Program-made: the position numbers and the translations under genes
Source of the DNA: Naegleria gruberi
Taxonomy: Eukaryota
NCBI GenBank assembly: GCA_000004985.1
Contig: GG738858.1
Length of the DNA: 64,000 bases
Reading direction: 5' to 3' (one strand)
Shown here: one piece after another, positions 1-64,000 of the stretch
How positions within the stretch are numbered: position 1 is the first letter of the stretch
Layout: every line of letters begins with the position of its first letter
The notes under the pieces: generated by a model
Databases searched by the model: none
What the model was told of the DNA's origin: nothing
The model's input: the letters and a program-made list of their open reading frames with translations, nothing else

Positions 1-80
1 AATTGAAATTCATTCTTGAAACTTTCAATACTATCTGCAAATAACTCCTTCTAAACATTTAAAATTCATTATTGGAAATT

Positions 81-608
81 TCAAGAATTTACAAAATCAT
101 GAAAATGCACAAAAAACACAAAACTTACCCACACATAAGTATTAAAATTCTCCAAATATTTAAAAAACTGTTCCTCACTAACGAGACCATCACCATCACC
201 ATCCAAATCTTTCATCAATTCTGGGAGTTTACTCTTATACAATTCAGTGAGCATGAAAATCTCTTGAAATCTTGTCTGATACCTTTTTTGAAGAGAAGGA
301 TCAATGGATCCTGCCCTCGTCTTTCTCAATCTTTTCTGATTTTCCAAATCTTCAATACTCCTATTATGAATTGCATTAATCAAATCGAGAAGAAATTGTT
401 TAATTTCAACATCTTGCAAATAATTGTCTCCATCAACATCATATTTTCTCCATAATGTTTCAATTCCCTTCCTCGATATGAACAAGTCTCCTTCTCTATA
501 TTTACCATTCTCCACTGCATGATTTTTTAATTGTTCATCATCCTTCTCCACAAATTGTCTCATCTCCTCCGAGGTTGACAGTGTTACTATTGATGATGAA
601 TTTCCCAT
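81..608 (-). CDS. EF-hand calcium-binding protein with an N-terminal MGNSSS N-myristoylation motif (calcineurin-B/NCS-like)
   Basis: ATG start confirmed (atgggaaattcatca on the minus strand). Two clear EF loops (DVDGDNYLQDVE, DLDGDGDGLVSEE). Gly2 and Ser6 follow the initiator Met. The overlapping plus-strand ORF 72..455 is low-complexity antisense. Confidence 0.7.
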   Translation of the reverse strand: MGNSSSIVTLSTSEEMRQFVEKDDEQLKNHAVENGKYREGDLFISRKGIETLWRKYDVDGDNYLQDVEIKQFLLDLINAIHNRSIEDLENQKRLRKTRAGSIDPSLQKRYQTRFQEIFMLTELYKSKLPELMKDLDGDGDGLVSEEQFFKYLENFNTYVWVSFVFFVHFHDFVNS

Positions 609-1298
609 CTTTGTTGTGATTTTTCGGTTAGTTGTTGTTCTTCTTCTTGTGATTTTGAAAACTCTTAGGCTAGGAGTTAAAAAAGATCAATCGTTAATGA
701 TGATGCAACCAACACACTAAAATTAGAAGTGGAGAGGAGAATTAAAGCTTCTTTTTTTTCTGTTGTGGATTTCTAGTTGGAGGAGTTTTTAATCGGTTTA
801 ACAAAATATCTGTTCGCACTAACTTGTGGATGTTGTTGATAGATCTGGATTTTGTTAAAATTGGGATTTGAATTTATCGTATTGTTCAAGAGTGTGAATG
901 GCACCAGTGAAGGTAGAATGGATTCAAAACGTGGTTGGTAGTTTTGGTTTGAAGGTGGTGGATGAACTGGATTGGTTTTTTTGGGATCGTTTCTAGATTG
1001 TACAGGTGGCTTTGGTTGCTTAGTGTGAGTTCTTGTTGTTGGCCTTGTTTATGGGTCTTTTAGCCAAAGTGAAATAATCCTTCCATAATTATTCTTCTTT
1101 ATTTGTTCATTGGCTTTACGGTGAAAGGGGCACCAAACTTTTTGAAAATGCAATTATTAAGGCCATGATAGTCACGTTGAAAGAGGTCTTATTTTGTTCA
1201 TTAGAATATTTGTTTGTAATTGTAAAGAATTTCAAAAAAGTGATAGAATTATCAGATAAATACAAGAGTTTTATGAGGAAGGTTGTGTACAAGTGGAT

Positions 1299-2066
1299 TT
1301 AATCTCTTTCAGCGAGAGCATTCAAAACAGTGTCAATTTCCTCAGATGACAATACTTTGAATTTACGATCTTCTCCAGAAACAATACAAACTTCAATATC
1401 AGCAGATTTGAGTTCAGAACTCAAAACACTTTGCAAACTACTGACAGTAAGTTGAACAGTTTCTTGAGTTGATAAGGCACATTCACTACCATCTTCGTTT
1501 TGTTTGATATCCTTCAACTTCTTTTCCAAAAAGTTTTGAGCTTCAGTTTCCTTTTGTCCAGCACTTGTTGCAAAATATCCAGCATAATAACCTGCAGGAT
1601 CGATCTTATACAATTGTGGTTCCTTTGTTTCTTCGTCAACACCAATTAACATCATGACAACACCTTGTGGTCTGATACCAGCATATTGAGTAAATAATTG
1701 AGCATTATCGGCCATTCTCTTGGCAAGGTAAGACACTGGAATTTCATATCCGAATTTGAAATGGAAAGAAGCAGCTTCATATCTGGCTCTTTGAACATTA
1801 ACTCTGGCATCAGCAATTCTACCAGTCATTACACATCCAATACGATCAGTGATTTTAAATACATGTGTTACGGATTCAGCTTTCAAGAGTTTATCAGGAA
1901 CTTTCTTTTGAGTAACAATACAACAAGAGTCTTTACCACGGACACCAATAGTAGTAATACCAGGTGTCTTTACGGCCTTAAAGGCATATTCAACTTGATA
2001 AAGTCTTCCTTCAGGAGAAAAGACAGTGATAAAACGATCGTAACCTGATGATGATCCACGAGACAT
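1299..2066 (-). CDS. PSMA6: 20S proteasome subunit alpha type-6 (alpha-1)
   Basis: Protein MSRGSSSGYDRFITVFSPEGRLYQVEYAFKA... is collinear over its full length with PSMA6 as I recall it. ATG confirmed. Intronless. Confidence 0.9.
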   Translation of the reverse strand: MSRGSSSGYDRFITVFSPEGRLYQVEYAFKAVKTPGITTIGVRGKDSCCIVTQKKVPDKLLKAESVTHVFKITDRIGCVMTGRIADARVNVQRARYEAASFHFKFGYEIPVSYLAKRMADNAQLFTQYAGIRPQGVVMMLIGVDEETKEPQLYKIDPAGYYAGYFATSAGQKETEAQNFLEKKLKDIKQNEDGSECALSTQETVQLTVSSLQSVLSSELKSADIEVCIVSGEDRKFKVLSSEEIDTVLNALAERD

Positions 2067-2292
2067 TTTTTTATATTGTTTTCTATTGATAATCTATTTT
2101 TAATTCATCATTTCCAGCTTTAAATTTTTTGATCCAAGTCAAATACAACCATCATCAAATGAATTAAACTTGTTAATCCATTACGTAAGTATAGAAGATT
2201 AACAATATCAAAGAATAGTTGATAATTTTCAGTACGATGGGATGAGAGGAAAATTGTTTAAATCCTCATCTTATTTATTATTTTAAAAGAAA

Positions 2293-3606
2293 ATGCTCAA
2301 CACGAAATTTCGTATTAAATTTTCCACGATCAAACAATCAATAATAACCTCTAACAATAATGTTCTTTTAAATTATATTCTTCATAGTAATAATAATAAT
2401 AACCAAATTAGATGTAATCATCACAGATCTGTTCAATCTCCACCTTGGACAAAACAATTTTCAAAGGAATGGATAGTGGATATGAAAACTCCATGTTTTG
2501 TTGTGGATTTGGAGAGATTTGAGAGAAATTGTCAAAATATGATCAAGAAGGCTTCTGATTGTGGGATTTCATTGAGACCACATGTTAAAACTCACAAAAC
2601 ATTGGAAGGAGCAAGGCTACAAACAAAAGATATGCTAGAGAGAAAGATTGTTGTTTCAACATTGGCAGAGGCTGAATTTTATGGTTCCGATATGTTCAAT
2701 GATATTCATTATGCTGTACCTATTTCTTCTAAAAGTAAATTGGAACAAGTTGCAAAATTAACACAAAATCTCAAAGCTTTTCATATTGAGGTTGATAATG
2801 AAGATTCCTTGGATTTAATTGAGGATTATGCTAAATTGAATAAGGTTAAATTTTCACTGTTTGTTCAAGTTGACTCTGGACAACATAGAATTGGTGTAGA
2901 TCCAAATAGTGAGGCATCTGTTGAATTAGTGAAGAGAATACATAATTCTCCATATCTCTCATTTGCAGGACTCTACACACATGCTGGACATTCATATGGA
3001 TGCCAAGGGGTTGAGGAAATTAAAGTAGTAGCAAGGGATGAAGCAAAAATTATCTCAGATTTTGCAAGAAAGCTCATTAGTGTCGGAATTAAACCAAAGA
3101 CTGTTGCTGTGGGATCAACACCAACTTGTTCGATTGGTTCAAGAGATGAATGGAAGACTAGTGATAGTTTGGTAAATGAGCTTCATCCTGGAAATTATGT
3201 ATTCTTTGATTATATGCAAACAAAGATTGGAAGTTGCAGTGTTGACGATTGTTCTGCATATTTAGTTTCGAGTGTTATTAGTACTAGACCAAGTAAGAAT
3301 CAATTAGCTATTGACTGTGGAGCATTGTCTCTCAGTAAGGATGTTGGAGTTTCATCATCAGGAAACGCATCATATGGACTGATAATGGAAGATGAATCAT
3401 TACAACTAACAGGTCTCACTCAAGAAATTGGCATTGTGACAGGTGATAAACCAATCGATTTTAACAAATTTAAGGTTGGCACTAAGATTACAATCATTCC
3501 TAATCACAGTTGCCTTGCCGCTGCTTTATTTGACAAGTATTATGTTGTGGATAATTCTACAGATTTGAATTTGGTTGCTATATGGAAAAATGTTAGGGGA
3601 TGGTAG
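2293..3606 (+). CDS. D-serine dehydratase-like / alanine-racemase-N-domain PLP enzyme (DSD1 / D-threonine aldolase family)
   Basis: PLP-lysine motif PHVKTHKT is present, with the fold-type III PLP-enzyme signature spread over the ORF. ATG at 2293. The poly-N N-terminal extension may be a targeting sequence, or the true start may be at the internal Met (MKTPCFVVDLERF). Confidence 0.65.
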   Translation: MLNTKFRIKFSTIKQSIITSNNNVLLNYILHSNNNNNQIRCNHHRSVQSPPWTKQFSKEWIVDMKTPCFVVDLERFERNCQNMIKKASDCGISLRPHVKTHKTLEGARLQTKDMLERKIVVSTLAEAEFYGSDMFNDIHYAVPISSKSKLEQVAKLTQNLKAFHIEVDNEDSLDLIEDYAKLNKVKFSLFVQVDSGQHRIGVDPNSEASVELVKRIHNSPYLSFAGLYTHAGHSYGCQGVEEIKVVARDEAKIISDFARKLISVGIKPKTVAVGSTPTCSIGSRDEWKTSDSLVNELHPGNYVFFDYMQTKIGSCSVDDCSAYLVSSVISTRPSKNQLAIDCGALSLSKDVGVSSSGNASYGLIMEDESLQLTGLTQEIGIVTGDKPIDFNKFKVGTKITIIPNHSCLAAALFDKYYVVDNSTDLNLVAIWKNVRGW

Positions 3607-3869
3607 ATGATAATTCTTTCACAAAGTTTCTAATAATGAACTTGTTCCTTCTCTTTGTCAGGCATTTACTTGTTAATTAAATCCCTTCATTCTCTTTAAA
3701 TATAATTCAATATTATTTTGGATTGGAAACGAACTGGTCCATCTGCACAAACTATAATGCATTCCCCTTAATTATGTTGTACATTTGCACTTTTTCTGGA
3801 AAGCGTGTAACATTTTAATGACAGCATTCAAGGTATGAATAAACTCTTGGGTTGATAAATTAATATTTT

Positions 3870-5400
3870 TTAATTGCTTTTAATAGGTCTAACAGACGAC
3901 AGTGAATCATAATCAATTTCCAAATCATCTTGATCATTTCTGAATACACACGATGTGAATTCATGATCTAGTAAAACATCATTCATAGTGTAAGAAAATC
4001 GTGCTTGGACATTTGCTGACGTAGCTTCATCAACAGCTTCCAAGCAGGCAATAATTTCAGTATTCTTACTAGTTTTCAATTTTCCATTTACCAAGTAAGG
4101 GTAAAGTGGTGATTCAATGGTAATAAAATGTACAACAGTGTACGGTAAACACAACAGTGGAGTTGATAAATCAATATCCATAGACTTTCCTGCTTGGTTA
4201 TTGATTTGGAAGTAGAGTTCTGAAACAACAGGATAAGTACCAACTCTCTTCTTTCTTCTCCAAAATGTGCTTAAAGCTGTAGTTTCTTGATCTTCGGAAT
4301 TTCTGTATAATTCAGCTTCCTCTACAACTGTTTCATTACTGTCAGCTATCTTGGGTTTCATTCCTGAAGATAATTCAACAAACTGCTGAACAACTCCCAC
4401 ATTAGATCTTTTAAGATCTAAGTTTTGGTGTTCCATAATCCGTTTAGCATGGTTTGTATTTACCCTTTCATGCTCATGTCTTTCATCTTCATTCTTCCAT
4501 TCAATGAATAGTAATCTCAGTTTGGTCGCAATAAATTGAGTTTTTCTCGAGTTAATAAATCTGAAAATCAAATACATTGGCAGAGTTTCCTTAAACGGTT
4601 GTGGTGGTATTATTGCTTGTTGAGCTCTTTGATTTACATCATTAAATATATCTTGTTTTGAAAAATATCCAATATGATTAATTACAGCATTCTTGCTGAA
4701 TAAAATTCTTTTCCTTAGTTTAGTAGGTCTAGAAAATTTAGCGACACTCAATGTAACGACAATTGTCGAAGTAAAAAGTCCTAAAAATGATTGTAAAACA
4801 ACCAAAACATTAGCATAGATGGATTTTGGATAGAGACCTCCATAACCAATTGTAAACATTGTTTGAACTGAAAAGAAAAAACATTGTAAAAAAGCATATG
4901 CTGTATAATCTCCTTCATCAAAATCAGGATTCAATCCACCAATAGTATCTTTACCAGCAACAAAATATGCCAATGCAAATACCAAATGGAGAATTAAATG
5001 AGACAAAATTATTAAAATTAGTAATTTCCACCAAGACCTATATATTGAATTTCATCATAAATTAACAATTCCACAAATGTTTCTTCATTAAAACATACCA
5101 AGATATCAAAAGGTGATACACTGATGTCAGATTCAATAAACTGCTCCTAATAACGTGTTGATTTTTTCTTCTCACTCTGTAGTGATTGGTTTTTCTTGAT
5201 ACTAATCTCGGTAAATCACGAACAAACGTTGGATAAGAAGACAAATGAACAGGACCTGTTCCTCCACTACTATTGTGATGAATATCTTCATTAGTCTTTG
5301 ATGTACTCAATTCAACCTTCTCCTCTCGAACATCATCCACATCCTCATAATCATCATCCTCTTTAAATTTACGGAATGCTTCTTTAATTCGTTTTATCAT
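3870..5400 (-). CDS. Inward-rectifier (Kir)-type potassium channel, 2 exons
   Basis: Exon 1 is 5400..5099 (ATG at 5400, phase 2). The 61-nt intron 5098..5038 runs gtatgt...tatatag. Exon 2 is 5037..3870. The splice joins ..HLLIS-W-SWWKLLILI (M1 helix) in frame. The selectivity filter is TIGYG, followed by M2 and a Kir-like post-M2 segment (FSKNAVI). A TGA lies in frame 7 codons upstream of the exon-2 ORF, so the track's TTG start is not real. Confidence 0.6.
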
Positions 5401-5848
5401 TTTGTCTCTACTCTCTCAATATATTTTCCAACAAGTAAATTGGTGCAACGCAATTTTGAGAAGAGTGAATAAAGGATTTCTCTCGAAAAGTGTTGATGTA
5501 TTTTTTTATATGAAAGGCTTCTGGTATGATGAACAGACCAAACAAAAAGAAGGTTTTCCAAATTAGAACGAGTTTAATATTTCAAATATAATTTAAATAA
5601 AATTTAATGATATTTAATAAATATTAATTATTATTATTTTGTTATTATTTACAAGGAAAGTTAACCAATTTTGAAATTATTTACAAAAATAATTCACTGT
5701 AGCGAGATGATGAAAGAAGAGAGCAAACAACAAACCCTAGAATGTAGTTATTACTTCGTTACTAATAAAAACGTTTTTTAAATTGGTGATGATGAATTAT
5801 TAATCAACATCAATTAACGAATATTTAGTGTACTGATGAAGATAAAAA

Positions 5849-6226
5849 TTACAAGCCTAGAGAAGCGTTTGGAAAGGAAGAACCCGATCTAATACGATGT
5901 CTAATACGTGATGGAATAAACGTTGCGCTCTTTCCTCTCGATTTTACTGATGATTTTGTATTAGTGTTATTGTTATTGTTGTTGTTATTACTCTTATTCA
6001 TCAATAAGGATTGTTTTTTAATATTGGCAATAATTTCGTGTGCTTGGAGCGGATTTATTTCCTCACTTTCATCATGAAGAAGAGAAGGACGGATGAAGGT
6101 AGAATAATTAGCAAATTGATGATGGTGATGATTAAATAATTGTTTGGTGGTTGAGGTTGTACAACTGTTGAATTGCACTCGAAGCGAAAGCTTTCCAGAT
6201 TTGAACATTTTTTTGTAATAATGCAA
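5849..6226 (-). CDS. Small low-complexity hypothetical ORF (poly-N, poly-H); doubtful
   Basis: The only support is an open frame in the 3' flank of the villin-like gene. No recognizable domain. Confidence 0.15.
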   Translation of the reverse strand: MHYYKKMFKSGKLSLRVQFNSCTTSTTKQLFNHHHHQFANYSTFIRPSLLHDESEEINPLQAHEIIANIKKQSLLMNKSNNNNNNNNTNTKSSVKSRGKSATFIPSRIRHRIRSGSSFPNASLGL

Positions 6227-6370
6227 TAAAAATATCTTTAGCTGGTTTTTGATTGAGGATCAACGATAAGGTTCAACCCTATTGAATTGAATTGGAATTT
6301 GTCTTTTATAATTAATTACTTTGAATGGAAGTTTATTTTTTAAATTTTACACTAATCTCATAATTGAAAC

Positions 6371-9300
6371 TTATTGAATCTTGTTGGTGACAATGAATTT
6401 GAATAAATCGCTGGCAAATGATTCGAAATGAGAACCAAAATCAATGACTTCTCTATATTCCTCTTCCAATTGTTCCAAATTATTCATGAGCATCATGTAA
6501 TTATTGTTACAGAGACGTGCAAGTTTTACAATGTGAACCATATTGTGCACATTGACAAATTCATCATTAGTAATGAGGAAAGGATACTTTTCTCTGATAA
6601 TTTGAAGGAATGGCAATGATTTGGCAATTAATTTGCTTTCACTTTCCTTTTCCTTCTTGAGAGTGTCTTCGTGTTGATCGACGTAGTGTTTCTCTGCTCT
6701 CCAAACTGGGAAACCACTCTTGAATTCTTTTGGTTCGAGTCCTCGTTCAACTTCATAAACTACAACTGATCTTGGGAATCGTGGAATTTCAGGAGCTGTT
6801 TCTTCACCTTCATACTTGTTAAGAGATTGAATGGTCTTGTTGTTAATTTCGAGTTCTTCTTCGGTTGGTTCTTCACCTTCTTGTGGTTTTGATTTTTCGT
6901 CTTCTTCAATTTCTTCATTCAAATCTTCTTGTAAAAGTGTGGCAACACCCTTGAGAACTAGTTGTCTCAAGGCAGTAGATGGAGTACATGGATACCAAAT
7001 AAAGATAACCTCAGAATAGTCGACAATCAAGATTTGATGTGAATTATTCAAATCTTGTTGTAAGAATTGTTGACCAACTTCACCAACACTCATTAATCTG
7101 AATTCATTATTTTGAATAATGGAACATTCCATGACTATACCTCTTGGATAGTTCAATCTTTCAGTAACATAATCAACATATTGATTATCGGATTCAGGGA
7201 ACAATTCCCAGAATTCTTCTGGTTCGAAACCTTCATCAATGGCAGAGACATCTCTGTTTCCAATTAAAGATTGGGCAAGTTTGAAGGCAATTTCCTTCTT
7301 CTTACCACTCGAGTAAATACCAACCCACAAATAGGCAGTTCTCAAGCCCAACAAGATATAGACATCATTTGAATTCAAATTGGTTCTCTTCTTTTCAACT
7401 TGAATGGCCTTTGAATTTCTAACAGTCTTACAATAGATTCTGTAGAGGGCAGAAACTGAACGCTTATTAGACATAGAACCATTGTGAATGGTCATGATAT
7501 GTTCAAAGATCTTCATAAAGTGATCGTTTTCTTTACCTTCCTTTTGAGTAACAATCTTAGCTGGATTGATTGGATCAGAGGCAAAGTTTTGGAAGTTTCT
7601 CTTCAAAATACGAGCACTGACAACTTGCTTACTTTCAGAACCTTCCCAACAATAGAGAATTCTTCTTGGAAGATAGAAAATCTTCTTCTTCTTAATATTG
7701 AGTGGTTTAACAATGAGTTGTTCCTCTTGTTCTTCTTGTTCTTCTGGTTCTTCTTGCTTCTTAATTTCATACTTTTTCTTTGGAACAACAACAGGTGCTT
7801 CAGCTTCAGAAACCTTAACACCCATACCATCAATGAGTTTCATTCTAGCTTCCAATGAATCGGAATCATCAGATTCATATCCCTTATATTTAGGTTCTGG
7901 ATAGTAATCATCTTCTGGTACTTCTTCTTCAGGTGGGGCTTCTCCTTCCTCTTCTTCATCTTCATCAGCGAATTGATCAGAACGATTCCATTCATAGAGA
8001 ATCAAGTAACAATCTTCAGAGTAAAAGTTACCCAATTCTTCTTCTGGAACTGGTTCAGCATAGTTGGCATCGACAACTCTCCAAATTTGAACAGTACCTG
8101 TACCTTCATCATCAGGATCAACATAATCCAATTTTTCCTTATAATCAAAGTCTTCAACCTTGATATCAATTTCTTGCTTATCAAATTCATCATCACAAAT
8201 TGTTGCCAATTCTCTTCTCTTCTTTTCATAAATTTCTGGGGTATCATACAAGTAGAAACCAAGTAAGAATCTCTCTCTGAATAAAACAGGTTCAGAATCA
8301 GAGAAACAACTGTGAGTTTCAAAAATATCAGGTGTGGATTCTTGAATGGTTTTAGCCAAAGCTTCACCACACTTTCTATCAACATATTTGGATTTCTTAC
8401 CAAACCATATATAAAGTTCACTCTTTGTTTCCAACAAGTAAACCTTTTCTTCGTCCAACATGTCACGTTTCAATTCACCAGCAGCAACTTTGGCAATATC
8501 ATACTTTTTATCTTCGACTGAGAGAACAGAAACACTGAAAAGGGTTGCAGCATCTTGTGAAGCATCAGTCTTTTCATGAACAATACCATATTCAGTGAAA
8601 GTTTGAATAATATCAGGATATTCAGATTCTTGACCTTGTGAAATAATTTTAACTTCACCTTTTCCTTTTCTATCATCGTGAATAATGTTACGAGCAACAT
8701 CGACACCTTTCAATTGTTCAAGCTTACTTGCTTCACTTCCAATCCAAACATAGACATTTTCTTCATTTTCAATAATAAAAACATCCTTATTGGATGATTC
8801 TGATTGAATTTCCTTGAGTGAAAGTGGAACTCTCTTTACAAGTAAACGACGTTTGTGATCGGCATCAACTTTCATTAAACGTGGTTTGAAAGCAGGTTTT
8901 GTAACTTTGAGCAAAGTTTCTTCAGTTGTGTTCATATCTCTATATTCAATGTGATGATCAAAATATTCGAGGAAATCCTCAGATTCATCTCTTTCTTCTT
9001 CTCTATAGAGAGAAGCTTTAATTCTCTTTGCCAATTCATCAGCCAAGAAGGCACAAACAGCTTGTTTCATAGTATTGGCATTCTTACCAATCCAATAGTG
9101 AATCCTCTTTAAACGATGTTCATCATCTTGAGCTTCAAAAGCATAAACACAAATATAACAATCAGATGAATTGAATTTTCCATGTTCTTCTTCAGGTACT
9201 TGAATTGGAATCATTTTCACAAGATGATAAATAGTTAAACCAGCACTTTCACCTGCACCCTCAAATAATTCATCCTGATTCAAGATAATATCTGGAGTTT

Positions 9301-9715
9301 CCAATGCTTTATCTAAATCCATCTTTTCTGCAACATCATCAACCAAAATTGATACACGTGAGTGCATTTCCTTTATCGAACGCATCACACGAATGGCTGT
9401 GGAAAATTTAGTAGCAGCTGGTTTCTCTTCAGAAGAAGAAGAAGTTTCTTTACCAGCAAATGTACTCATTGATTTCTTCAAATTTTTCATGGCTCCTCCA
9501 AAAAGTTGTTTTCTAGCTGCTGATCGATTGACAAGAGGTGAAGTGGTTGAAGTGGCAGCTGCAGCTGTGGCGACCACTTGAGGTGATTTATCATTTGTTG
9601 TTGGTTTCTCTTCTTCATCATCTGATGAGGAAGGGTTATTGTTATCTGTTTCTTCCTCATCACCTCCGTAGATGGCTGCCAATCTTTTACGTTCAAGTTC
9701 TTGTACGGATGACAT
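6371..9715 (-). CDS. Villin/gelsolin-family actin-binding protein with multiple gelsolin repeats, an acidic/Ser-rich N-terminus and a headpiece-like LKKEK segment
   Basis: Gelsolin-repeat signatures recur (e.g. GLTIYHL..., SSDCYICVY..., LHSWIGKNA...). The track start at 9775 is GTG. The first in-frame ATG is at 9715 (caa atg tca tcc = QMSSVQELERK). An apparently intronless ~1115-aa ORF. Confidence 0.65.
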   Translation of the reverse strand: MSSVQELERKRLAAIYGGDEEETDNNNPSSSDDEEEKPTTNDKSPQVVATAAAATSTTSPLVNRSAARKQLFGGAMKNLKKSMSTFAGKETSSSSEEKPAATKFSTAIRVMRSIKEMHSRVSILVDDVAEKMDLDKALETPDIILNQDELFEGAGESAGLTIYHLVKMIPIQVPEEEHGKFNSSDCYICVYAFEAQDDEHRLKRIHYWIGKNANTMKQAVCAFLADELAKRIKASLYREEERDESEDFLEYFDHHIEYRDMNTTEETLLKVTKPAFKPRLMKVDADHKRRLLVKRVPLSLKEIQSESSNKDVFIIENEENVYVWIGSEASKLEQLKGVDVARNIIHDDRKGKGEVKIISQGQESEYPDIIQTFTEYGIVHEKTDASQDAATLFSVSVLSVEDKKYDIAKVAAGELKRDMLDEEKVYLLETKSELYIWFGKKSKYVDRKCGEALAKTIQESTPDIFETHSCFSDSEPVLFRERFLLGFYLYDTPEIYEKKRRELATICDDEFDKQEIDIKVEDFDYKEKLDYVDPDDEGTGTVQIWRVVDANYAEPVPEEELGNFYSEDCYLILYEWNRSDQFADEDEEEEGEAPPEEEVPEDDYYPEPKYKGYESDDSDSLEARMKLIDGMGVKVSEAEAPVVVPKKKYEIKKQEEPEEQEEQEEQLIVKPLNIKKKKIFYLPRRILYCWEGSESKQVVSARILKRNFQNFASDPINPAKIVTQKEGKENDHFMKIFEHIMTIHNGSMSNKRSVSALYRIYCKTVRNSKAIQVEKKRTNLNSNDVYILLGLRTAYLWVGIYSSGKKKEIAFKLAQSLIGNRDVSAIDEGFEPEEFWELFPESDNQYVDYVTERLNYPRGIVMECSIIQNNEFRLMSVGEVGQQFLQQDLNNSHQILIVDYSEVIFIWYPCTPSTALRQLVLKGVATLLQEDLNEEIEEDEKSKPQEGEEPTEEELEINNKTIQSLNKYEGEETAPEIPRFPRSVVVYEVERGLEPKEFKSGFPVWRAEKHYVDQHEDTLKKEKESESKLIAKSLPFLQIIREKYPFLITNDEFVNVHNMVHIVKLARLCNNNYMMLMNNLEQLEEEYREVIDFGSHFESFASDLFKFIVTNKIQ

Positions 9716-9891
9716 TTGGTTTGATGACTTTTTTTTGTGATTGTGATGGACAGTTGATTGGAGAAACCCAAGCACAGCAGTGAAGATGTTGAAACAGAAG
9801 GGTTAATTGACTGAAGAAACTCAAGTGAAAGTATTAGAAACATGTCAAATACAAATTTTAATGGATTAGTAAGGGTGTTCAAAATTTCTTC

Positions 9892-11569
9892 CTAAATAAG
9901 CAAATATGATATGGAAACTATCAGTAGAATAATTAAATAAACATTATTCGAAACAAACGAAAGTGAGGCCGAATTACAATTACAAATATTAATTCCCTTA
10001 CAATCTGGATCCATAACTTTTCCACATTGACAATCACATCCATCATTAGCATTCCAAAAAGATTTATCACAAGTCCACTCATCTGGTGCATCAGAGTATT
10101 CGTATTGACAAACGCCAGTGACATTATGACATCCACTCACAAACTTTCCTCTCACCTTTGGACAATTATTAATTTCAAAGAGTTTAGCATTGTCACAATC
10201 TGGATCATATGCTCCACATCCACAATGACATGATTTACCATCTAAATATTGAGAGGGTGGACATGTCCACTCTGACGGAACAGTTACCAATTGATTTTCA
10301 ATATTTCTTGAGGATTTTCTTGCAAGATTTTCTTCAGAGTAGAGAAAGGTTGTGTTAATTGACTCAATTAGTTGTGGAGAGGTTGTATTGTATTGGTATC
10401 TTTCAACTAGATAGGCAACTTCTTCACCAATTGACTCTTCATATCTGTAATAAATTTTCACATAATCATAAGATGATCCATCAATCCATGCACCTGTATT
10501 GACATGTAAAAATTGAGCACCTGATTTGCTTTCCAGTAATTTTAAAAGTGGTTTATGCGTATGACCCATCACCACAATCTTATCTTGTTTTGGATCGGTT
10601 ATTCTGGTCAGAATTGGTGAATAATCATCACAACTAGCTCTGACCATATCATTCACTTCACCACTTGTATAATTAGCTGTATATCTAGTTCTCAAATATG
10701 AGTATTTTCTATTGGCCAACTCAACTGTAACATCACAATTATCACAATTACCCCAAAAACAACCTCCCTTAAAGACAGTTGTACTATTGTAGGGATAATC
10801 TCCAAATGCCTTCTTAATGGCAGAAACATGAAGAACATCACCCCAAGTACCAGTTGCAAAGTTTCCAATGAAATAGGCCAAGAGTGAACAAAAGTTTTTC
10901 AATACACCTGGAGCTGATGTTACACCACTTGTTATGGAAGCTCTGGCAATGTAATAACCTATATCAAGTTATGTGAAATTGTTGTTACAAGGATGTCTCG
11001 AAGGACTTACCTAGTGGACGAATATTATCTGGATGTGGTGCATTGAAGAAATCACGTTTGTGTCCATGTTCAAATCTTACACCTGTATCTGAATATTCAG
11101 TCTTATAGAATAATCTATCAAATGCATATTCATTTCGTAACATTTCCAAATCAGAATTGGATATTTCCATATCGTGATTTCCTTGAGTAAGAACTACTCT
11201 TGCTTGATTGAAATCTGAGGCAGCTCTTAGTGCTTGAAGGATTTTCTTAATATCTGCTCCGAATCTTTCCGTACTCACAAAGAGTTCTGTATTTTTAATT
11301 GGCATTTCGTCTACTTTATCCAACCAAAATTCAAAGAAATCACCATTAATAACAATATTAGTAAGAGGAGGACCATTCTCTCCTCTTACCTTTGATTCCG
11401 TTCTTGCCAAATCATAGAGGAATTGCTTTAAATTATGTCTCGACTGTTTAGTTTGAAACCAAGGTCCTCCTATATGCAAATCACTCACAACAATAGTTTG
11501 CCTGTGTGCATGAATAATGATGACATGGATGACAAACAAAATGAAGAATAGGATAGCTCGTAATATCAT
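9892..11569 (-). CDS. Secreted calcineurin-like metallophosphoesterase with a C-terminal Cys-rich (C.CGCG..DPDC x2) module and a hydrophobic tail, 2 exons
   Basis: Exon 1 is 11569..11011 (signal peptide MILRAILFFILFV; GDxxE/GNHD motifs), ending CCA CTA G|gtaagt. The 52-nt intron is 11010..10959. Exon 2 is 10958..9892. Its in-frame upstream extension GYYIARASITSGVTSAPGVLKNFCSLL continues into the ORF with the MGHTH motif. The phase-1 junction was verified codon by codon. Confidence 0.65.
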
Positions 11570-11694
11570 CGTGATGAAGTTGATGTTGTTTTTTTCAAAG
11601 TCTTCTTCATAAAATATTTAACATGTGACATTTTCAATTTAAAATAACATTAAAATTCTTTGGCGGGAAATTTTCCGTTAAAAAGTTGAAAAAA

Positions 11695-12672
11695 ATGAAG
11701 CAAAGTGTAAGGCAAGCACTTTTTGTTCGCTTCACATCAAAACATCATCAGGGTTTTATCGGAGCAGCATCATCAGGATTATCGGAAGGTGTTGTTGGTA
11801 ATACTTTTAATGCATTTGTGAGGAATGAATTATTTCCCAAATTTGTAGACAAGTATCAATTAAAATATGGAAATCAAGTGGATGATAATGCATCACCATT
11901 ATTTATTTTAAATGTTGAATCGGGTGATGATGTAAAAATGACACCTCTTTTATCAATTGTTCCAATGTTTGATTTACAAAAAATTCAGAATGGAATTATT
12001 GAAAAATCCAAGTTGAACAAACCCTTGAGCATTGATTTTATGAATGAGAATTCTAATAATTTGGCCAATCGAGGAATTTCAAAATCTAGTGCCTTGTTTA
12101 AAGCTTGTAGTGTAAAGAATAGAAAAGCTGAACAAGTGACAGTGTTGGATGCAACCACAGGTTTAGGAAAGGATACCAACATTTTATCTCAGTTAGGATT
12201 CAACTTGATTTCATGCGAAAGACATCCACTCATGTCTCTAATGTTGAGGAGTTCAATCAGTAGAGCAAAGGAAGAGGGTTATTGTAAAAATATTCTACAC
12301 TTATTTACAGAAACAGATTCCAGATTATTAACAAGTGAATCATTCAAAGAAACAGCGTTGCCTGATGTCATTTATATTGATCCAATGTTTACTCATACTG
12401 GTACAGCCCTCCCAAAATATGATTTACAAGTTTTGAGACAAATAATGACTCTAATAGATTTTGAAGAAATACATAATCCAGACTTTACAGTTATAGATTC
12501 TGCTAATTATGAGAAATCTATGGTTGAGTGGGCTTTAAATCTTCATCCTGGAATTAAGAGAGTAGTTCTTAAACGACCAAAGAAATCACCAACTATAATG
12601 GAAGACAAAATTGTTCATAGCTATTCTGACGGCCCAAAAGGTGATATTAGATATGATCTTTATATTTCGTAG
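11695..12672 (+). CDS. RsmJ-type SAM-dependent 16S rRNA (m2G1516) methyltransferase homolog with an N-terminal extension
   Basis: Collinear matches to bacterial RsmJ: VLDATTGLGKD (VVDATAGLGRDA), ISCERHPLMSLML, VIYIDPMF (VVYLDPMF), KRVVLKRPKKSP (KRVVVKRPDYAP) and RYDLY (RFDIY). The track start at 11686 is TTG. The first ATG is at 11695. Confidence 0.75.
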   Translation: MKQSVRQALFVRFTSKHHQGFIGAASSGLSEGVVGNTFNAFVRNELFPKFVDKYQLKYGNQVDDNASPLFILNVESGDDVKMTPLLSIVPMFDLQKIQNGIIEKSKLNKPLSIDFMNENSNNLANRGISKSSALFKACSVKNRKAEQVTVLDATTGLGKDTNILSQLGFNLISCERHPLMSLMLRSSISRAKEEGYCKNILHLFTETDSRLLTSESFKETALPDVIYIDPMFTHTGTALPKYDLQVLRQIMTLIDFEEIHNPDFTVIDSANYEKSMVEWALNLHPGIKRVVLKRPKKSPTIMEDKIVHSYSDGPKGDIRYDLYIS

Positions 12673-13080
12673 ATAACATTTTCCATTTCTTCATATGGAT
12701 TTGTTCTTGCTCTCCAATGGCAACATGGTTCTTTGGCTAGATAATGAACTTTTAGTACTCATCTACAATAAGAATAACATTCATTATCAGATCATGGTTG
12801 GAATTGAATCAATATCTTCTTCCATACAACAAGATTTCTTATCTCCAATGAAATCCTCAAGTAATAGAGATAATATATTGAAATCACATGTTCAGTTACA
12901 TTTGTATTAAGGTTCATCAGCAACAAAACTTAAAAAAAAAACAATTAACGCACCAAAAGTCCCGAAGGTGTCGATATCTTTTTTGATCATACTCTTGTAT
13001 TTCAAAATCATCAATTGATTTAAGTTTAAGGATCACAAAATAATTTGTAAATTACACCTTTGAAGGTTAAATAATACAAT

Positions 13081-16000
13081 ATGGGAGCATCAGGATCAGT
13101 ACCCTCAAAAAACAGAATTCAAAGCTCGGATCAACCACCAACCTCAGCAAGGGTTACTGGTAAAATTACAAACACTGTAACACAAGTAGAACAAAATCGT
13201 TCTGAGATTCCAATCATTCCCGAAGCTGTTCTTCAACACACCAAAACATCTTCACTCCGTAGATTCAATATTAAAAGTTATGAAAAACATGATGAAGAGA
13301 TTTTGAATGATTGGTCGAACATATTGCATAAAGGTCATAAGGCAAATATAATTCCTGGAGATGGTCTTGATTATAGTGCAAATACGTTAGAACCACACAT
13401 TCTATTTTCTGATCTTGTTCAATCTGTTGATGAGCATGACATATTAAAGGGTGTAAGAGTGAGGGAACACCAGGTTGTACTTATAACAGTTAAGGGATAC
13501 GCAAGTCCTATTGCAAGTTGTTTGAGAATGGAGAGATATTGCGATGGAAGTGATAATGAAACTACTACAGTCTTTTCAAAGGTGCAAACACTTGCTTGCA
13601 TTGCACACGACCAAAAACTGTCATCAATTTTACAAAACTCTATTCTCCCATCTATTACTATTGATCAAACCAAGCTACCTTCAAACAGAGTTAGCGATAC
13701 TTCTAAGCCAATAGTAAGCATTCCAACTGTTGGAGAATTTGAAAAGATTATGACTTTTACTGAAGAGTGCTTGATAAAAATTGAAGCTGGTATGGAATTT
13801 TCAATAGAAAATATCAGTACATATATGTGGACATCTCTTGGTATTCCTTTGCTTCATTTTGCAGTCTCAGTCGATAATATTGCTGCCGTTAAAAAACTAT
13901 TGGATTGTGGGGCAAGAATTGAAAATAAGGACTGCTTTGGGAGAAACGCCCTTTTCTATATTAGAAGTCACAATGTTGCAACAATATTGATCCAAAAGCT
14001 AACTGAATTGGATTTGCTTGAGAGCGAAATATGCTCTGTAGATACAAATTCACAATTGATATCACATGTGTTGGTCTCTAATTATTACACCAATCCTGGA
14101 TTGACCAAATCAGTGTTATTAGAAATTTCAAAGAGTATTTCAAAAGAAATGTGCATTAGTCTTTTTAATTCTCTAAATGGTAGCTCAAAAACAGCAATTG
14201 ATGTTTTGAATTCTCAAGTTTATAATTATGCCAAAAAGTTCAAAAATACTTCTCATCACACCCTAATGACTTATTTATTTGAAGAAATCAAATGGCAAAT
14301 AGAAAACAAGATGAATTTTCACCAATTACTTCAAACCAAATTGATTACTGGAGGATCGTTGTCCTTCTTTTCAGAGGCTGCTAGCGAAGAGAACATAGCA
14401 CTTTTGCACTACTTACTTGAAAACAGAATAATTGATAATGATATTGACATTTCTGAATACATTACTAGTGTACATGTAGCTAAAATGGTTGTTCAATTGG
14501 TCCCTGAGATTTTTGATAGATATATACATGATAATACTGAAAATACTTCTTCAAGTAGTGCCTTGTCGAGAGTAATTCTTAATATGCGATCAGGAAATAT
14601 TCCTCTAATCAATTTTATAATTGAGCAATATGACTACAAGCTTTTGCCCCAAGAAATTAATCAAATTATTGAACTTGCAATCAATAAGAGGACACAAACC
14701 AAGATGATGCCTGTACTTGAAAAGTGTATCAGTAATGTAACTGATTCGTCATTAATAGTTCAAACCAATAGCAAAGGAGAGATTTTTTCCAAACTGAAAA
14801 AAGCAAATACTTTCACCCTTTGTTCTCCATTTGAGTTCATTTTGTCTTTGGATAGATCAGTTTCAGATGGTGTAGCAAAGATTGAGAAAGTAATGTGGGA
14901 TAGAATCAAATCGATAGCAGCAACAGATGATTCTACTCGCTCTTTGCTACTAAACTCGTGCGGATGCATACTTTCTGTATTAATCAAAAACAAGAAGCTT
15001 GATATGATAGAGGATGTTGTTGCTTACTTGCTCAAATTTGGATTAACAGTAGGAAATCTATCTTCTAATACTGGCCACCACAAATGGTCTCAAGAGGATA
15101 TGATTTATAATTCAATTAGTTCATTATTTCACAGAAAAGAAGATGTAATTTCCGGTCTCACCTTACCGCTCTTAAAATCCTTGATATCAGTTACCAGAAA
15201 CAGAGAGGATCTTCAAACTCATATTCTTATTTTAGCTCTTTACATTAAGAAAGCTGATATTTCGACATTGAAAAAGCTTCTGACTTTAACCCTTTCATTC
15301 CCTTGTTTTGGCAATGAATTCGAAATAACTGACGATTTGAAGGTACAATTTCTTGATTTTGATGACCTCAAATTGAAAAAGTTTGTTCAGCCATGTACTA
15401 GACTTGAAAATCTTCCTCCAGTATGTGAATCTGTTCATATTGAGTTGAGTCTAGACAAATCAAGAAAATCAGAAGTTTATCCTCTATTAATTAAGGATGG
15501 AGTGGTTCAAAAAGACTACGATATTTTCATAGAAAAATGTGATATCACATTCTTCAAGAAAATGGCTGACAATATCTATACTGAATATTATTGGACTGAC
15601 TTAGTTCAGGATTTTTGTACTTTGGTTCTAGAGAAAAATTTTAAAGATGTCACTAAATTGGAGTATTTAATTAAGAAAGATCCCGAATGTATCAATGACA
15701 CAATGAAATTGTGTATTATTAAGGATTATTTGGGACAAAATATTCCAATTGATATATACACAGAGATCGCATCTCTTGGTGAGGTAAATGAAAGCTCTTT
15801 CGAGATGTGGAAAAAGTGCTATGCAAAAAATAAGAATATTAGTTGGAATTCTGTTAAAACTCTGCTGTTAAAAGGTAATATCCCCTGTGCAATAGCCACT
15901 GGATTGTATAGATTGGATCTTTTGGAAAAGATAATCCCTGATATCAAATTGTTAAAACAATCAGAATTGATGGATATTTGTCAATATTTAATACTTTCCA

Positions 16001-17739
16001 TCAAACCAAATACAGAAATTAAGAGGCGGCAAATTGAAACACTTACTGATACCATAGTGCAAACACTTACAGAAGAGTCAATTTTAAATTTACTTCCAGA
16101 TGCAATCAAGAAAGCCAATTGTGATGCCCTTCAAAAAATAATTCACAGGATTGAAGAAATAGGGTTGACTATTAATTGGGAAGATACTGGAATTATAGAG
16201 GGAATTCTAAACTCTCTTAGAAGTGGTTGCGACAACTTACTGTTTACTCTTCTCTCAAGTAAGAGTTTGACTTTGGAGAGATTGCTTAACCTTAAAAGCC
16301 AAGAAAATATGGCTGAGCAACCGATTCATGCAATTTGCTTTGGTGGGTGTGTAAAATCGCTACAATATATTTATGAAACACTCCCCAAAGATTTGTTGGT
16401 GCCATATTTTTTCAGTGTACTAGAGTTATATCCTCAATCATCTAATCAAAGTGGTCAGGATGATGAATTTGAAGACTATGAACACCTGCCATTCAGAGAA
16501 CTATCTGTGCCAACATTTTCCCTTCTTAGTTCAAATGTAAAAATGAACAATTTAGTGTTTGAGATTATGAGGGATATTGCTATGACAACACCTATTCCAA
16601 AATCAATTTTTGGAAATTGGGATTACGACCAAAACATTTTCCAAAGATTGATGACCTCTAAGAATCAAGTTGTTTTTAATACATTCAGACCATATACAAT
16701 TGGAAAATCTTGTAAGTTATAGTCTTGCTGTAATATTTACATTATATTAGTGTGGATGCAACATTTGGTTGATCATGAAGAAATTTACCTTAAATCTGTT
16801 GAAGAATATGGAGAAAACGCGAAGGTCTTTATTAGAATGATTATAGTTAATCTAATATTTGGAGATGAAACCTCATTTAAAGGATCACCTGAAGACAAGA
16901 AATTATGGGTTGATTTCTTTAGATGCTATTTCAGGTTAAAGTGTTTCAGAGATGGCGATTTTAATATTTTCTTGCAAGGTTTTAAGAACTTAACAGAAAA
17001 GGAAGTTCTCTTTGCTTTGCAAGATTATTTCTATGATATGGAAAAATCAAAGATAGCCACCGAATTATTAGAAATTATGAAATTCAACCCTAAAGGTAGT
17101 TCAGAAGAAGTACCAAGATCTTACTATTTAGTGGATATAATTGTAAAAGAATGGGACAACCTTCTTAGATATATTTTAGATGTAGTGAATGAGAGTGAGG
17201 AAATAGAAAATCAATTCTGGACAATGAGAGAAGATTTAGAACTCTCTGTAAAATATCTTAATCCAAAATATGAGAACAAATGTGTAGAATTATTGTTTGG
17301 AAAGTGTAAATTTTTGGGAGAGGAAACTCATGATTTACTTTATTGTGAGAATCAAAGCAGAATTGTAACAGTTAGTGATGAAATAAGAATTGCTGAGTTG
17401 CGAGGAAAAGTATTAAGAGGCAAGGTTTGGAGCTACAGAAAAGCTGAACGAGATGTTGGTCAATATGTTTATCAAAAAGTTAAATTTGAACCTCCTCTTC
17501 CTAAATTCTCTGAAGAGCAAGCTAAAATTCTCACAAGTATTAGTGTATTTGGAGATGTTGAAAATATGATTGGGCACGACAATGACATTACTGAAATACA
17601 TGTCATTGTTACAAATTCAGCACAAAATCTAAAGAGCAGTATTGAAAATGGCATCTTATTACTAAGAGTTTATTTAGAAAAGGAAACCATCCAAGTAGGA
17701 GAATTAGAAGGTGGTAACAAATACCATGGTTTTAATTAA
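13081..17739 (+). CDS. Large (~1540 aa) hypothetical protein with an MGASGS N-myristoylation motif and an ankyrin-like segment, 2 exons
   Basis: ATG at 13081. Exon 1 is 13081..16711, ending TCT T|gtaagt. The 39-nt intron is 16712..16750 (..tattag). Exon 2 is 16751..17739 and reads t+TG = Leu, then WMQHLVDHEE. The track's GTG start at 16750 is in the same phase, so the two track ORFs join in frame. Confidence 0.55.
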
Positions 17740-17778
17740 TTTCAATTAAAGTTAAATAAATTTCCAAATTACACAAAA

Positions 17779-18545
17779 ATGCTTTTAAACAACGATAGTG
17801 GTTGCATTTCCCATCAACAAAACGGATTGAAAGGATACTTTAATTTAGAAACATCAAAGGGAACTATAAGAATTGTTGAAGATTATAACGTCGGAACTTG
17901 TGGTTCGAGGCTTTGGTCATCAGCACCTGTTCTTTGCAAATATTTAGAAAAACAAGCCAACAAATTAAAACTCCAATCTAAAAACATATTGGAAGTAGGA
18001 GCAGGATGTGGCATATCATCAATTTTACTTGCAAAATTAGGATGTAAAAAAGTTGTTACTACCGATAGAGAAATTGTTCTTCCGATTTTAAAACAAAATG
18101 TTTCTTATAATTGTAGTGATTTATCAATTTGTCAAAATATTTCAGTTGAAGAGCTTGAATGGGAATGGGCTAATGAAGATCAAGTGGATAGAATGAAAGA
18201 ATTTAAAAAGAAAATGTTGGGTGATGAAGAAGGAGTTTTTGATATGATTATTGGATCTGATGTTGTCTATGAAGAATTATGCATTGAGCCATTGTTAAAA
18301 TTATTGAATGCACTTGCAGGAATGTCAACAACCATTTTGATTGCCTATGAAAGTAAGTAGTTGAGTTTTTATTGGAATACAAGATTCAATTTATTTCACT
18401 GAAATCAGTCCGTAATGATACAGCTCATGAAATGTTTGTTGAAAAAGCTTCCAAACAATTTTCAATGAAAAAACTTCCAACCAAACAACAAAATCCAGAA
18501 TGTTCAGATGACAGAGTATTTATTTATCAATTAAAGAAAGAATAA
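17779..18545 (+). CDS. METTL21/FAM86-like class I protein-lysine methyltransferase, 2 exons
   Basis: Motif I is EVGAGCGISSILLAKLG. Exon 1 is 17779..18352 (GAA A|gtaagt). The 56-nt intron is 18353..18408 (..aatcag). Exon 2 is 18409..18545, giving IAYE-IRNDTAHEMFVEKASKQF...YQLKKE*. Confidence 0.6.
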
Positions 18546-18668
18546 TTATATGGACCTTCCAGAATTTTCTATTACATGTTAATAATGGTATTATGGACAA
18601 CCATATCAATATCATTTTCTCCATAACTCATATAGATACCCCACAATCCATTGGATTGTTGGGCGATT

Positions 18669-19455
18669 CTAATTTCTCCTAGTTGTTTGAGGTGAATCTG
18701 ATTTAATGATAATATCTTGAGCGTTTAAATAAGTAGACATTAACTTCTCAATGGATTCAGATTTGATATTTGCCACAATCTCATCAAACTCCAACTCGGG
18801 GCATACTTCTCCAAAATTTGCAAACCATGCAAGTATCCATTTATCTTCATCTTCTTTCCTATACAATACACTCTTCTCCGAAACATCAAAATTCAAATTT
18901 CCAATGTAATATTCATCAAGAATGAATAACTCTACAGAATTATCTCCAAATGGATATTCAATTGAATACTTTTCCATATTATTAATTTCCTTAGCAAGAT
19001 AACTCTCATATCTGTACTTGATTGTTATTGTTCCAGAAGTTGCCTCCTTTAATTGTATCGTTTTTTCATAGTCTCGAGATGTCTTTAATTCTTCTGCTTT
19101 TAATTTCAAACTTGCTTTTCCAATAGTATCCTTAATATTTAAGAATTAAATATATTATATAAATAATTCTTACATTCTTTGTGAATTTATCAAAATCAAA
19201 TACTGTAAATTTAATCTTAATTCCCTTTCCGTAATCATCAATCTTCGCCAACTCACTCTCAAAATCACAATTCCAGGTTGGATTAAGGCTCTTCATCACG
19301 ACTGGAGTTTTCCCTGAGAAGGCCAAAGCCTTGCAATCTCTTCCAATGATAGACACTTCCACAAATCCATCACTTGTTCCTCCTACATCCGATACCATCA
19401 AATTATTTCCTCTAATAACGGTCAAATGGAATGTGTCTTTACGATGAAATGGCAT
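18669..19455 (-). CDS. C2-domain protein, 2 exons
   Basis: Exon 1 (19455 down to ~19174) encodes a C2 fold (TSDGFVEV...KTPVVMKSLNPTWN). It ends AAG AAT|gtaaga, followed by a ~43-nt intron ending ttaag. Exon 2 (~19130..18669) begins DTIGKASLKLKAEEL in phase 0. The track's start for the downstream ORF is TTG. Coordinates of the junction are good to about +/-2. Confidence 0.55.
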
Positions 19456-19537
19456 TTTTGTTTTTTAATTCTATTGTAATTATGTACATTATATTTAATA
19501 ATTTTGAAAACTTAATAGGAAAACAAATAGATCTCCA

Positions 19538-21166
19538 CTAATTTGATGTTCTCAATTTAAAATCACTAAAGTCAATACCCATAACACTATATCTAATCTT
19601 CTTAATGGTATCTTGATCTTTTGCTCCGTTAAGTGAGAAGAAACAATTATCCCTCAATCGACCATTCTCCTCAATTACTTCAACCTCTGTATCGCCAATC
19701 ACAACAAATGATCTGTCGAATGCTTTCAATAGCCAAAAATCTTGATTACCTTCAACAGTTTTGAAATATTCGAGTGAGTCGATAAAATTGCAAAATATGT
19801 TGAGTGATTTTCTATTCTTAAAAGTAGAGGAGTTCTTGTTGGTGTAATCATTGGAAATATTAGTCTTACTAATCATATCTCTCAAAATTTCAGAGAAATA
19901 GAATGTTCGGTCAACTTTTCCATTCCTTAAATTATCAAAATACTTGTCAAAGCATTCACTCTTTGGAAGTTGCAAATTCAAAGCAGATAGTACCTCAGAT
20001 GTGAAATGTTGGCAATTGGCTTTGAATTGGTGATATTGAACTGATCCATTATATTTACAAATAATTTCAGTCAACTTTCTAAATGTTTGCTTAACATTCT
20101 CAGCACCACGTATTTCTCCAATGTCAATTGCTGCAATTGTCTTGTCAGATTTGATTTGTTGAATAGAGTCACTCCTTACAATAACAGTTGATGAGTTGAA
20201 CCATTCAATCTTCCATTCACCAATTAAAAGGCCAGTATGAACAATTCCCATATCAGCATTTGAAAAGTAGCTCATTAACTTGGTCATAAAAGGACTATTA
20301 CCTAAATCAGAAATCAACAACTTGACTCGCAGAAATGGTTCACAATTAAGCTTCTTTGAATTTTGCTTAACAATAGAACTCATAAATTCCCTATTCAATA
20401 ATCTATCTTCACACACCAAGTTTTGAGCATCCACTTCCAAATCGCCTGTCATTCTAGCATCTTTGGGAGTTCTATTATTCTTTCTCAAGAAATCATAATA
20501 TTTCTCTAACTTTTTCTTGGCCATTCCAACTCGATCCTTTTCTAAAAGAGTTAATCTGTTTGCACTATATTGGACATCGGTTGTGGTTGGGTACGCAGTA
20601 GCATCAATAATAGCAGGTGTTGGAGAAATACTTGGCTTTGAGAAAAGTGTTTCATTGATTGATTCAAAAGTTTTGTTGGGTTTGTTCACTGGGTTGACAG
20701 AGGTAGAATTCTGGCCAGCTTGACCATCTGATTCCAAAGTATCTTCCGAGACATTTAGTACTAATCTATTCGAATCATCTTCAAACTTGACTCTTCCACT
20801 CTTTTCATCATCAATTTTCTTCTTCATGATAACTTGTTCCAAAAACACAATTGCAGAAATATTATCAATCTTGTACTTGGACATCTTTTGTTGCAACAGT
20901 TCCTTTTCTTGTTGAATTTTGGCATAATTAGTTTCCTTTGCCAACCCTTCGAATAACTTTCCATTAAAATCATTGTTCATTGTTACAGCATTTATGACAG
21001 TATCGTTCTTGAAATTGTAATGAATACATAAACAAAACAAGTCCCTATTGCTACATTCTCGAAGAGGTTTTGCCTCTGCCTCTTCAATCTCATCACTGGG
21101 TGGACTGATTTCTTCAGAGAATCTAATAATACTTGACGTGTTGCCCATTTTTTTAAATTGTATCAT
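19538..21166 (-). CDS. Hypothetical protein, likely N-myristoylated (MGNTSS at the second in-frame ATG, 21148)
   Basis: A 542-aa ORF with ATGs at 21166 and 21148. No recognizable domain. Its C-terminal ~160 aa is paralogous to the fragment at 22188..22670. Confidence 0.55.
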   Translation of the reverse strand: MIQFKKMGNTSSIIRFSEEISPPSDEIEEAEAKPLRECSNRDLFCLCIHYNFKNDTVINAVTMNNDFNGKLFEGLAKETNYAKIQQEKELLQQKMSKYKIDNISAIVFLEQVIMKKKIDDEKSGRVKFEDDSNRLVLNVSEDTLESDGQAGQNSTSVNPVNKPNKTFESINETLFSKPSISPTPAIIDATAYPTTTDVQYSANRLTLLEKDRVGMAKKKLEKYYDFLRKNNRTPKDARMTGDLEVDAQNLVCEDRLLNREFMSSIVKQNSKKLNCEPFLRVKLLISDLGNSPFMTKLMSYFSNADMGIVHTGLLIGEWKIEWFNSSTVIVRSDSIQQIKSDKTIAAIDIGEIRGAENVKQTFRKLTEIICKYNGSVQYHQFKANCQHFTSEVLSALNLQLPKSECFDKYFDNLRNGKVDRTFYFSEILRDMISKTNISNDYTNKNSSTFKNRKSLNIFCNFIDSLEYFKTVEGNQDFWLLKAFDRSFVVIGDTEVEVIEENGRLRDNCFFSLNGAKDQDTIKKIRYSVMGIDFSDFKLRTSN

Positions 21167-21192
21167 GTATTTTGATCATCTGCTGTCTTTTT

Positions 21193-21211
21193 CACGTTTT
21201 GGAAACGTGAT
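21193..21211. promoter_or_regulatory. Palindromic AAACGTGA pair (TCACGTTT-tgg-AAACGTGA), ~30-45 bp upstream of the 19538..21166 gene
   Basis: Read directly. The same octamer recurs upstream of the 47664..48611 and 49947..50894 genes. Confidence 0.4.
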
Positions 21212-22187
21212 CGGACCTTTTGAAGCATTGTAATGAACAATTTTGTCTGATAAGAAGAAAATTCCAATCGAGAAGTTTGGGACTCAATTCTTTAATGGCA
21301 TGGTTAAGTAATTGAATAAAAAGACTACAGCACCACAGGTTCCCAAGTTGTCTCCAACCTCAGTACTGATGTGGCTCGACGATGCTTAACTTCTCAAATC
21401 GGACGGGATGAGGTGCATTCATCGTGATATGGCCGTAGCCATTCACATTCTTAAAAAGTTATTCATAAACAACTACCTTAATGATTAAATTAAGAAATTG
21501 GTTAAATCAATGCAAAAGGAATATAAGTTGAAAACGATTTCAATTGTTAATTTGGACGGGAAGCCTGCCAGGAATATGGCGACAATCCCGCTACAGTCTT
21601 TGACTGTATGAACAGTGAAGTCAAGAGTTCTTGGACGAATCTTGTTTGTTCAGGTTATTGAAGAAAGTAAAAAGGTCGATCACTCTTCTACTTATTGATC
21701 ATTTGATATGATGAATTGTTCCATGAAAATTGTTGAATTAAATAGAGGTCACTATTTTCCCTTCCATTTATATATTCTTCATCATGATCCTTAATAAAAT
21801 CTATTAAACCGTCACGAATGTTTAAAAATACATCTGCCTCATACCATGATAAGCAAATATTTCCATGTTGTTTTTCAATATAATATGATATTTGATTTGA
21901 AATTATTTCAAATTGATAAAGAAATACAAGCATATCAATATTTTAATCTTTAACTTGACATGATAAAATAGACTTGTTAAAAAAATCAAATCATATATTG
22001 GCGAAGGTTCTTCCTCATCAATATATTTTATTAACAAAGATTCAACTTTAATTTGTAATATTGTAAGTCTTATCACCTTAATATCTGAATGAGAAATATT
22101 ATTATCTATAACAAATTCTTAATACAATTATTCTTTTATCACCAAAGTAATTGAGCAATTGTTGAAAGAGTAAATAACAATCATTTA

Positions 22188-22670
22188 TTACCTCTTTAAT
22201 ACACAATCACTGAAATCAACATCTTTAACACTGTACTTGATATGAGTGATGGAATCTTGATCTCTTCCTCCATTAGTTGTGAAGAATCCATTCTCTTTGA
22301 CTCCTGTAGAATCAAAAGTAAGACAAATTTCATCCTCCCCAACCAAAACAAATGACCTATCAAATGCCTTCAAAAGCCAAAAATCACTTTGACCTGCCTC
22401 AATGTCAAAATATTTGATATGTTCAAGAAAATGACAAAATTCATCCAATGATTTTCTATTCTCGAATCTAATGTTCTTCAAACCAATATAAGGGTTTGTA
22501 ATGTTGCATGTTTTAAATAATGTTGCCAAATTTTCATTCACAAAGAAAGTTCTGTCAGTTTCTCCTCTTTTCAATTTGTCAAAATAAATTTTGAAAGATT
22601 CACTCACTGGAAGTGTCAAATTCAATGCCTCTAATAAATCTGAAACGAAATGTTGGCAATTAGCCCCCAA
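22188..22670 (-). pseudogene. Truncated paralog (C-terminal ~160 aa) of the 19538..21166 gene; a gene fragment or terminal exon of a disrupted copy
   Basis: About 50% aa identity to the C-terminus of the neighbouring gene (ANCQHF..DRTFF..FWLLKAFDRSFV..). The track start is TTG. There is an in-frame TAA 10 codons upstream. Only ~290 bp separate it from the (TA)n tract and the retroelement, which is too short for the missing ~380 N-terminal aa. Confidence 0.4.
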
Positions 22671-22782
22671 TAATGAATAATCTTAGTAATACCGTTTCAG
22701 TTTTACCTAGTTGTAATAAACACCGGAAATTTATTTATGATTTTAACAATAAAAGCTGAAAGTAGTTAAATGATGATATTTG

Positions 22783-22786
<4 letters not shown>

Positions 22787-22821
<35 letters not shown>

Positions 22822-22822
22822 A
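22787..22822. repeat. (TA)18 microsatellite
   Basis: atatatat... run read directly. Confidence 0.9.
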
Positions 22823-22962
22823 ATTGATGTTAGATATTAGTTGTTCCATTTATTTTTAAACTACTCCATCAACCTCCATGAATCTAGTTGTCTATTTCTT
22901 GTTGTAAGAGTTTTTCTTTGTTTTAATTAACAACTATCACAACTCTACTTTTACTACTTCTA

Positions 22963-23067
22963 ATGTTCTTATCGAAGTTTACTGAGATAAAGTAGTGTTT
23001 CTTGAAAACAACAATTGAATAAACTAATAATAGAAAGTATGCTCAAAAAAATTGTCATACTATGGTC
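22963..23067 (+). repeat. Split direct repeat A1 of the retroelement (105 bp)
   Basis: Identical copy at 26999..27103. The gag ATG (23062) lies inside its 3' end. Confidence 0.85.
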
Positions 23068-24189
23068 GCTAAGAAGCCTCAAGATATTGACTCCTCTTCA
23101 TCTGATGAAGATCTCCCAGCAGTTGAAGTAGAATACCCCACAACACCAGTGAAAGCAAGAAAACAACAAGCTGCTAAGAAGCTTAGAAAGTTAAAGGCCA
23201 TGTCACCTGTAGCTAATAGAAATAAGCGCAAACAATCTACTTCAGTTTCATCATCTAACAGTGCCTTAGATGATGGTATTTCAACTGTTGTTTCCAGTTC
23301 GTTGCTAAGCAATTCAACTTTGTTGGATAGTTCTTCAACTGCACCCTCTTCGTCAAACAATTCGTCTTCTTCCAATTCAGGTAGAGATAGTTTTGCCAGT
23401 AGTTCATCTGAACATGATATCATGGCGATCAAAGCCCAAATGCAAGAAATGATTGGAGTTTTGAGAACCGTAACAGGAAATATCTCTGAACTTACTAAGA
23501 AAGTTCAGGAGAGAGAAGAAGAATCAGATGATGATTTTGTTAATCCAGAAGCTATATCTCCAGAAGTTTGGTTACGTCAAACTTATAGAGACCTTAGAAG
23601 TTCTTACAATGTTCCTTCATCTATTGGAGATGATTTATTACTTTCTGCAGTATCCTCCGAGATACTTAAAGACCGTAAACAAGAGGAGACCAAGAGAAGA
23701 ATTCAATATTTGCTCCTTAAATACAAGGATGTGATTTCCAAGTTTGCCCCAGACATTAGATTGGATGAGATTAACAGTATTGGTTATTCTAAACTAGTAG
23801 AGTTAACTCAAATCAAAATTGAATTGTTGGAATATGCATTGAATTCTCCACTTGATTTTACAGTCATGACAGAGATTACAGAACTTTGTAGAATGATTTG
23901 CAAAGTTGAAGCCCTCTTCCTTAAAGAAGGTTTACAAGTTTCCACTTTCGATGTTGGTAGAGAATTCCTTAACAGATACATTTCTACTAATAGTTTCGAA
24001 ACTGCTGCCGAAAGTGAACTTCATAATATTAGAACAACATATCATTACTACAAAGCAACCAAGCAGCAACAAGGTCCAAAGGGAATTACCAAGAAGTATT
24101 CTAAGAAGAAACCGTTTCAAAAGAAAAACAATAAGGGTCAAGGAAACGGTGGTAAATTCCAAGGAAAAGATAAGGATAAGTCAGAATGA
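23062..24189 (+). CDS. Retroelement ORF1 (Gag-like; Ser-rich N-terminus, coiled-coil, basic C-terminus)
   Basis: ATG inside repeat A1. 375 aa. A basic KKYSKKKPFQKKNNKGQGNGGKFQGK tail is typical of nucleic-acid-binding Gag. Confidence 0.6.
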   Translation: MVAKKPQDIDSSSSDEDLPAVEVEYPTTPVKARKQQAAKKLRKLKAMSPVANRNKRKQSTSVSSSNSALDDGISTVVSSSLLSNSTLLDSSSTAPSSSNNSSSSNSGRDSFASSSSEHDIMAIKAQMQEMIGVLRTVTGNISELTKKVQEREEESDDDFVNPEAISPEVWLRQTYRDLRSSYNVPSSIGDDLLLSAVSSEILKDRKQEETKRRIQYLLLKYKDVISKFAPDIRLDEINSIGYSKLVELTQIKIELLEYALNSPLDFTVMTEITELCRMICKVEALFLKEGLQVSTFDVGREFLNRYISTNSFETAAESELHNIRTTYHYYKATKQQQGPKGITKKYSKKKPFQKKNNKGQGNGGKFQGKDKDKSE

Positions 24190-26062
24190 CTCTTCCACTC
24201 CCTCCTTCCAAGGAGGAAGATTACAACAGTTTTGGAAAAAGTGGCAAATCTTCCCCAAAACTGTTGCAGAATGGATAAGAGAGGGTATTCCAATCCATTC
24301 AGAAAAAGAAAAATGGATCGATATTCCACTAAGATCTCATTTTTCAGAAAAGGAAGATTCATGGTTAAAGAGCGAAATCTCAGATTTACTCAAAACCAAT
24401 ATTATAGAAATTGGAAACAAGGACACTGTCATAAATCCGATTCACGTGGTTCCGAAGAAAGGCAAAGACCAGTTTCGTCTAATCCTAGATTTGAGATCCA
24501 TAAATGCTGGTATAAACAACGACTCATTCAAAATGGATCATATTCACAAAACTCTAAAGTTTCTATCAAAAGACATGTTAGGAATCAAAATAGATTTGAT
24601 GAAAGGTTATCATCACGTTCCAGTGAAGGAAACAGATCGAAAGTTATTGGGATTCAGGTACAACGGCCAGATTTACCATTACAAGTGCCTACCATTCGGT
24701 CTGAACATTGCTCCAAGATTATTCTCCAAGATAATGAAGGTCTTAGTTCAAAGATGGAGAGTAAGAGGAATCTCGGTATTCATTTATTTAGACGATATCT
24801 TAGTGGTAAATCATTCAAAAGATCAGTTGATCTTAGACAGAGATATAGTTCTAAAGGATTTAGAAGAGTTTGGATTCCTCATTCAAAAAGACAAATGTTG
24901 TTTAAATCCAACTCAATTAATAGAATACCTAGGAGTTTTGTTAGACTTTCATCAAGGTTTGGTAAAAATTCCAGAAGACAAAAGGATTACAGCTTTAGAA
25001 TTCATAGAGGAGCTACTCAATGCTTCCCAGAAACGGCTTTATGTTCCATGCAAGAGAGTTGCCAAGTTCCTAGGAAAGTTGGAATTTCTAACAATTGCCA
25101 ACAAGTACCTTTCACCATTCATGTGTCGTCTTCGAAAGAACATGGTTTCAGTAGTATCAGGAAGAGGTTGGCACGCATCAATGCAAATTCACAAAGGCGC
25201 ATTCAAGGATTTATTGATTCTAAGGGAGTTAATTCAAAAGAACGATGGTCATCCGTTCGAATTGGATTGGATTCTCCCAGTGATTGTGAATTCAGATGCA
25301 ACACCTCAAGGTTTCGGCATTCACTCAGGTTCAATCGTTACTGTTGGAAAGTTCAATGGAGAAGAGCACATCAATGTCAAGGAACTAAGAGCCTTACTGC
25401 TTTATTTCAAACAAGCAGACGAATTAAATCTTTATCCAGATTTCACAAATTTCGAATTGAGAGTAGACAACATGGTAGCCGTGGCATATCTAAAGAAGGG
25501 TTATGGATCAAAAGACGATCTCGCAAAGATAGCAAGAGACATCTCAAAGATTCTAATGAGAAGAAATTGGTGGATTTGCAAAGTGATTTACATCCCATCC
25601 AAACAGAATTTCCTAGCAGACAGGTTGAGTCGATTGATGGATTGGGGATCCACCAAGGAACTAATCGAATTAGTCAACCAAGAATTTGGAATACACCATG
25701 TGGACAGATTTGCAACAACGAGTTCGGCAACTACCCTTGTATTCAATTCATGGAAAGAGAACGACGCGTTCAAAAGTCTTTGGGAAAAAGAACTAGTGAG
25801 TTATTGTGTTCCTCCAATAGGATTGATCAGTCAAGCTCTCATTCATCTTATCAAATCCAGATCAATAGCGACATTTGTAATTCCAGAATGGAGCTCCTCG
25901 ATTTGGTGGCCTCTACTCTTAAAGCTATTAAAGAAGAGAAAAAGTATCACAAGAAGGATGCTTTTAATCAAACTATTATCCGAATTATGGATCAAATTCG
26001 AAGGAACGACGTTCATAATTGCTCATCTGGATGGAAACTTATACTTCAAACCAGAGATTTAG
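23906..26062 (+). CDS. Retroelement pol ORF: reverse transcriptase, RNase H, and the DIRS-type C-terminal HVDRFAT..PP..WW domain
   Basis: The RT motif is FIYLDDILVVNHS (YxDD). The RNase H motif is NFLADRLSR. The C-terminal segment has HVDRFATTSSATTLVFNSW..YCVPPIGLI..PEWSSSIWWP. The frame is open from 23906 with a TTG in the track. The first ATG is at ~23951. It overlaps gag by ~280 nt, so expression is by frameshift or internal start. Confidence 0.75.
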   Translation: MKPSSLKKVYKFPLSMLVENSLTDTFLLIVSKLLPKVNFIILEQHIITTKQPSSNKVQRELPRSILRRNRFKRKTIRVKETVVNSKEKIRISQNDSSTPSFQGGRLQQFWKKWQIFPKTVAEWIREGIPIHSEKEKWIDIPLRSHFSEKEDSWLKSEISDLLKTNIIEIGNKDTVINPIHVVPKKGKDQFRLILDLRSINAGINNDSFKMDHIHKTLKFLSKDMLGIKIDLMKGYHHVPVKETDRKLLGFRYNGQIYHYKCLPFGLNIAPRLFSKIMKVLVQRWRVRGISVFIYLDDILVVNHSKDQLILDRDIVLKDLEEFGFLIQKDKCCLNPTQLIEYLGVLLDFHQGLVKIPEDKRITALEFIEELLNASQKRLYVPCKRVAKFLGKLEFLTIANKYLSPFMCRLRKNMVSVVSGRGWHASMQIHKGAFKDLLILRELIQKNDGHPFELDWILPVIVNSDATPQGFGIHSGSIVTVGKFNGEEHINVKELRALLLYFKQADELNLYPDFTNFELRVDNMVAVAYLKKGYGSKDDLAKIARDISKILMRRNWWICKVIYIPSKQNFLADRLSRLMDWGSTKELIELVNQEFGIHHVDRFATTSSATTLVFNSWKENDAFKSLWEKELVSYCVPPIGLISQALIHLIKSRSIATFVIPEWSSSIWWPLLLKLLKKRKSITRRMLLIKLLSELWIKFEGTTFIIAHLDGNLYFKPEI

Positions 26063-26967
26063 GGATGTTGGTTTCGATTAAGGAAGAAACCTTCAAACTT
26101 TACACTAGAAACTATAATGGTTTCTTATGGTTTATTACTGCATTCAATATTTCAATGGATGACCCTTATGCTATTGAGTATTATGCAGCTTATCTTACAA
26201 TTCAAGGTCAAACATCTCGTGTTGAAGCCTTGAGACCATCCCTTCAATTTTGGGCCAATATTGAGAGAAGAGTTTTTCCAATTTCATGGTCTTATGATAA
26301 GATTAAAAGAGGAATTACTCTTATTTGGTCCTTGATTGATAGAAAAGCTTTGAAACGTGATCCAATTTTCTATCATCATATTGAAGGTTTCATTCAGAGA
26401 AAAGATCATTATGATCCTTTCATTTTCAAACTCACTAGTGCCATGTTAGTCATTGGTTTCAGACTTTTCGCTAGACCAGGTGAATTAGCTAGACTCAAGT
26501 GGGGTTATGTTACAAAGCTTAGAAATGGTAACATCAAATTAGATCTCAGTGGTCACAAAACAGATTTCTTTCTACTAGAAAAGCCGATTACTATTGACAA
26601 GCATCTTGAAAATCCTTCAGTGTGTCCAGTGAAATTGCTTTTTGATTACATAGACACTGTACAGCATTTCAAAAAAGCAGATTCACCATTGTTTTCATTG
26701 CAGGACAATATTTTCTTCAACACTGAAGATGTTTCTCAACTTATCAAGAATGCTATGTTCTCTGTTGATTCAGAAATCACTGTTTCTGGTCACAGTTTAC
26801 GTATTGGTGCAACTACTGAGAGTATTATCAAGGGAATTCCTACTCAGGATATTATTATGGGGACTAGACATAAGGATGTGAAATCTTTACAACCTTATCA
26901 AAGACAAGAAGCTCTTGCAGCTCGCCACTTGTCTACTACTCTCCTTTCTCGGGACAATATCCATTAG
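24232..26967 (+). CDS. Retroelement ORF with a C-terminal tyrosine recombinase domain (~26063..26967); its N-terminal 1.8 kb is an overprinted open frame over pol
   Basis: The C-terminal 300 aa contain ARPGELARL, GHSLRIGATT (HxxR) and a downstream Tyr, as in DIRS/Ngaro YRs. The upstream part is a 600-codon stop-free frame overlapping the RT frame. It translates as R/S/K-rich low complexity. Confidence 0.55.
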   Translation: MEKVANLPQNCCRMDKRGYSNPFRKRKMDRYSTKISFFRKGRFMVKERNLRFTQNQYYRNWKQGHCHKSDSRGSEERQRPVSSNPRFEIHKCWYKQRLIQNGSYSQNSKVSIKRHVRNQNRFDERLSSRSSEGNRSKVIGIQVQRPDLPLQVPTIRSEHCSKIILQDNEGLSSKMESKRNLGIHLFRRYLSGKSFKRSVDLRQRYSSKGFRRVWIPHSKRQMLFKSNSINRIPRSFVRLSSRFGKNSRRQKDYSFRIHRGATQCFPETALCSMQESCQVPRKVGISNNCQQVPFTIHVSSSKEHGFSSIRKRLARINANSQRRIQGFIDSKGVNSKERWSSVRIGLDSPSDCEFRCNTSRFRHSLRFNRYCWKVQWRRAHQCQGTKSLTALFQTSRRIKSLSRFHKFRIESRQHGSRGISKEGLWIKRRSRKDSKRHLKDSNEKKLVDLQSDLHPIQTEFPSRQVESIDGLGIHQGTNRISQPRIWNTPCGQICNNEFGNYPCIQFMERERRVQKSLGKRTSELLCSSNRIDQSSSHSSYQIQINSDICNSRMELLDLVASTLKAIKEEKKYHKKDAFNQTIIRIMDQIRRNDVHNCSSGWKLILQTRDLGMLVSIKEETFKLYTRNYNGFLWFITAFNISMDDPYAIEYYAAYLTIQGQTSRVEALRPSLQFWANIERRVFPISWSYDKIKRGITLIWSLIDRKALKRDPIFYHHIEGFIQRKDHYDPFIFKLTSAMLVIGFRLFARPGELARLKWGYVTKLRNGNIKLDLSGHKTDFFLLEKPITIDKHLENPSVCPVKLLFDYIDTVQHFKKADSPLFSLQDNIFFNTEDVSQLIKNAMFSVDSEITVSGHSLRIGATTESIIKGIPTQDIIMGTRHKDVKSLQPYQRQEALAARHLSTTLLSRDNIH

Positions 26968-27103
26968 TTTATTTATTGTTGGTTTTCTTTTAAGAAACAT
27001 GTTCTTATCGAAGTTTACTGAGATAAAGTAGTGTTTCTTGAAAACAACAATTGAATAAACTAATAATAGAAAGTATGCTCAAAAAAATTGTCATACTATG
27101 GTC
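26957..27103 (+). repeat. Internal B1 (26957..27000) and A2 (26999..27103) junction of the split direct repeats
   Basis: B1 equals B2 (27778..27821) and A2 equals A1. The B1/A2 abutment is the hallmark internal junction of Ngaro/PAT-like elements. Confidence 0.8.
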
Positions 27104-27777
27104 CCACCCTTGCCCACCCTCTATTATTATTAGTTTATTCAAATCAAAGGTTCTAACCTTTGTCCTTAATACTTTGGAATGTGATTTTTTAACCAATCCT
27201 CAAATATTTTCTCAATTGATTGAAAGATTTCACTCTATTTGTATTATTGAAAGATGATTGTTATCATCTTTTTATCTTTGTATTATTATTTGATATTTGA
27301 CATCATTTATTGATGTTTTTTATCATGATTGGTGATCTAAAACCAATTGTTGGTGATCTAAAACCGACAGATCAACTTTATGTTGATTAGAAGGTATCTG
27401 ATACCTTTCCCTTACTATTAGTAAGGCAATATGTACTGAACATACCTCTTTTCTCATTCTCGTTTTGATTCGTAAGTGTCAAGACGGTTGAGTAGGTTTT
27501 TTAATTCTTAACTTTTTAGTTTTTACCGATTTTTTTTTTTTTTCCTACAAGAGTAGGTTTTTTTATATGGGAGTTGTTTCTCCAAAAAACAACTTGGTTT
27601 ATTGTCAGATTGCTTTAATTTAGTTTAGTTTTTGCTTTTTGTTAAGAAATCATAGTATGATTGTATTGATTAGTTTATTTAATTTCTGGACCTGCTGAAT
27701 AAAGCTTAATGCCTAAAAACAGCAGTAACCAGGCTACAAACTACCTAAGAATAGGTAGAAGTTGTAGTGTGAGCTTT

Positions 27778-27821
27778 ATATCCATTAGTTTATTTATTGT
27801 TGGTTTTCTTTTAAGAAACAT
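27778..27821 (+). repeat. Split direct repeat B2 (element 3' terminus)
   Basis: A 44-bp copy identical to 26957..27000. Confidence 0.8.
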
Positions 27822-27878
27822 ATCAACTGATGGGTAAAAACCACAAACAAACCAACTAGCTGTGACCTTTCAAAAAAA

Positions 27879-29813
27879 ATGCAAAGACCAAACATTTCAC
27901 AGGATTTAGAGTCTCACATTTCCAGCAGCACATCAACAGCTTCATTTTCCAACTTACCTTACGTTAATTCAGAGAAACATCTAATCAAGTCAAATGTCAA
28001 TGGCAAGTCAAGATGTAATTTACCTACAATTCTCTTACTATTATTCATCCTCACAAGTTTGGTGATGATTTTTTATTTGACGTCCAAGCGAGGAGTAAGA
28101 GGAGAAGCCAGAGTATTCCCTGTCACTTATCTAGATGTCGATTTCACAAATTCTGAAAATTTAAAACTCAACCGAGTGAGAGGTCTTTGTAAAATATTCT
28201 TATCAACCTATTATTTGTTTAATTATAATGAAAAATCACCTAATTATGTTCCACCAACAGTTATTGGTGCTGACGGTGCTCCTGAAGCAAAATATAGTAA
28301 GTTTGATGGTTGGCATTTAATTAGTGAAAATTGACATGTGAAATGTAAAGCTCATTGGAAGAAGATTGAGAGGACTTTTCAATTTTTATCGGGTGGAGAG
28401 TCTAACTATATTGATGATCATGATATTATTGTTTTCAGTGATGCAACAGATGTTTTATTCATCAATAATATTGAAAATGTCAAGAAAGTATACGAAACTT
28501 ACTATATCAAGGAAATTGCTAATATTGATTTGAAAGATAGTGAGAGAGATTGGCCTATTGTGTTTATTGCTGAAAAGAATAAGTGGCCACCAAATGATTT
28601 CATTCAAAATATGTTTACAGTAAGTGTTTCTAATAGAATTTACTAATTTTCTCGATTCATACTCTAGGAAGATTGTCATAATTATGTGGGGGTGGGTGGG
28701 TCGTGAAAAAAGGATGTCCATAATTACGTGGTCCAGAGTGGGTCAGAAAGTAGAGCAGAGCAAAAAACAAAAATTGGCAAAAGTAGAGCCGAAGGTTTAT
28801 TAGCCAAGAGTGAGACAGTGTTCAAAGTATCAATTATCACTTGTTCTGCTAGCAACAAGTACTTCTGGGTTCTTGATTGTTTGTGTACCAACAACTTTGG
28901 GCAGGCATTCATCTAGATTGTTATGGTTGAATGTGCTATGGCTGATGTGGAAGGAAGCAAAGGGAGAACTCTCCTCCTGGTACTGATGAAGGTTGGTAGT
29001 TAGCAGGGTGATGAAATCATGAGTAATTGTTGTTTGTTGTTTTTTTTTGTTGAATATAACGGTCAGAACATTCAACTTTCAGCGGTAACATGTTTGGTAG
29101 TGTGAAAAAACTCACATGCAGTGGCCAGGATTTGTTGGGACGATCTTACAGTGAGGTTGGGTGGGTCAAAAAGTGAGGGTCGTAATGACAATCTTCCCTA
29201 TTAGAAAACACCTGAGGAGGAGAATATGGTCGAAAAATACTACTATGACATTAATGGCTATAGAGTTAAGAGAAATTGTGCATCAGCAAATGATAGAATT
29301 TATTTAAATAGTGGACTTTACGTTGGAAGAAAACGTGATATTAGAAAGGCACTTTCCATTGGATTGAATGTGAAAAGAGGTGAACCAAAGGAAAGAATTG
29401 AAGATCAAGCGCTATTCCAATACATTTATGCCACCAATAAGTATCCAATTCTTATGGATTGTGAAAAGAAAATGTTTTACAGTCCATTCTCAGCTTGTGA
29501 TACAATTGTTAGTGAGGAAGAGAAGAAGTGGTCGTGTTCTATTCGTGATGGTCAGGAGGAGACACCAGATAGTGTTGTCTACGTTCATTCAAATGGTGGA
29601 TTTTGTTATTCACTTTGTAATTGTTTCACTTCAATGAAACAAAAAGGAATGTTCAAGAATTTAATGGAACAGTATCAGGACAAGTTGAGTTTCAAGTCGT
29701 ATGATATTAATTCTAGAAAAGTGAGAAGTGTTTTGATGAAATATGCTTGTGGACACTTTGTTGATGAAGATTTCGCTTTGGATTCATGTAATACTCAACC
29801 TCCTCCTGCTTAG
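27879..29813 (+). CDS. Type-II membrane protein (signal-anchor TILLLLFILTSLVMIFYL), possible Golgi glycosyltransferase-like protein; 3-exon model
   Basis: Exon 1 is 27879..28296 (TAT A|gtaagt). The 54-nt intron is 28297..28350 (..taaag) and removes the in-frame TGA at 28332. Exon 2 is 28351..28619 (ACA|gtaagt, phase 0). Intron 2 is 28620..29204 and contains a ~530-bp MITE. Its original sequence would be ~55 nt and ends ctattag. Exon 3 is 29205..29813 (KTPEEENMVEKYYYD...). Exon 3 linkage is inferred from phase compatibility only. Confidence 0.4.
28667..29198. mobile_element. Non-autonomous TIR element (MITE, ~530 bp) with 13-14-bp TIRs GGAAGATTGTCAT.../...ATGACAATCTTCC flanked by TA; Tc1/mariner-Stowaway-like
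   Basis: Left end reads cTA|GGAAGATTGTCATAA and right end reads TAATGACAATCTTCC(C)|TAtta. Interior GC content is higher than the flanks. There is no long ORF. It lies inside the putative second intron of the 27879..29813 gene. Confidence 0.4.
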
Positions 29814-29840
29814 ATAAAAAGATTTGTTTGATAAAAGGAA

Positions 29841-29928
29841 GGGTGGTACGTGGATCGAACACGTGACCATCGGATGTCTCCTGCAATTAACTTTGCAATC
29901 CGGTGCTCTACCGCTGAGCTAACCGCCC
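29841..29928 (-). tRNA. tRNA-Cys(GCA) with a 17-nt intron at the canonical 37/38 position
   Basis: Minus-strand read: GGGCGGT-TA-GCTC-AGCGGTA-GAGC-A-CCGGA-TTGCAA[AGTTAATTGCAGGAGAC]A-TCCGA-TGGTC-ACGTG-TTCGATC-CACGT-ACCACCC. T-arm is perfect. Acceptor has 6 of 7 pairs. Anticodon is GCA. The intron contains TTGCA, self-complementary to the anticodon loop. ORF 30154..30351 and others nearby are spurious. Confidence 0.7.
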
Positions 29929-30242
29929 TTGTGTTGCAGTCATAAAATATTAACTTATTGCTGTTAGCATTTATTAAGGTTAAATTGTATTGATGAACAA
30001 TTTATTGTGCTCCCTATGATTTTTCTTCTTGTTAACCATCATTCTCACTATTTTCCCAATCATATTGAGCTAGTAATTCTGTAATCTTTTCGTGTAATTA
30101 AAAAATTAGGAAAAGCTATCATCACACCATGCCATGGATGGCTGGCCTGTTTATCAGGAGGAATCAGTAATTCCTTTATTCACAGAGGCACCACTCTGGT
30201 CCAACTCTGCTGATAGTAATAAAGAATAAGAAAAAAGGTTAG

Positions 30243-30315
30243 CTCCCCCTGGTGGGCTCGAACCACCGACCTGCAGATTAACAGTCTGACGCTCTACCGA
30301 CTGAGCTAAGGGGGA
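30243..30315 (-). tRNA. tRNA-Asn(GUU)
   Basis: Minus-strand read: TCCCCCT-TA-GCTC-AGTCGGTA-GAGC-G-TCAGA-CTGTTAA-TCTGC-AGGTC-GGTGG-TTCGAGC-CCACC-AGGGGGA-G. Canonical cloverleaf with anticodon GTT. No intron. Confidence 0.85.
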
Positions 30316-30375
30316 TATATCGTTCCAAAAAATTTTATCATTAAAAGCCAAATTATATTAAGGAACCTTTTTTAT

Positions 30376-30750
30376 TCACAACAAGGAAGCCAAACAAGCC
30401 CTATTAATTCTCTGATTATTTCTAGCAAATGTTGATTCTTCATAAAGCTTGCTATTCTTATCAGCTCCACTCAACGTAAAATCAGATTGTTTAGCTAAAA
30501 ATTCAACAAAAGCTTCCTCACTAGCAAACTTTTCAATCGGATCAAAATCACATCCATCATTACAATAAGCCAATACATATTCCGAATTTTCATAAAACAA
30601 CGCCAATCCACAATAATCACGATGATTATTAACAATGTTCTTTCCGGAAACCAAAGCTTTTGCAACTTTAAGAGCAAATTCACTTCCGTATTCAACATTG
30701 GAGAGTTGGGCAATTCTCTCATCAGAGCACCAAGCATGTTCGTTCGTCAT
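30376..30750 (-). CDS. Hypothetical 124-aa protein
   Basis: ATG confirmed at 30750. A clean ORF between the tRNAs and the G-alpha region. No domain recognized. Confidence 0.4.
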   Translation of the reverse strand: MTNEHAWCSDERIAQLSNVEYGSEFALKVAKALVSGKNIVNNHRDYCGLALFYENSEYVLAYCNDGCDFDPIEKFASEEAFVEFLAKQSDFTLSGADKNSKLYEESTFARNNQRINRACLASLL

Positions 30751-31854
30751 TTTTTTTCTTTAATTGAAGTGGTTGTAAGTACTAAATGTTGATGTATTTT
30801 TTTTAAAGTTCCTAAGGTAAAGTTGCGCAAACATTTTAAATACCTTTTTAAGGTGAGAAGTTCAAATATAGAATTTTTATTGGGAAAGGAAAATTTAATG
30901 AGAAGTGAAATTGGTTGATGATTTATGTAACTTTGAGAAGAATTTTTTCTCAACGAGTAAACTATCTTTTAGACCCTTTATGTTACAGGAAGAGTTCCAA
31001 AAGTTCCAAGAATTTCATCCATGTGCTTTTTTACAATTTGATATATGTCAACAAGAGCTGAAATTACCAATTCGACTGTTTTCGTACAAAGCAAAATGGG
31101 GGGTTCCAGAACCTTCTATTGGTGGTTCCAATGTAAAGTTTTGAATTCTGGAAATCTCTTAATAAAACCTCTCAATTTCTTAAAATCTTACAACCAAACT
31201 TTGCTTTTCGTTTATTATCATGCATGAGATTGAAGGATAGAATACCAGAATTTCATTAATTAATCATGATTACACTCACGATCACAAATTCGTTCAATAC
31301 AATCAGATGTTGATCATGTGTTAGCCATGATGGTGATTAATCATGCCCGATCTCGATTCTTTAATCAAAATTCTGACCCGTATCATGTTAGTAAGGTTAT
31401 GCTGTGGTGTTGAATAGTAACCATTACCTGCTGTTGAGGAATCGAATCGTGTATAATAAGGTATAGAAAGCCACAAGAGAAGTTATGTTGAATTCATTAG
31501 TAATATTACTAATAATAATATTAATGTATTGTCAAGTTGTAACTCTTTGATTTGTTTCATTATTGGAAACTCTCTAGAATTAATAAAAGGTCCTTGATTC
31601 TACTTCTTCAGTAAACTCAATAGGGAAATAATGGCCTTATTTGTTTTGGTTGTTGGACCCAAATTTCAATTCATCAATAACATTAGTAGGAACCAACATC
31701 TTGGAGAAGAATTTCAACAATATGAAAGCATGAAAGTTCTGAATTGAAAATATGAGATCTTATCGGATAGATAATGCAGAACTTTACTGAACTCGTTCAT
31801 TTCAAGTAACGAAACTGACTGTTGACAGGGTTTAGTCTGTTAAAAAAAAAGAAC

Positions 31855-33086
31855 ATGCTCAAGAATACATTGGCTCTATCAGGCGTTGAATTTGATGATG
31901 AAGATCCAGTGTTAGATAGTGAGAACCCTAAAATTCTCTTGTTGGGATCAAGTAAGTTCTTGTACATTCGCATACAATAAACGAAAGTTCAGATGATTGT
32001 GGAAAGACAACGCTCATGAATAGAATACTTGGAAATGCAAAACAAATTGCAATGCAATACATTCATAACGATATTTTAAACAATATTCGAAAGGTCTGCG
32101 AAAAGTGTGTCAATACTCAATCCATTTCGTCTCGTTTACATCAGCAATACCTTTCGTATTGCAAAACACTGATTGAATCAGCTCCCAAGAAAGACTTGGA
32201 ACAGTCACCAACCAATTCGAAAACAATGAATTCATTTCCATCAAAATCTTCACCAGCTTTGCTTGTTCCAAAAACGGCAGAAATGATCATTGATTTATGG
32301 ACGAATTGTTTAGTTTTCAAAGAAACTTTTGACAAGTATAGGGATGAATTGAATGTGAGTGATTCGTGTGAATATTTCTTCAATTCTTCAACGTTGGATC
32401 GATTGTGTAAGGCTTCGAATATTCCCAATTTTGAAGATTCTCTTCGTATTCGAATGGAAACTAAAGGAGTCGATACAAGAAAAGTGTACTATAGTGAAAC
32501 AGAAGGATTTCCAAAACTCCAACAACTAGCTATGGATGAGAAATTCCTCAAACAATATCCTAACTGTATTTCTGTATTAGATTTTGGTGGAAATTGCCGA
32601 AAGAAATGGAAAGGTTACTTCCACAACATTACATTATGTGTATATTTAGTCAATTTAAGTTCGTTTAATAAGAAATCAAAAGAAAATCCAGAAAAGAATG
32701 AACTTGTTGATAGTTTAGAACTGTTTGAAGAAATGGTCAACCATGAAAGTTTCAACAATATTCCAATTCTTCTCCTATTTAATAAGGTCGAGAGATTTTC
32801 AAGTCTAATTGAGAGTGGAAATGATTTATGTAAAATATTTCCAGAATATGAGAATAGAGGGCAATCTGCTAAAGAACGAATTGAATCTTCCCTTTCTTTT
32901 CTAAAATTGAAATTTGAATCAAAAGCTTGGTCAAGGAAAGATTATTTACATTGTCGATTTGTTTCATTGCTGAATAATCAGGATTCCAATCAAGTGCTCA
33001 TGGAAATGCTAACACTAAGTAAATTACTGAAGGAAGATTTTGTTTCAGATAATATTGACAAGAAGAAGAATTGTCTCATCATGTAA
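31855..33086 (+). CDS. Divergent heterotrimeric G-protein alpha-subunit-like GTPase (paralog 1), 2 exons
   Basis: Exon 1 is 31855..31951 (MLKNTLALSGVEFDDEDPVLDSENPKILLLGS, TCA A|gtaagt). The 41-nt intron is 31952..31992 (..ttcag). Exon 2 is 31993..33086. G-motifs present: P-loop GSNDCGKTT, switch-I R..TKGV, DFGG (weak DxxGQ) and NKVE (NKxD). There is no N-terminal MGxxxS or Cys lipidation motif. Confidence 0.65.
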
Positions 33087-33187
33087 CTCTCAAACTTAAA
33101 GTTTCAGTAAAGTTCACTATTAAGATGAGGAAGCATCTCTTAGAAATTTAATATTTAATTGAGAGTGTTTAATTTACAGTTTTACAA

Positions 33188-33828
33188 TTAAAAAACCAGC
33201 ATCAAAGCCCAAACCAATACAACAGTCATTGAAACCACAATACTATTTGCAGCACTCTTACATAAAAACAATTGAGGGTGACCAACTTGATAAATATCTG
33301 AGCAGCTACCAAGCATATCCATCTGTTGCCATGTACAACTTGTTTTTTCACAATTACTAGAATCACAATAAGATAGGCCATAACAGTGAGCATCAGCTAT
33401 TGCGTATTTTTTGATTAGAGGAAGATAAACACATTTACCAATTTGGAACTTATTAATCTCAATAATCTTATCACCATTAAAATGACAATAATCACCAACT
33501 TCAAAATCATGAATAGACCACCACCCAATTTCAGAAAAATCAGCTGGTAATGGATATTTATCTCCATCATAGCATGTTGTGGCGTTCTTCCAACCGAACG
33601 AGCTTGGATAAGAATTAATGCAAGCAGGATTGTTGTTACACAATTATCGTCAACATGATATCTATAGTGAACGATATTAGCATCGGATGAACATGATGCA
33701 GTATTATAAATTTTGGTTAAAGCAAGAGAAGCATCACCTGCCTTAACATGTTGAAGATTTTCCATCAAGTCTACTACAACCATAACAGAAACTAGTAAGG
33801 CACAGAGGTTTTGAACATGTGAGGACAT
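33188..33828 (-). CDS. Secreted Cys-rich protein with a C-terminal hydrophobic (GPI/TM-like) tail; reading frame disrupted mid-gene (two overlapping ORFs 33415..33828 and 33188..33643)
   Basis: ATG at 33828 followed by a signal peptide (MSSHVQNLCALLVSVMVVV). The frame shifts by +1 near 33640 (gat aat tgt gta aca aca versus ttg tgt aac aac) without an obvious GT..AG intron. The C-terminal ORF is rich in Cys and ends in a hydrophobic tail. Confidence 0.3.
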
Positions 33829-34745
33829 TTTTTTTAAGCATGTTGAATTTAATTGTAAAATTTCGAATCTCCCATTTATGGATATTTTGAATATTAATTA
33901 CAGGGTTGTGTTTTTGTAAAAAGTTCATCTGCTTAAATCTCTCCATGACCTTAATGCCCACAGGCAAAACCACTCACAACCATACGGTTGCGACTATTAT
34001 TCATGGTTCATTACCATGGTCGGTATTTTAAGTTTTGACCAAGCCATTCCTTACTGCATATAATTGATATGCTCCCCTTAACAACTTTTCAAGCAACAAG
34101 TTCAAACAATATTGAGATATTGAGCAAAATCTTTAAGAAAGACAATTTCCTCACACAATTAAATAGTATGGAATATATTCCAATCAATCACATCAATATC
34201 CCTATTCACAAGCTGATTTTCAATAAAAAACTGGAAAATTGACTTGAAATTTGACTTGTTCCTTAGAAATTCAAAGAAACTTGTTGAATCTGTGTGAAAA
34301 TTCAAAATTTACCTGCAACTATCAAAATTTTGGTTGAGTTTTTAATAAGGGCCTTTCTCTTTTAGTGAACTAAATTAATGGACTCAGTTCTGTAATGTTC
34401 TTATAAGTTTCGTTTGGAAAATTCTCTATTTTATTCTAAAGTCAAACAGAATGCAACAAAATATTGTATTTATTGGCCAATGCTCTTCGCATGAATGTTA
34501 AAGGTTTCTTTTCTCCGAACTTGCAACCATATAATACTCTTAATGAGAAACCATGAGTTTCGAATGAAAAATAGCTAAACCTTAACAACCATGGATTTCT
34601 AACCACAATTTTATAAGCAGTCCTTATTTAGAAAGTTGGTCAATGTCAAAATCGGCACTATTTTCCCAATGGAGGAACGAAAATAAATGTTATTCATGCG
34701 AGTTGGACTAAACCTTTCGGGTAGATTTACTAACAAAAAAAAAGA

Positions 34746-36124
34746 GATGCTTCGCTCCACAGGTGATCGTTCTGAAGTCGATCTAGACGAAATGCTAGAG
34801 CAAGATCAAGCTAAAATACTTTTATTTGGTTCAGGTATGTTGTAATGCAAGCCAAATAGATTAAATTATTATTCGAAACTTAGGCGATAGTGGCAAAACA
34901 ACCTTGTTAAAACAAATTCACGGAATGACATTTTCCAAATATTACAATCCAACACGTCTCGTGGGATCCATTGTTCAAGACATTCTCAAGAATGTAAGAT
35001 TAGTTTGCGAGAGATGCATCGAGGGAGGACAGATTAGTCAGGAAGAGTTTTCACAATGTGACTATATCATTCAGATTGCAAAATCAACGAATAGCACCTC
35101 CACACCAAAGAAATCCACAAGCACAACTCAGGATTCACCACTTCCTAGCTCACCAATCAACACGCCAGATAAGAGATCAAGTTATGGAGCTAATGCATCA
35201 TCACCTGTTGGTGGTGGTGGACATGGTGCTTCACCTGGAAGTGGAGCTGGATCACCATCTCGCATGAATAACTTGGTGAGTAAGATGGACGATGATTTGC
35301 CTGATAAGATTCTGAGATTATTGAATCATTCAGAAATATTTAGGAAAACTGTCGAATCATGCAGGGAGAATGAAAGATTGTCGGATGGAATTGAACATTT
35401 TTTGTTAAATTCATCAAATTTGAGAAGAGTTTGTGAGTTTAATTATGTTCCTTCGATAGCAGATATTGTATATTCAAGACAGAAAACAGTGGGTCTCATA
35501 GAAACGAGTATAAGATATCATGAAGTTGATGGATTTCCAAAGAAGGAAATTCACAACTTTAACGATTTGGAAAAACAATTTCCTAGAACCTTAAAACTTG
35601 TTGATACCGGTGGTCAATCATCTGAAAGAAGAAAATACAAGAATGTTTCATTTAGTAGTGTAAGAGCCTGTGTTTTTGTGGTCAACATGTCAGGTTTCAC
35701 TAAAAGTCTATACGAGAATGAGAATGTTAATGATCTGATTGATTCCATTGAACTTTTCAAAGAGTTATTCAATCAGCCATTCTATGAAAATGTACCAATA
35801 CTATTACTATTCAATAAGATGGACATGTTTAGCTATCAAATTCAGAAAGGAAAAGATTTAAGTTCTCTCTTTCCAGAATTTGACAATAATGCAACGATTT
35901 TAGAGGAAAAAGTTGATAACTCTCTCAAATTCCTATTCAAAAAGTACAAGGATACTCTAAATTCTAATCCAATACGAGTGCAATACATGCCAACCGCTCT
36001 AACTGATTTGAAAGATGCTCAGAAAGTATTCGAAAGAGTTATGGAACTGAGCGAATTACTAACTTGTCCCGAAAGAAACAATGAAATGACTTCTAATGAT
36101 AAGAAAAAGTGTACCATCATGTAA
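34746..36124 (+). CDS. Divergent G-alpha-like GTPase (paralog 2), 2 exons; exon 1 carries an apparent +1 frameshift
   Basis: Exon 2 is 34884..36124 with (G)DSGKTTLLKQIHG, RQKTVGLIE, LVDTGGQSSERRKY and LFNKMD, and looks intact. The ATG at 34746 (MLRSTGDRSEVDLDEMLE) is homologous to paralog 1 (MLKNT..). A single extra C near 34800 (gagCcaag) puts QDQAKILLFGS|gtatgt in another frame. The 49-nt intron is 34835..34883 (..acttag). Confidence 0.55.
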
Positions 36125-36148
36125 AATAAATATAATTCTCATTCATAT

Positions 36149-37828
36149 TTATTGAGATGGAGTTGAAGGATTCAACCATGGTTTAGTCACTCTTGATACT
36201 GCCTTTTCAGATTGGAGGAAGGAGAGCAAGAGGCCATAATTAGTGATTGGAACACCTGCTTTGGATAGGTCAGAGAGACGGGCATTCATCTTTTGCTTAT
36301 CAATCATACATCCTCCACAGTGAATAATGAGTTTGTATTGGGAGAGATCCTTAATAAGCTGATACTCTCTGCCAAAGACAATATCCACCTTGATATTTCC
36401 CTGTCCAAATCTTTTTTCAATTGCTCTTGGTATTTGAACAGTACCGATATCATCTGCAATTCTGTTGTGATTACAAGCTTCACAGAGTAAGACTGAATCG
36501 CCTGGTTGGAGAGCTTTGAATGCTTCAATTCCTTTCAAAAATTCTGAAAGTCTTCCATTACTCATAAAGTTAATCATAATGACACTGAATGTAGTGATAT
36601 CAATAATACTCTCCTTTGTTGCCTCATCAATAGTCCATGGATGCACAATATCCATAGCTTGCGAGTCGGTAATTAAGAGTTGTAATTTTCCATTTGAATT
36701 AAGAGTTTTGATGGCTTCGAGGAATCTCTTCTTCTCCTTTTCCACAAGCTCCTTATCCGAACTTCTTGCATGTTTCAAATTCATTCTATATGAAAATACA
36801 TTGCTATACTCCCTGAGTAAATATTCATGAACCATGGCTTGAGGTTTGAGTAATCTACCAGATGGTGTCTCCTCATCCATTGGAATATTCAAAAATACAG
36901 TAGAGTTTTCCATTAAATTTGGAAGTAATCTTGTTGGATACATTGGAGTAGAGCTTGCCTTCATTTTACTCTTCTTGTGGCAATCTTCAATGAACTTGAT
37001 ACATTTGGTGTGAGCAATTTTTGATTCCAAATCCACACATGTAGTTCCACAGAAGTACTTATTCATTTGAACATTTCCCTGTTGCTCAAATTCATTGACT
37101 TTCAAATCAGTTTCAATCGAATCCAGCTTATCACTCAAACTCTCCACAGATGATCTCTTCAACTCGGAAACATTGAATATAATACAGAATGGTCTTTCAT
37201 TCTTTTCACACTCACCAGTCAACCATTTGGCTTGTTGAACACTGCTACCATTGAAAGGATCCACCACTACAACCACAATATCGGACTCTTTAAGGGCAAT
37301 CAGTGTTTTTTGTCTCTTCTTTTCGCCAAGATCTGATGCCTCATCAGTACCTGGTGTATCAAATAACTTTGTTGGACCAATACCGTGCAACTCCATAGTT
37401 GTCATCTTTACATCAGCAGTTGTACCAGGTGTAGAATCCACAATACTAGTATTTGAATTGGTCAAACAGTTCATCAGAGTTGATTTTCCACTATTCATAG
37501 CTCCAACAATTGCAATATTTGTCCTTTCAATGTAAATCGAGCCAATATTATTAGCACTATCACTTAAACTCACTCCAGAATGGAATAATTGTTTAGAATT
37601 CATTGAAAATTCCTTCATCATTATCTTTGTATTCATCATCATTTTCCATTCCGATGATCTTTTCACAGCTGATAATAATGGAAAATCCAACAATGAATTA
37701 CATTGTTGTATTGGCAATGATCTCCTCACAAGAGGTGAGGAACACAATGTTCGGATCAAGTGTTGTTGATGTGATTTCATTTTTTTAAAGTGCTTTTTCA
37801 TAAAACTAACCTTTTTAGTAACTTTCAT
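36149..37828 (-). CDS. hydF: [FeFe]-hydrogenase maturation GTPase HydF with a basic, Ser-rich N-terminal extension (organellar targeting-like)
   Basis: ATG confirmed at 37828. The GTPase region has G1 IAIVGAMNSGKSTLMN, G2 DSTPGTTAD and G3 LFDTPGTDE. The C-terminal FeS-binding signature is CEACNHN ... HCGGC (CxH...HCxxC), which is diagnostic of HydF rather than Era/EngA-type GTPases. The ~100-aa K/R/S-rich leader (MKVTKKVSFMKKHFKKMKSHQQHL...) precedes the GTPase region. Confidence 0.7.
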   Translation of the reverse strand: MKVTKKVSFMKKHFKKMKSHQQHLIRTLCSSPLVRRSLPIQQCNSLLDFPLLSAVKRSSEWKMMMNTKIMMKEFSMNSKQLFHSGVSLSDSANNIGSIYIERTNIAIVGAMNSGKSTLMNCLTNSNTSIVDSTPGTTADVKMTTMELHGIGPTKLFDTPGTDEASDLGEKKRQKTLIALKESDIVVVVVDPFNGSSVQQAKWLTGECEKNERPFCIIFNVSELKRSSVESLSDKLDSIETDLKVNEFEQQGNVQMNKYFCGTTCVDLESKIAHTKCIKFIEDCHKKSKMKASSTPMYPTRLLPNLMENSTVFLNIPMDEETPSGRLLKPQAMVHEYLLREYSNVFSYRMNLKHARSSDKELVEKEKKRFLEAIKTLNSNGKLQLLITDSQAMDIVHPWTIDEATKESIIDITTFSVIMINFMSNGRLSEFLKGIEAFKALQPGDSVLLCEACNHNRIADDIGTVQIPRAIEKRFGQGNIKVDIVFGREYQLIKDLSQYKLIIHCGGCMIDKQKMNARLSDLSKAGVPITNYGLLLSFLQSEKAVSRVTKPWLNPSTPSQ

Positions 37829-37971
37829 TATCTAAAAAGAACTCGACAGAATTTTGTAAAATTGCTGCATTCTTTACAATTAGAGAATCCTATTATTTCA
37901 ATAATAAGTTATGAATTTAATCTAGATTTCATTTTGGTTACTGTTTTGAAAATGCTGAAAATAATTCAAAT

Positions 37972-39462
37972 TTAGAAGGATAGGTTGAGAATGGATATTT
38001 CTGGTGGGCAGAATAATCGAAGAGGATAATGACTTCCTAAACCAGCAGAGGTGTGAATAAATTGTCTCCTCTCGATTTTGTAAGTTCTGTAAATGAGTTT
38101 GATTTGATAATCATCAGCCGAGTCGACTACATCAATATTTCTAGCTTGTTGTTTGTGATGATGGAGCACACTGTCGATGAGTGTAGAATCGTCCTGCAAT
38201 CTCAATTCATATAGACCAACTCCCCATTCCCAATACTTGCAAACATTCAATAGTCTTTGAACAATTCTCAATCCACTAATTCGTTGCCTTACAAATTTCC
38301 ACAGAGTAACCTTCTTGTAAATGAAAATAATTATTGGAATTATAGGAAGGTAGGTGAATATTCCTTCATTCATCTGATGAACCTGTTCATAGGAAAAATG
38401 ATGTTGAACAAAATGATCAAATGTTGCTTCCTTTACACTAAGTTTCCAAAAGAGTCCTAGTACGTTTTTCAGAATTATTGAAGGTATTGGTAATGTCACT
38501 TGGCCACCTAAATATTTGATAAATGAAATATGTTAAATATGTTAAAATTTAAAGAAAATATCGAACATACCATGAGTGTGTCCACACAAAACCAAATCAA
38601 AATGGAAAACGTCATTCTTAATCCAAGCAACAGTGTCTGGGTTGTGGCTCAATACAATTCTCAAAGTATTCTCCTTGATAGGACTCTCGTTCATTTCCTT
38701 TACAATTTTATGATAATTATCCCAATAGAGTGGACTGTAAAAATCTAAAAATCCCCACAACTCAATATCAAACTTGAATTCCTTAGTTTCCTTTGTAACT
38801 TTAGCAAAGAATTGATGATTATTAGCTTTTGAACCAGCATCTAATATTGTGACAGCTCTTGATAATTTTTTGATTACCTCCTCCTTATCGAGAGGATGGG
38901 TCTTACTCTCATCATGATTTCCTAACACTGCAAAAACTCCCAACTCTGAATATTTTGATAATTTAGAGAAGAAATTATCCACAACCCAATCCACATCAAC
39001 CTTGTAAAATTTATCAACAAAATCTCCAGTCAATACTATCATGTCAATATTTGGAATGTATTCAATTTCCACAAGAATATCCTTCAATTGTTGTTTGCTA
39101 ATCTTATGATATCGAACGTGTCGTCTCAACCAATACCAACAAGCCCAGATTTTAGTATAATACGAACCTGCTGATCCCAACCAATCTGGAGGATCTGCAT
39201 AATAATCAAAATGAAAATCAGTCAAATGTAATATTTTCAGTCGGCGTCTATTTACATGATTAGTTTTCAAGAAGGAAATTGCATCTACATCAGACAAATT
39301 AATATAATGTTCCTTGATATATAATTTACTAAACACATTCAACAATGGAAAGGTAATCCACTTGAATAATTGTACCAAAATTATTAAATATTCATATAAC
39401 AACATTCCGATCACTGATAAAAACGTTATGTTTCCATGTTTCTGCTTTGATAGTTTTTTCAT
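37972..39462 (-). CDS. Membrane-anchored metallophosphoesterase (calcineurin-like phosphoesterase; GDxxD/GNHD/GHTH), 2 exons
   Basis: ATG at 39462. An N-terminal TM helix is present. Exon 1 is 39462..38571, ending CAT G|gtatgt. The 63-nt intron is 38570..38508 (..atttag). Exon 2 is 38507..37972, beginning GT GGC CAA GTG (..CGHTHG-GQVTLPIPSI..). The phase-1 join was verified. Confidence 0.65.
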
Positions 39463-39906
39463 TTTTTTTTAATTTAAAAATCAAGAAATGTAGTTGAATG
39501 ATCAATTTCGATTTTTCTTATTTGCAAATATTATTGTAAATAGATTCAAGTAGTTGAAGCTCTAGTTGAAATACTACGTGTTTTCAATATTGTTGTGTGA
39601 TCATTGGAAAATAAAACGTGTCTTTTCCAGATTGTGGAAAATTCAATGCCTCGAATACTATGGAATATTGATCAATTTCTCATATTTATATATTTGAATA
39701 GGAGTATTGGAAGATTGGACAAGTTTTAAAGGTCAACCAAGAGTTTCACATGTGATGATGTTGAACAGTCCAGTCCCGTTGTATTTAAAATTTTTACATC
39801 TTCAAGTGACCTTTAGCATGCTTCATGAGATGAGCTGTTTTTTTCACCTTTGAAATCTTAAATGGTAAATCTTCTCCAAAAAGTATCTGTAAATATATGT
39901 ATCTGT

Positions 39907-40381
39907 CAGAGTCCCCCATAGCCTTTTGGAGATTTGAAACATATTTGTAACTATCTTCTATTCTTTTATTTTACTTGACGCTTTTAGATATAATGACGTT
40001 TTTATTTTGTTTCCGTTACACGTTTCCCTCTCCAAGAACCTCACAATTTGTTCGGCCGTTACGTTTCTAATATTATTTTTAATTAATTTTTTGTAACGGT
40101 CTTGAGTATTTTCATCTTCTGATGGCACGGAAGGAGAATAATTTGCTGGATTATTTGTCTTGAATTAAAGAATAATGGAAATGTATCTCAGGATAATATT
40201 CCAAATACTGGTGGTGTCTAGGGTGGTGTAGCTTCATCATTGATGAATTAATTACATTCCCTGCTGTTGATATTGTTGCCGATAGATGTTGTGAATTACA
40301 AAATCACTCATTTTTTTATCGTGTCAACCTCACTATACATAAAAGTCATTTTACAGAGTGTTCGTCGCATGGGGGACTCTG
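39907..40381. mobile_element. hAT-like MITE (~475 bp): TIR CAGAGTCCCCCAT / ATGGGGGACTCTG with a perfect 8-bp target-site duplication GTATCTGT
   Basis: Left end reads GTATCTGT|CAGAGTCCCCCATag. Right end reads gcATGGGGGACTCTG|GTATCTGT. An 8-bp TSD and a CAGAG-type TIR start are hAT hallmarks. There is no ORF inside. It lies in the 1.7-kb divergent promoter region between the phosphoesterase and Myb genes. Confidence 0.55.
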
Positions 40382-41221
40382 GTATCTGTTGAAAGTTATA
40401 CAGTAAAATTTTGTAATCCATCTCATTGTCTTCAATTTTACCTTTGAAAATGGTAAAACTCAAGATTCAACGATTTTCTCTGAAGAGACACTACCAACTA
40501 AAAAGGTGACCAAGAAAACGTTGAAAACCAACAACAGAAAATTGTAAATGAAAGTCATGGAAAATTACCAAGCGAAAATGCATAATAAGAACACGGAACT
40601 CGATATTGTTCTTTCACTGAAACATGCAACTTAAAAGTTTATTAAGAAGGCATAAGCTGGTGTACTCTCTAATTCAAAGATAGAAGACATGCAGGCTGAG
40701 TTGTGCAGATGAAAAATTGCGCGGTTCTTTGTGTTACTCTGTTTGGTCTCACTCTCCTCATCCATCATAGATCCAAAAAAAACGCAGGAGCAAAACAGAA
40801 AGCAAACACAGTGAGGGTTCTTCTTTGCTGATGGAAAATTAAAAACACAACAACAGAAAAAAATTATTATTATCGCCTGTTCTCCTATTGAATAGCTTGC
40901 CTGCCCTAATTATAGTGGTGCTGTGCTGCTTGAGTATTCTTCTATTATTATTTTAAAAGTGTATGATTAATATATTATTTGGTGCATCAAACCAACAACC
41001 TCATTGTACACCAACAACAACAACACATTGTCTTCCTATCTTCAGAAGAAATTTTGTAAACGGAATAATTATCCATCAGAAGAAGAAGGATTTAAATTAT
41101 ATATTATCACTTGAAAATTATTGATATCTATTCACGATTTTGATTACACATTTCGATCGAATAATATATCTGAAACAACTATTTGTAAATAATCAGCAAC
41201 AACATCATCAAACACTTTCCT

Positions 41222-43465
41222 ATGCAAAACCTTCCTCTTGCTTCTTCATCTGTCGATTCAAATAATCTAGTGCTAGTCATGAACGGAAATCCAACCACCA
41301 CGACAACAAGCACCACTACAAATAACAATAGTAGTGTCAACAATAGGCAAACTCCACAACAACCATTATTTATGAACCCTTCCCAATCCTTCCTTCCAAA
41401 ACAGCAACAACAACAACAAAACATGCCACAACAACAACCAATAATATTCTTCCAGAACCACCTCATGCCTCAAACACAAAATTCTCTCCCAACTACAAAC
41501 GGTGCAAACTCTACAAGTAGTACACCAGTAGCATCTAATGCATCAAATACGAGCACCTCTCAGAATGGAGAGAATGTTGTAGATGTGGAAAACTTTGCCA
41601 AATTCCAACAAGAGCAAGCAAAACAATTCAGTTTATTTCAACAACAACAAGCTGCTGCCTTCTTACATTTGGCCATTCAACAAAAACAATTGGAAGTCGC
41701 CCAATTCGCTAGTGCCATGAATATGCCGCTTCCAAATAGCTTCCTTATACCTAATAACAACACATCTACCAATTTCCATCCTGGAGGTCTTGTAAATTCG
41801 CAACCTATTTTCATTCCAAATAGTCATAATCCAGTCACACCTTTTGACCAGAATTCACCAATGAGTGAATCCATCCTAAGTTCTAGCCCATCCAACATGA
41901 CGGGTTTACATCATGTACATCACGCAGCTTCCTCCTCCTCAGATTTTGACGCTGAATCAACAGCTGCATCAGTAAGTGATAAGAGTCAAGTCTTATTATC
42001 CAACCAACGAAGAACAGGTCCTGTAAGAAGGTCCAGAAAAGGAGGTTGGTCAGAGGAAGAGGATGAAATGCTGAGAGCTGCAGTACAAACATATGGAGGG
42101 AAGAATTGGAAAAAGATTGCGGAAACACTTCAAAATAGAACTAGTGTGCAATGTTTGCACAGATGGCAAAAAGTATTAAATCCAAACCTTGTAAAGGGAC
42201 CTTGGACAAAGGAAGAGGATGACAAGATTTTACAACTTGTTAAAACATATGGTCCAGAAAATTGGAGCATGATCGCATCACATTTACCAGGAAGAATTGG
42301 TAAACAATGTAGAGAAAGATGGTACAATCACTTGGATCCTAGTATAAAGAAGGAACCTTGGACAGAGGAAGAAGAAACACTTCTTCTCGATGCTCAAAGT
42401 AAACTTGGAAATAAGTGGGCTGAAATTTCCAAACTCATCGTTGGACGTACAGATAACGCTTGCAAAAACCATTTCAATTCACTGATCGCTAGGGAAAAGA
42501 AGAAGGATACAACTAAAGAGACATCAAAATCAACAGAGCCAACACCAGTAAGAAAAACCAAAAAGACAACAAAGAAGGAAGATTCTGCTCTCAGTCGTGC
42601 CAGACACAAGAGATCAATCTCCGATACAGCATTCTATCAAAACTATCAATATGAATCGAGAGATTCTGGTACATTGACACTTTCTCCAATGGCTCAATCT
42701 AATAATTCCACTGGTTCTGGAGGAAACTCTCCAAATGCCAATAATTTGCACCATGCAAACAACAACACACTTTCAACCAACCACTTTTTCTCGAATTTAG
42801 CTCCTCCTACTCTCTTCCCATTCAATAGCAACCACATGATGATGCAAAACCCTAATTTAATGCAACAAAATGTAATACCAATCTTTAGACACAACAATGT
42901 ACAAAAACAACCACTACCAGCTTCTCAGAACGCATTTACACAGAATAACATCATTCCAAACATTGATATTTCCTCACCTGGTCTTTCGACACCAACAGAT
43001 CTCTTCCATGATTTGTCAGCTTTTGAGGCAGTGGTTCCTTCTAATAATAATAACAATGGAAATGGAGATGTAGATGTACTTGCAGATGTTCAAGATACAC
43101 TAATCAATCAAGTTGGTTCTGGGTTGATAAATAATTTCGATGTATTCGAAGCTCATGAAAGTGAAGTTTTAATACACAGCGAAGATAGTAACGATGAAAT
43201 GAACATTACACCAACACCTGGATCAAGGAATAGACCATCAACAGTTTTTAATGAAGATATGGACTTTAATGAATTTGATGGAGAATCAGATCTCAATAAT
43301 TTCCTGGATGATGATAACAATGATGATCAAATCAATAGCGGCCTATTCCCAATTCCTTTTGCTGACAGAGAAACCAAGAGAAAGAAGTTTAATCACGTTT
43401 TTCATAACAGATCGATATCATTCGATGTTTCCCAGTTAGGACAAAATAAGGACTTTTTCCTTTAA
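41222..43465 (+). CDS. c-Myb-like R1R2R3 (3R) MYB transcription factor
   Basis: Three tandem Myb repeats with regularly spaced Trp (WSEEEDEMLRAAV..WKKIAE; WTKEEDDKILQLV..WSMIAS; WTEEEETLLLDAQSKLGNKWAEIS). They are flanked by Q/N/S/T-rich low-complexity regions. ATG confirmed at 41222. Confidence 0.85.
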   Translation: MQNLPLASSSVDSNNLVLVMNGNPTTTTTSTTTNNNSSVNNRQTPQQPLFMNPSQSFLPKQQQQQQNMPQQQPIIFFQNHLMPQTQNSLPTTNGANSTSSTPVASNASNTSTSQNGENVVDVENFAKFQQEQAKQFSLFQQQQAAAFLHLAIQQKQLEVAQFASAMNMPLPNSFLIPNNNTSTNFHPGGLVNSQPIFIPNSHNPVTPFDQNSPMSESILSSSPSNMTGLHHVHHAASSSSDFDAESTAASVSDKSQVLLSNQRRTGPVRRSRKGGWSEEEDEMLRAAVQTYGGKNWKKIAETLQNRTSVQCLHRWQKVLNPNLVKGPWTKEEDDKILQLVKTYGPENWSMIASHLPGRIGKQCRERWYNHLDPSIKKEPWTEEEETLLLDAQSKLGNKWAEISKLIVGRTDNACKNHFNSLIAREKKKDTTKETSKSTEPTPVRKTKKTTKKEDSALSRARHKRSISDTAFYQNYQYESRDSGTLTLSPMAQSNNSTGSGGNSPNANNLHHANNNTLSTNHFFSNLAPPTLFPFNSNHMMMQNPNLMQQNVIPIFRHNNVQKQPLPASQNAFTQNNIIPNIDISSPGLSTPTDLFHDLSAFEAVVPSNNNNNGNGDVDVLADVQDTLINQVGSGLINNFDVFEAHESEVLIHSEDSNDEMNITPTPGSRNRPSTVFNEDMDFNEFDGESDLNNFLDDDNNDDQINSGLFPIPFADRETKRKKFNHVFHNRSISFDVSQLGQNKDFFL

Positions 43466-43466
43466 T

Positions 43467-44035
43467 TTACAATGAATAAAGGAATGGAGTATACCTCTTA
43501 TAAGTAATACTATCAGGTGGTCGTTTCTCTCTATCAGCCATATAGATTGAAAACTTTCTAGGAATACCATATTTCAGTGCATGACGATCTCCTTCCTTCC
43601 ACATATCCAATGCATATTTACCAGCTTCTAATTCATTTAAAATTAAATAGGGACTAAAATCATCTTTGGTTGCTTCAAAATGTGCTCTCAATGTCTAAAA
43701 TCAAAAGTATCAATAATTTTTAAATTATTATTCCAATCATCCAATAATAGCAATTAATATTATAAATATTAATTCAAATAATTATTATCAATTCCGAAAT
43801 TTAATTTACAAAATAAATCCAATTTGATATATACCTGTTTGCTAACTTCCCTCACAGCAAGAGGAAGTGTTTTATTCAATTGTCTAATCCACTCCCGATA
43901 CAAAGACAAAACCTTTGGCTTTGAATATTGTTCCACAAATAAATCCACATCATTTCCGAATGATTTTAATAATTTCCTCCTCTGAAAACTTCTCCGTATC
44001 TGATTAGGAATTGTATAGAATTCAAATCTTGGCAT
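43467..44035 (-). CDS. LYR-motif protein (complex-I LYR family, NDUFA6/LYRM-like), 2 exons with a 140-nt intron
   Basis: ATG at 44035. Exon 1 is 44035..43835 with an LYR motif (VLSLYREWIRQLNKT) and ends AAA CAG|gtatat. The intron 43834..43695 ends ttttag. Exon 2 is 43694..43467 (TLRAHFEATKDDFSPY...). Phase 0 on both sides. Confidence 0.5.
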
Positions 44036-44147
44036 TTTTAAATAATTTTTTTGATTTTTTAATAATTTTCAAAAGGAATTTAAATTTGGAACGAAAGAAA
44101 TCGGAGTTCAATTATAATTAAAATTTTCAAGAATACATTACAAAAAA

Positions 44148-44474
44148 ATGCAACCACATGATTCTCCTCGGATAGAGGAAGAAGAACCAATTCTTGAGAT
44201 GAATCGGCAACGTTTTCTATCAAGTAATGATGAAAATTCTTCATCTTTTCAAAATATTGAAAATATTGAAGATGGAAACCAAATTAATTCAACTCCAAAA
44301 ATAGATAATTTTCAAATGGAAACTTGTACAACTTGTAATAGAAATAATTGTAACAAGAATTCAATTTTAAAAATTCCAAAAATTAAAATTGTAAAGGAAA
44401 ATTTTGAACAATTACAAAATTGGATGTTTATTCACCATCCGAAACTCTATCATGTGATTGATGAAACTTGGTGA
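44148..44474 (+). CDS. Hypothetical 108-aa protein (N-rich)
   Basis: ATG start at 44148. No domain recognized. A clean ORF in an otherwise gene-free gap. Confidence 0.3.
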   Translation: MQPHDSPRIEEEEPILEMNRQRFLSSNDENSSSFQNIENIEDGNQINSTPKIDNFQMETCTTCNRNNCNKNSILKIPKIKIVKENFEQLQNWMFIHHPKLYHVIDETW

Positions 44475-44802
44475 TACTTGAAGAATGCATTTATTTGTTT
44501 CTTTTTTGTTCCTTTAATTATTGTTGCCATTATTGTAGCGGTAATAATTTTGATTTTCAAGAATTAAACGAAACTTTAGAATTGGAAAATTGAGACGTGA
44601 CAAAGAATGAATTGAAAATCATTGTGAGATACTTTCATTGAAAATTCTTACACAATTCACCTTTTGAAATTCAATTTCTAATAGATTCCAACAAGTTTCT
44701 TCTCAAATAAATTGCATTCTTTTTCTGTAACTATTCTTCATATGAAAAACATCATTTCTCAAATGATTTTACAAAATTTATTACAAAAATATCTTTAAAA
44801 AA

Positions 44803-46329
44803 ATGTTTCAACATCTCGACAATGACTCCCTCGCAAATATTATGAATTTTCTCAGCCTTTTTGATGTGATTGAAAACTTGGCGTTGGTAAATTCGCGTCT
44901 TTTCCGTTTGATGAACTTGGAAAATGATCATCAAGGAACCATTACGAATTTATTGATGGAAAGAATTTTATTCTCGGAAGAGGAGATGGATCTGATTGGA
45001 ATGTTGAATAGATTGGAGAGGGCTGTGTGTTTTGAGTCTCTTCTGAGTGATTTGGAGAGGGAGGTTGTTGATTGTGGTGTTTTGAAGGAGATTTTTGAGA
45101 GGAATAAATATGAGGAGGTTTCAGTGAAGGAGTGTGTGAAGGGGATGGATTGGAAGAGAGTCGTTAGGATTGAGAAGTATGATGAATTGAGGATTTGTGT
45201 GGAGCTGGGGCGGAGATTAGGCTATTTGGATGCATGTTGGTTGTATGAAAATCAAAAAATAGGGAGGAAACCTTTCCAATTGTTTTATAGTCATGAAATG
45301 GATGGTTACTCTGAAGGTAATCTATTATTTCTAGATTTTCTGCAACTGGTTAAGGCATATGAATTGTCAATGGATAAGATTTACAAAATTCACCTCTACT
45401 TTGTCAATAATCAACTAAAAATCTCGAAAATAGTTTCTCGAGCAAGAGAGGGACAAAAATTAACTGAAAAGGAAATTTTAGTGAAGGATTACAAGTATTT
45501 ATATGAAAAAATGTTGGGATATAGTGGAATTGTTGGTACACTGGACTTGAAAGTGCTCTCTTACCAAGAAGGTGTAGAAAACAATGTTACTATTTCAACT
45601 GTGGATATTCAATCTGCAAAAGTTTATAGAAGCACTTGCTGTACTCTCAGAAATGGTGAGACTAATGTTGGTCAATTATTCGCAGTCAACCAATTTTTCG
45701 ATGCCATTTCAAGACCAACTAAATGTGGAGATTTGAGACTTTCCCAAAAAGGAGACATCACACTGTGGACTATTTCAAGACAGGAAATAAGGAAAATGAT
45801 TAGACCTTTTGTAATTTATCCAGTGTTGTATTTTCCATTAGCAATATATTCACATTTCAAGTTTGTGAATTATGACTTTGGATGGAATGAGACACAAGTT
45901 CATCCATATCTCCACTTTTTCGATTGTTTGGTTTTCACTTTTTTGAGCTTGGTTGGAATAGATAACTTGACAATTAGAATTCGTAGGATTCCCAGAAATG
46001 ATGCCATAATTATGTTGTTGTGCACTTTAGGAATATTTCTTGTCAAGTTAACTATTTGTATATTTGGAACGAGCCACCCACTTCGATCCTTCATTAACAC
46101 CTTTTCATTCTCTGCACCATTCATCCTCTCCAGTGTACCATTCATTTATGGATTAAATTTATATCCAAAGGCATTGTTCTGGTATTGGAGATCAACCAAT
46201 TGGTTCTATAATAATATAGTTGTGAAAAAAACAGGTGGATTTTTGAGGAAATGTGTGGATTGGATTACAAATTATTATTCCTTAAATGGTGTTCAGCATG
46301 ACAGTTCAACTCGTTGCGCAATTAATTAG
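44803..46329 (+). CDS. Hypothetical protein with an N-terminal F-box-like segment and C-terminal multi-pass hydrophobic region
   Basis: ATG at 44803. LANIMNFLSLFDVIENLALVNSRLFRLM resembles an F-box. Several hydrophobic helices occupy the last 180 aa. Confidence 0.45.
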   Translation: MFQHLDNDSLANIMNFLSLFDVIENLALVNSRLFRLMNLENDHQGTITNLLMERILFSEEEMDLIGMLNRLERAVCFESLLSDLEREVVDCGVLKEIFERNKYEEVSVKECVKGMDWKRVVRIEKYDELRICVELGRRLGYLDACWLYENQKIGRKPFQLFYSHEMDGYSEGNLLFLDFLQLVKAYELSMDKIYKIHLYFVNNQLKISKIVSRAREGQKLTEKEILVKDYKYLYEKMLGYSGIVGTLDLKVLSYQEGVENNVTISTVDIQSAKVYRSTCCTLRNGETNVGQLFAVNQFFDAISRPTKCGDLRLSQKGDITLWTISRQEIRKMIRPFVIYPVLYFPLAIYSHFKFVNYDFGWNETQVHPYLHFFDCLVFTFLSLVGIDNLTIRIRRIPRNDAIIMLLCTLGIFLVKLTICIFGTSHPLRSFINTFSFSAPFILSSVPFIYGLNLYPKALFWYWRSTNWFYNNIVVKKTGGFLRKCVDWITNYYSLNGVQHDSSTRCAIN

Positions 46330-46690
46330 GAAATTTACAAATATTGAAATTACAGTTTACAAAAAAGTTAGTGAGTGAAGGTAGTTTCGATCTACCACCT
46401 TAGAATCTACCAAGCTTCCTATGTTCTCCCATTTAAACTATTCACCCACAAATTCTTTTCTCTACATAATTCAAGCTTTATCCTAAAGTTCATCTATAAA
46501 TAGAGATGGTTTTGGTTTTGGATTAAATTTATAAAAAGAATGACAAGATAAATTGTTTGATATGAGAATATTGATATTTATTTGGTTACCAATAAGAGGT
46601 ATTGAATATTACCCAAAAAAAACAAAGTTTACAAAAAATGATAATATTTCAATACTATTGATTGTAATTAATATTGAAACGAATGATGAT

Positions 46691-46849
46691 TTACCAACCA
46701 GCTGGTTTACTACAAGTTGGACATTTCAAACCAACTTTTCCAGATGGAGAACTTTTACATCCAGGGCAAACTCTGTGGGAACAACCATTCTTACAAGAAA
46801 TTGAAGATAAAGTTGAAGCATTGAAACTACACCACTCACACTTGGCCAT
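46691..46849 (-). CDS. 52-aa Cys-rich zinc-ribbon-like micro-protein, copy A (MAKCEWCSFNASTLSSISCKNGCSHRVCPGCKSSPSGKVGLKCPTCSKPAGW)
   Basis: It is below the 60-aa cutoff of the ORF track. It was found as the reverse-complement near-duplicate of 47352..47510. ATG at 46849..46847 and TAA at 46693..46691. Eight Cys in CxxC..C..CxxxCxxC..CxxC spacing. Confidence 0.45.
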   Translation of the reverse strand: MAKCEWCSFNASTLSSISCKNGCSHRVCPGCKSSPSGKVGLKCPTCSKPAGW

Positions 46850-47351
46850 TTCGAAAATATTTCTTTTGATTTTTGGGTTAATAACAAAACAGTTGAATTG
46901 TTTTTTTGTTTGGTGGAAAATGAAATCATGCAGTTGGTTGGCCTATTTATTGTATTTGTTGTTGGAAAGTTATTGGAAACAATCTCTTTGGAACAGGTCT
47001 GAACTTGGATTTTGAGCCACATTTCAATGAAAACACGTGTTGCAAGAAAAGTTCATGACCATCAATTTAATGTTCAGTATTTGTTCATGGTCACGACTGG
47101 ATCTTCAAGATCATAAAAGTTTCGAATAAATCCATGTTGTGTCCATTCTTGATAGTTAACCAATCAATGCAAGAGGGCTATTTAAATTGTAAAACGAAAA
47201 TAAATGGTGAAATAATACTATTCACTCACTGACTCCCTGAAACAATTCTAATATCTCATCATGCAAAATATCTTTCGAATAAATTGAGTTGATCCACAAC
47301 CAATTTCTCAAAACAAATCAAAAAAACAATTCTAAACAATCATTAATCAAA

Positions 47352-47510
47352 ATGGCCAAGTGTGACTGGTGCAGTTTCAATGCTTCAACTTTATCTTCAA
47401 TCTCTTGTAAGAATGGTTGTTCTCATAGAGTTTGTCCTGGATGTAAAAGTTCTCCATCTGGAAAAGTTGGTTTGAAATGCCCAACTTGTAGTAAACCTGC
47501 TGGTTGGTAA
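47352..47510 (+). CDS. 52-aa Cys-rich zinc-ribbon-like micro-protein, copy B (MAKCDWCSF...KPAGW)
   Basis: Internal ATG of track ORF 47289..47510. It is ~93% nt identical to copy A on the opposite strand, with one aa difference (D/E). Confidence 0.45.
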   Translation: MAKCDWCSFNASTLSSISCKNGCSHRVCPGCKSSPSGKVGLKCPTCSKPAGW

Positions 47511-47663
47511 AATTGACCAACTCAAGTTGGAATCTTTCGTTTTTTTGCTAAAGTTTCTTTTTTTTTTCGATATTTCAGATTCCCTTATTCTAATAGTTTA
47601 CATTCCAATAAATGCAACAAATTTAAACTAATGTTTCCATAATAAGAATTATATTTAATGAAT

Positions 47664-48611
47664 TTAGTATACGCATTCTTTCAATGATTTTCCATATTTA
47701 CGCAATTGATTAAAGATTCTAATCAATTGTTCACAATCTTCAATCTTTGGCAATTGATTTCCAGTTTCAAAAGTTGCCGTAGTTTTCTTGGCATCACCAA
47801 CCTCCTCACTGTCCATAATCTTTCCAAAATATTCTCTACTCTGCATCAATTTATCTTCCCATTTGTCTGCGAATGAGCTCACTTCTTTACTTTTTAGGCA
47901 AGAGTTCATGGCCACAGGGATAGCCACACTGCATCCAACTGCCATGGCCACACCAACTCCAGCCACAATAGGAACTCCCACAAAAGCACCAATAAATGTA
48001 GTAATTGCAGCAATTCCCAATCCAACTAACCCAACCAAGGACACAATTCCCAAAATAATGCATGCCCAAAAGTATTTCTTTGCTTTGGCTCTCAGAATAT
48101 TCTCAATATGATTCACAGAAGATTCAAGAGTGCTTCTATACCGTGGATGTGTAATCAGTTTCAAATGATCATGAATTACTGTCATTCTCTTCACATAGGA
48201 TTCCTGGTTGACTTGGTTGAAAATGTCCTTAAATAGCTCAACACCCATTTCACCAATTTCAATAAGGAAATTTCCATGTAACAATATAGCATAAATAGCT
48301 TCCCTAAATGATTCTCTTTCACTTTCTTTCAGAAACAAGTAACAATCCTTAATGCATTTACTCATTTCTTGCTCAGTCGATGAAAAATCTTGTTTTTCCA
48401 TTTCGTCTGCAATTTCTTTCAAATCTTTCTTGTCGTCGTTGTTGTCATTATGAATTGGCTTGTTCTCATTGCTCAGGTCTATATTTTGCCAGGTTTCAAT
48501 GTAGACGTAATCGTCCAAGATGTCAAAACAATCGACAATGTCAAGGCAAGTTTGTTGAGTTTCTTCTGGTTTCTGATTGGAACTATCTTTCTTTGTGTGC
48601 CGTTGACCCAT
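47664..48611 (-). CDS. Hypothetical 315-aa protein: MGQRHT N-myristoylation motif, helical domain, C-terminal Gly/Ala-rich (GxxxG glycine-zipper) TM hairpin
   Basis: The TM hairpin region reads ILGIVSLVGLVGLGIAAITTFIGAFVGVPIVAGVGVAMAVGCSVAIPV. It is a paralog of 49947..50894, with identical length. Confidence 0.55.
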   Translation of the reverse strand: MGQRHTKKDSSNQKPEETQQTCLDIVDCFDILDDYVYIETWQNIDLSNENKPIHNDNNDDKKDLKEIADEMEKQDFSSTEQEMSKCIKDCYLFLKESERESFREAIYAILLHGNFLIEIGEMGVELFKDIFNQVNQESYVKRMTVIHDHLKLITHPRYRSTLESSVNHIENILRAKAKKYFWACIILGIVSLVGLVGLGIAAITTFIGAFVGVPIVAGVGVAMAVGCSVAIPVAMNSCLKSKEVSSFADKWEDKLMQSREYFGKIMDSEEVGDAKKTTATFETGNQLPKIEDCEQLIRIFNQLRKYGKSLKECVY

Positions 48612-48968
48612 TTACTTGAATTGCCGTTTTTTTTGAAAATATTAATGGAGTTGTGGCACAGATATTTATTCGAAACGTGAATTGACAATTGATTTTCTCT
48701 CAATCACTTGTTTGTCTCAAACTTGTAAATTTCTGCTACGATAGAAGGAGGTACATTAATTCTACTCCTATCCTTAAATGACAAGATGTTGGAATGTGCT
48801 AAAAAACGTGATCATTCTTTACAATTTTAACAAGATTCGAAACTTTCCATTGGGTAAAGACTAAATATAAAAAGACTGCAGCTCCACAAATTACCAAGTT
48901 ATCTCCAACCTCTTGAAATATTGAAATTTTGAATCGATTCAATTCTATCTTAAATATTGTAAAAAAAA

Positions 48969-49904
48969 ATGAGTAAACGAAACAGACAAGATTTCGAATA
49001 TATTAAATTAATTACCAATTCGGAGGAAATATTCACGGAAGAGAAAGCAAAAGCTATGAAACTGCACCACCAACAACACGAAGATAATGACATATTTTCC
49101 GATGATATTTGCTTTGAAATAATTTCCATGCTTGATGATTCGTGGTTTATTCTAAATAATTGCACTTTAATTTCAAAACAATTCTGTCAGGTGATCAAGG
49201 AACGCTCTAAACTAGTTATTCAATTTAAAAAACCATTGACAGAGAGACGAGTTGAATTATTAAGGAAAAGTCAATTTATGAATTGTATTGTTAATGTTAA
49301 ATTTAATGAAATGTTGTTGGAATTGAGAGAAAATATCAAATTTATAAGTGAAATGAAACAATTAACATCACTTGATGTTTCTGACAATGAAATTGGAAAT
49401 GTAGGAGCTAAACATATAAGTGAAATGAAACAATTAACATCACTTAATATATGTAATAATCGAATTGGTGATGAAGGAGCTAAATTCATAAGCGAAATGC
49501 AACAATTAACATTACTTGATATTTCTGATAATCATATTGGTGATAAGGGAGTTAAATTTATAAGTGAAATGAAACAATTGACATCATTCAATATTTCTGA
49601 TGATCTAATTGGTAATGTAGGAGCCAAATCTATAAGTGAAATGCAACAATTAACATCACTTGATGTTTCTGATAATCATATTGGTGATAGTGGAGTAAAA
49701 TTCATCAGTGAAATGAAACAATTAACATCACTCAATATTGCTATCAATCGAGTTGGTGATGAAGGAGCCAAACTCATAAGTGAAATGAAACAATTAAGAT
49801 CACTTAATATTTCTGACAATGAACTTGGTGATGAAGGAGTCAAATTCATAAGTGAAATGAAACAATTAAGATCAAATTGTTTGGGTATTGTACAGCAGAA
49901 TTGA
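48969..49904 (+). CDS. F-box-like / RNI-type leucine-rich-repeat protein
   Basis: ATG at 48969. The N-terminus has an F-box-like motif (IFSDDICFEIISMLDDSWF). The LRR part consists of eight near-identical 24-aa repeats ISEMKQLTSL(D/N)(V/I)SDNxIGDxGAKF. Confidence 0.6.
   Translation: MSKRNRQDFEYIKLITNSEEIFTEEKAKAMKLHHQQHEDNDIFSDDICFEIISMLDDSWFILNNCTLISKQFCQVIKERSKLVIQFKKPLTERRVELLRKSQFMNCIVNVKFNEMLLELRENIKFISEMKQLTSLDVSDNEIGNVGAKHISEMKQLTSLNICNNRIGDEGAKFISEMQQLTLLDISDNHIGDKGVKFISEMKQLTSFNISDDLIGNVGAKSISEMQQLTSLDVSDNHIGDSGVKFISEMKQLTSLNIAINRVGDEGAKLISEMKQLRSLNISDNELGDEGVKFISEMKQLRSNCLGIVQQN
49345..49880 (+). repeat. 72-bp-period tandem coding repeat (about 7.5 units) inside the LRR gene
   Basis: Units such as aagtgaaatgaaacaattaacatcacttgatgtttctgacaatgaaattggaaatgtaggagctaaacatat are nearly identical to each other at the DNA level. 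Confidence 0.8.
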
Positions 49905-49946
49905 AAGATTGTTCAACAAATTATTTTCCAAAATGATTTAATTATT

Positions 49947-50894
49947 CTAAATGACACATTCTTTCAATGCTGTTCCATACTTGCTCAATTGATAAAAGAT
50001 ATTAATCAAGTGTTCACATTCTTCAATCTTTGGCAACTTGTTGGCATTTTCATAATCCTTGGTGGTCTTTTCAGCTCTGGTAAATTCTGAACTTTCCATT
50101 GCATTCTTAAAACATTGTTTGCTTTCCATCAATTTATCTTCCCAATTGCCTGCGAATGAACTGACTTCAGTGGCTTCCATGCAAGAGTTCATGACCACAG
50201 GAATGGCCACACTGCATCCAACTGCCATGACCACACCAACTCCAGCCACAATAGGAACACCCACAAAGGCACCAATCACTGTTGTAATTGCAGCAATTCC
50301 CAAACCAACCAAACCAACCATGGACACAACTCCCAAAATAATACTTGCCCAAAAGTATTTCTTTGCTTTGGCTCTCAGAATATTCTCCATATGTTTAATG
50401 GAAGTTTCAAGTTTAGTTAAATATTTGGCATTGTCAAAGTAATCTTCCCAAAACTTGTAAATTGCATTCATTCTCTTTTCATATGATCCTTGGTTGACTT
50501 GATTTAAAATATCAGTAAATAGTTCAACTCCCAATTTACCAACTTTAATAAGGTGATTGCCATGGAGAACGATATTTTCAATTGCCTTGTAAAATGGTTC
50601 TCTCTCACTTGGTTTTAGAAACAGATAACAATCTTGAACACATTTTTGGATTTCGTTTTGAGTTTCAAAAATGTCAGTTTTTTGCAATTCTTTGGAAATT
50701 TCCTTCAAATCTTTCTTGTTTTCTTTCAATTCAATATTTTGCCAATAGTTTTCTATATAAACTCGATTCTCAATCATGTCAAAACAATCAACAATGTCAA
50801 TACTCGTTGAAGAATCTGTTTCTTGAGCAAGTTGCTTGAGATTGAGAGATTGGTGAAGGCCTGTGTCCTTCTTTGTGGTTTGGCGTTGACCCAT
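49947..50894 (-). CDS. Paralog of 47664..48611 (MGQRQT N-myristoylation motif plus a glycine-zipper TM hairpin)
   Basis: Same 315-aa length and collinear similarity throughout. The TM block is nearly identical to its paralog (GLVGLGIAAITTVIGAFVGVPIVAGVGVVMAVGCSVAIPV). Confidence 0.55.
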   Translation of the reverse strand: MGQRQTTKKDTGLHQSLNLKQLAQETDSSTSIDIVDCFDMIENRVYIENYWQNIELKENKKDLKEISKELQKTDIFETQNEIQKCVQDCYLFLKPSEREPFYKAIENIVLHGNHLIKVGKLGVELFTDILNQVNQGSYEKRMNAIYKFWEDYFDNAKYLTKLETSIKHMENILRAKAKKYFWASIILGVVSMVGLVGLGIAAITTVIGAFVGVPIVAGVGVVMAVGCSVAIPVVMNSCMEATEVSSFAGNWEDKLMESKQCFKNAMESSEFTRAEKTTKDYENANKLPKIEECEHLINIFYQLSKYGTALKECVI

Positions 50895-50910
50895 TGTTTT
50901 TGTTTTTTTA

Positions 50911-50965
50911 AAACGTGAGTTTTGTTAGAAACGTGAAACTCAAAACATATTTATTCGAAACGTGA
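50911..50965. promoter_or_regulatory. Three AAACGTGA octamers (50911-18, 50929-36, 50958-65) in the 5' flank of 49947..50894; one copy at 48673-80 upstream of the paralog
   Basis: ttaAAACGTGAgtttt, agAAACGTGAaact, tattcgAAACGTGAtg; and tattcgAAACGTGAattg at 48667..48684. Confidence 0.4.
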
Positions 50966-51337
50966 TGCGTGTGGTGTTGACCATCATGTCAATTTCTGGT
51001 ACGATAGTAGGTTTATTACAAATTTCTTGTTTTTAATTGGTGAGATGTAGGAGAATATTGTTTTCTTTCTCATCGACTGTGTAACCATTCAATTCGATTT
51101 GCTCCTTAGATCCACCAATATCATTATATGTAATTCCGCAGTCCTAATTGTAACACTGGCATCAATTTTTGGAGGGAGTGGAATACGAATTTGATATTTT
51201 GTACGATCAACACCAATACGTACCAGTTGCCATGAAAGGTATGAGCCTGAGCGAATTCTTCTCTCGATTATTTAACATTGAGTTTTCATAACAAATAAAA
51301 CTCAAATCAGAACTGTTTACTAATATTATTTTGAAAA

Positions 51338-53574
51338 TTAAAGTATTTTCTTTTCGAGTTGTTTGAGAATATTTTCGAGTAACTCAACAATTTTTGTGGT
51401 TCTGTTTTTGCACTTGGTTTCATCGAAATCTGAGAGATTAGTCAATTTCTTGACTTCGTTGTTGATATTCAATGGTTCCTTATTCAAGTATTTCAATCTG
51501 TTTTCATCTGTGGTATCCTTTGTGAATGATTTACCACATAGAGTAAAGTTACCAATTTGGAGATAGCAATTATCCATCTTCTTAGCCAATAATGGTTTGA
51601 TATTGCATAACTTGAGATTACGAGGATATTGCAAGTCGAAATTAGATGCATTCGGATCAGAAAGGAAGTCTTCAATGATTGGTAAAACAGTTGAGAAAAT
51701 CTTTTTAAGCTCATTACTTTGTTTCTTCTTTGATGGGGCAGTGCTGTCATTATTGGCTAATCTAATGATCTTCTTGCTCCATTGTGAATAATTGGATTCC
51801 TCACTGTCATCACTTGCCTTTTTGCCTCCCTTTTTCTTGCTCTTTGTCTTGGTCAATATGGTTGTGAGTTCCTTAAAATCAACAACTTTGTTGTTCAAAA
51901 GATTACTGATCTCAGCCATCATGTAAGAGAACTTGACCTTGGCAAAGTCACACAAGCAAACTTGGAGTACGTGATTGTGCCAAATTGCAATTAATTGCAA
52001 TACATCTGCTTCTTCAACCTTGGAACTGACATTATAGGTGAGAAAGTGTTGGCCATGTTCCTTGCAATGTGCAATAGCAATAAGAGTTGCTAGGACTATA
52101 TCTGAGGCCACTTTTTGTGCCTTTGGGAGGTAATTTTCAGCAATGTGGTGTGTTCTGCTGATCATCTTGTTAATAAGGTGATTCTTCTCATTATTAGTGG
52201 AGAATACAGGACGATTTGCTGAACTCTTTGATTGATGACCAATGAAAATAGGAGTCATGTAATTGTTCATGAAAGTTTCACCAAGATTTTCAATATTGAC
52301 AGTTGTCTTCATGTGGGAGGCAATTTGGTCAAGAAGTTTCAAATATTCTCTATTGCTAACATTCACATTCTTTGTTGGGTGTAGCAATTGATGAATGTTT
52401 TCAAGAATATTTGAGAAATCTTCGCCAACTTCTTGATACATGTGATTCCAAGAATCAACCATTTCTTGATTCTTTTGGTGATTGTGGCAACCAAATAATC
52501 TTCCAAAATCAAGCTTGAGTTTGTCCATTGGTGACAAATCCTTTCCTCTCAAATTCAAAGTACCAAAGATTGCTAGTTCATTAGCATGTTCTGGAACTGT
52601 AATGGTAACAACAATACAATTGTGACTCAAGAAGTGAATGAAATCAACCATTTCTTCTTGTTTCTTGAAAAGCTTTTTGATTTTAAGGATGGAATGCAAG
52701 AAGTTTTTGGCACAATTCATGGCAGAAGTGGAAGTAATCTCCTTTGCTTCTTCGAGCTTGGTGATTATTTCATCAACCTTGCTCTTCTTAAAGTCACCCT
52801 CGTCCATACTGGCCTTCTTTAAAATGTTAGCAAATCCCTTCTCTTCGACAATGTACTTTTTAAAGAATGTCTTTTCCTTTCCTGCTACACCTTCTTCATC
52901 ATTGCAAACCTCAATTCTTGCTTGACCTTTCAGAGTTCCCTTGTGAATCTTCAAGTAAACTTTGCTAATTGTCTCAAAATTTTCTTCATACTTTTTCTTA
53001 TTGATACATTCTCTGAGGGCAGAGTAAAGAATGGAGAGAGAGGTCAATCTTTGTTGACCATCTATTACTTGTTGTCTGTTACCTGCCTTTAGGACAATGG
53101 AGCCAATAAAGTAGCTGCTCTCTGGTTCATTCTTGTTATACTCATTGTAGACATCATCAAGAAGGTCCATAATGTTGTCGATCTCCCAAGCATAAGGACG
53201 TTGGTATTCAGGAATAGAATAGCACAATTCAAAAAGATTGTCAATTGCTCTATTGTTGGTGGTCAACTCCCAAGCTCTTCTTTCTGAGGCAACTATCTTT
53301 GGAGGAACAGGTGGACTGAATGTGAGTGGAGAATCTGTTGAAAATGGAAGAGAGGTATCACTCTTAGAGCTTGATGGAGTTGCTGGTTGTGAAGAAGAGG
53401 AAGGAGTACTGGCGATAATGGTTTGTTCCTTCTTGGTCTTCTTCTTGTCTTTCTTTGGGGTAATGTCAGAGCAGTCTCTGGTGTTTTTCTCTTCTTGTCT
53501 ACCCCCTTTGACCACTCGGGAACCCCTGCTTCACATTCAACTTCATGAACTATTTCACTATTGAAACAGTTCAT
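51338..53574 (-). CDS. DUF262 (GmrSD-N / ParB-like nuclease fold) domain protein with a low-complexity N-region, 2 exons
   Basis: The DUF262 motifs are IPEYQRPYAW ... IDGQQRLTSL and a downstream LNLRGKDL block. The main frame has no ATG before the domain; the track start is GTG. Exon 1 is 53574..53503 (ATG, MNCFNSEIVHEVECEAGVPEWSKG). The 50-nt intron is 53502..53453 (gtagac...ccaaag). Exon 2 is 53452..51338, beginning KDKKKTKKEQ. Phase 0 on both sides. Confidence 0.6.
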
Positions 53575-54296
53575 GTGTTGAAATAAAACAAGAGTCTTTA
53601 AAAGAATGTAGCAGATGTACTGGCACCTATATAACGTGAATTGGTATTTATCACCAACCCTCTACAACATAGACACGAAATTCTATTGATCGTCGGGAAC
53701 GGGTCGAGCTGTCTTTTAGGACCTAACTAGACCAGCAATAGAAGATCTTGATATCGGTTTAATACCTGGGTTATTTTACACCCTGAAGTTTTGTCTTCAA
53801 TAAATTCAACAATAAATTGTGGTTTGCTCTCATTTTCCATTATCTTGTGTTTAATCACTTGAATGAAAACCAAGCAAGGTGCTAAGAGTTTGGTGAATAA
53901 ACGTCTAGAATATGTGAAAAAATACTATATTATTTAAATCAATGAACAATATCTTACTATCTTATTTAAAAGTTTAAATCAATAAATAAGATTTCATTAT
54001 TTTGTTTTGGAAAAATAGCTCAAAAATATTGGCAACACAATCAACAAATTCTTAGAGTTTTCACATCTTAAGATGTAACTCCAAGAAATTTTCATCATCA
54101 TGTGAATAATAGTAATTTTTGGAATTAATCCTTCGCCATGATTTGGAAATTATTTTATTATTCAAGTTGGTAAACCATCATCGGAACAACTACCAATCAT
54201 CACCATGTAATAATATTATTTGTGGAAAAATCTGAAAATAGTGAAATTCAATATTTTCACTAAAATCATCATTACCAGATTCATATAATAATTGAA

Positions 54297-54740
54297 TTAG
54301 TGAAATCTCGGATTTCCATACCTTTCAAAAGCTACCTTCACAGCAACAACCTTTCCTTGATCTAACTTGTACAAACAAGGATAAATTCCATCTCCAATTG
54401 CAGTGGAAGAGTAAACACCAAATGGAAACATGGTGCAATCATCATTTTGGTTTTCAGTCTTGATTTGCAGAATTGCATCCTTCCACTCTAAACTTTCTTG
54501 ATTGGTATTCTTGAACAAATTATTATCTTCATACTTGTCTCCATCAATAAATCCAATTCCATGATCCAAACCTACAATTGCAGAAACATGCCAACCATGC
54601 TTGATTTCCATGTCAAAATTATCAAAATCCTCATCAAATATATGTCCAGGAGTTTCCCAATCAGTTCTGATGTTAGAATTGTCCAAACTATGTTCATAAT
54701 TGTAAATTAAAACTTGTCTGACACCACCTGATAATTTCAA
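54297..54740 (-). CDS. Hypothetical protein (GDGIYP motif; possibly DUF4241-like)
   Basis: The track start is TTG. It abuts 54737..56425 in another frame. It may be a separate small gene or the frameshifted tail of the upstream ORF. Confidence 0.3.
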   Translation of the reverse strand: MKLSGGVRQVLIYNYEHSLDNSNIRTDWETPGHIFDEDFDNFDMEIKHGWHVSAIVGLDHGIGFIDGDKYEDNNLFKNTNQESLEWKDAILQIKTENQNDDCTMFPFGVYSSTAIGDGIYPCLYKLDQGKVVAVKVAFERYGNPRFH

Positions 54741-56425
54741 TTGCTTAACTTTCCAATTCCATTTTTAACATTCTCAATGAGTGAACTTTCTGAATCTCTA
54801 TCTGTTGTGAAATCGATGACCTTAATCTTACCAGATTCGATCAACAATTCCTCTCGTTTCATGTTGATAATCCACTCATCCTTCAAATCAACTCTTGGTT
54901 TTTGTGGCAAATCATTTCCACTTCTTGGTTCAACAATTCCAAAAGCTTCTTCATTCTTTTTGGTAAAGAACCTATTTGGATTTTGTGGCAACTTTTCAAT
55001 TCGATACGAATGATATTTGTTTGAATAGACTGCAACGTGAACTTTACCATCAATAACATCCAAAACATATCCAAATTCATACTCATTATTTCCTCTATAA
55101 ATTGGAGCTCCTAAATGATTGGAAAACTCCTTCACGTCAATTTCTTGATAATTTTCACTACACAATTCTGGAAACATTTCTTTACATTTGATTCCACAAA
55201 CGATTTGAAAATCACACATTCTTGCACTCTCCTTAATTTTGTAAATATGTTCTCCTCTAAAGTTTCTAGCACTGCTAATTTCCTTCTTGGTGAGAAGTGA
55301 AATTTTCGGATGACTTTCCATTTGGTGAGTTTTAAAAGCAAATTCCTTTTGAATTTCTTCCTTACTCCAATAAGGGAGCCACTTGATTGAATTTAAATCA
55401 ACCTTAACTACTTCTTCACATTTCAAATCAATATAGAATAGACATGACTTTAAATCTTCACTCCACAATATTGTTGTGTCTCCATTTTTTCCATAATAAG
55501 AAGTTGCTGATTTCTGATACTTTCCTTCGTGAATATTAGAAAGAGAACCAGGTCTATAACAATAAACTTGTTCTGAACCAAAGAAAATGATTCCAGAATT
55601 TTGTGTTGGAATAATTGAGTTAGGAATAATATCATTAATCCATGGTAAGTGATTGTCGGCTTTCAAAGATTTCATATCCTTATCAAAGAATATTTCAATT
55701 AATCTATGATCTGCTGAAAAGAATGATCTAACAGAATTACCTTCCTTATACGGAATATTCGAATGTGATTCGGAATATGTTGAGCTTGATTCAAAACTAA
55801 AAAACATGCTTTCGTCTGATAGAGCAAACTGTTCGAAATCTCTTGTTTCTCTATTGAAAAGGAAAAAGTTACAACCATAGAATAAACCATTCAATGAATA
55901 TTTTCTATCCGAAACATCCTCACATGGAATATAACAGTGAAACAATTGCTTTAGAATTTTTCGATCGAGAGTTATACTCTTCTGAGGTTGCTTACCAGAT
56001 AAATCAACCAATTGATAAATATAATCCTTCTCTGATGTTGGTGTGGCCATGAGAACGTGGCCATCGAAAATTCCCACAAAATGATCAAATTCTAAAGTAG
56101 GTTTGGACAATGGTTCGATATTCCTATCCTTCATCATGGACAATTTTCCATCAATCATCATAACTGCACTAACAACCTTCGGATCCAACACATTTCTCTC
56201 TGTGTCCATGCAAATAGATGGATTTTCCTCGCATTTTACAATCTTCCATTCCTTCAGAATTTTGGAAGAGCCAACCTCGATGAGGGTACTCATCTTACGA
56301 TATCTCTTCATCAGAAAGTAGGATGAACAGTATGGGAGTGCCACATTGGGATGAGACACATCGTAGGACATTTTTTTTAATGTGGATCTGTCAACTCCTG
56401 AATTACCATAATTATTAAGTCTCAT
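54737..56425 (-). CDS. Hypothetical 562-aa protein
   Basis: ATG confirmed at 56425. A long clean ORF with no domain recognized. Confidence 0.45.
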   Translation of the reverse strand: MRLNNYGNSGVDRSTLKKMSYDVSHPNVALPYCSSYFLMKRYRKMSTLIEVGSSKILKEWKIVKCEENPSICMDTERNVLDPKVVSAVMMIDGKLSMMKDRNIEPLSKPTLEFDHFVGIFDGHVLMATPTSEKDYIYQLVDLSGKQPQKSITLDRKILKQLFHCYIPCEDVSDRKYSLNGLFYGCNFFLFNRETRDFEQFALSDESMFFSFESSSTYSESHSNIPYKEGNSVRSFFSADHRLIEIFFDKDMKSLKADNHLPWINDIIPNSIIPTQNSGIIFFGSEQVYCYRPGSLSNIHEGKYQKSATSYYGKNGDTTILWSEDLKSCLFYIDLKCEEVVKVDLNSIKWLPYWSKEEIQKEFAFKTHQMESHPKISLLTKKEISSARNFRGEHIYKIKESARMCDFQIVCGIKCKEMFPELCSENYQEIDVKEFSNHLGAPIYRGNNEYEFGYVLDVIDGKVHVAVYSNKYHSYRIEKLPQNPNRFFTKKNEEAFGIVEPRSGNDLPQKPRVDLKDEWIINMKREELLIESGKIKVIDFTTDRDSESSLIENVKNGIGKLSN

Positions 56426-56455
56426 GAGTTGATTTTAGCCATCAATATTCCTTGG

Positions 56456-59400
56456 TCAAACTTCTAATAAACTGTTAAAATCAATTGCCCTTCGGAATAT
56501 CTTGGAACCACTTTCAACAATTCTATTATTCTTATTCATTCGTTTTAGGAATTCAGTATTGTATCTTAATGAATAGTGAGCGTAACAAAGTGCTTCAATA
56601 TTGATATCCATTGCCTTTTCAATAAAATCTTCATCGGAAATAATTTCATAGGATGCAAGTTTAAGTGAAGTAACATCACTTTGTACAGCTTTCAATACTA
56701 TTTCAGGATCGTTTCTCATATCAAATGATGCATAACAGAAAGAATTAAACGATTTCCCCTGACCAGAAGCATACATTACACACTCCTTATCCCCAAGGAA
56801 TTTGTTGGATGCATACTGAAGTGCTTCTTCATGGTTTTGAACACATTTCAGGACGACATTTCTGTTATATGCAAACTTATGAGGCACATACTGTAAAACC
56901 TTTCCGTTAACTCCAGCACATTCTAAAATAAACTCTTCCTCATGCTGTAACTCTTCACTGGCAAACAGGAATGCAATAGCATCAGATTTGATAGCTTTTA
57001 ACATAATTTCTCTATCATTTTTGAATTCATGTTTCAACTCGTTAGACAAGTACATAATTGATCGACCATTAAGTTCCAGTGATTTTAAAGCAATTTCTCT
57101 GTCTTCCCTTAATGTAATTGGTATAAAAAGTATATCAAATTGCTTAGGTTCAATTTCTAAAATAAAGGTCCTATCTAGTCTAAGTCTATTCGAAACATAC
57201 ATAAGATTCATCATCCTAGCATTAACAGCTAAAAGGGCAAATTGTCTATCATCTCTAAAAGTATAATCAAATTCATTAAGAGACTTAATACTTAATGCTA
57301 TGGCAGCCATTTCCTTATTGAGAGGAAATGGGATGTTGAGATGTGGCGGTAACCATTTTCTTAACGCTTCCAACACTTCTCCATCACTTTTCATTTCTCC
57401 AGAGGCATAGCGATAACAGCTTGCTGAATATTTTAATCCTGTTAAAATTAATTCCTTGTCATTTTGCAAATCTTCTGATAGGTAGTTACATCCATGACGA
57501 ATTGCATTTAGAGCAATTTCTCTATCATTTCGCAAATATTTTGGAATATATTGAATCAAATAACCATTAATCCTAGTTAACTTCCTAATAAAATCAATAT
57601 TGTTCCTTAATCTTTCAGACACGTACTCGAAAGATGAAGCATTCTCTGAGAATGCAATTGCTTGCACTATTTCCTCCTCATCTCTGTATTCTTCTGGAAC
57701 ATATTTCAGAGGATGAGTATCATATCTGCAAGCTTCATAAACTATTTCTCTATCTAATTCTGATTCATTGATATTTCTTAAGCTCAATCCGTTTCGTACT
57801 GCAACGATTAACAATTCTCTGTCTTGTTGGAGAGAATGACTGGCGTATTTCAAGTTATTTCCATCTAATTGGACAGCCTCTAATACTATGTCTCTGTCTT
57901 GTTTGTATTCTTGTGGTATTTCTTCAATACTTCCAATTCTTCTTACGTATTCTAATATTAAATCTCTATCTTCCTTCAGACTATATCCCAAAAAGTCAGA
58001 TATATTTGACATTGAATTTCTAATTGCTTTTACAACAAAGTCTCTCGAATTTTTCCAAGATTCAGGAGCATACTCAAAGTAGCATCCGTCTCTACCTATT
58101 AAAAACTCTAGTATCTCCTTATCTGTTTTTAATTCTTCTGATGCATAATTATAATTACCAGTATCATATAAAAGTGCTTCCTGTAACAATGACTTATCAT
58201 TTTGCAATTCCGCTGATGCAAACTTTAGAGCTCCGTAATGTTCTTTTATCGCCAACCTGATTATTTCTCGGTCATTTCTTAACTCGTCGTTCAACGATTC
58301 TAAAATTTTACGATCTTGTAATATATAGTCCAATACTAGTTGTCTACTGTTTTTTAGTTCGCCCTTGCAATGTTCTAAGCATACAGGATCTATTCTAATA
58401 ATTCTCAACTGTCTTTCCTCATTAAGAGAATTGAAATAATCTTTAGAAGTCCACATTGCTGAACTATACTGACATTGAATATCAATTAGTTCATCAACAA
58501 AATCACTATGATTAACTAGAGACGAACCACCATAATCAAGAAAGCTTAATGAATTACCTGCTCCTGAAATGCATTCTAGAACGAATTCACGGTCATGAAT
58601 TAATTCTCGAGCGATTCTACTGGAGAATGCGCTAGAATTAACAGAAGAACCAAGCAATACAAGTTCCTTCACAAAACTTCTATCACTACAGAAGTAACCA
58701 TGATCCACATAATACAAAGCCATTCCATTAGATTTTACAGCCTCCATAACAATCTCTTTGTCTTTCTTCAGTTCTTTTGAAACATCCTTCAAACTGTCTC
58801 CTTTCATTTTTACAATTTGTAAAACAAACTCTCTGTCTGATCTTAATTTTTCAGACGCATACGAAAATGAAAACCCTGAATTTTTAGCAGCTAGTAAAAT
58901 AACCTCTTTGTCATTGGAAAATGTTGGAGCATGCTGGAGAACACACGAATATTTAGAATTCTTGATAGCTTCCATCACTATTTCTCTATCTTTTAAATGT
59001 TCTGGAACATACTCGATAACCAAACCATCTTGTTTCACTGCTTCCAACACAATATCTCTAGAATTTTTCAATTGGGATGAAGCAAATTTTAAACATTTTG
59101 GTTGTTGTTTGATAGCTAATTTCATTAATTCATCATCATTATGAAATTCTGGGAGATGTTCAAATAAAATTTCCTCATCATAATATAAGTTTGATTTCAA
59201 TTTTAACACTTTCAAGATAAATTCTCTTTGGCTTTTCAATTTCTTACCAACAAATTTAATTGCCGAATAATGTTCTCGAAGTGCTACCAAAGCAACAGTT
59301 TCATCATTTTGCAAATCCTCTGATGCATATTCTAATAATTGTCCTTCAATTTTAAGAGTTTTTAAAAAGGCTAATTTGCAATCATTGTCAGGAAATGGAT

Positions 59401-59626
59401 GATCTTGAATATATTCACAAGCTGGAATGTTCTTTCTCTTCTTAAATTGTTGTACATGTTCATAAATCTTGTTGTTTTTAGAAACCCGTTCCTTGCAGAC
59501 TGCCGAAAAATGGTTTGCAAGTAAAATAAAACTCAGAGTTTCGGATGCTGAATTGTTAAATACGACCTGATGGTCATTGGAAGGCAAAAAATTTATCAGC
59601 AAATCTGAGAATGAATCTTTCACCAT
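56456..59626 (-). CDS. 1056-aa protein built of ~21 tandem ~48-aa repeats (DUF4116-like: D(R/K)E(I/F)VL.AV(K/R).(N/D)G.AL.YAS.EL(K/R).D)
   Basis: ATG at 59626. Example repeat units: DREIVLEAVKQDGLVIEYVPEHLKDREIVMEAIKNSKYS... and DREFVLQIVKMKGDSLKDVSKELKKDKEIVMEAVKSNGMALYYV... Confidence 0.55.
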   Translation of the reverse strand: MVKDSFSDLLINFLPSNDHQVVFNNSASETLSFILLANHFSAVCKERVSKNNKIYEHVQQFKKRKNIPACEYIQDHPFPDNDCKLAFLKTLKIEGQLLEYASEDLQNDETVALVALREHYSAIKFVGKKLKSQREFILKVLKLKSNLYYDEEILFEHLPEFHNDDELMKLAIKQQPKCLKFASSQLKNSRDIVLEAVKQDGLVIEYVPEHLKDREIVMEAIKNSKYSCVLQHAPTFSNDKEVILLAAKNSGFSFSYASEKLRSDREFVLQIVKMKGDSLKDVSKELKKDKEIVMEAVKSNGMALYYVDHGYFCSDRSFVKELVLLGSSVNSSAFSSRIARELIHDREFVLECISGAGNSLSFLDYGGSSLVNHSDFVDELIDIQCQYSSAMWTSKDYFNSLNEERQLRIIRIDPVCLEHCKGELKNSRQLVLDYILQDRKILESLNDELRNDREIIRLAIKEHYGALKFASAELQNDKSLLQEALLYDTGNYNYASEELKTDKEILEFLIGRDGCYFEYAPESWKNSRDFVVKAIRNSMSNISDFLGYSLKEDRDLILEYVRRIGSIEEIPQEYKQDRDIVLEAVQLDGNNLKYASHSLQQDRELLIVAVRNGLSLRNINESELDREIVYEACRYDTHPLKYVPEEYRDEEEIVQAIAFSENASSFEYVSERLRNNIDFIRKLTRINGYLIQYIPKYLRNDREIALNAIRHGCNYLSEDLQNDKELILTGLKYSASCYRYASGEMKSDGEVLEALRKWLPPHLNIPFPLNKEMAAIALSIKSLNEFDYTFRDDRQFALLAVNARMMNLMYVSNRLRLDRTFILEIEPKQFDILFIPITLREDREIALKSLELNGRSIMYLSNELKHEFKNDREIMLKAIKSDAIAFLFASEELQHEEEFILECAGVNGKVLQYVPHKFAYNRNVVLKCVQNHEEALQYASNKFLGDKECVMYASGQGKSFNSFCYASFDMRNDPEIVLKAVQSDVTSLKLASYEIISDEDFIEKAMDINIEALCYAHYSLRYNTEFLKRMNKNNRIVESGSKIFRRAIDFNSLLEV

Positions 59627-59715
59627 TTTTTTTGTAAAATTGCTAAAAATAAGTTTTCTAATTAGAAATAATTGTTATTGCTTTTGGTCATATCATCATT
59701 AGATCATTAAATTGT

Positions 59716-60714
59716 TTACAAATTGGAGTGAGATTCTGTTTGAAATTCTAGAGTTGTGAGAACAGGTTGGTGATCGCTTGCATTCATCTCATAGCCATCA
59801 ATGACTTTACAATCCAAACATTTGAAAAATTGTTTCGAATAGACACAATGATCCAATCTCTTGTGCCACCAATAAGTGTATAATCCCCATACGAATTTGA
59901 GAGGCCATCTGTGAGTTTCTCTATTTTGTGGAACAAATTCGTTAAGGGCATCTTGAAATAGATTTGATAATTTCAAAAATTCACACGATGGATCATTGTC
60001 ATGCTCGTTGTAATCTCCAAGGATAACTATTGGACAAGTGGTATTTCCGAATGAAATAATTCCAATTCCCTCTAAATAATTGTATAGATATTTGATTTCA
60101 TTCAAGCGATAGACATTTGTCATTCGAGCTGTCCACAAACTTGCAGATCCATCATCATTCAAAGGAGGTCTCAAATGTACATTTACCAACAGTACTTGTT
60201 TCACATTTCCTGTTGTCTTCTCAGGTACCTTTACTGTTATCAAATGCATTGGAAACCAACTCCCATCCACAACTTTCTTTCCATATTGATCCTTGGCATT
60301 TGTCGCAAGAGTTATTTGAGAATTTTCCAAAAATTCATACTTGCTCAGAAAGGCCATCCCTCCAGCTGCACCATGATTATAAAAAACATAATGTGGATAG
60401 AGTGAAATCAATGATTGTTCCTCCTTGAATTTTTCATCTAAATTTCCATTTAAATTTTGATCCAAATTTCTAACGTCCTTCCATTTAATTTGTTTAAAAG
60501 CACTTTCATATCCAGCATGTGTCTCCTGTAGACAAATTACATCAGCCTCCGATCGGAAGAGTGCATGAAATACAAATAATGCATTTGATTCTAATTTGGA
60601 TTTGGTGGCATAGACGAAATTGACATTGTAATTTAGAATTTTTAGATAGGAAGAAGCAACATTTGATGAAGATCCTCCGTGAGTGTGAATAGTTGATCTT
60701 TTGTTATCACTCAT
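59716..60714 (-). CDS. Endonuclease/exonuclease/phosphatase (EEP) superfamily protein
   Basis: ATG at 60714. The EEP motifs are VICLQE and a C-terminal SDHQPV. Confidence 0.65.
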   Translation of the reverse strand: MSDNKRSTIHTHGGSSSNVASSYLKILNYNVNFVYATKSKLESNALFVFHALFRSEADVICLQETHAGYESAFKQIKWKDVRNLDQNLNGNLDEKFKEEQSLISLYPHYVFYNHGAAGGMAFLSKYEFLENSQITLATNAKDQYGKKVVDGSWFPMHLITVKVPEKTTGNVKQVLLVNVHLRPPLNDDGSASLWTARMTNVYRLNEIKYLYNYLEGIGIISFGNTTCPIVILGDYNEHDNDPSCEFLKLSNLFQDALNEFVPQNRETHRWPLKFVWGLYTYWWHKRLDHCVYSKQFFKCLDCKVIDGYEMNASDHQPVLTTLEFQTESHSNL

Positions 60715-60778
60715 TTTTTTTTATTGGATTGTTGTAAACTGTTCTATTGAACTCATTCTAAATAAAGAAGACAATAGC

Positions 60779-60800
60779 GTGACGTATTGAATTACGTCAC
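60779..60800. promoter_or_regulatory. Perfect palindrome GTGACGTA-N6-TACGTCAC (TGACGT/CRE-like half-sites), 65-85 bp upstream of the EEP gene ATG
   Basis: Read directly. It lies inside the spurious ORF 60828..61025. Confidence 0.35.
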
Positions 60801-61327
60801 CATAATTTGAAAGAAATTCTCATAGTATTATCGAACCTGTGTCCATGAAATAATAAGAATATGGAAGATTCGCAACAAGTGATCATTGCTAAAATAGATG
60901 TAAATAAGGCTCTTAAAATTGTCAAACTCGTAGTTTTCTCTGAAGAACAAGTGAATAGTACATTTTCTTCCCTTAATTTTTTTAAGGAGTAAATTTGTAA
61001 TTAAAACAAAACCAAAATTGTGCACAGGTTGTGATTATTGAACTAAATTGTTAAACTTTAAGATTCAGATTGATCGGGTGTGAATAGTTTAATTGGGAGA
61101 ACGTAGGCACTGTTTAGAATCTAAGGTGGTAGATCGAAGCTACCTTCACACTCTTTAAAATCCTTTTTAAATTTTAACCTTTTTGAATATTTCACTATCA
61201 ATTTTACCTTTCAAAGCGCTTTACAATATTTTCAGTCACTTCACCTTTTTCAAATTGAAACTTCACACAATTTCCAAACCAATTAAAGCGCGATATAGAA
61301 GAAATTCAGAGAAATAATCAAAAAAAA

Positions 61328-63457
61328 ATGTCGAAATCTCCTTCATCTGCTGTTAAACGTTTAATGAGAGATTGGAAGGAGGTTCTCGATTATCCATTAG
61401 AATATATCTATGCCCAACCATATCCAATTATGAATAATGGACAAGTAGAAGGATATGACATGTACAATTGGTTTGCAACATTGCTGGTTCCTGAGAGTGT
61501 TAGTACATGTACTGCAATTTCATTGACCTTAACTTTCAATGATAATTATCCAATTGTTCCACCAAATGTGAAATGTCTTTCCGTTATTGCCCATCCTCAT
61601 GTATTTGGTTCATATATTTGTTTAGACATGCTATCAGTTCCTTACAAGTATAACGGTACATGGGATTCCTGGTCTGCTTGGTCTTCCACATACTCTGTCT
61701 TATCCATTTTACTTCAATTAGAATCATTCTTGTTGGATAAGTATTTATATTCGAAATTTTCGGTTATCAAGAATGCAGAATATAAAGAACTCATTGAAAT
61801 GGGACATGATCCAAAGAATGCCAAGTTTTGGCCTTGGGCTCCGCATTGGGGCTCTATAAACTCTCAAATTCCAACAGCATTGAAATCATCTAATGAGATT
61901 GGAAACACTCAAATACTGAGAACAAAATCATCCAAAAGTAAGAAAATCAATATCAATGGTTCTTCCACTGCTACATTGGATGTTATTCAATCAGAGTGGA
62001 AAGGAGCTAGCAGCACATTGGAAGTTCTTTCCTCACTCAAATCAAACGATAATCAGTTCAAAGGAGAAAAATCGAGCAAAACGAATACTTCAATCGTTAT
62101 GATTAATGGAAAACCAATGGAAAAGATTACTAACACATTTGGTGAAGTAGTATTGACTCAAAATCAAGTAATGGAAAGTTTAAGACACAGAGCTAGCTTA
62201 TTGAATGTGAAACCTACTGAAATAGTTTCATATAAAGACTTGAAATTCAACCATCGATTGGATATTATGAAATTACCACCAGAAATTATCAGAGAAATAT
62301 TCAGTTATTTAGACTTTTCAGATTTGAAGAGTGGTGTGGAACAGACATGTCACTATTTGAAAGGTATTGCATCGAGCAAAGCAATCATTCAGGAACGGGA
62401 ATTAATATGTTTCCATTCAAAAGTCACATTTAAGGAAGATACTTTGGGAATTGGATTGAATGTTGAAGTTAAACCAAACGGTTACGTTGATAATATCAGT
62501 TCTCCAATGGACCTAGTCTCTAGAAATGCCTTTTACAATGATAATGCTGTAAAGAGTGCTTGGGGAATTGAAACCAAATTCTGGATTCCAATTTTTATCA
62601 ATAAGAAACATGCTGACTTTGAATTATTCAAATCAAGTGTGAAAGCCATTTACAATGCTCATCCTTCCATCACCAAGGAAAAGTCAAAGACTTACTCTGA
62701 TCTCTTCAATTCTCCAGAAGTCTACATTGATCTGATTTGCAAGATTATGAACTCAATGATAGTTGACCTCATGAAGGGTGAAGTACATGCCTCAATCAAG
62801 TATTTGCAAGGTTATTTGTATTTCCACAGATGGCTGCTATATATCTTGGAAATCTTCCCATTTACAACCAATGCCATTGAAAGAAAGGTCAAGAATTTCG
62901 TTAATCGCGAACATTTGAGAAACAAATATAATTGTCCAAACTTGGGTGAGTTCTTAATCTTGCTGTCAGTGCTGGGACCTGCAAATTTAAATTGGGATTC
63001 AGTCAAGTATGCCATTGTGGAAGAAACTTGCACTAGAAATGTGTTGTGGGCTGTTAAAATGTTTCCAGAATTGGCAAATCTTTCAATCGAGCAACCTAAA
63101 CGAATTGAAAAGACTTGGAAGGCAAATATGGTTTCTTGCAAATTGCTAATGTTCCACGTCTTTTTCTTAAAGACAGTAATTGAGAAGGAGCACGCAGGAA
63201 GATCTTTGGATGAAGTTGCCAGATTATATGATTTGAATTTTGGATTATCACCTGAAACTCAAGATGGACAAGATTTGGAAGAGTTGGTACAGGTTGCCAT
63301 TTTCAAGAATAATAATGCACAGGACTTTGAAGAATTCTTGGAATATGTGGGGTTGGATGAGCAGCTGAATAGTCGAGAAAAGATATTGACCTTTTTGGAA
63401 TATTGTGTGAAAACCTCTGAACAGAGAAGATACCACAAAGTTCCTCCAAATAAATAA
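61328..63457 (+). CDS. Ubiquitin-conjugating E2 (UBC fold, HPH-x-GxIC active site) fused to an F-box and a ~400-aa C-terminal region
   Basis: ATG at 61328. The N-terminal UBC fold has VKRLMRDWKE, IAHPHVFGSYICLDML (active-site Cys) and W-rich helices. The F-box-like motif is LDIMKLPPEIIREIFSYLDFSDLKSGVEQTCHYLKGIA at residues ~310-350. Confidence 0.6.
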   Translation: MSKSPSSAVKRLMRDWKEVLDYPLEYIYAQPYPIMNNGQVEGYDMYNWFATLLVPESVSTCTAISLTLTFNDNYPIVPPNVKCLSVIAHPHVFGSYICLDMLSVPYKYNGTWDSWSAWSSTYSVLSILLQLESFLLDKYLYSKFSVIKNAEYKELIEMGHDPKNAKFWPWAPHWGSINSQIPTALKSSNEIGNTQILRTKSSKSKKININGSSTATLDVIQSEWKGASSTLEVLSSLKSNDNQFKGEKSSKTNTSIVMINGKPMEKITNTFGEVVLTQNQVMESLRHRASLLNVKPTEIVSYKDLKFNHRLDIMKLPPEIIREIFSYLDFSDLKSGVEQTCHYLKGIASSKAIIQERELICFHSKVTFKEDTLGIGLNVEVKPNGYVDNISSPMDLVSRNAFYNDNAVKSAWGIETKFWIPIFINKKHADFELFKSSVKAIYNAHPSITKEKSKTYSDLFNSPEVYIDLICKIMNSMIVDLMKGEVHASIKYLQGYLYFHRWLLYILEIFPFTTNAIERKVKNFVNREHLRNKYNCPNLGEFLILLSVLGPANLNWDSVKYAIVEETCTRNVLWAVKMFPELANLSIEQPKRIEKTWKANMVSCKLLMFHVFFLKTVIEKEHAGRSLDEVARLYDLNFGLSPETQDGQDLEELVQVAIFKNNNAQDFEEFLEYVGLDEQLNSREKILTFLEYCVKTSEQRRYHKVPPNK

Positions 63458-63576
63458 GGTCTTTATCAATAAATCCAAATATTTTCCTCTTGTGTCACAA
63501 TTCAAACTTCATTCTAATCAATACTACCATTCTCAAATTATTATTATTCATATAACAGTTCTTCTGAAGGAATAAA

Positions 63577-64000
63577 TTACTTGTTGGCCAGTTCAAAATT
63601 CAATCCATCCAATATTTGTGTTACAACAGTTGCTGTATATCCCCACAATGGAACATAAGGTATTGTCTGGTTGTGAGTAATGGAGTGAATATTTTTCAAA
63701 TGATACAGAGGTCCATAGTGTGTTGATGTTGGAGCCATAATAGTTTTACCAAGTGGTTCGTATAGAGAGACATTTGGATTGGCAATCAAATCCAATAATC
63801 TAATTTCAAAAACATGTGCAATTTCATCAGATTGCAAATGATATGGAATTTCAGATTCACAATCCACTATTCTTCCAATAAATGGTTGAACATTGAAATT
63901 CCTAGCACCTGTCGTTGTACTAGGAAGTGTATCATTGAGCAGTTCAACATTTTTCAATCCAATTTCCTCAAAAGTTTCTCTCATTGCTGTTTCCAACAAG
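63577..64000 (-). CDS. Nudix hydrolase, CoA-diphosphatase (NUDT7/8)-like; C-terminal part only, gene continues past the window end
   Basis: Nudix-box remnant ETAMRETFEEIGL and PLWGYTATV, typical of CoAse-type Nudix enzymes. The 5' end is beyond 64000 on the minus strand. Confidence 0.6.
   Translation of the reverse strand, partial: LLETAMRETFEEIGLKNVELLNDTLPSTTTGARNFNVQPFIGRIVDCESEIPYHLQSDEIAHVFEIRLLDLIANPNVSLYEPLGKTIMAPTSTHYGPLYHLKNIHSITHNQTIPYVPLWGYTATVVTQILDGLNFELANK

What the first reader, a model, noticed from the sequence alone, without database searches (positions are those of the whole stretch)
21193..21211. AAACGTGA octamer shared by promoters of several minus-strand genes
The octamer occurs as a palindromic pair (TCACGTTTtggAAACGTGA) upstream of 19538..21166. 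It occurs once upstream of 47664..48611 and three times upstream of 49947..50894. A longer AACGTGAATTG is shared between 48667..48684 and 53633..53643 (the DUF262 gene). The ACGTG core resembles G-box/E-box/ABRE bZIP or bHLH sites. It may mark a co-regulated set that includes the N-myristoylation-motif genes.
Basis: seen in the sequence. Interest (0 to 1): 0.5.

Follow-up and report, generated by a model that had tools for sequence, protein, structure and literature searches.

The report
Exact promoter octamer in Naegleria genes
An exact 8-base word (TCACGTTT, read as AAACGTGA on the other strand) sits just upstream of three or four neighbouring, species-specific genes of the amoeba Naegleria gruberi far more often than chance allows; it is most likely the binding site of a gene-specific transcription factor, which is a real but ordinary kind of feature.

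Summary
The window is Naegleria gruberi nuclear DNA. The octamer is real: 12 copies against 1.4-2.9 expected, making it the top non-low-complexity 8-mer both in the whole window and in the 16.8 kb of non-coding DNA (7 against 0.5-1.0).

The copies form two populations. Four are in-frame Lys-Arg-Asp codons and one is antisense in a Myb ORF; these are coding noise. Seven lie 17-200 nt upstream of three minus-strand genes: an inverted pair (21192-21210), two copies, and three copies. A one-mismatch variant lies upstream of a DUF262 gene.

In gene orientation every promoter has a sense TCACGTTT/A starting 62-71 nt before the ATG. In three of them it abuts a TATA-like box. In two paralogues that have diverged to dS about 0.73, it lies inside a 19-nt island of perfect identity.

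CACGTG itself, one-mismatch variants and AACGTG outside the octamer are not enriched.

Best reading: a promoter-proximal binding site for a sequence-specific factor, class unresolved (bZIP, bHLH or Myb). The G-box/E-box label and the N-myristoylation link are weakly supported. No genome-wide or cross-species test was possible with these tools.

The parts
21192..21210 (-). Inverted pair TCACGTTT-tgg-AAACGTGA, centres 11 bp apart. It lies 44-62 nt upstream of the MGNTSS start codon (21148) of gene A. In gene orientation the sense copy starts at -62 and the inverted copy at -51.
   Evidence: As single-stranded DNA it folds into an 8-bp hairpin of -7.1 kcal/mol, z -3.8.
18672..21148 (-). Gene A: N. 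gruberi predicted protein with an MGNTSS N-terminus, a weak PPPDE/Peptidase_C97 domain, and C2-domain exons further downstream.
   Evidence: One search gives PF05903 at E 2e-5, below the gathering score. Searches show that model P0123 matches 21148..19751 at 100%, followed by exons at 19440.. and 19091..18672.
48662..48680 (-). Gene B proximal site. In gene orientation it reads TCACGTTTCGAATAAATAT (octamer plus a TATA-like box), with the octamer starting at -69 from the ATG at 48611.
48804..48811 (-). Second octamer in the B/LRR divergent intergenic region. It is at -200 from the gene B ATG and 158 nt upstream of the LRR gene ATG (48969).
47664..48611 (-). Gene B: 315-aa orphan protein with an MGQRHT N-terminus and a roughly 60-residue Gly/Ala/Val-rich hydrophobic segment.
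50947..50965 (-). Gene C distal site. It has the same 19-nt island TCACGTTTCGAATAAATAT, with the octamer starting at -71 from the ATG at 50894.
50911..50936 (-). Two more sense-oriented octamers in the gene C promoter, starting at -42 and -24, each with unrelated flanks.
49947..50894 (-). Gene C: paralogue of B (63% aa identity, 76% nt identity, dS about 0.73), with an MGQRQT N-terminus.
53632..53639 (-). One-mismatch variant. In gene orientation it reads TCACGTTA followed directly by TATAGG, starting at -65 from the ATG at 53574 of the DUF262/GmrSD_N gene. That start codon is uncertain.
51338..53574 (-). Gene D: DUF262/GmrSD_N-domain gene. It has no in-frame ATG ahead of the conserved IPEYQRPYAW motif, so it needs a short intron from the ATG at 53574 or else is a pseudogene.
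48728..48744 (-). Second conserved upstream island, CTATCGTAsCAGAAATT, found only in the B and C promoters. The C copy is at 50991..51007.

Best explanation
TCACGTTT is a promoter-proximal cis-regulatory element of a small set of young, N. gruberi-specific genes. These are a PPPDE/C2 gene, two orphan paralogues encoding N-terminal-MG membrane proteins, and probably the adjacent DUF262 gene.

**Proposed mechanism.** A sequence-specific DNA-binding protein recognises the full asymmetric octamer. One sense-oriented copy sits about 62-71 nt before the ATG, directly 5' of a TATA-like element in three of the four promoters. From there the bound factor would help assemble the pre-initiation complex. 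Extra copies (an inverted partner one helical turn away in A, two more direct copies in C, a distal one in B) would raise occupancy, as in homotypic site clusters.

**Shown:** over-representation, clustering, upstream location, fixed position and orientation, and retention in diverged paralogous promoters.

**Inferred:** protein binding, transcriptional effect, co-regulation, and the factor's class. Candidates are ACGT-core bZIP, CACGT half-site bHLH, or AACG-core Myb.
For: **Enrichment**
- 12 copies observed against 1.35 expected.
- It ranks first among non-low-complexity 8-mers in the whole window (p about 5e-7) and in non-coding DNA (7 against 0.5-1.0, p about 4e-6).
- None of 5000 shuffles gave 7 or more copies. 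A pair within 60 bp arose in 0.1% of shuffles and a triple never.

**Location**
- All 7 non-coding copies lie within 200 nt upstream of annotated start codons. Only 41% of non-coding DNA is that close to a start.
- A sense-oriented copy starts at -62, -69, -71 and (for the variant) -65 in four promoters.
- The motif abuts AATAAATAT or TATATAGG in B, C and D.

**Conservation and independence**
- B and C have dS about 0.73 and 66% identity at 4-fold sites. Their upstream regions are otherwise unalignable, yet they keep a 19-nt perfect island containing the octamer.
- Flanks of the other copies are unrelated, so those copies are not duplications of a longer repeat.

**Specificity**
- The excess of AACGTG (23 against 11) is fully accounted for by the 12 octamers.
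- One-mismatch variants are not enriched (18 against 15).
- The coding copies are explained separately as Lys-Arg-Asp codons.
Against: - Only three or four loci are involved, two of them paralogous, all within one 64-kb window.
- After correction for about 33,000 possible 8-mers, the single-word p-values are only borderline (about 0.01-0.15).
- No transcription start sites, expression data or binding data are available.
- No orthologous promoters exist to footprint. The B/C family has no homologue in 5.8 billion or 1.84 billion proteins. The A family is N. gruberi-only.
- There are no octamers in 31 kb of two other Naegleria genomes, and intergenic DNA does not align between species.
- Enrichment of only the exact word, with no near variants, is sharper than usual for a transcription-factor site.
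- No bZIP or bHLH gene was found in the window, and the N. gruberi proteome could not be searched.
Confidence: 0.55

Rival explanations
1. The pattern is chance plus shared ancestry. The octamer is a post-hoc pick from a small window, and its recurrence reflects paralogy of B and C and local sequence quirks, with no function.
For: - One site pair (48673 and 50958) is homologous by descent.
- Bonferroni-corrected single-word p-values are marginal.
- The octamer is absent from 31 kb of related Naegleria loci.
Against: - It is the top-ranked complex 8-mer in both tests.
- Shuffles never reach 7 copies or a triple cluster.
- At least six copies have unrelated flanks.
- Position and orientation agree across non-paralogous promoters A, B/C and D.
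- The homologous pair sits in a 19-nt perfect island although dS is 0.73.
Confidence: 0.12
2. It is a core-promoter element read by the basal machinery: a BRE-like element 5' of TATA, or an initiator of the TCA type. It would define a promoter class rather than a regulon.
For: - It has a fixed position and sense orientation directly 5' of a TATA-like box in B, C and D.
- In C a copy lies 24-17 nt before the ATG, where a start site is plausible.
- These four promoters lack the TTACAA element that 12 of 40 other genes carry within 60 nt of the ATG.
Against: - It is present in only 3-4 of about 45 genes.
- Copies at -200 and in inverted orientation do not fit a core element.
- The multiplicity of copies is typical of activator sites.
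- There is no sequence similarity to BRE (SSRCGCC).
- None of the roughly 15 gene promoters in the two other Naegleria loci has it.
Confidence: 0.13
3. It is an RNA-level element. The word lies in the 5' UTR as UCACGUUU and acts on translation or stability. In gene A it would form an 8-bp hairpin.
For: - Seven of eight copies are in sense orientation.
- The A palindrome folds at -7.1 kcal/mol, z -3.8.
- The copies lie close to the ATG.
Against: - In B, C and D the key copy lies upstream of a TATA-like box, so it is probably not transcribed.
- The copy at -200 in B is unlikely to be in a UTR.
- Only A can form a hairpin.
- The inverted copy in A argues for recognition of double-stranded DNA.
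Confidence: 0.08
4. It is a relic of a mobile or viral sequence: terminal repeats of a small transposon, or promoters carried in with horizontally acquired or giant-virus-derived genes. In giant viruses, exact octamers upstream of the ATG are the rule.
For: - The motif-bearing genes are orphans or patchily distributed (DUF262, LRR).
- The word is exact and close to the ATG.
- Transposable elements are nearby: a DIRS-like element and a 165-nt inverted repeat.
Against: - No homology extends beyond 8 bp around the copies.
- No viral hallmark genes were found.
- GC content matches the rest of the window.
- The surrounding genes are ordinary eukaryotic genes and are syntenic with N. lovaniensis on one side.
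Confidence: 0.05

Closest known systems
T/G-box AACGTG and G-box/ABRE ACGT-core elements of plants (bound by MYC2-type bHLH and bZIP factors); from established knowledge
   Same: Both contain AACGTG with an ACGT core, lie in proximal promoters and often occur in several copies.
   Different: Here the unit is a strict asymmetric 8-mer. The palindromic G-box CACGTG is not enriched. The organism is a heterolobosean with no characterised factor, and no binding data exist.
Yeast Pho4/Cbf1 sites (PHO5 UASp1 CACGTTTT; Cbf1/CDEI TCACGTG); from established knowledge
   Same: CACGTTT(T) with a T-flanked CACG half-site matches letter for letter. These are bHLH sites that work as single or multiple upstream copies.
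   Different: The resemblance is recalled, not tested. The motif-bearing genes show no phosphate or sulphur theme. The position next to a TATA-like box is unlike a yeast UAS.
Myb recognition elements (YAACKG; Trichomonas MRE TAACGA); from established knowledge
   Same: The AACG core is present, and the gene D variant reads TAACGT. A three-repeat Myb gene lies in the window (41222..43465).
   Different: The last consensus G is a T, and the first base is A in seven of eight copies. All 8 positions are fixed, which is longer than a single Myb site.
Promoter octamers of giant viruses (for example mimivirus early AAAATTGA); from established knowledge
   Same: Both are an exact octamer within about 70 nt of the ATG of orphan genes in AT-rich DNA.
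   Different: The sequence is different. It occurs in only a few genes, with no viral genes or compositional break in the window.

Membership tests
E-box / G-box (CACGTG) site | Palindromic hexamer CACGTG | tested here: not met
   CACGTG occurs 4 times against 3.1 expected, and none is in the four promoters. The motif reads CACGTT.
ACGT-core hybrid element (T/G-box AACGTG) | AACGTG hexamer with an ACGT core in a proximal promoter | tested here: met
   All 8 promoter copies contain AACGTG. The AACGTG excess is entirely due to the octamer.
ACGT-core hybrid element (T/G-box AACGTG) | Bound by a bZIP or bHLH dimer | not testable with these tools
   No binding data exist, and the N. gruberi proteome could not be searched. 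No bZIP or bHLH was found among the window ORFs.
Myb recognition element | Consensus YAACKG | tested here: not met
   The octamer gives AAACGT (4 of 6 positions) and the D variant TAACGT (5 of 6). Only the AACG core is present.
Transcription-factor binding site / regulon marker | Over-representation in upstream regions relative to matched background | tested here: met
   Within this window only: 7 against 0.5-1.0 in non-coding DNA, and 0 of 5000 shuffles reach 7.
Transcription-factor binding site / regulon marker | Conservation in diverged homologous promoters | tested here: met
   A 19-nt perfect island is kept between paralogues with dS 0.73. A cross-species test was impossible because the genes are orphans.
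Transcription-factor binding site / regulon marker | Co-expression of motif-bearing genes, and protein binding | not testable with these tools
   No expression or binding data were reachable, and no paper mentions the locus tag.
Core promoter element (Inr / BRE type) | Present in a large share of promoters at a fixed distance from the start site | tested here: inconclusive
   The distance to the ATG is fixed in 4 promoters, but the motif is present in only 3-4 of about 45 genes. Start sites are unknown.
Dispersed repeat / mobile element | Homology extending beyond the short word | tested here: not met
   Self-BLAST and flank alignments show no shared sequence around the copies, except between the B and C promoters.

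The most novel reading that the evidence does not exclude
The exact octamer marks a lineage-specific, inducible gene battery of N. gruberi. It would consist of young orphan genes for N-myristoylated membrane and signalling proteins, plus a neighbouring DUF262 nuclease-like gene and an LRR gene, all switched by one ACGT-core factor bound next to the TATA box. On this reading the regulon was assembled recently by de novo gain of an 8-bp word, or the promoters came in with foreign (viral or mobile) DNA.
Probability: 0.12. Interest if true: 0.5.

Novelty: new member of a known kind. Interest (0 to 1): 0.3.

Why it matters
My literature searches found no description of this word, or of promoter architecture in general, in Naegleria.

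A strict, position-fixed octamer next to a TATA-like box would be a concrete handle on gene-specific regulation in this deep-branching free-living relative of the pathogen N. fowleri. It would also be a ready-made test case for how new, species-specific genes acquire regulation.

On present evidence it concerns only a few genes and is an ordinary kind of element.

Tried and rejected
**Wrong organism guess.** I first suspected Trichomonas, on the basis of HydF, DUF4116 and Myb. HydF is 100% identical to the N. gruberi protein, so this was rejected.

**More N. gruberi DNA.** The exact-product look-ups found no N. gruberi record. A genome-wide test was therefore impossible.

**Cross-species footprinting.**
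- The N. lovaniensis locus and an environmental Naegleria locus were fetched.
- They contain no octamers.
- Their intergenic DNA cannot be aligned with the window.
- The B/C and A families have no homologues outside N. gruberi.

**Link to the 5S gene.** A 5S gene (21322..21440) or a 5S 3' fragment (48867..48912) lies upstream of two of the sites. The sequence between the 5S end and the octamer is not significantly similar in the two places, and Rfam finds nothing at 48.5-49.1 kb. A shared '5S-flank unit' was rejected.

**TTCGAA-containing 8-mers.** These are also over-represented, but mostly inside ORFs, so they are a coding effect.

**Structure of protein B.** The prediction had pLDDT 45 and was unusable, so no fold search was run.

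**Literature.** Searches for the octamer, for Naegleria promoters and for Naegleria transcription-factor repertoires gave nothing usable. Three paper look-ups by id failed.

**Start of the DUF262 gene.** Intron enumeration for its start codon was inconclusive.

Full report
**What the window is**

The DNA is 31-37% G+C. It carries a solitary 5S rRNA gene (21322..21440, minus strand) and two tRNA genes, one of which aligns over 89 nt, longer than a standard tRNA and suggestive of an intron. It also carries mostly intron-poor eukaryotic genes: gelsolin, two G-alpha subunits, a proteasome subunit, HydF, a three-repeat Myb, LRR, DUF4116 repeats and DUF262.

The HydF ORF is 100% identical to the Naegleria gruberi protein, 79% to N. 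lovaniensis and 67% to Willaertia. The proteins next to the motif are identical to N. gruberi gene models. The window is therefore N. gruberi nuclear DNA.

**Check of the observation**

- The palindrome TCACGTTTtggAAACGTGA is at 21192..21210, one base lower than reported.
- AAACGTGA occurs 12 times on both strands. Dinucleotide shuffles expect 1.35, and 0 of 100 shuffles reach 12.
- Against order-3/4 Markov expectations (1.8-2.9), it is the most over-represented 8-mer of the window after (TA)n.
- The three copies upstream of 49947..50894 are confirmed.
- Upstream of 47664..48611 there are two copies, not one.
- AACGTGAATTG is indeed shared by 48674..48684 and 53633..53643.

**Two populations of copies**

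Five copies lie inside ORFs. The four on the sense strand are all in codon phase 0 and read AAA-CGT-GAx, which is Lys-Arg-Asp. The fifth is antisense near the end of the Myb ORF. I treat these as coding by-products.

The other seven lie in non-coding DNA. ORFs cover 74% of the window, leaving 16.8 kb non-coding. Seven copies there compare with 0.5-1.0 expected, again the top complex 8-mer.

In 5000 within-segment shuffles the total never reached 7. A pair within 60 bp arose in 0.1% of shuffles and a triple never. The real data contain one pair and one triple.

The signal belongs to the whole octamer:
- CACGTG is at background (4 against 3.1).
- The AACGTG excess (23 against 11) equals the 12 octamers.
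- One-mismatch variants are not enriched in non-coding DNA (18 against 15).

**Anatomy in gene orientation**

Start codons are supported by N. gruberi gene models:
- Gene A starts with MGNTSS at 21148, not at the upstream in-frame ATG at 21166. It continues through introns into C2-domain exons down to 18672.
- Genes B (47664..48611) and C (49947..50894) match 315-aa models exactly.

Read in the direction of the genes, the element is TCACGTTT. A sense copy starts at:
- -62 in gene A
- -69 in gene B
- -71 in gene C
- -65 in the DUF262 gene D, as the variant TCACGTTA. This gene's start at 53574 is uncertain.

Extra copies are:
- an inverted one at -51 in A, with centres 11 bp apart
- one at -200 in B, which is also 158 nt upstream of the divergent LRR gene
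- two at -42 and -24 in C

In B and C the octamer runs straight into CGAATAAATAT, and in D into TATAGG. Both are TATA-like. Outside the octamer the flanks of the copies are unrelated.

**Descent versus constraint**

B and C are paralogues with 63% amino-acid and 76% nucleotide identity. Their dS is about 0.73, and 43 of 65 four-fold sites are identical.

Their upstream regions no longer align, apart from two islands:
- the 19-nt perfect match TCACGTTTCGAATAAATAT
- CTATCGTAsCAGAAATT, about 55 nt further upstream

That pair of octamers is therefore shared by descent, but its survival in otherwise scrambled sequence is what purifying selection on a promoter would give. By rough calculation, a run of this length at 60-66% neutral identity has a probability of about 0.02-0.1 over the region. 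The remaining copies are independent gains.

A 5S gene, or a 46-nt fragment of its 3' end (48867..48912), lies upstream of A and of B. The sequence between the 5S end and the octamer is not significantly similar in the two places. The octamers are therefore not part of a duplicated 5S flank.

**What the genes are**

- The B/C family consists of just these two proteins in a 5.8-billion-protein database, and also in a full HMMER scan of 1.84 billion representatives.
- The proteins have an N-terminal MGQR.T and a roughly 60-residue Gly/Ala/Val-rich hydrophobic segment.
- A structure prediction was too poor to use.
- Gene A's family is N. gruberi-only.

These genes are young and species-specific, which is why cross-species footprinting could not be done. 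The syntenic N. lovaniensis locus and an environmental Naegleria contig (31 kb together) hold no octamer, and their intergenic DNA does not align with the window.

**The N-myristoylation idea**

Five ORFs begin with MGxxx[ST]: 81..608 (EF-hand), 13081..16722, A, B and C. Three of them have the motif, but B and C count once, two lack it, and D is not an MG protein. The association is suggestive at best.

**Mechanism**

The best reading is a binding site for a sequence-specific factor in the proximal promoter. One obligatory sense copy sits just 5' of the TATA-like element, and additional copies raise occupancy.

The class of factor cannot be fixed from sequence:
- The ACGT core suggests bZIP.
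- The T-flanked CACG half-site suggests bHLH. It matches yeast PHO5 UASp1 CACGTTTT and the plant T/G-box AACGTG, but both comparisons come from memory and were not tested.
- The AACG core suggests Myb, and a Myb gene lies in the window.

Rivals:
- Chance plus paralogy.
- A core-promoter element defining a promoter class. These four promoters lack the TTACAA element seen near the ATG of 12 of 40 other genes.
- A 5'-UTR RNA element. The A palindrome can form a -7.1 kcal/mol hairpin.
- A relic of mobile or viral DNA.

The Rival explanations section gives the evidence and the refuting result for each.

**Limits and verdict**

All statistics come from one 64-kb window and three or four loci. After correction for the number of possible 8-mers, the single-word p-values are borderline. 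The clustering, position, orientation and paralogue conservation carry the case.

No paper that I could search describes this word or Naegleria promoter architecture.

The feature is a new example of a familiar kind (a promoter-proximal factor site) in an organism whose regulatory code is uncharted. A genome-wide scan would settle it quickly.

Noticed in passing
window 21322..21440 (-) and 48867..48912: There is a solitary 5S rRNA gene (105 bits) 174 nt upstream of gene A's start codon. A 46-nt fragment of the 5S 3' end plus its T-run flank (87% identical) sits between gene B and the LRR gene. This suggests dispersed 5S genes and decayed copies in gene-upstream regions.
   Followed up: partly
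window about 22780..27821: A DIRS-like retroelement with gag-like, RT/RNase H and tyrosine-recombinase ORFs. It has a 105-nt repeat at 22963..23067 and 26999..27103, and a 44-nt repeat at 26957..27000 and 27778..27821. It abuts a truncated PPPDE paralogue (22191..22682). That fragment is 98.8% identical to the C-terminus of an 893-aa kinase plus double-PPPDE protein annotated on a separate 10-kb N. gruberi contig.
   Followed up: partly
upstream 60 nt of many window genes (for example 5849..6208, 44148.., 44803.., 56456..59626); L001 genes at 2357, 8443, 19006: Sense-oriented TTACAA (often TTTACAAAA) is concentrated within 60 nt of the ATG. Thirteen of 24 upstream occurrences fall there, in 12 of 40 genes, while the antisense word is flat. 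An A-run precedes most start codons. The same is seen in 3 of 10 N. lovaniensis genes. This is a candidate general initiator-like element of Naegleria, and it is more widespread than the octamer.
   Followed up: partly
window 46690..46854 and 47347..47511: A 165-nt inverted repeat (94.5% identical) flanks about 490 bp downstream of gene B. It has a foldback or MITE-like structure.
   Followed up: no
window 39994..40066: A cluster of AAACGT-containing near-variants lies in the large Metallophos-Myb intergenic region. Two of them run into perfect Myb-type TAACGG sites (AAACGTGTAACGG and AAACGTAACGG).
   Followed up: no
window 51338..53574 (-): The DUF262/GmrSD_N gene has no in-frame ATG ahead of its conserved IPEYQRPYAW motif. 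It needs a short frame-shifting intron from the ATG at 53574, or else it is a pseudogene.
   Followed up: partly
window 36149..43465; L001 5395..11632: The gene order HydF - Metallophos - three-repeat Myb is conserved between N. gruberi and N. lovaniensis. Synteny breaks on the other side of HydF, where N. gruberi has G-alpha genes and N. lovaniensis has exportin-5.
   Followed up: partly
window 61080..61192 and 46339..46445: A 114-nt inverted repeat at 78% identity connects two intergenic regions. Its nature was not examined.
   Followed up: no

What the first reader, a model, noticed from the sequence alone, without database searches (positions are those of the whole stretch)
22963..27821. 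Intact Ngaro/PAT-like tyrosine-recombinase retrotransposon with perfect split direct repeats
The layout is A1(105 bp) - gag - RT/RNase H - YR - B1(44 bp)A2(105 bp) - 675-bp tail - B2(44 bp). Both repeat pairs are identical in the parts I compared, and all three ORFs are open. That implies a recent, possibly still mobile, copy. DIRS-order elements are a sparsely described retrotransposon order. The gag ATG sits inside the A1 repeat.
Basis: partly seen in the sequence, partly recalled or inferred. Interest (0 to 1): 0.6.

Follow-up and report, generated by a model that had tools for sequence, protein, structure and literature searches.

The report
Intact tyrosine-recombinase retrotransposon in Naegleria
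This is a complete, apparently young copy of a rare kind of jumping gene (a DIRS-order retrotransposon that inserts with a tyrosine recombinase instead of an integrase) in the amoeba Naegleria gruberi; the kind is already known, also from this species, but this copy shows its full anatomy unusually clearly.

Summary
A (105 nt) and B (44 nt) are each present twice at 100% identity in the order A1–ORFs–B1A2–674 bp–B2, and all reading frames are open. The window is Naegleria gruberi nuclear DNA.

The element encodes Gag, a Pol with reverse transcriptase (RT), RNase H (RH) and a PCIF1-like methyltransferase (MT) domain, and a Cre-like tyrosine recombinase (YR) with the full R-K-H-R-H-Y catalytic set. 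It has no integrase, no LTRs and no target-site duplication.

The MT domain and a 925-codon YR frame that overlaps all of pol exclude Ngaro. By structure it is a DIRS-group element with PAT-type split direct repeats. N. gruberi DIRS-type sequences were already listed in a 2011 survey, so this is a new, well-preserved member of a known kind.

New details:
- Gag and the YR frame are one frame, broken by a single UGA-C stop. Pol starts at that stop in the +1 frame. This holds in four lineages.
- The internal B1A2 junction is a conserved ~100-nt hairpin, because B is an inverted copy of part of A.
- At least 4 near-identical YR gene models exist in the genome, and there is an independent insertion elsewhere.

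Expression by recoding and current mobility are inferred, not shown.

The parts
22963..23067 (+). A1, left terminal repeat. It carries the gag 5' leader and the gag ATG. Nt 34-67 form the right arm of the inverted repeat with B.
   Evidence: 100% identical to 26999-27103. The left boundary is confirmed by L001, whose flank diverges at 22963/22964.
23062..24189 (+). gag-like ORF (375 aa). No CCHC zinc knuckle; basic Gly/Asn/Lys-rich C-terminus.
   Evidence: ORF. Homologous first ORFs occur in L001, L002, L003 and L058. It has only 2 Cys. The name 'gag' rests on position only; Pfam finds nothing.
24184..24190 (+). gag stop in the context GAA-UGA-C. Proposed recoding site: +1 shift into pol (next codon GAC) and readthrough into the YR frame.
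   Evidence: UGA-C is present in 4 of 4 lineages, 3-10 codons before the first conserved pol motif G(G/C)RL. Both downstream frames are open from here. The function is inferred.
24188..26062 (+). pol ORF in the +1 frame relative to gag. RT is about 24449-24937 (YLDD at 24785-24796). RNase H is about 25295-25633 (D375, E404, D432, D483). The PCIF1-like MT domain is 25628-26059 (VDRFAT, CVPP).
24190..26064 (+). Overlapped part of the long YR frame. It is the same frame as gag: ~625 codons, Ser/Arg/Lys-rich, lying over pol.
   Evidence: 0 stops, against 29-40 expected from synonymous-codon shuffles (minimum 15-23 in 5000), in the window, L002 and L003. The frame is also open in L058. Its amino-acid identity between lineages is no better than that of the non-coding third frame.
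26065..26967 (+). Tyrosine recombinase proper (300 aa), with a core-binding domain and a catalytic domain. Catalytic residues: R137 (26473), K165 (26557), H243 (26791), R246 (26800), H269 (26869), Y278 (26896).
26957..27000 (+). B1, internal copy of the right terminus. It overlaps the last 11 nt of the YR ORF, stop included.
   Evidence: 100% identical to 27778-27821.
26999..27103 (+). A2, internal copy of the left terminus. It abuts B1 with a 2-nt overlap (AT).
26963..27064 (.). Self-complementary junction. B nt 7-44 pair with A nt 34-67, giving a ~100-nt hairpin with a small apical stem-loop. The B|A join (26999/27000) lies at the top of the long stem, inside the near-palindrome TAAGAAACATGTTCTTA (26991-27007).
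   Evidence: The B versus reverse-complement-A alignment scores 45, against a maximum of 41 in 2000 shuffles. RNA folds at -33.7 kcal/mol, z -5.7; minus-strand DNA gives z -6.7. L002 and L058 have the same architecture with different sequence (z -5.2 and -5.1).
27104..27777 (+). Non-coding tail between A2 and B2 (30% GC). It holds two further copies of the 13-mer ATTAGTTTATTYA (27129-27141 and 27669-27681).
   Evidence: No ORF above 68 aa, no Rfam match and no similarity to the element body. The motif count is 6 against 1.0 expected.
27778..27821 (+). B2, right terminal repeat.
   Evidence: The flanks show no target-site duplication.

Best explanation
Window 22963-27821 is one full-length, uncorrupted copy of a DIRS-order retrotransposon of Naegleria gruberi. 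By structure it belongs to the methyltransferase-bearing DIRS group and has PAT-type split direct repeats.

What the sequence shows directly:
- It encodes Gag.
- It encodes an RT/RNase H/PCIF1-like-MT polyprotein.
- It encodes a Cre-like tyrosine recombinase.
- It has no integrase, no LTRs and no target-site duplication.
- It keeps an internal exact copy (B1A2) of its two joined ends.

The likely life cycle is inferred from the experimentally supported DIRS-1 model (PMC7192593):
1. A full-length RNA, whose leader lies in A, is translated and reverse-transcribed.
2. The internal B1A2 junction is used to restore and join the termini into a circle. Pairing of B with A nt 34-67 can bring the two ends of a single strand together.
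3. The YR recombines the CATG-centred junction with a target, leaving no duplication.

Expression is inferred from frame conservation in four lineages:
- Termination at the single UGA-C stop gives Gag.
- A +1 shift at or just before that stop gives Gag-Pol.
- Readthrough of the same stop carries ribosomes through a ~610-codon unconstrained spacer, which overlaps pol, into the YR.
For: Host:
- Four flanking ORFs are exact matches to N. gruberi proteins on a 782-kb scaffold.

Repeats:
- Both pairs are exact.

Domains:
- RT, RNase H, MT and YR are supported.

Overlap:
- The YR frame has 0 stops over 617-624 pol codons, against 29-40 expected, in three lineages. A fourth lineage, L058, shows the same.

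One frame for gag and YR:
- A single UGA-C stop separates them in 4 of 4 lineages.
- The first Met lies 19-117 codons downstream, with no stop in those 202 codons.
- The pol frame has no Met upstream in L058.

Junction:
- The junction hairpin is conserved in architecture but not in sequence.

Multi-copy and mobile in the recent past:
- EFC46444, EFC36890, EFC35640 and EFC35398 differ by 1-3 residues.
- L001 is 99% identical and sits in a different flank.

Literature:
- Definitions are taken from PMC3266345 and PMC4157794.
- The internal complementary region (ICR), the DIRS-1 counterpart of B1A2, is essential for DIRS-1 retrotransposition (PMC7192593).
Against: - No transcript, protein, circle or new insertion was observed. 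Recoding and mobility are inferences.
- In L001 two pol-silent C>T changes put stops in the YR frame. Either that copy is dead or the open frame is not strictly required.
- RNA downstream of the stop is only mildly structured and shares no fold between lineages.
- A conserved RTG 9-14 codons upstream of the stop could be an alternative pol start.
- A tail between A2 and B2 is not part of the textbook A1-[ORFs]-B1A2B2 scheme. It is absent after the junction in L001 and L058.
- Placement among reference DIRS1, PAT and Ngaro sequences by phylogeny could not be done.
- Other N. gruberi copies could not be read as DNA.
Confidence: 0.85

Rival explanations
1. It belongs phylogenetically to the DIRS1-like superfamily, as the 2011 survey assigned N. 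gruberi sequences. On this reading its termini are a reduced form of the inverted-terminal-repeat plus internal-complementary-region design, not a PAT lineage.
For: - Piednoël et al. assigned the N. gruberi sequences to DIRS1-like by tblastx against re-annotated Repbase (PMC3266345).
- The long YR/pol overlap is typical of DIRS1-like elements.
- B is an imperfect inverted copy of A nt 34-67, so a 34-38-nt sub-terminal inverted repeat exists. The first 33 nt of A behave like the 'left extension' described for amoebozoan and fungal DIRS1-like elements.
Against: - The internal junction is a direct, exact copy of the joined ends, not their reverse complement. No inverted copy of A nt 1-33 exists in the element.
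- That is the defining PAT/split-direct-repeat state (PMC4157794).
- It is not known whether the 2011 sequences include this family.
Confidence: 0.35
2. The locus is a head-to-tail pair rather than one element. On this reading an autonomous unit A-body-B (22963-27000) is followed by an 821-bp non-autonomous unit A-tail-B (26999-27821). The pair would be made by recombinase insertion of a circle into a resident B|A site, or by resolution of a two-junction circle.
For: - In L001 the B1A2 junction runs into a second, diverged gag rather than a tail.
- The ends of the L058 contig overlap, giving a ~3980-nt A-body-B unit with no tail.
- The tail is unrelated to the body and has its own copies of the 13-mer motif.
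- DIRS-1 is known to insert preferentially into other DIRS-1 copies (PMC7192593).
Against: - A1-[ORFs]-B1A2...B2 is the standard layout of PAT, Ngaro and VIPER elements.
- An internal copy of the junction is needed to regenerate the ends.
- Both repeat pairs are identical, as expected from one replication event.
- The circular L058 contig may be an assembly effect of the repeats.
Confidence: 0.12
3. It is a Ngaro element: a YR retrotransposon with split direct repeats, no methyltransferase and non-overlapping ORFs.
For: The split direct repeats have their internal copies downstream of the YR, as in Ngaro. Gag has no zinc finger.
Against: - The MT domain is present and folds like PCIF1.
- The YR frame overlaps pol for ~610 codons.
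- Both features are excluded by the Ngaro definition.
Confidence: 0.03
4. It is an intact-looking but immobile copy, either silenced or a recent dead end. On this reading the open frames reflect youth, not present activity.
For: - TE content of N. gruberi is very low (0.28%).
- Young TEs in N. gruberi carry repressive 5mC (PMC12344493).
- Nine of 16 substitutions between the window and L001 are C:G>T:A.
- DIRS-1 moves only in RNAi mutants.
Against: - All catalytic motifs are intact.
- Several ~99% copies and an independent insertion exist.
- The repeat pairs are identical.
Confidence: 0.3

Closest known systems
PAT superfamily of the DIRS group (Pat1-like, Toc3, kangaroo)
   Same: - Gag, RT/RH/MT and YR are all present.
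- It has split direct repeats A1...B1A2...B2.
- The YR is in forward orientation and Gag has no zinc finger, as in Toc3 (PMC4157794).
   Different: - A 674-bp unique tail lies between A2 and B2.
- A and B are partly inverted copies of each other, so the internal junction is a hairpin.
- The YR frame overlaps the whole of pol and is in frame with gag.
- The host is a heterolobosean.
- The phylogenetic relation to PAT references was not tested.
DIRS-1 of Dictyostelium discoideum and DIRS1-like elements
   Same: - It has the same three ORFs, including the PCIF1-like MT.
- It has a long YR/pol overlap, with the catalytic YR in the non-overlapping 3' end.
- An internal sequence represents the joined termini.
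- There is no target duplication.
- The junction is self-complementary (PMC3266345, PMC7192593).
   Different: - DIRS1-like elements have long inverted terminal repeats and an internal region that is the reverse complement of the termini.
- Here the internal region is a direct exact copy. Only a 34-38-nt imperfect inverted repeat links the ends.
Ngaro and VIPER elements
   Same: They are YR retrotransposons with the A1-[ORFs]-B1A2B2 repeat logic. VIPER is the other YR retrotransposon group known from Discoba (kinetoplastids).
   Different: They lack the MT domain and usually lack ORF overlap. This element has both.
N. gruberi DIRS-type sequences in Piednoël et al. 2011; the 'DIRS' class in the N. 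lovaniensis repeat table
   Same: They come from the same genome or genus and the same order of elements. The survey lists 7 sequences in 6 families. N. lovaniensis has 89 masked DIRS fragments (PMC3266345, PMC6125883).
   Different: Those reports give counts only. They call the copies too corrupted for analysis and describe no termini or ORF layout. This copy is intact.
Recoding at a UGA-C stop (prfB and antizyme +1 frameshifting; alphavirus and UGA-CUAG readthrough) - from general knowledge
   Same: The gag stop is UGA followed by C in all four lineages. The +1 codon is GAC, as in the prfB site CUU-UGA-C. Three of four lineages read UGA-CU.
   Different: There is no experimental evidence here, no shared slippery codon before the stop and no shared downstream structure.

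Membership tests
DIRS order (tyrosine-recombinase retrotransposons) | Reverse transcriptase and RNase H of the Ty3/gypsy-like type | tested here: met
   RVT_1 at 3.8e-26. YLDD and the RNase H residues D-E-D-D are present.
DIRS order (tyrosine-recombinase retrotransposons) | Tyrosine recombinase with catalytic R-K-H-R-H/W-Y, and no DDE integrase | tested here: met
DIRS order (tyrosine-recombinase retrotransposons) | No target-site duplication | tested here: met
   The flanks are ...TACTTCTA | ATCAACTG... Only the 2-nt AT is ambiguous. This rests on one insertion only.
DIRS group sensu Szitenberg 2014 (MT-bearing) | Methyltransferase-like domain after RNase H | tested here: met
PAT superfamily | Split direct repeats A1...B1A2...B2 | tested here: met
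   The 105-nt and 44-nt pairs are 100% identical, and B1 abuts A2.
PAT superfamily | RT/YR sequences cluster with PAT reference elements | not testable with these tools
   No named DIRS1, PAT or Ngaro reference sequences could be retrieved.
Pat1-like (subgroup of PAT) | Zinc-finger motif in Gag | tested here: not met
   Gag has 2 Cys and 3 His and no CCHC spacing. This resembles Toc3 and kangaroo instead.
DIRS1-like superfamily | Inverted terminal repeats | tested here: inconclusive
   Only a 34-38-nt imperfect inverted repeat links A nt 34-67 and B nt 7-44. It is offset 33 nt from the left end.
DIRS1-like superfamily | Internal complementary region that is the reverse complement of both termini | tested here: not met
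   The internal region is a direct exact copy of the termini. No inverted copy of A nt 1-33 exists. It is only partly self-complementary.
DIRS1-like superfamily | Long overlap of the YR and pol ORFs (present in about half of described members) | tested here: met
   About 610 codons overlap, with 0 stops against 29-40 expected.
Ngaro | No MT domain and no long ORF overlap | tested here: not met
   The MT domain is present and the overlap is present.
LTR retrotransposon (Ty3/gypsy) | Two long terminal direct repeats, a DDE integrase and a target duplication | tested here: not met
   The repeats are split, there is no integrase and there is no duplication.

The most novel reading that the evidence does not exclude
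In this Naegleria lineage one leaky UGA-C stop at the end of gag would act as a three-way switch on a single mRNA.
- Termination gives Gag.
- A +1 shift gives Gag-Pol.
- Readthrough gives a Gag-spacer-recombinase protein. Its ~610-codon spacer is merely the other reading of pol and is kept free of stops but not conserved in sequence.

In addition, the termini combine exact split direct repeats with an inverted repeat that turns the internal junction into a hairpin. That would make the family the intermediate between the PAT/Ngaro and DIRS1 end designs that Szitenberg et al. (2014) said had not been observed.
Probability: 0.3. Interest if true: 0.6.

Novelty: new member of a known kind. Interest (0 to 1): 0.35.

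Why it matters
DIRS-order elements are the least studied retrotransposon order. Only DIRS-1 of Dictyostelium has been tested experimentally, and the earlier survey treated excavate copies as too degraded to analyse.

An intact, multi-copy element in a culturable, genetically compact amoeba gives a clean reference for annotating Naegleria genomes, where its YR is currently labelled 'predicted protein'. It also offers two testable points:
- How three proteins are made from frames that all meet at one stop codon.
- How direct and inverted end repeats cooperate in circle formation.

It does not change what is known about the order's existence or distribution.

Tried and rejected
- Exact-protein look-ups of gag, the 300-aa YR, EFC46444, EFC47282 and EFC41855 returned no DNA. 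Other N. gruberi copies, empty sites and their termini therefore could not be examined.
- The metagenome scan for relatives gave only hits of 28% identity or less. The viral-contig scan gave none.
- The contig of P0002 (77% relative) had no DNA available.
- A profile search for named DIRS1 or PAT references found none, so there is no phylogeny.
- The YR alone against PDB sequences gave nothing. The MT profile against PDB sequences also gave nothing. Both were settled by profile or fold searches instead.
- A consensus fold of the junction from three lineages was poor because the sequences do not align. Folding each lineage on its own was informative.
- The test for protein-level constraint on the overlapped YR frame was negative. 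Its identity was no better than that of the non-coding third frame.
- The search for a shared RNA structure after the gag stop was inconclusive.
- Rfam and ORF scans of the tail found nothing.
- A yeast origin, my first guess from the composition and gene density, was rejected.


Full report
**1. The observation**

The repeat finder on 22000-29000 returns two exact direct-repeat pairs. A is 22963-23067 = 26999-27103 (105 nt, 100%). B is 26957-27000 = 27778-27821 (44 nt, 100%). Thirty-five- to 38-nt sub-strings of each occur exactly twice in the 64-kb window, against none in 100 shuffles.

The layout is A1 - ORFs - B1A2 - 674 bp - B2. B1 and A2 share 2 nt (AT). The gag ATG (23062) lies inside A1. 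The coordinates and the claim of identity are correct.

**2. Host**

The window is gene-dense, 31-37% GC. Four flanking ORFs are exact matches to Naegleria gruberi proteins (EFC46570, EFC46440, EFC46579, EFC46452), all on one 782-kb scaffold. The element lies in a short intergenic stretch between ORFs at 22188-22670 (-) and 27879-28334 (+). Neither has a Pfam match.

**3. Coding content**

- **Gag** (23062-24189, 375 aa) has no Pfam match and no zinc knuckle. It is homologous to the first ORF of four related contigs.
- **Pol** carries RVT_1 (3.8e-26), a weak RNase H match and a weak Dam match.
  - The alignment with 18 relatives shows YLDD, the RNase H residues D-E-D-D, and the DIRS methyltransferase motifs (VDRFAT, CVPP, VIPEW..WWP).
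  - Ten of 19 relatives hit Dam and two hit PCIF1_WW.
  - This fits the published derivation of the DIRS MT domain from PCIF1 (PMC4738411).
- **YR**: the last 300 codons of the long frame (26065-26964) hit Phage_integrase at 1.4e-4.
  - A family profile hits XerA (7e-7) and Cre (3.5e-6), with Cre R173, H289, R292, W315 and Y324 aligned to R137, H243, R246, H269 and Y278. K165 sits in the GHKTD hairpin.
- No integrase domain and no LTRs are present.

**4. Frame architecture**

Gag and the YR frame are the same reading frame. After the single gag stop (TGA, 24187-24189) that frame stays open for 925 codons to the YR stop. Pol lies wholly inside it, in the +1 frame.

The same holds in relatives whose Pol is 47-56% identical:
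- L002: 926 codons.
- L003: open to the contig end.
- L058: 919 codons.

Shuffling synonymous pol codons gives 29-40 stops in that frame (minimum 15-23 in 5000 shuffles), against 0 observed, in each of three lineages. Openness is therefore selected.

The encoded sequence is not selected. Its identity between lineages exceeds shuffles no more than the stop-filled third frame does. It is Ser/Arg/Lys-rich. A long YR/pol overlap with the catalytic part in the non-overlapping 3' end is a described DIRS1-like trait.

**5. The stop codon**

- In all four lineages the gag stop is UGA followed by C (GAA-UGA-C, CAA-UGA-C, AAA-UGA-C, CUC-UGA-C).
- The +1 codon is GAC in all four.
- The first conserved pol motif G(G/C)RL follows 3-10 codons later.
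- The first Met of the long frame lies 27, 19, 39 and 117 codons after the stop. There is no stop in those 202 codons, where about 11 would be expected at the density seen. This argues that ribosomes enter by reading through the gag stop rather than by internal initiation.
- The pol frame is open only 44-97 codons upstream and has no Met there in L058. A +1 shift in this short overlap is therefore the simplest route to Gag-Pol.

From general knowledge, UGA-C is the weakest termination context. It is the site type used by prfB and antizyme +1 shifts and by UGA-C(U) readthrough.

Three points weigh against the model:
- No shared downstream structure exists (z -1.8 to -3.0, different folds).
- A conserved RTG 9-14 codons upstream could be an alternative start.
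- In L001 two pol-silent C>T changes put stops in the YR frame.

This model is inference. I found no paper in the library describing recoding in DIRS elements.

**6. Ends and junction**

- B nt 7-44 is an imperfect inverted copy of A nt 34-67 (score 45 against at most 41 in 2000 shuffles).
- The internal B1A2 therefore folds into a ~100-nt hairpin with a small apical stem-loop. RNA gives -33.7 kcal/mol, z -5.7. The minus strand as DNA gives z -6.7.
- L002 and L058 have unalignable sequence there, yet fold the same way (z -5.2 and -5.1).
- The B|A join lies at the top of the long stem, inside the near-palindrome TAAGAAACATGTTCTTA. The element begins ATG and ends CAT.
- On any single strand, B2 can pair with A1 nt 34-67 and bring the two termini together. 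The internal copy supplies an exact template of the join.
- A 13-mer, ATTAGTTTATTYA, occurs six times in the window, always in A, B or the tail (expected 1.0).
- The tail is non-coding, has no Rfam match and is unrelated to the body.
- The flanks show no target duplication.

**7. Copies and relatives**

- The YR of this locus is annotated as EFC46444, 'predicted protein'.
- Three more N. gruberi gene models (EFC36890, EFC35640, EFC35398) differ from it by 1-3 residues.
- Two further N. gruberi families are ~51% identical.
- N. fowleri has a 785-aa long-frame homologue.
- L001, a metagenome contig, is 99.2% identical but has a different left flank starting at the same element base. It is therefore an independent insertion.
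  - Its two A copies differ at 2-3 positions.
  - Its B1A2 runs into a second, diverged gag rather than a tail.
- The ends of L058 overlap, giving a tail-less unit.
- These observations allow a rival reading: the window locus could be a full unit followed by an 821-bp non-autonomous unit. I could not test this because no other N. gruberi DNA was retrievable.

**8. Comparison with what is known**

By the structure-based scheme (PMC4157794):
- The MT domain puts the element in the DIRS group.
- Split direct repeats put it in PAT.
- A forward YR and a Gag without a zinc finger resemble Toc3.
- Ngaro and VIPER are excluded by the MT domain and the overlap.
- DIRS1-like in the strict sense is not met for the internal complementary region, and is inconclusive for inverted terminal repeats.

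Piednoël et al. listed 7 DIRS-type sequences (6 families) in N. gruberi. They assigned them to DIRS1-like by tblastx and called them too corrupted to analyse. N. lovaniensis repeat masking lists 89 DIRS fragments. A phylogeny with named references was not possible.

**9. Verdict**

The finding is real and correctly interpreted apart from the Ngaro option. It is a well-preserved new member of a known kind, in a genome where the kind was already recorded. The in-frame gag-UGA-YR arrangement and the hairpin junction are the parts worth a specialist's follow-up.

Noticed in passing
L001 4036-4324 (relative of window 26957-27103): In the 99% identical metagenome copy the B1A2 junction is followed by a second, slightly diverged gag (ATG changed to ATA), not by the tail. 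This is a head-to-tail junction of two units, or an insertion into a resident B|A site.
   Followed up: partly
L058 1-127 and 3981-4107: The two ends of this contig are the same sequence (YR end - B - start of A). It closes into a ~3980-nt A-gag-pol/YR-B unit without a tail. This could be tandem copies, a circular form or an assembly effect of the repeats.
   Followed up: partly
window 23039-23053 and 27075-27089: The 15-mer ATGCTCAAAAAAATT, 9 nt upstream of the gag ATG, is conserved in L058 and (as far as the contig reaches) in L002. The surrounding non-coding DNA is unalignable. It is a candidate cis element such as a start site or primer site.
   Followed up: no
window 23016-23028(-), 26963-26975, 27052-27064(-), 27129-27141, 27669-27681, 27784-27796: The 13-mer ATTAGTTTATTYA occurs six times, only in A, B and the tail (1.0 expected by chance). 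It is a possible protein-binding site. The copy at 27129 can pair with A2 as an alternative hairpin.
   Followed up: partly
window 24661 and 25018 versus L001: Two C>T differences are silent in pol but create stop codons in the overlapping YR frame of L001. Nine of 16 substitutions between the two copies are C:G>T:A, which would fit deamination of methylated cytosines.
   Followed up: partly
L001, L003, L058 (sample ERR1078381 / ERZ929261, PRJEB11402): One environmental metagenome holds at least three lineages of this element family, including a 99% match to the N. gruberi copy. A close Naegleria relative is therefore present in that sample.
   Followed up: no
window 22785-22818: A perfect (AT)17 microsatellite lies 145 bp upstream of the insertion point.
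   Followed up: no
window 30242-30315 (-): A tRNA-Asn (GTT) gene lies 2.4 kb downstream of the element.
   Followed up: no
window 19538-21166 (-): An ORF with a weak PPPDE peptidase (Peptidase_C97) match lies here. The ORF at 22188-22670 next to the element has no family match.
   Followed up: no

Follow-up and report, generated by a model that had tools for sequence, protein, structure and literature searches.

In the textbook picture of a heterotrimeric G protein, the N-terminus of G-alpha ties the subunit to the membrane, the N-terminal helix holds G-beta-gamma, and the free C-terminus reads the receptor. K-Ras4B ends in CVIM, behind a lysine run much longer than three. Within the Rheb family, some lineages have replaced C-terminal prenylation with N-terminal acylation (PMC5869587). 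In the published Naegleria gruberi genome, G-alpha is already known to have diversified in a lineage-specific way (PMC3971589), and a protein farnesyltransferase gene is present in the genus (N. fowleri NF0130130; PMC7560193). In N. fowleri G-alphas, the switch II Trp has been called universally conserved (Bosch et al. 2022, PMC9283941). The same study describes how substitution at a conserved Gly slows hydrolysis, both in N. fowleri G-alpha-1 (TAQ P-loop) and in the G42V and G42R forms of G-alpha-i1 (PMC9283941). How do two divergent G-alpha genes of N. gruberi compare with these systems?

The window, by which we mean the whole stretch of DNA analyzed, is 64 kb of N. gruberi DNA and contains two same-strand G-alpha genes, both intact and spliced (Table 1). 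Both loci are already annotated as intact genes in the published genome. The spliced model of gene 1, when translated, is an exact match to EFC46447.1 (396 aa), and that of gene 2 matches EFC46448.1 / XP_002679192.1 (442 aa) letter for letter. The annotation calls EFC46447.1 and EFC46448.1 "predicted protein" and gives no other name. The two introns interrupt the P-loop codon at the identical site and in the identical phase (1). An earlier note on this DNA had given the introns as 41 and 49 nt, which direct reading confirmed (both GT..AG), and the first exons as 97 and 89 nt, of which the former was borne out by reading and translation and the latter is in fact 88 nt. The same note called the genes a tandem pair; they do lie on the same strand, but an opposite-strand gene encoding a Cys-rich protein intervenes, so that they are not directly adjacent. 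Among the genes here, only this intervening gene carries a 1-nt frame break in the assembled sequence (33630-33631). Upstream of gene 1, a 702-nt segment showed no terminal inverted repeats and no further copies within the 64-kb window.

Table 1. Features of the two G-alpha genes and of the gene between them (positions in the window)
Feature	Position	Strand	Detail or basis
Gene 1 (NAEGRDRAFT_65413) exon 1	31855..31951, 97 nt	+	MLKNT...KILLLGS plus first base of Asn33 codon; reading and translation
Gene 1 intron	31952..31992, 41 nt	+	GTAAG...CAG, phase 1, within P-loop codon
Gene 1 exon 2, TAA stop included	31993..33086	+	Rest of P-loop, GS/NDCGKTT
Gene 1 Arg finger R186/T189	32442-32468	+	Alignment to human GNAI1
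Gene 1 beta2-beta3 insert	32493-32558	+	Exon 2
Gene 1 DFGGN, switch II without Gln	32580-32594	+	Exon 2
Gene 1 NKVE	32781-32792	+	Exon 2
Gene 1 degenerate G5 motif	32952-32972	+	Exon 2
Gene 1 C-terminal polybasic CaaX box KKKNCLIM	33060..33083	+	Translation; in disordered tail, residues 380-396
Cys-rich protein gene	33188..33828	-	Between the paralogs, outside the G-alpha pair
Gene 2 (NAEGRDRAFT_65415) exon 1	34747..34834, 88 nt	+	MLRST...KILLFGS plus first base of Gly30 codon; frame intact
Gene 2 intron	34835..34883, 49 nt	+	GTATG...TAG, phase 1, P-loop codon as in gene 1
Gene 2 exon 2, TAA stop included	34884..36124	+	GS/GDSGKTT onward
Gene 2 low-complexity Ser/Thr/Pro/Gly insert, helical domain	35084..35269	+	Residues 97-158, seven S/T-P sites; composition
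Gene 2 Arg finger R228/T231	35468-35494	+	Alignment to human GNAI1
Gene 2 beta2-beta3 insert	35519-35581	+	Exon 2
Gene 2 DTGGQ	35603-35617	+	Exon 2
Gene 2 NKMD	35813-35824	+	Exon 2
Gene 2 TALTD	35990-36007	+	Exon 2
Gene 2 C-terminal polybasic CaaX box KKKCTIM	36101..36121	+	Translation; in disordered tail, residues 422-442

Both proteins scored well above the Pfam PF00503 (G-alpha) cutoff of 48.8 bits, with 199.7 bits for gene 1 (E 9.2e-59) and 230.1 bits for gene 2 (E 5.3e-68), and the matches covered positions 21-328 and 16-331, respectively, of the 333 in the profile. The AlphaFold2 (AF2) models of both proteins (pLDDT 77.8 for gene 1 and 72.8 for gene 2) have a Ras-like GTPase domain into which an all-helical domain is inserted, the same two domains as in human G-alpha-i1 and N. 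fowleri G-alpha 1-13 (PMC9283941; structure 6NE6). When Foldseek was run with the copy-2 model only, the top matches were solved G-alpha structures at target-normalised TM values of 0.70-0.87. PDB sequence matches of gene 2 included G-alpha i/o at E about 1e-23, and the best sequence and fold matches were to G-alpha i/o/t/q, plant GPA1, and N. fowleri G-alpha-7. These predicted structures show that both genes encode a full G-alpha fold comprising the Ras-like and helical domains. The paralogs have in common a beta2-beta3 hairpin insert of 21-22 residues. The insertion in copy 2 that had been described as Gly/Ser/Pro-rich is indeed present as a Ser/Thr/Pro/Gly-rich segment, with pLDDT below 50 over residues 100-162; at the matching site, gene 1 has a shorter disordered loop (residues 100-119) in its AF2 model. 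Direct translation also upheld the altered P-loops, GSNDCGKTT in gene 1 and GSGDSGKTT in gene 2, and the unusual starts, MLKNTLALSG and MLRSTGDRSE.

The Pfam and Foldseek (copy-2 model) results, the common exon/intron layout, and a mutual protein identity of 32% agree with the earlier description of two divergent G-alpha paralogs. At the DNA level, identity reached only ∼70% over a single 100-nt stretch, which indicates that the duplication is old. An exhaustive search of 1.84 billion representatives found no close relative, the next-best score being 169 bits versus 620 to 877 bits for the pair itself. Ten top-scoring non-self proteins, of the 148 listed, were rejected as orthologues; they were fused double G-alpha models from a nematode and chytrids and unnamed metagenome proteins. 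A word-indexed search with copy 2 returned 11 matches that did not include copy 1, and its best non-self match, an Anaeramoeba protein, covered 48% of the query at 33% identity. In a scan of the JGI metagenomes with an alignment of the pair, the only matches were two fragments of generic G-alphas (38% identity across 58 residues), and searching with a 115-aa N. fowleri G-alpha-7 fragment taken from a PDB alignment yielded short metagenomic fragments only. Within the G-alpha family, the pair stands as an orphan branch that has diverged fast.

By what means might these proteins be held at the membrane? They had been described as lacking lipidation motifs, and this is correct for the N-terminus: neither protein has Gly2 or any Cys before the P-loop. 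An MG start is found in 98 of the 148 nearest G-alpha representatives. The description fails at the C-terminus, which in each protein carries a polybasic CaaX box. CLIM and CTIM directly precede the stop codons, with Cys at -4, Ile at a2, and Met as X, and KKK stands immediately upstream in both, the basic patch consisting of these three lysines only. Helix alpha-5 is present (residues 361-377 in copy 1 and 405-423 in copy 2) and is followed by a tail of ∼19 residues (378-396 and 424-442) that the AF2 models leave disordered, with pLDDT below 50 over 17-21 residues (380-396 and 422-442). The N-terminal lipidation signal is probably missing because the C-terminal KKK-CaaM is present.

The N-termini differ from those of heterotrimeric subunits in a second respect. 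Beta-1 is reached after only 25 residues in copy 1 and 22 in copy 2; these stretches carry net charges of -6 and -5, respectively, and the AF2 models place no helix there in copy 1 and one of 6 residues, at low pLDDT, in copy 2. Judged from sequence alignment and from these low-confidence regions of the models, which were built from 12 aligned sequences, the alpha-N helix, which is the G-beta-gamma contact of canonical G-alpha, appears to be missing in both proteins, and a short, strongly acidic peptide appears to stand in its place. Compared to heterotrimeric G-alphas, the pair has neither Gly2 nor an N-terminal Cys, appears to lack the alpha-N helix, and carries the beta2-beta3 insert and the KKK-CaaM extension. 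What the pair has in common with the K-Ras4B anchor is the Cys at -4, the Ile at a2, Met as X, upstream lysines, and a flexible linker. The differences from K-Ras4B are that the predicted motif sits on a G-alpha fold rather than on a small GTPase and that, with three lysines, the basic patch is far weaker. Of the 148 nearest representatives, none ends in a polybasic CaaM motif, and Cys at -4 occurred among them only in Gi-type CGL[FY]-like ends. The G-alpha representative P0148, with its ...FCCL end, might have been a second example of lipidation at the C-terminus, but we rejected it because its TCA(L)D motif is followed by 13 residues and the model looks truncated. Our literature search found no CaaX-bearing or prenylated G-alpha and nothing relevant under the locus tags or accessions.

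One potential alternative is that these are ordinary, if divergent, heterotrimeric G-alphas that reach the membrane via G-beta-gamma or receptors and whose C-terminal Cys stays unprenylated, as in the CGLF end of G-alpha-i. Both proteins are clear Pfam members, copy 2 keeps every catalytic residue, and Cys at -4 is found in G-alpha-i/o-type proteins as well; Jones and Spiegel are said to have reported in 1990 that this cysteine is not prenylated there. However, Gi-type ends have F, Y, L, or I as X and no basic patch, whereas the Ile-Met end of the pair with KKK directly upstream is a canonical farnesyltransferase plus polybasic signal. In addition, the tails (DKKKNCLIM versus DKKK-CTIM) are nearly identical and form the best-conserved short segment of two proteins that are otherwise so divergent, and both copies lack Gly2, any N-terminal Cys, and, it appears, the alpha-N helix. 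We consider this alternative unlikely, although the proteins may still couple to G-beta-gamma or a receptor through a non-canonical interface.

Could the N-termini be short because the gene models are 5' incomplete, with an upstream exon supplying a Met-Gly(-Cys) site and the alpha-N helix? Both starts are computational predictions, and gene 2 has an extra in-frame ATG at 34687. That ATG, however, yields MLFMRV..., which is not Met-Gly either, and the ORF of gene 1 (31822-31980 in the ORF table) contains no ATG before the one at 31855. Moreover, the ATGs at 31855 and 34747 have the same A-rich surroundings (AAAAAAAAAGAACATG and AAAAAAAAAGAGATG), and the N-terminal peptides align with each other. 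A missing upstream exon is, in our judgment, quite improbable.

The earlier note had also raised the fate of the catalytic Arg and Gln. In an alignment against human GNAI1, R178 and T181 correspond to R186/T189 in copy 1 and R228/T231 in copy 2, in invariant columns, so the Arg finger is kept in both. The Gln is kept in copy 2 (Q274) and is Asn in copy 1, where switch II is 2 residues shorter. With heterotrimeric G-alphas, the pair has in common the switch I Arg finger and Thr and a P-loop of the form GxxxxGK[ST], and copy 2 additionally has DxxGQ and NKxD. Copy 2 retains Gly42, Arg178, Thr181, Gln204, and NKxD (GNAI1 numbering), with TALTD at the TCAT site, and departs from the N. fowleri G-alphas in having Tyr at the switch II Trp site. 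From these residues, copy 2 is predicted to bind and hydrolyze GTP.

Copy 1 presents a different picture. Unlike heterotrimeric G-alphas, it has neither the catalytic Gln nor the Gly equivalent to Ras G12: Asn occupies both the Ras-G12-equivalent position (Asn33; G42N) and the Q61-equivalent position (Q204N). It also has DFGG-N with the 2-residue deletion, NKVE, and VSLL replacing TCAT, a degenerate G5. The substitution by Asn affects the same conserved Gly as in N. fowleri G-alpha-1 and in G-alpha-i1 G42V/G42R, and copy 1 goes beyond these in the lost Gln, the shortened switch II, and the altered NKxD and G5. Copy 1 should be GTPase deficient, as either a locked form or a pseudo-GTPase. The same set of changes would be expected if copy 1 were a decaying, functionless relic, which we regard as very improbable. 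Its 396-codon ORF is uninterrupted in a 33.5% GC genome, and the core of its AF2 model is confident. An environmental allele (L001) with 96.7% DNA identity differs from copy 1 by 9 synonymous and 7 non-synonymous substitutions, giving a pN/pS of ∼0.20 (binomial P = 0.0015 versus neutrality; the estimate concerns copy 1 only and is based on these 16 substitutions). This allele has an intact ORF and the same exon 1, intron, unusual motifs, and CLIM/CaaX box. These data show that copy 1 is under purifying selection and is maintained.

The earlier claim that copy 2 carries a 1-nt frame disruption, through sequencing error, recent pseudogenization, or programmed recoding, deserves virtually no credence, since it rested on reading 'gagCcaag' near 34800 and the claimed string, GAGCCAAG, is absent from the whole 64-kb window, which has GAGCAAG at 34798. 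Exon 1 of gene 2 consists of 29 codons plus one base that is completed by the first two bases of exon 2, so that MLRSTGDRSEVDLDEMLEQDQAKILLFGS and GDSGKTT are read in one continuous frame. The ORF table likewise gives a single frame from the ATG at 34747 to the splice donor, and the spliced product is the annotated protein. A young pseudogene is contradicted both by this intact frame and by the age of the duplication. Copy 2 is intact, and the flagged frameshift is a misread base.

The explanation we favor, and consider fairly probable on the evidence of the sequences, is that the locus holds two intact, anciently duplicated N. gruberi G-alpha genes encoding farnesyl-anchored variants that are probably not canonical heterotrimer subunits. 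The anchor would have shifted from N-terminal Gly2 myristoylation and Cys palmitoylation, both lost, to a C-terminal farnesylation and polybasic signal of the K-Ras4B type. In the proposed arrangement, the disordered tail, ending in Lys-Lys-Lys and a CaaX box with Met as X (CLIM, CTIM), would act as the membrane anchor, and the extreme C-terminus, which inserts into the receptor in canonical G-alpha, would instead be buried in the membrane. Taken together, the proposed anchor shift, the apparent lack of the alpha-N helix, the beta2-beta3 insert, and the predicted burial of the C-terminus suggest that the two proteins are most likely farnesyl-tethered Ras-like switches and not receptor-coupled heterotrimer subunits. 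More tentatively, we can imagine a G-alpha branch turned into monomeric Ras-like switches with a farnesyl and polybasic anchor that operate without G-beta-gamma or receptor insertion, copy 2 being competent and copy 1 selected and GTPase dead, maybe as a locked signal or a regulatory partner.

The proposed switch between acylation at the N-terminus and prenylation at the C-terminus of a single GTPase family would be the same kind of change as in Rheb (PMC5869587), although here it would run in the opposite direction, from the N-terminus to the C-terminus, and in another family, G-alpha being omitted from that paper. If the more tentative reading is true, this would be, as far as the searchable literature shows, the first case of a G-alpha prenyl-anchored at its C-terminus. 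The pair would offer a natural test case for how far G-alpha function depends on membrane topology, and the G-alpha fold would be redeployable as a receptor-independent membrane switch.

The region 31500-36500 was read, its ORFs were listed, and spliced models of the two divergent G-alpha genes were built by hand. An exact-sequence look-up in a public collection identified the products as the Naegleria gruberi proteins EFC46447.1/XP_002679191.1 (NAEGRDRAFT_65413; gene 1, or copy 1) and EFC46448.1/XP_002679192.1 (NAEGRDRAFT_65415; gene 2, or copy 2), and the existing annotation of both genes is identical to our models. The sole name in either record, on a 782-kb scaffold, is "predicted protein"; the GC content of the window is 33.5%.

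Features of the window (positions in window coordinates)
Feature	Position	Strand	Details
Inward-rectifier (Kir-type) potassium channel homologue	3870-5006	-	IRK_C 2e-17, IRK, Ion_trans_2
Long ORFs overlapping in different frames	23062-26967	+	includes a 911-aa ORF
Segment upstream of gene 1	31006-31707		~690-700 nt, missing from environmental allele
Gene 1 exon 1	31855-31951	+	97 nt, ATG at 31855
Gene 1 intron	31952-31992	+	41 nt, GTAAG..CAG
Gene 1 exon 2	31993-33086	+	spliced product 396 aa
Gene 1 CaaX end	33060-33083		...DKKKNCLIM
Gene between the G-alphas	33188-33828	-	split into ORFs 33415-33828 and 33188-33643
Inverted match to environmental contig end	34234-34347		contig 3776-3889, 98% identity
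Upstream in-frame ATG	34687
Gene 2 exon 1	34747-34834	+	88 nt, ATG at 34747
Gene 2 intron	34835-34883	+	49 nt, GTATG..TAG
Gene 2 exon 2	34884-36124	+	spliced product 442 aa
Gene 2 CaaX end	36101-36121		...DKKKCTIM
[FeFe]-hydrogenase maturase HydF	36149-37828	-	HydF_tetramer 5e-39, HydF_dimer, MMR_HSR1 GTPase domain
725-aa ORF	51338-53515	-	GmrSD_N (DUF262), E = 4e-32

These models agree with the earlier note on the shared strand, the first exon of gene 1, both intron lengths, the P-loops (GSNDCGKTT in copy 1, GSGDSGKTT in copy 2), the protein starts MLKNT and MLRST, and the Gly/Ser/Pro-rich insert of copy 2. The two genes are same-strand paralogs as described there, but they are not strictly adjacent, since an opposite-strand gene intervenes. 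The note had also reported an extra C near 34800 that broke the frame of gene 2. The octamer GAGCCAAG is absent from the whole 64-kb window, which reads GAGCAAG at 34798, and the first exon, one nucleotide shorter than the 89 nt reported, forms in the mechanical ORF list a single unbroken frame that runs through ...MLRSTGDRSEVDLDEMLEQDQAKILLFGSG to the splice donor. Gene 2 is almost certainly intact and free of any frameshift. Because the extra C was a misreading, sequencing error, pseudogene formation and recoding have nothing to explain in this copy.

Both introns are in phase 1 and split the same codon, that of P-loop residue 3 (GS|N and GS|G), and the two start codons share one A-rich context (AAAAAAAAAGAACATG and AAAAAAAAAGAGATG). 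The upstream ATG of gene 2 would add 20 residues (MLFMRVGLNLSGRFTNKKKE); annotation and homology with gene 1 favour the start at 34747, and neither start gives Met-Gly. Searching the window by tblastn with both proteins matched these two loci only, with no third G-alpha locus.

Can such divergent proteins be placed in the G-alpha family? The Pfam G-alpha profile (PF00503; cutoff, 48.8 bits) is covered over nearly its whole length, at 199.7 bits by copy 1 and 230.1 bits by copy 2, and sequence comparison with solved structures placed G-alpha o/i/t, Selaginella GPA1 and N. fowleri G-alpha-7 (6NE6) closest. AlphaFold2 models (pLDDT 77.8 for copy 1 and 72.8 for copy 2) contain a Ras-like domain and a helical domain, and the top Foldseek matches for the copy 2 model were all G-alpha structures (target-normalised TM 0.70-0.87). 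The two proteins are 32% identical and their DNA is recognisably alike over one stretch only (100 nt at 70% identity), so the duplication is old. A profile made from the aligned pair was run exhaustively against 1.84 billion representative proteins; scores fell from 877 and 620 bits for the pair itself to 169 bits for the next-best protein. Among the ten top-scoring non-self proteins looked up, those with names were nematode and chytrid gene models that fuse two G-alphas, and the remainder were unnamed metagenome proteins. This score gap and these identities indicate that the pair is an orphan, strongly diverged G-alpha branch with no orthologue detectable in a search set whose coverage of Naegleria proteomes is uncertain.

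The region holds two intact genes of the G-alpha fold whose products share a conserved polybasic CaaX end and lack an N-terminal acylation motif. The CaaX boxes, overlooked in the earlier note, stand right before both stop codons, and the KKK-CaaX tail is almost identical in the two copies though only a third of residues match elsewhere. In K-Ras4B, a run of lysines leads into a terminal CVIM; the boxes here are CLIM in copy 1 (after KKKN) and CTIM in copy 2 (after KKK). X is Met throughout, and a CaaX box with X = Met specifies farnesyltransferase. A farnesyltransferase gene has been reported in the genus (N. fowleri NF0130130; PMC7560193). In the AlphaFold2 models, the tails are disordered beyond helix alpha-5 (pLDDT <50 at residues 380-396 of copy 1 and 422-442 of copy 2). 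At the N-termini, neither protein has Gly2 or a Cys. Strand beta-1 is preceded by 22-25 strongly acidic residues (net charges, -6 and -5), in which AlphaFold2 predicts no alpha-N helix for copy 1 and only six helical residues for copy 2. Both paralogs carry a 21- to 22-residue insert between beta-2 and beta-3 (..EGFPK.., ..DGFPK..) that is absent from all eight other G-alphas in the alignment. A Met-Gly start is found in 98 of the 148 nearest G-alpha representatives; in this set, Cys at position -4 occurs only in Gi-type ends (CGLY, CGLL, CELF, CGMI), and no member combines lysines with CaaM.

Catalytic and switch residues, mapped on the alignment of both copies with human GNAI1 and other G-alphas (GNAI1 numbering)
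Position	Copy 1	Copy 2
Arg finger R178/T181	kept (R186, T189)	kept (R228, T231)
Gly42 (Ras G12 equivalent)	Asn33	kept
Gln204, catalytic	Asn in DFGG-NCRKKW	kept (DTGGQ)
NKxD	NKVE	NKMD
G5 motif (TCAT)	degenerate (VSLL)	near-canonical (TALTD)
Switch II Trp211	kept	Tyr

Of the two catalytic residues singled out in the earlier note, the Arg proved to be retained in both copies and the Gln in copy 2 only. The copy 1 motif DFGG-NCRKKW is two residues shorter than GGQRSERKKW. The switch II Trp is universally conserved across 13 N. fowleri G-alphas, in contrast to the Tyr of copy 2, and substitutions at the P-loop glycine that is Asn33 in copy 1 slow GTP hydrolysis (Bosch et al., PMC9283941). Together, the residues and these P-loop results lead us to infer that copy 2 would be a working GTPase and copy 1 GTPase-deficient.

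The other member of the copy 1 90%-identity cluster provided a second allele (ENA metagenome ERZ929261, contig k127_97127; 3.9 kb), 96.4-96.7% identical to the window in two main alignment blocks. Exon 1 and the intron of gene 1 are identical in the two alleles. The coding differences are 9 synonymous and 7 non-synonymous (6 amino-acid changes), giving a pN/pS of ~0.20 for the window against this one allele (P = 0.0015 under neutrality for 9 or more synonymous changes out of 16), and every odd motif is retained (GSNDCGKTT, DFGGN, NKVE, KKKNCLIM). These data, which speak for copy 1 only, indicate that purifying selection maintains it despite its "broken" catalytic set.

The same contig differs from the window elsewhere. 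The gene between the G-alphas contains the region's only real 1-nt frame break (33630-33631; TT in the window versus TTT in the environmental allele, whose intact 213-aa product is Cys-rich, with a signal-like N-terminus, a hydrophobic C-terminus and no Pfam match); possible explanations are an assembly error, a pseudogene confined to this strain and a gene model in need of another structure. In place of the segment upstream of gene 1, the environmental allele carries 13 other bases (TAGGACTCTTTTA); a 10-nt direct repeat, AAGAATTTCA, bounds the segment, which lacks terminal inverted repeats and occurs just once in the window. As for the inverted match, either the strains differ by a small inversion here, or the contig is chimeric at its end.

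Farther out, the HydF gene is convergent with gene 2, with 24 nt separating their stop codons; its annotated model probably differs from the simple 559-aa ORF, because the latter has no exact match in the public protein collection. The 911-aa ORF matches tyrosine recombinases weakly (Phage_integrase, E = 7e-4, below the Pfam cutoff), and its region may be a tyrosine-recombinase mobile element. The 725-aa ORF carries a restriction-endonuclease-type N-terminal domain in a eukaryotic genome. The Kir-type channel gene lies ~27 kb from the G-alpha pair, with no sign of a link.

Lineage-specific G-alpha diversification in N. gruberi is documented (PMC3971589), and a study of N. fowleri G-alphas has characterised members with unusual P-loops, with inserts and with self-activation; its main text does not mention myristoylation, palmitoylation, prenylation or CaaX (PMC9283941). 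Rheb is known to have exchanged its mode of membrane attachment (PMC5869587), in the opposite direction to that proposed here. We found no description of a CaaX-bearing G-alpha, or of these loci by name, in the searchable literature; a prior description elsewhere is possible.

On sequence grounds, C-terminal prenylation of the pair is predicted with fair confidence. Both proteins would be farnesylated at the C-terminus, then presumably trimmed and methylated, with the three lysines aiding the membrane hold. A C-terminus so tethered would not be free to enter a receptor. The pair probably does not act as classical heterotrimer subunits, because it combines the missing alpha-N helix and a remodelled beta2-beta3 hairpin with this predicted tether; independence of G-beta-gamma and receptors is a more tentative proposition, somewhat short of an even chance. 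A role as tethered, Ras-like switches is the likelier one; copy 2 would cycle and copy 1 would be locked or a pseudo-GTPase. Seven Ser/Thr-Pro sites lie in the disordered insert of copy 2 and could, speculatively, allow phosphoregulation. With the frameshift set aside, the locus offers two annotated yet uncharacterised G-alpha paralogs, highly divergent and with an anchoring topology predicted to be inverted.

What the first reader, a model, noticed from the sequence alone, without database searches (positions are those of the whole stretch)
36149..37828. HydF [FeFe]-hydrogenase maturase with a targeting-like leader implies a hydrogenase maturation system in this eukaryote
The diagnostic HydF FeS ligands (CEACNHN ... 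HCGGC) sit downstream of an Era/TrmE-like GTPase domain with GxxNxGKST, TPGTT and DTPG. A ~100-aa K/R/S-rich N-terminal extension suggests import into a mitochondrion-related organelle. Established knowledge: HydF acts with HydE and HydG to assemble the H-cluster of HydA, and only a limited set of eukaryotes carry this bacterial-derived module. The partners are not in this window.
Basis: partly seen in the sequence, partly recalled or inferred. Interest (0 to 1): 0.6.

Follow-up and report, generated by a model that had tools for sequence, protein, structure and literature searches.

The report
Known Naegleria gruberi HydF maturase gene
This is the already annotated Naegleria gruberi gene for HydF, one of three helper proteins that build the metal centre of the hydrogen-producing enzyme. 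The identification is correct but not new, and the only open point is whether the protein works in the mitochondrion or the cytosol.

Summary
Window 36149-37828 (minus strand) is one intron-free ORF of 559 aa. About 100 aa of basic, serine-rich, acid-poor leader precedes the point where bacterial HydFs begin.

[quoted passage not shown] So the window is N. gruberi nuclear DNA, and the gene has been known since the 2010 genome paper.

HydE, HydG and HydA are not in the window. They are encoded elsewhere in the genome, and the hydrogenase is active (literature).

The protein belongs to the published "HYDF clade I" (eukaryotes plus Anoxychlamydiales). This clade lacks the canonical NKxD G4 motif, has C-N-H in the cluster motif, and carries a 17-aa insert. 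That explains why it scores below the TIGR03918 cut-off.

Localisation is contested:
- A 2014 study found HydA and HydE in the cytosol.
- A 2021 organelle proteome lists HydA, HydE, HydF and HydG in the mitochondrial cluster, without comment in the main text.

N. gruberi has aerobic mitochondria, not a reduced organelle.

Verdict: already known, low interest.

The parts
36149..37828 (-). Complete intron-free hydF ORF, 559 aa plus stop codon at 36149-36151. It equals XP_002679321.1 from Met17 onward.
   Evidence: ORF listing. 100% identity to the 543-aa N. gruberi protein P0001, accessions EFC46577.1 / XP_002679321.1 / D2V9E8.
37523..37828 (-). N-terminal leader, residues 1-102. It has in-frame ATGs at M1 (37828), M10 (37801) and M17 (37780, the annotated start). 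It is basic, Ser-rich and acid-poor, and resembles a presequence.
   Evidence: Bacterial clade-I homologues start 3-4 aa before this point. Other heterolobosean leaders are 70-88 aa and unconserved apart from the last ~10 aa, 'IGS[IV]YIER'. Composition. In the AlphaFold model residues 2-29 form a helix at pLDDT 50-64 and residues 35-94 have pLDDT below 50. TargetP mitochondrial score 78 in PMC8134430 Supplementary Data 2.
36953..37522 (-). Era/TrmE-type G domain, residues 103-292.
   Evidence: MMR_HSR1 covers residues 104-219 at E=5.8e-21. The region aligns with the G domains of HydF 5kh0 and 3qq5. Model pLDDT is above 90 over most of it.
37478..37504 (-). G1 / P-loop, GAMNSGKST (residues 109-117).
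   Evidence: G109, N112, G114, K115 and S116 are nearly invariant across 63 clade-I HydFs.
37418..37432 (-). G2 / switch I, TPGTT (residues 133-137).
   Evidence: G135, T136 and T137 are invariant.
37349..37360 (-). G3 / switch II, DTPG (residues 157-160).
   Evidence: D157, T158 and G160 are invariant.
37163..37174 (-). Degenerate G4, N-V-S-E (residues 219-222), at the position of the canonical NKxD.
   Evidence: It aligns to NKID of 5kh0. Among 155 clade-I sequences none has NKxD and 153 keep the Asn. Among 94 clade-II sequences 50 have NKxD and 79 have Asp at position 4. Relatives: NISE, NVSD, and NIIE in Willaertia genomic DNA.
36572..36910 (-). HydF dimerisation domain, residues 307-419.
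   Evidence: PF18128 at 26.9 bits, cut-off 23.4. Aligns to residues 184-261 of 5kh0.
36713..36796 (-). Clade-I-specific segment FSYRMNLKHARSSDKELVEKEKKRFLEA (residues 345-372). It is 17 aa longer than in canonical HydF.
   Evidence: This segment is 28 residues in clade I and 11 in clade II. R348, L351, R355 and E365 are invariant within clade I.
36188..36544 (-). HydF cluster-binding ('tetramerisation') domain, residues 429-547.
   Evidence: PF18133 at E=5e-39. Aligns to the C-terminal domain of 5kh0 and 3qq5.
36467..36481 (-). E450-A-C452-N-H454, the first half of the [4Fe-4S] ligand motif (ExCxH).
   Evidence: E450, C452 and H454 are invariant. The middle residue is Asn in 148 of 155 clade-I sequences and Thr or Ser in clade II.
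36308..36322 (-). H503-C504-G-G-C507, the second half of the [4Fe-4S] ligand motif (HCxxC).
   Evidence: H503, C504, G505 and C507 are invariant. Coordinates.

Best explanation
This is the nuclear, single-exon hydF gene of Naegleria gruberi (XP_002679321.1), a member of the eukaryote/Anoxychlamydiales 'clade I' of HydF.

Inferred from what is established for the HydF family: the mature protein is a dimer or tetramer. Its C-terminal domain holds a [4Fe-4S] cluster through C452, C504 and C507, with E450, H454 and H503 nearby. It serves as the scaffold on which the [2Fe] subcluster precursor made by the radical-SAM enzymes HydG and HydE is assembled and then passed to apo-HydA. The N-terminal G domain (G1-G3 intact, G4 degenerate) couples nucleotide binding or hydrolysis to interaction with and release from its partners.

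Shown by published data: the gene is expressed as protein in aerobic axenic culture.

The ~86-102 aa leader is most likely an N-terminal mitochondrial presequence that takes at least part of the protein, together with HydE, HydG and HydA, into the aerobic mitochondrion. That last step is the weakest and is contested.
For: Identity:
- 100% match to the N. gruberi protein.
- Profile, sequence and fold all point to HydF.
- All ligand residues and G1-G3 residues are invariant across 63 homologues.

Eukaryotic nuclear context:
- Neighbours include proteasome alpha, two G-alpha genes, Myb and gelsolin.
- The metallophosphoesterase-hydF gene order is shared with a Naegleria-like contig.

Clade:
- The score gap and motif split match HYDF clade I of Stairs 2020 (PMC7449678).
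- A crude NJ tree puts Naegleria and Willaertia among eukaryotic sequences.

Partners and activity:
- HydA, HydE and HydG exist, and hydrogenase activity has been measured (PMC4007538; PMC7326272 for N. fowleri).

Expression and organelle association (PMC8134430 Supplementary Data 2, Sheet 1, 'putative mitochondrial proteome'):
- HydF has 15 unique peptides and 42.4% coverage.
- Its log2 LFQ rises 22.5 -> 24.6 -> 26.8 towards the densest, most mitochondria-rich fraction.
- HydE, HydG and HydA behave the same way, as does the first-listed entry of that proteome sheet, HslU (26.8 -> 31.0).
- TargetP mitochondrial scores are 78 (HydF), 96 (HydG) and 56 (HydE).

Leader features: net charge +13, first acidic residue at position 48 (position 32 from Met17), a predicted N-terminal helix, then a disordered stretch.

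Precedent: the Acanthamoeba clade-I HydF is mitochondrial (PMC3785491; PMC13632651).
Against: - Tsaousis et al. 2014 (PMC4007538) found HydA and HydE, and hydrogenase activity, exclusively in the cytosol of N. gruberi by immunofluorescence and fractionation.
- In that study the N-terminal regions of HydA and HydE did not import GFP into yeast mitochondria.
- Later Naegleria papers treat the pathway as cytosolic.
- HydF itself has never been localised with a specific reagent.
- Gradient co-fractionation cannot exclude another dense particle or adhesion to the outside of the organelle.
- The leader's hydrophobic moment is modest when counted from Met17 (0.27, against 0.54 from Met1), and the true start codon is unknown.
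- The G4 motif is not NKxD, so 'GTPase' is assumed rather than shown.
Confidence: 0.6

Rival explanations
1. It is the same HydF, but exclusively cytosolic. The leader is a lineage-specific, non-targeting extension, and H-cluster maturation takes place in the cytosol, as concluded in 2014.
For: - PMC4007538: HydA and HydE are cytosolic by immunofluorescence and western blot of fractions, hydrogenase activity is only in the cytosolic fraction, and the N-terminal regions of HydA and HydE are not imported by yeast mitochondria.
- The leader sequence is not conserved among Naegleria species and Willaertia.
- Most of the leader is predicted to be disordered.
- Hydrogenase and its maturases are down-regulated together with other extramitochondrial iron proteins under iron starvation in N. 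fowleri.
Against: - All four Hyd proteins fall in the mitochondrial cluster of a proteome built from seven mitochondrial isolations, with enrichment profiles matching the first-listed entry of that proteome, HslU.
- The 2014 antibodies were heterologous, raised against Trichomonas hydrogenase and Mastigamoeba HydE.
- The mitochondrial control in 2014 was membrane-bound SdhB, which does not report matrix leakage (my inference).
- Presequences are normally poorly conserved in sequence, so lack of conservation is not evidence against targeting.
- HydF itself was not tested.
Confidence: 0.33
2. It is not a functional HydF but a diverged Der/Era/MnmE-like GTPase or a decaying relic. The arguments are that it misses the TIGR03918 equivalog cut-off and lacks the NKxD motif.
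For: - TIGR03918 scores 282.3 bits against a cut-off of 325.55.
- G4 is NVSE.
- NCBI names several bacterial clade-I homologues 'tRNA modification GTPase MnmE' or '50S ribosome-binding GTPase'.
Against: - Both features are shared by the whole of clade I: 264-326 bits against 485-558 bits for clade II, and 0 of 155 clade-I sequences have NKxD.
- Clade I includes HydE-HydF fusion proteins (P0083 and P0093) and the Acanthamoeba HydF found in mitochondria.
- Der, MnmE and Era models match only the G domain, at 74 bits or less.
- All cluster ligands are invariant.
- The ORF is intact, the protein is detected with 15 peptides, and the organism has an active hydrogenase.
Confidence: 0.02
3. It is a bacterial contaminant or assembly artefact rather than a gene of the eukaryote.
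For: The family is of bacterial origin, and the closest prokaryotic hits are Anoxychlamydiales and Delongbacteria at 46-49% identity.
Against: - GC content is a uniform 31-37% across the window.
- The gene lies between typical eukaryotic genes. A G-alpha gene ends 24 bp from its stop, and a metallophosphoesterase gene lies 143 bp upstream.
- The same gene order occurs in a related Naegleria-like contig.
- Orthologues at 67-79% identity exist in N. lovaniensis and Willaertia.
- It carries a eukaryote-type leader.
Confidence: 0.01

Closest known systems
Naegleria gruberi NEG-M '[Fe] hydrogenase maturation protein' XP_002679321.1 / EFC46577.1 / UniProt D2V9E8 (Fritz-Laylin et al. 2010 genome)
   Same: Identical over all 543 aa of the annotated protein. 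It is the same gene.
   Different: The window ORF can be read 16 codons further upstream, from M1 at 37828. The annotation starts at M17 (37780). Which ATG is used is not known.
Acanthamoeba castellanii HydF (P0014), clade I
   Same: 48% identity. Same three-domain architecture, the same clade-I signatures (no NKxD, C-N-H, 17-aa insert), and a sub-threshold TIGR03918 score of 264 bits. The host is an aerobic amoeba with classical mitochondria.
   Different: Acanthamoeba HydF has been detected in mitochondria, and the pathway is shown there to be mitochondrial. For Naegleria the location is disputed. The database model of the Acanthamoeba protein lacks the leader.
Solved HydF structures: Thermosipho melanesiensis 5kh0, Thermotoga neapolitana 3qq5, T. 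maritima 5lad (clade II)
   Same: Same fold over about 450 aligned columns (Foldseek E=1.8e-22 to 1.6e-17). Same G1-G3 motifs and the same ExCxH...HCxxC cluster motif.
   Different: Only 22-26% identity in the structural alignment. The clade-II proteins have NKID at G4, C-T-H instead of C-N-H, no 17-aa insert in the dimerisation domain, a shorter linker between the G domain and the dimerisation domain, and no leader.
Anoxychlamydiales HydF and other bacterial clade-I HydFs (Stairs et al. 2020, PMC7449678)
   Same: 47-49% identity for the four named Anoxychlamydiales hits. Same clade-I signatures. Published as the sister group of eukaryotic HydF.
   Different: No N-terminal leader, with only 3-4 aa before the G domain. 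They are encoded in hydEFG gene clusters, whereas the Naegleria gene stands alone among unrelated nuclear genes.
HydE-HydF fusion proteins (HydEF; P0083 and P0093; I take them to be green-algal, the sources give no organism)
   Same: The HydF half is clade I, 45-46% identical, and also lacks NKxD (FNLKG / FNSKQ).
   Different: In these proteins HydF is fused to HydE in one polypeptide. Here HydF is a separate protein and hydE lies elsewhere in the genome.
YchF/OLA1 (analogy for the G4 motif only)
   Same: Its G4 motif is NxxE instead of NKxD, which is linked to a preference for ATP over GTP (PMC8779481). The Naegleria HydF G4 is N-V-S-E.
   Different: This is an unrelated subfamily of P-loop NTPases. 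The resemblance covers four residues and has not been tested. Most clade-I HydFs have N-x-F-x rather than NxxE.

Membership tests
HydF ([FeFe]-hydrogenase maturation GTPase) | N-terminal Era/TrmE-type G domain with P-loop (G1), switch I Thr (G2) and DxxG (G3) | tested here: met
   MMR_HSR1 at E=5.8e-21. GAMNSGKST, TPGTT and DTPG are at residues 109-160. The residues are invariant or nearly invariant across 63 homologues.
HydF ([FeFe]-hydrogenase maturation GTPase) | Central HydF dimerisation domain (PF18128) | tested here: met
   26.9 bits against a gathering score of 23.4, covering residues 307-419. The score is weak because of the 17-aa clade-I insert.
HydF ([FeFe]-hydrogenase maturation GTPase) | C-terminal cluster-binding domain (PF18133) with CxH...HCxxC [4Fe-4S] ligands | tested here: met
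   133 bits, E=5e-39. C452, H454, H503, C504 and C507, plus E450, are invariant.
HydF ([FeFe]-hydrogenase maturation GTPase) | Three-domain HydF fold | tested here: met
   AlphaFold model with pLDDT 83.5 and pTM 0.78. The top five Foldseek PDB hits are all HydF (5kh0, 3qq5, 5lad), E=1.8e-22 to 1.6e-17; the next hits are G domains only, at E of 1e-7 or weaker.
HydF ([FeFe]-hydrogenase maturation GTPase) | Score at or above the curated cut-off of the NCBIfam equivalog model TIGR03918 | tested here: not met
   282.3 bits against a cut-off of 325.55. This holds for clade I as a whole: five clade-I proteins score 264-326 bits, while three clade-II proteins score 485-558 bits. The cut-off is tuned to clade II, so I treat it as a property of the model and not as a defining feature of HydF.
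HydF ([FeFe]-hydrogenase maturation GTPase) | HydE, HydG and an [FeFe]-hydrogenase HydA are present in the same genome | tested here: met
   They are not in this window. N. gruberi HydE XP_002671091.1, HydG XP_002671139.1 and HydA XP_002674266.1 are documented with sequences and peptides. This is literature evidence; the genome itself could not be searched with these tools.
HydF ([FeFe]-hydrogenase maturation GTPase) | Biochemical function: binds [4Fe-4S] and the 2Fe precursor, hydrolyses GTP, activates apo-HydA | not testable with these tools
   No experiment on the Naegleria protein was found.
Canonical (clade II, Thermotoga/Clostridium-type) HydF | G4 motif NKxD, C-[TS]-H cluster motif, short dimerisation-domain segment | tested here: not met
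   The window protein has NVSE, C-N-H and a 28-residue segment where clade II has 11. It is therefore not a clade-II HydF.
HYDF clade I (eukaryotes + Anoxychlamydiales + mixed bacteria; Stairs 2020) | Groups with eukaryotic and Anoxychlamydiales sequences, with the shared signatures seen here (only the Asn of G4 retained, C-N-H, 17-aa insert) | tested here: met
   The best hits are eukaryotes, Anoxychlamydiales and Delongbacteria. There is a score gap to clade II. Signatures: 153 of 155 sequences keep the Asn, none has NKxD, and 148 of 155 have C-N-H. NJ tree. The clade definition comes from PMC7449678. No bootstrap or ML tree was made here.
N-terminal mitochondrial presequence | N-terminal, net positive, lacking acidic residues, rich in Ser/Thr/Leu, able to form an amphipathic helix | tested here: inconclusive
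   Net charge +13. The first Asp or Glu is at residue 48 (residue 32 from Met17). Ser is 15.7%. Helix 2-29 is predicted at low confidence. The maximum hydrophobic moment is 0.54 from M1 but only 0.27 from M17. The published TargetP score is 78. I could not run a dedicated predictor.
N-terminal mitochondrial presequence | Demonstrated import and cleavage | not testable with these tools
   Literature on HydA and HydE, and proteomics on all four Hyd proteins, conflict: cytosol, mitochondrial cluster. No data on the mature N-terminus were found.

The most novel reading that the evidence does not exclude
Clade-I HydF proteins, including this one, may not be guanine-specific GTPases. None of the 155 sampled clade-I members has the NKxD specificity motif. 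The Naegleria/Willaertia version (N-[VI]-[SI]-[DE]) matches the NxxE motif that accompanies ATP use in YchF/OLA1. If so, H-cluster maturation in eukaryotes would be driven by ATP or by a promiscuous NTPase.

A second, less novel, open reading is that the whole Hyd machinery of N. gruberi is mitochondrial after all, as the 2021 proteome implies. I put that at roughly 0.55-0.6. It would reverse the accepted 'first cytosolic maturases' view.
Probability: 0.2. Interest if true: 0.45.

Novelty: already known. Interest (0 to 1): 0.15.

Why it matters
The gene adds nothing new. N. gruberi HydF and its partners have been annotated since 2010 and discussed in several papers.

Its wider relevance is to the debate on how aerobic eukaryotes came to carry the bacterial-type hydrogen-producing machinery, and where that machinery operates. 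N. gruberi is cited as the only case where hydrogenase and its maturases work in the cytosol. However, a published organelle proteome lists all four proteins, including this HydF, as mitochondrial, and its main text does not mention hydrogenase. Resolving this would decide whether Naegleria is a second example, after Acanthamoeba, of an aerobic mitochondrion that also houses a hydrogenase.

The missing NKxD motif across the eukaryote-type clade raises a small, testable question about which nucleotide these maturases use.

Tried and rejected
1. An exact look-up of the 559-aa ORF found nothing, because the database model starts at Met17. The identity was resolved through.
2. I searched for partner genes in the window. 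tblastn with two HydE-HydF fusions hit only the HydF part. Pfam scans of the 25 other ORFs of at least 250 aa found no Radical_SAM or Fe-hydrogenase domains. HydG was not probed with a HydG sequence, and exons shorter than 250 aa were not scanned.
3. I considered whether the sub-threshold TIGR03918 score and the missing NKxD indicate a non-HydF or decaying gene. I rejected this because both are properties of the whole clade.
4. I considered whether the Willaertia orthologue really lacks the G4 region (38 aa are missing in P0004). I rejected this. The genomic DNA encodes the segment, and the gap is a frameshift or false intron in the gene model.
5. A literature search for 'HydF' plus 'NKxD' found nothing. 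A search for the accession in main texts found nothing; it appears only in a supplementary table.
6. Contamination or HGT artefact was rejected on genomic context.
7. There are no RNA genes or repeats in the locus itself. The short antisense ORFs inside the gene are treated as chance.
8. The NJ tree has no support values, so I use it only as consistent with the published phylogeny.
Full report
**1. The observation**

The coordinates match exactly one ORF: 36149..37828 on the minus strand, 559 aa, starting at ATG.

| Motif | Residues |
|---|---|
| GAMNSGKST | 109-117 |
| TPGTT | 133-137 |
| DTPG | 157-160 |
| CEACNHN | 449-455 |
| HCGGC | 503-507 |

Profile, sequence and fold searches all identify HydF:
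- Pfam gives HydF_tetramer (E=5e-39), MMR_HSR1 (E=5.8e-21) and HydF_dimer (E=5.2e-6), all above their gathering scores.
- The best NCBIfam model is TIGR03918 GTP_HydF at 282 bits. Der (74 bits), MnmE (68 bits) and Era (53 bits) match only the G domain.
- The three best solved structures by sequence are the three HydF entries 5kh0, 3qq5 and 5lad.
- An AlphaFold model built on 63 homologues (mean pLDDT 83.5, pTM 0.78) has the same three entries as its best Foldseek matches, over about 450 aligned columns.

**2. What and whose gene it is**

[quoted passage not shown] Its accessions are EFC46577.1, XP_002679321.1 and UniProt D2V9E8, from strain NEG-M. The window is therefore N. gruberi nuclear DNA.

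The context agrees with this:
- GC content is a uniform 31-37%.
- The neighbours are ordinary eukaryotic genes: proteasome alpha subunit, two G-alpha subunits, a Myb factor, a gelsolin-repeat protein, LRR and F-box/UBC proteins, and a reverse-transcriptase element.
- A G-alpha gene on the other strand ends 24 bp from the hydF stop codon.
- A metallophosphoesterase gene ends 143 bp upstream of the first ATG. The same metallophosphoesterase-hydF order occurs on a Naegleria-like metagenomic contig.
- Orthologues exist in N. lovaniensis (79% identity), an unnamed Naegleria-like organism (79%) and Willaertia magna (67%).

Bacterial contamination is excluded.

**3. Partners**

No HydE, HydG or HydA is encoded in the window. 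The HydE half of two HydE-HydF fusion proteins finds nothing by tblastn. None of the 25 other ORFs of at least 250 aa has a radical-SAM or hydrogenase domain.

The partners are encoded elsewhere in the genome. HydA is XP_002674266, HydE is XP_002671091 and HydG is XP_002671139. N. gruberi produces H2 through an active [FeFe]-hydrogenase (PMC4007538; PMC8134430 Supplementary Data 2).

**4. Anatomy and clade**

A search of 1.8 billion representative proteins shows a clear score gap. One group scores roughly 220-670 bits and contains eukaryotes, Anoxychlamydiales, Delongbacteria and others. The bulk of bacterial HydFs score 200 bits or less.

The two groups differ in discrete characters:

| Character | Long-insert group (155 sequences) | Short group (94 sequences) |
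|---|---|---|
| Canonical G4 motif NKxD | 0 | 50 |
| Asn of G4 retained | 153 | 69 |
| Asp at G4 position 4 | 10 | 79 |
| Cluster motif | C-N-H in 148 | C-[TS]-H in 89 |
| Dimerisation-domain segment (window residues 345-372) | 28 residues (17 aa longer) | 11 residues |

This split corresponds to "HYDF clade I" and "clade II" of Stairs et al. 2020, who also place Anoxychlamydiales as sister to eukaryotes (PMC7449678). My NJ tree, which has no support values, is consistent with that.

The split also explains why the window protein misses the TIGR03918 cut-off (282 bits against 325.55). Five clade-I proteins, including the mitochondrial Acanthamoeba HydF, score 264-326 bits, while three clade-II proteins score 485-558 bits. 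The sub-threshold score is a limitation of the model and does not indicate decay.

Within clade I the following residues are invariant or nearly so across 63 sequences:
- the G1-G3 residues;
- N219;
- E450, C452, H454, H503, C504 and C507.

**5. Mechanism (inferred from the family; not tested for this protein)**

HydF is the scaffold and carrier of H-cluster biosynthesis. The C-terminal domain binds a [4Fe-4S] cluster through three cysteines, here C452, C504 and C507. From memory of the 5kh0 work, an exchangeable Glu acts as fourth ligand; E450 sits at the matching position, two residues before the first Cys. The 2Fe precursor made by HydG and HydE is assembled on HydF and transferred to apo-HydA. 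The G domain gates the interactions with the partners.

The protein is made under aerobic axenic growth, with 15 unique peptides and 42% coverage.

**6. The leader**

There are 102 residues (86 from the annotated Met17) before the position where bacterial clade-I HydFs begin. The median over the 121 aligned sequences is 4 residues, and the bacterial examples have 3-4.

Its properties are:
- 12.7% Lys, 4.9% Arg, 15.7% Ser, net charge +13;
- first acidic residue at position 48;
- a low-confidence helix at residues 2-29, followed by about 60 residues with pLDDT around 40.

The other heterolobosean leaders are 70-88 aa long and equally basic and hydroxylated. They are unrelated in sequence except for the last ~10 residues, IGS[IV]YIER. 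All of this is typical of presequences. A published table gives TargetP 78, PSORT II 52 and MultiLoc 33 for mitochondria.

The experimental record conflicts:
- Tsaousis et al. 2014 found HydA, HydE and hydrogenase activity only in the cytosol. The N-terminal regions of HydA and HydE were not imported by yeast mitochondria. HydF was not tested.
- Horvathova et al. 2021 fractionated N. gruberi mitochondria in seven isolations and assigned 946 of 4198 proteins to a mitochondrial cluster. Their Supplementary Data 2, Sheet 1, lists HydF (log2 LFQ 22.5 -> 24.6 -> 26.8 towards the densest fraction), HydE, HydG and HydA. These profiles resemble that of HslU, the first entry listed on that sheet. The word 'hydrogenase' does not occur in their main text.
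- A 2026 paper still calls the Naegleria localisation "not yet rigorously defined".

I lean towards at least partial mitochondrial residence, at about 0.6. My reasons are that four proteins behave alike in an unbiased assay, that the 2014 antibodies were heterologous, and that the 2014 mitochondrial control was a membrane protein that would not reveal matrix leakage. That last point is my own inference.

**7. Novelty and score**

The gene, its family, its partners, its clade and its predicted targeting are all published. Two points are not obviously in the literature I could search:

- Clade I universally lacks NKxD. The Naegleria/Willaertia form is N-[VI]-[SI]-[DE], which matches the NxxE motif linked to ATP use in YchF/OLA1 (PMC8779481). 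This resemblance is a lead only and has not been tested.
- The 2021 proteome contradicts the 2014 localisation without comment.

Neither point changes the verdict on the finding as submitted: it is a correct identification of an already known gene. Interest is 0.15.

Noticed in passing
window 36149-37828 (HydF); literature tables: [quoted passage not shown] Their abundance rises towards the mitochondria-rich fraction. This contradicts the accepted cytosolic localisation (PMC4007538), and the main text of that paper does not mention hydrogenase.
   Followed up: partly
window 37163-37174 (-), residues 219-222: The G4 motif is NVSE, not NKxD. None of 155 clade-I HydFs has NKxD, and most have N-x-F. 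Naegleria and Willaertia have N-[VI]-[SI]-[DE], which resembles the NxxE of the ATP-preferring YchF/OLA1. Nucleotide specificity of eukaryote-type HydF may differ from the textbook 'GTPase'.
   Followed up: partly
proteins P0022, P0031, P0038, P0043, P0072, P0085; NCBI names bacterial clade-I HydFs 'tRNA modification GTPase MnmE', '50S ribosome-binding GTPase' or 'GTPase'. The TIGR03918 cut-off (325.55 bits) lies at or above their scores (264-326 bits), so clade-I HydFs are systematically under-annotated.
   Followed up: yes
L001:3001-4574 (Willaertia magna JBEGDK010000129.1): The W. magna HydF gene model (P0004, 488 aa) lacks about 38 aa, including the G4 strand. The genomic DNA encodes the segment (…GKWLIQQATLNEKPFCILFNIIERKRK…) and then shifts frame in an A-rich run. 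The 'intron' is an annotation or assembly artefact.
   Followed up: yes
window 37780-37828 (-): There are three in-frame ATGs (M1, M10, M17) at the 5' end, and the database model uses M17. Only 143 bp separate M1 from the end of the upstream gene. Reading from M1 makes the N-terminus much more Lys-rich and raises the hydrophobic moment of the first helix (0.54 against 0.27).
   Followed up: partly
window 34904-36124 (+) and 32016-33086 (+): Two G-protein alpha-subunit paralogues lie about 1.8 kb apart on the same strand. The second is convergent with hydF, with the two stop codons only 24 bp apart, so the 3' UTRs must overlap or be extremely short.
   Followed up: no
window 37972-39462 (-): The metallophosphoesterase gene is split into two ORFs (38542-39462 and 37972-38499) but aligns as one 476-column match to the 456-aa orthologue on L002. 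A short intron or stop lies around 38500-38541. The gene order metallophosphoesterase -> hydF is conserved with L002.
   Followed up: partly
window 23906-26967 (+): Overlapping long ORFs of 718 and 911 aa, the first with a reverse-transcriptase domain (RVT_1, E=4.8e-26). This is probably a non-LTR retroelement copy.
   Followed up: no
window 51338-53515 (-): A 725-aa ORF carries a GmrSD_N (DUF262-type restriction endonuclease N-terminal) domain, E=4.3e-32. This is a bacterial defence-type domain in a eukaryotic nuclear context.
   Followed up: no
window 56456-59626 (-): A 1056-aa ORF consists of about 20 DUF4116 repeats (600 bits).
   Followed up: no
window 21322-21440 (-), 30242-30315 (-), 29840-29928 (-): A 5S rRNA gene (105 bits) stands alone among protein-coding genes. 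There is a tRNA-Asn(GTT) and a second, 89-nt tRNA match that ARAGORN did not call (possibly intron-containing or long-arm).
   Followed up: no
literature (PMC7326272): In N. fowleri, HydE and HydG carry consecutive gene IDs (NF0081220 and NF0081230), suggesting they are adjacent. Both are down-regulated, together with the hydrogenase, under iron starvation. HydF is not listed there.
   Followed up: no
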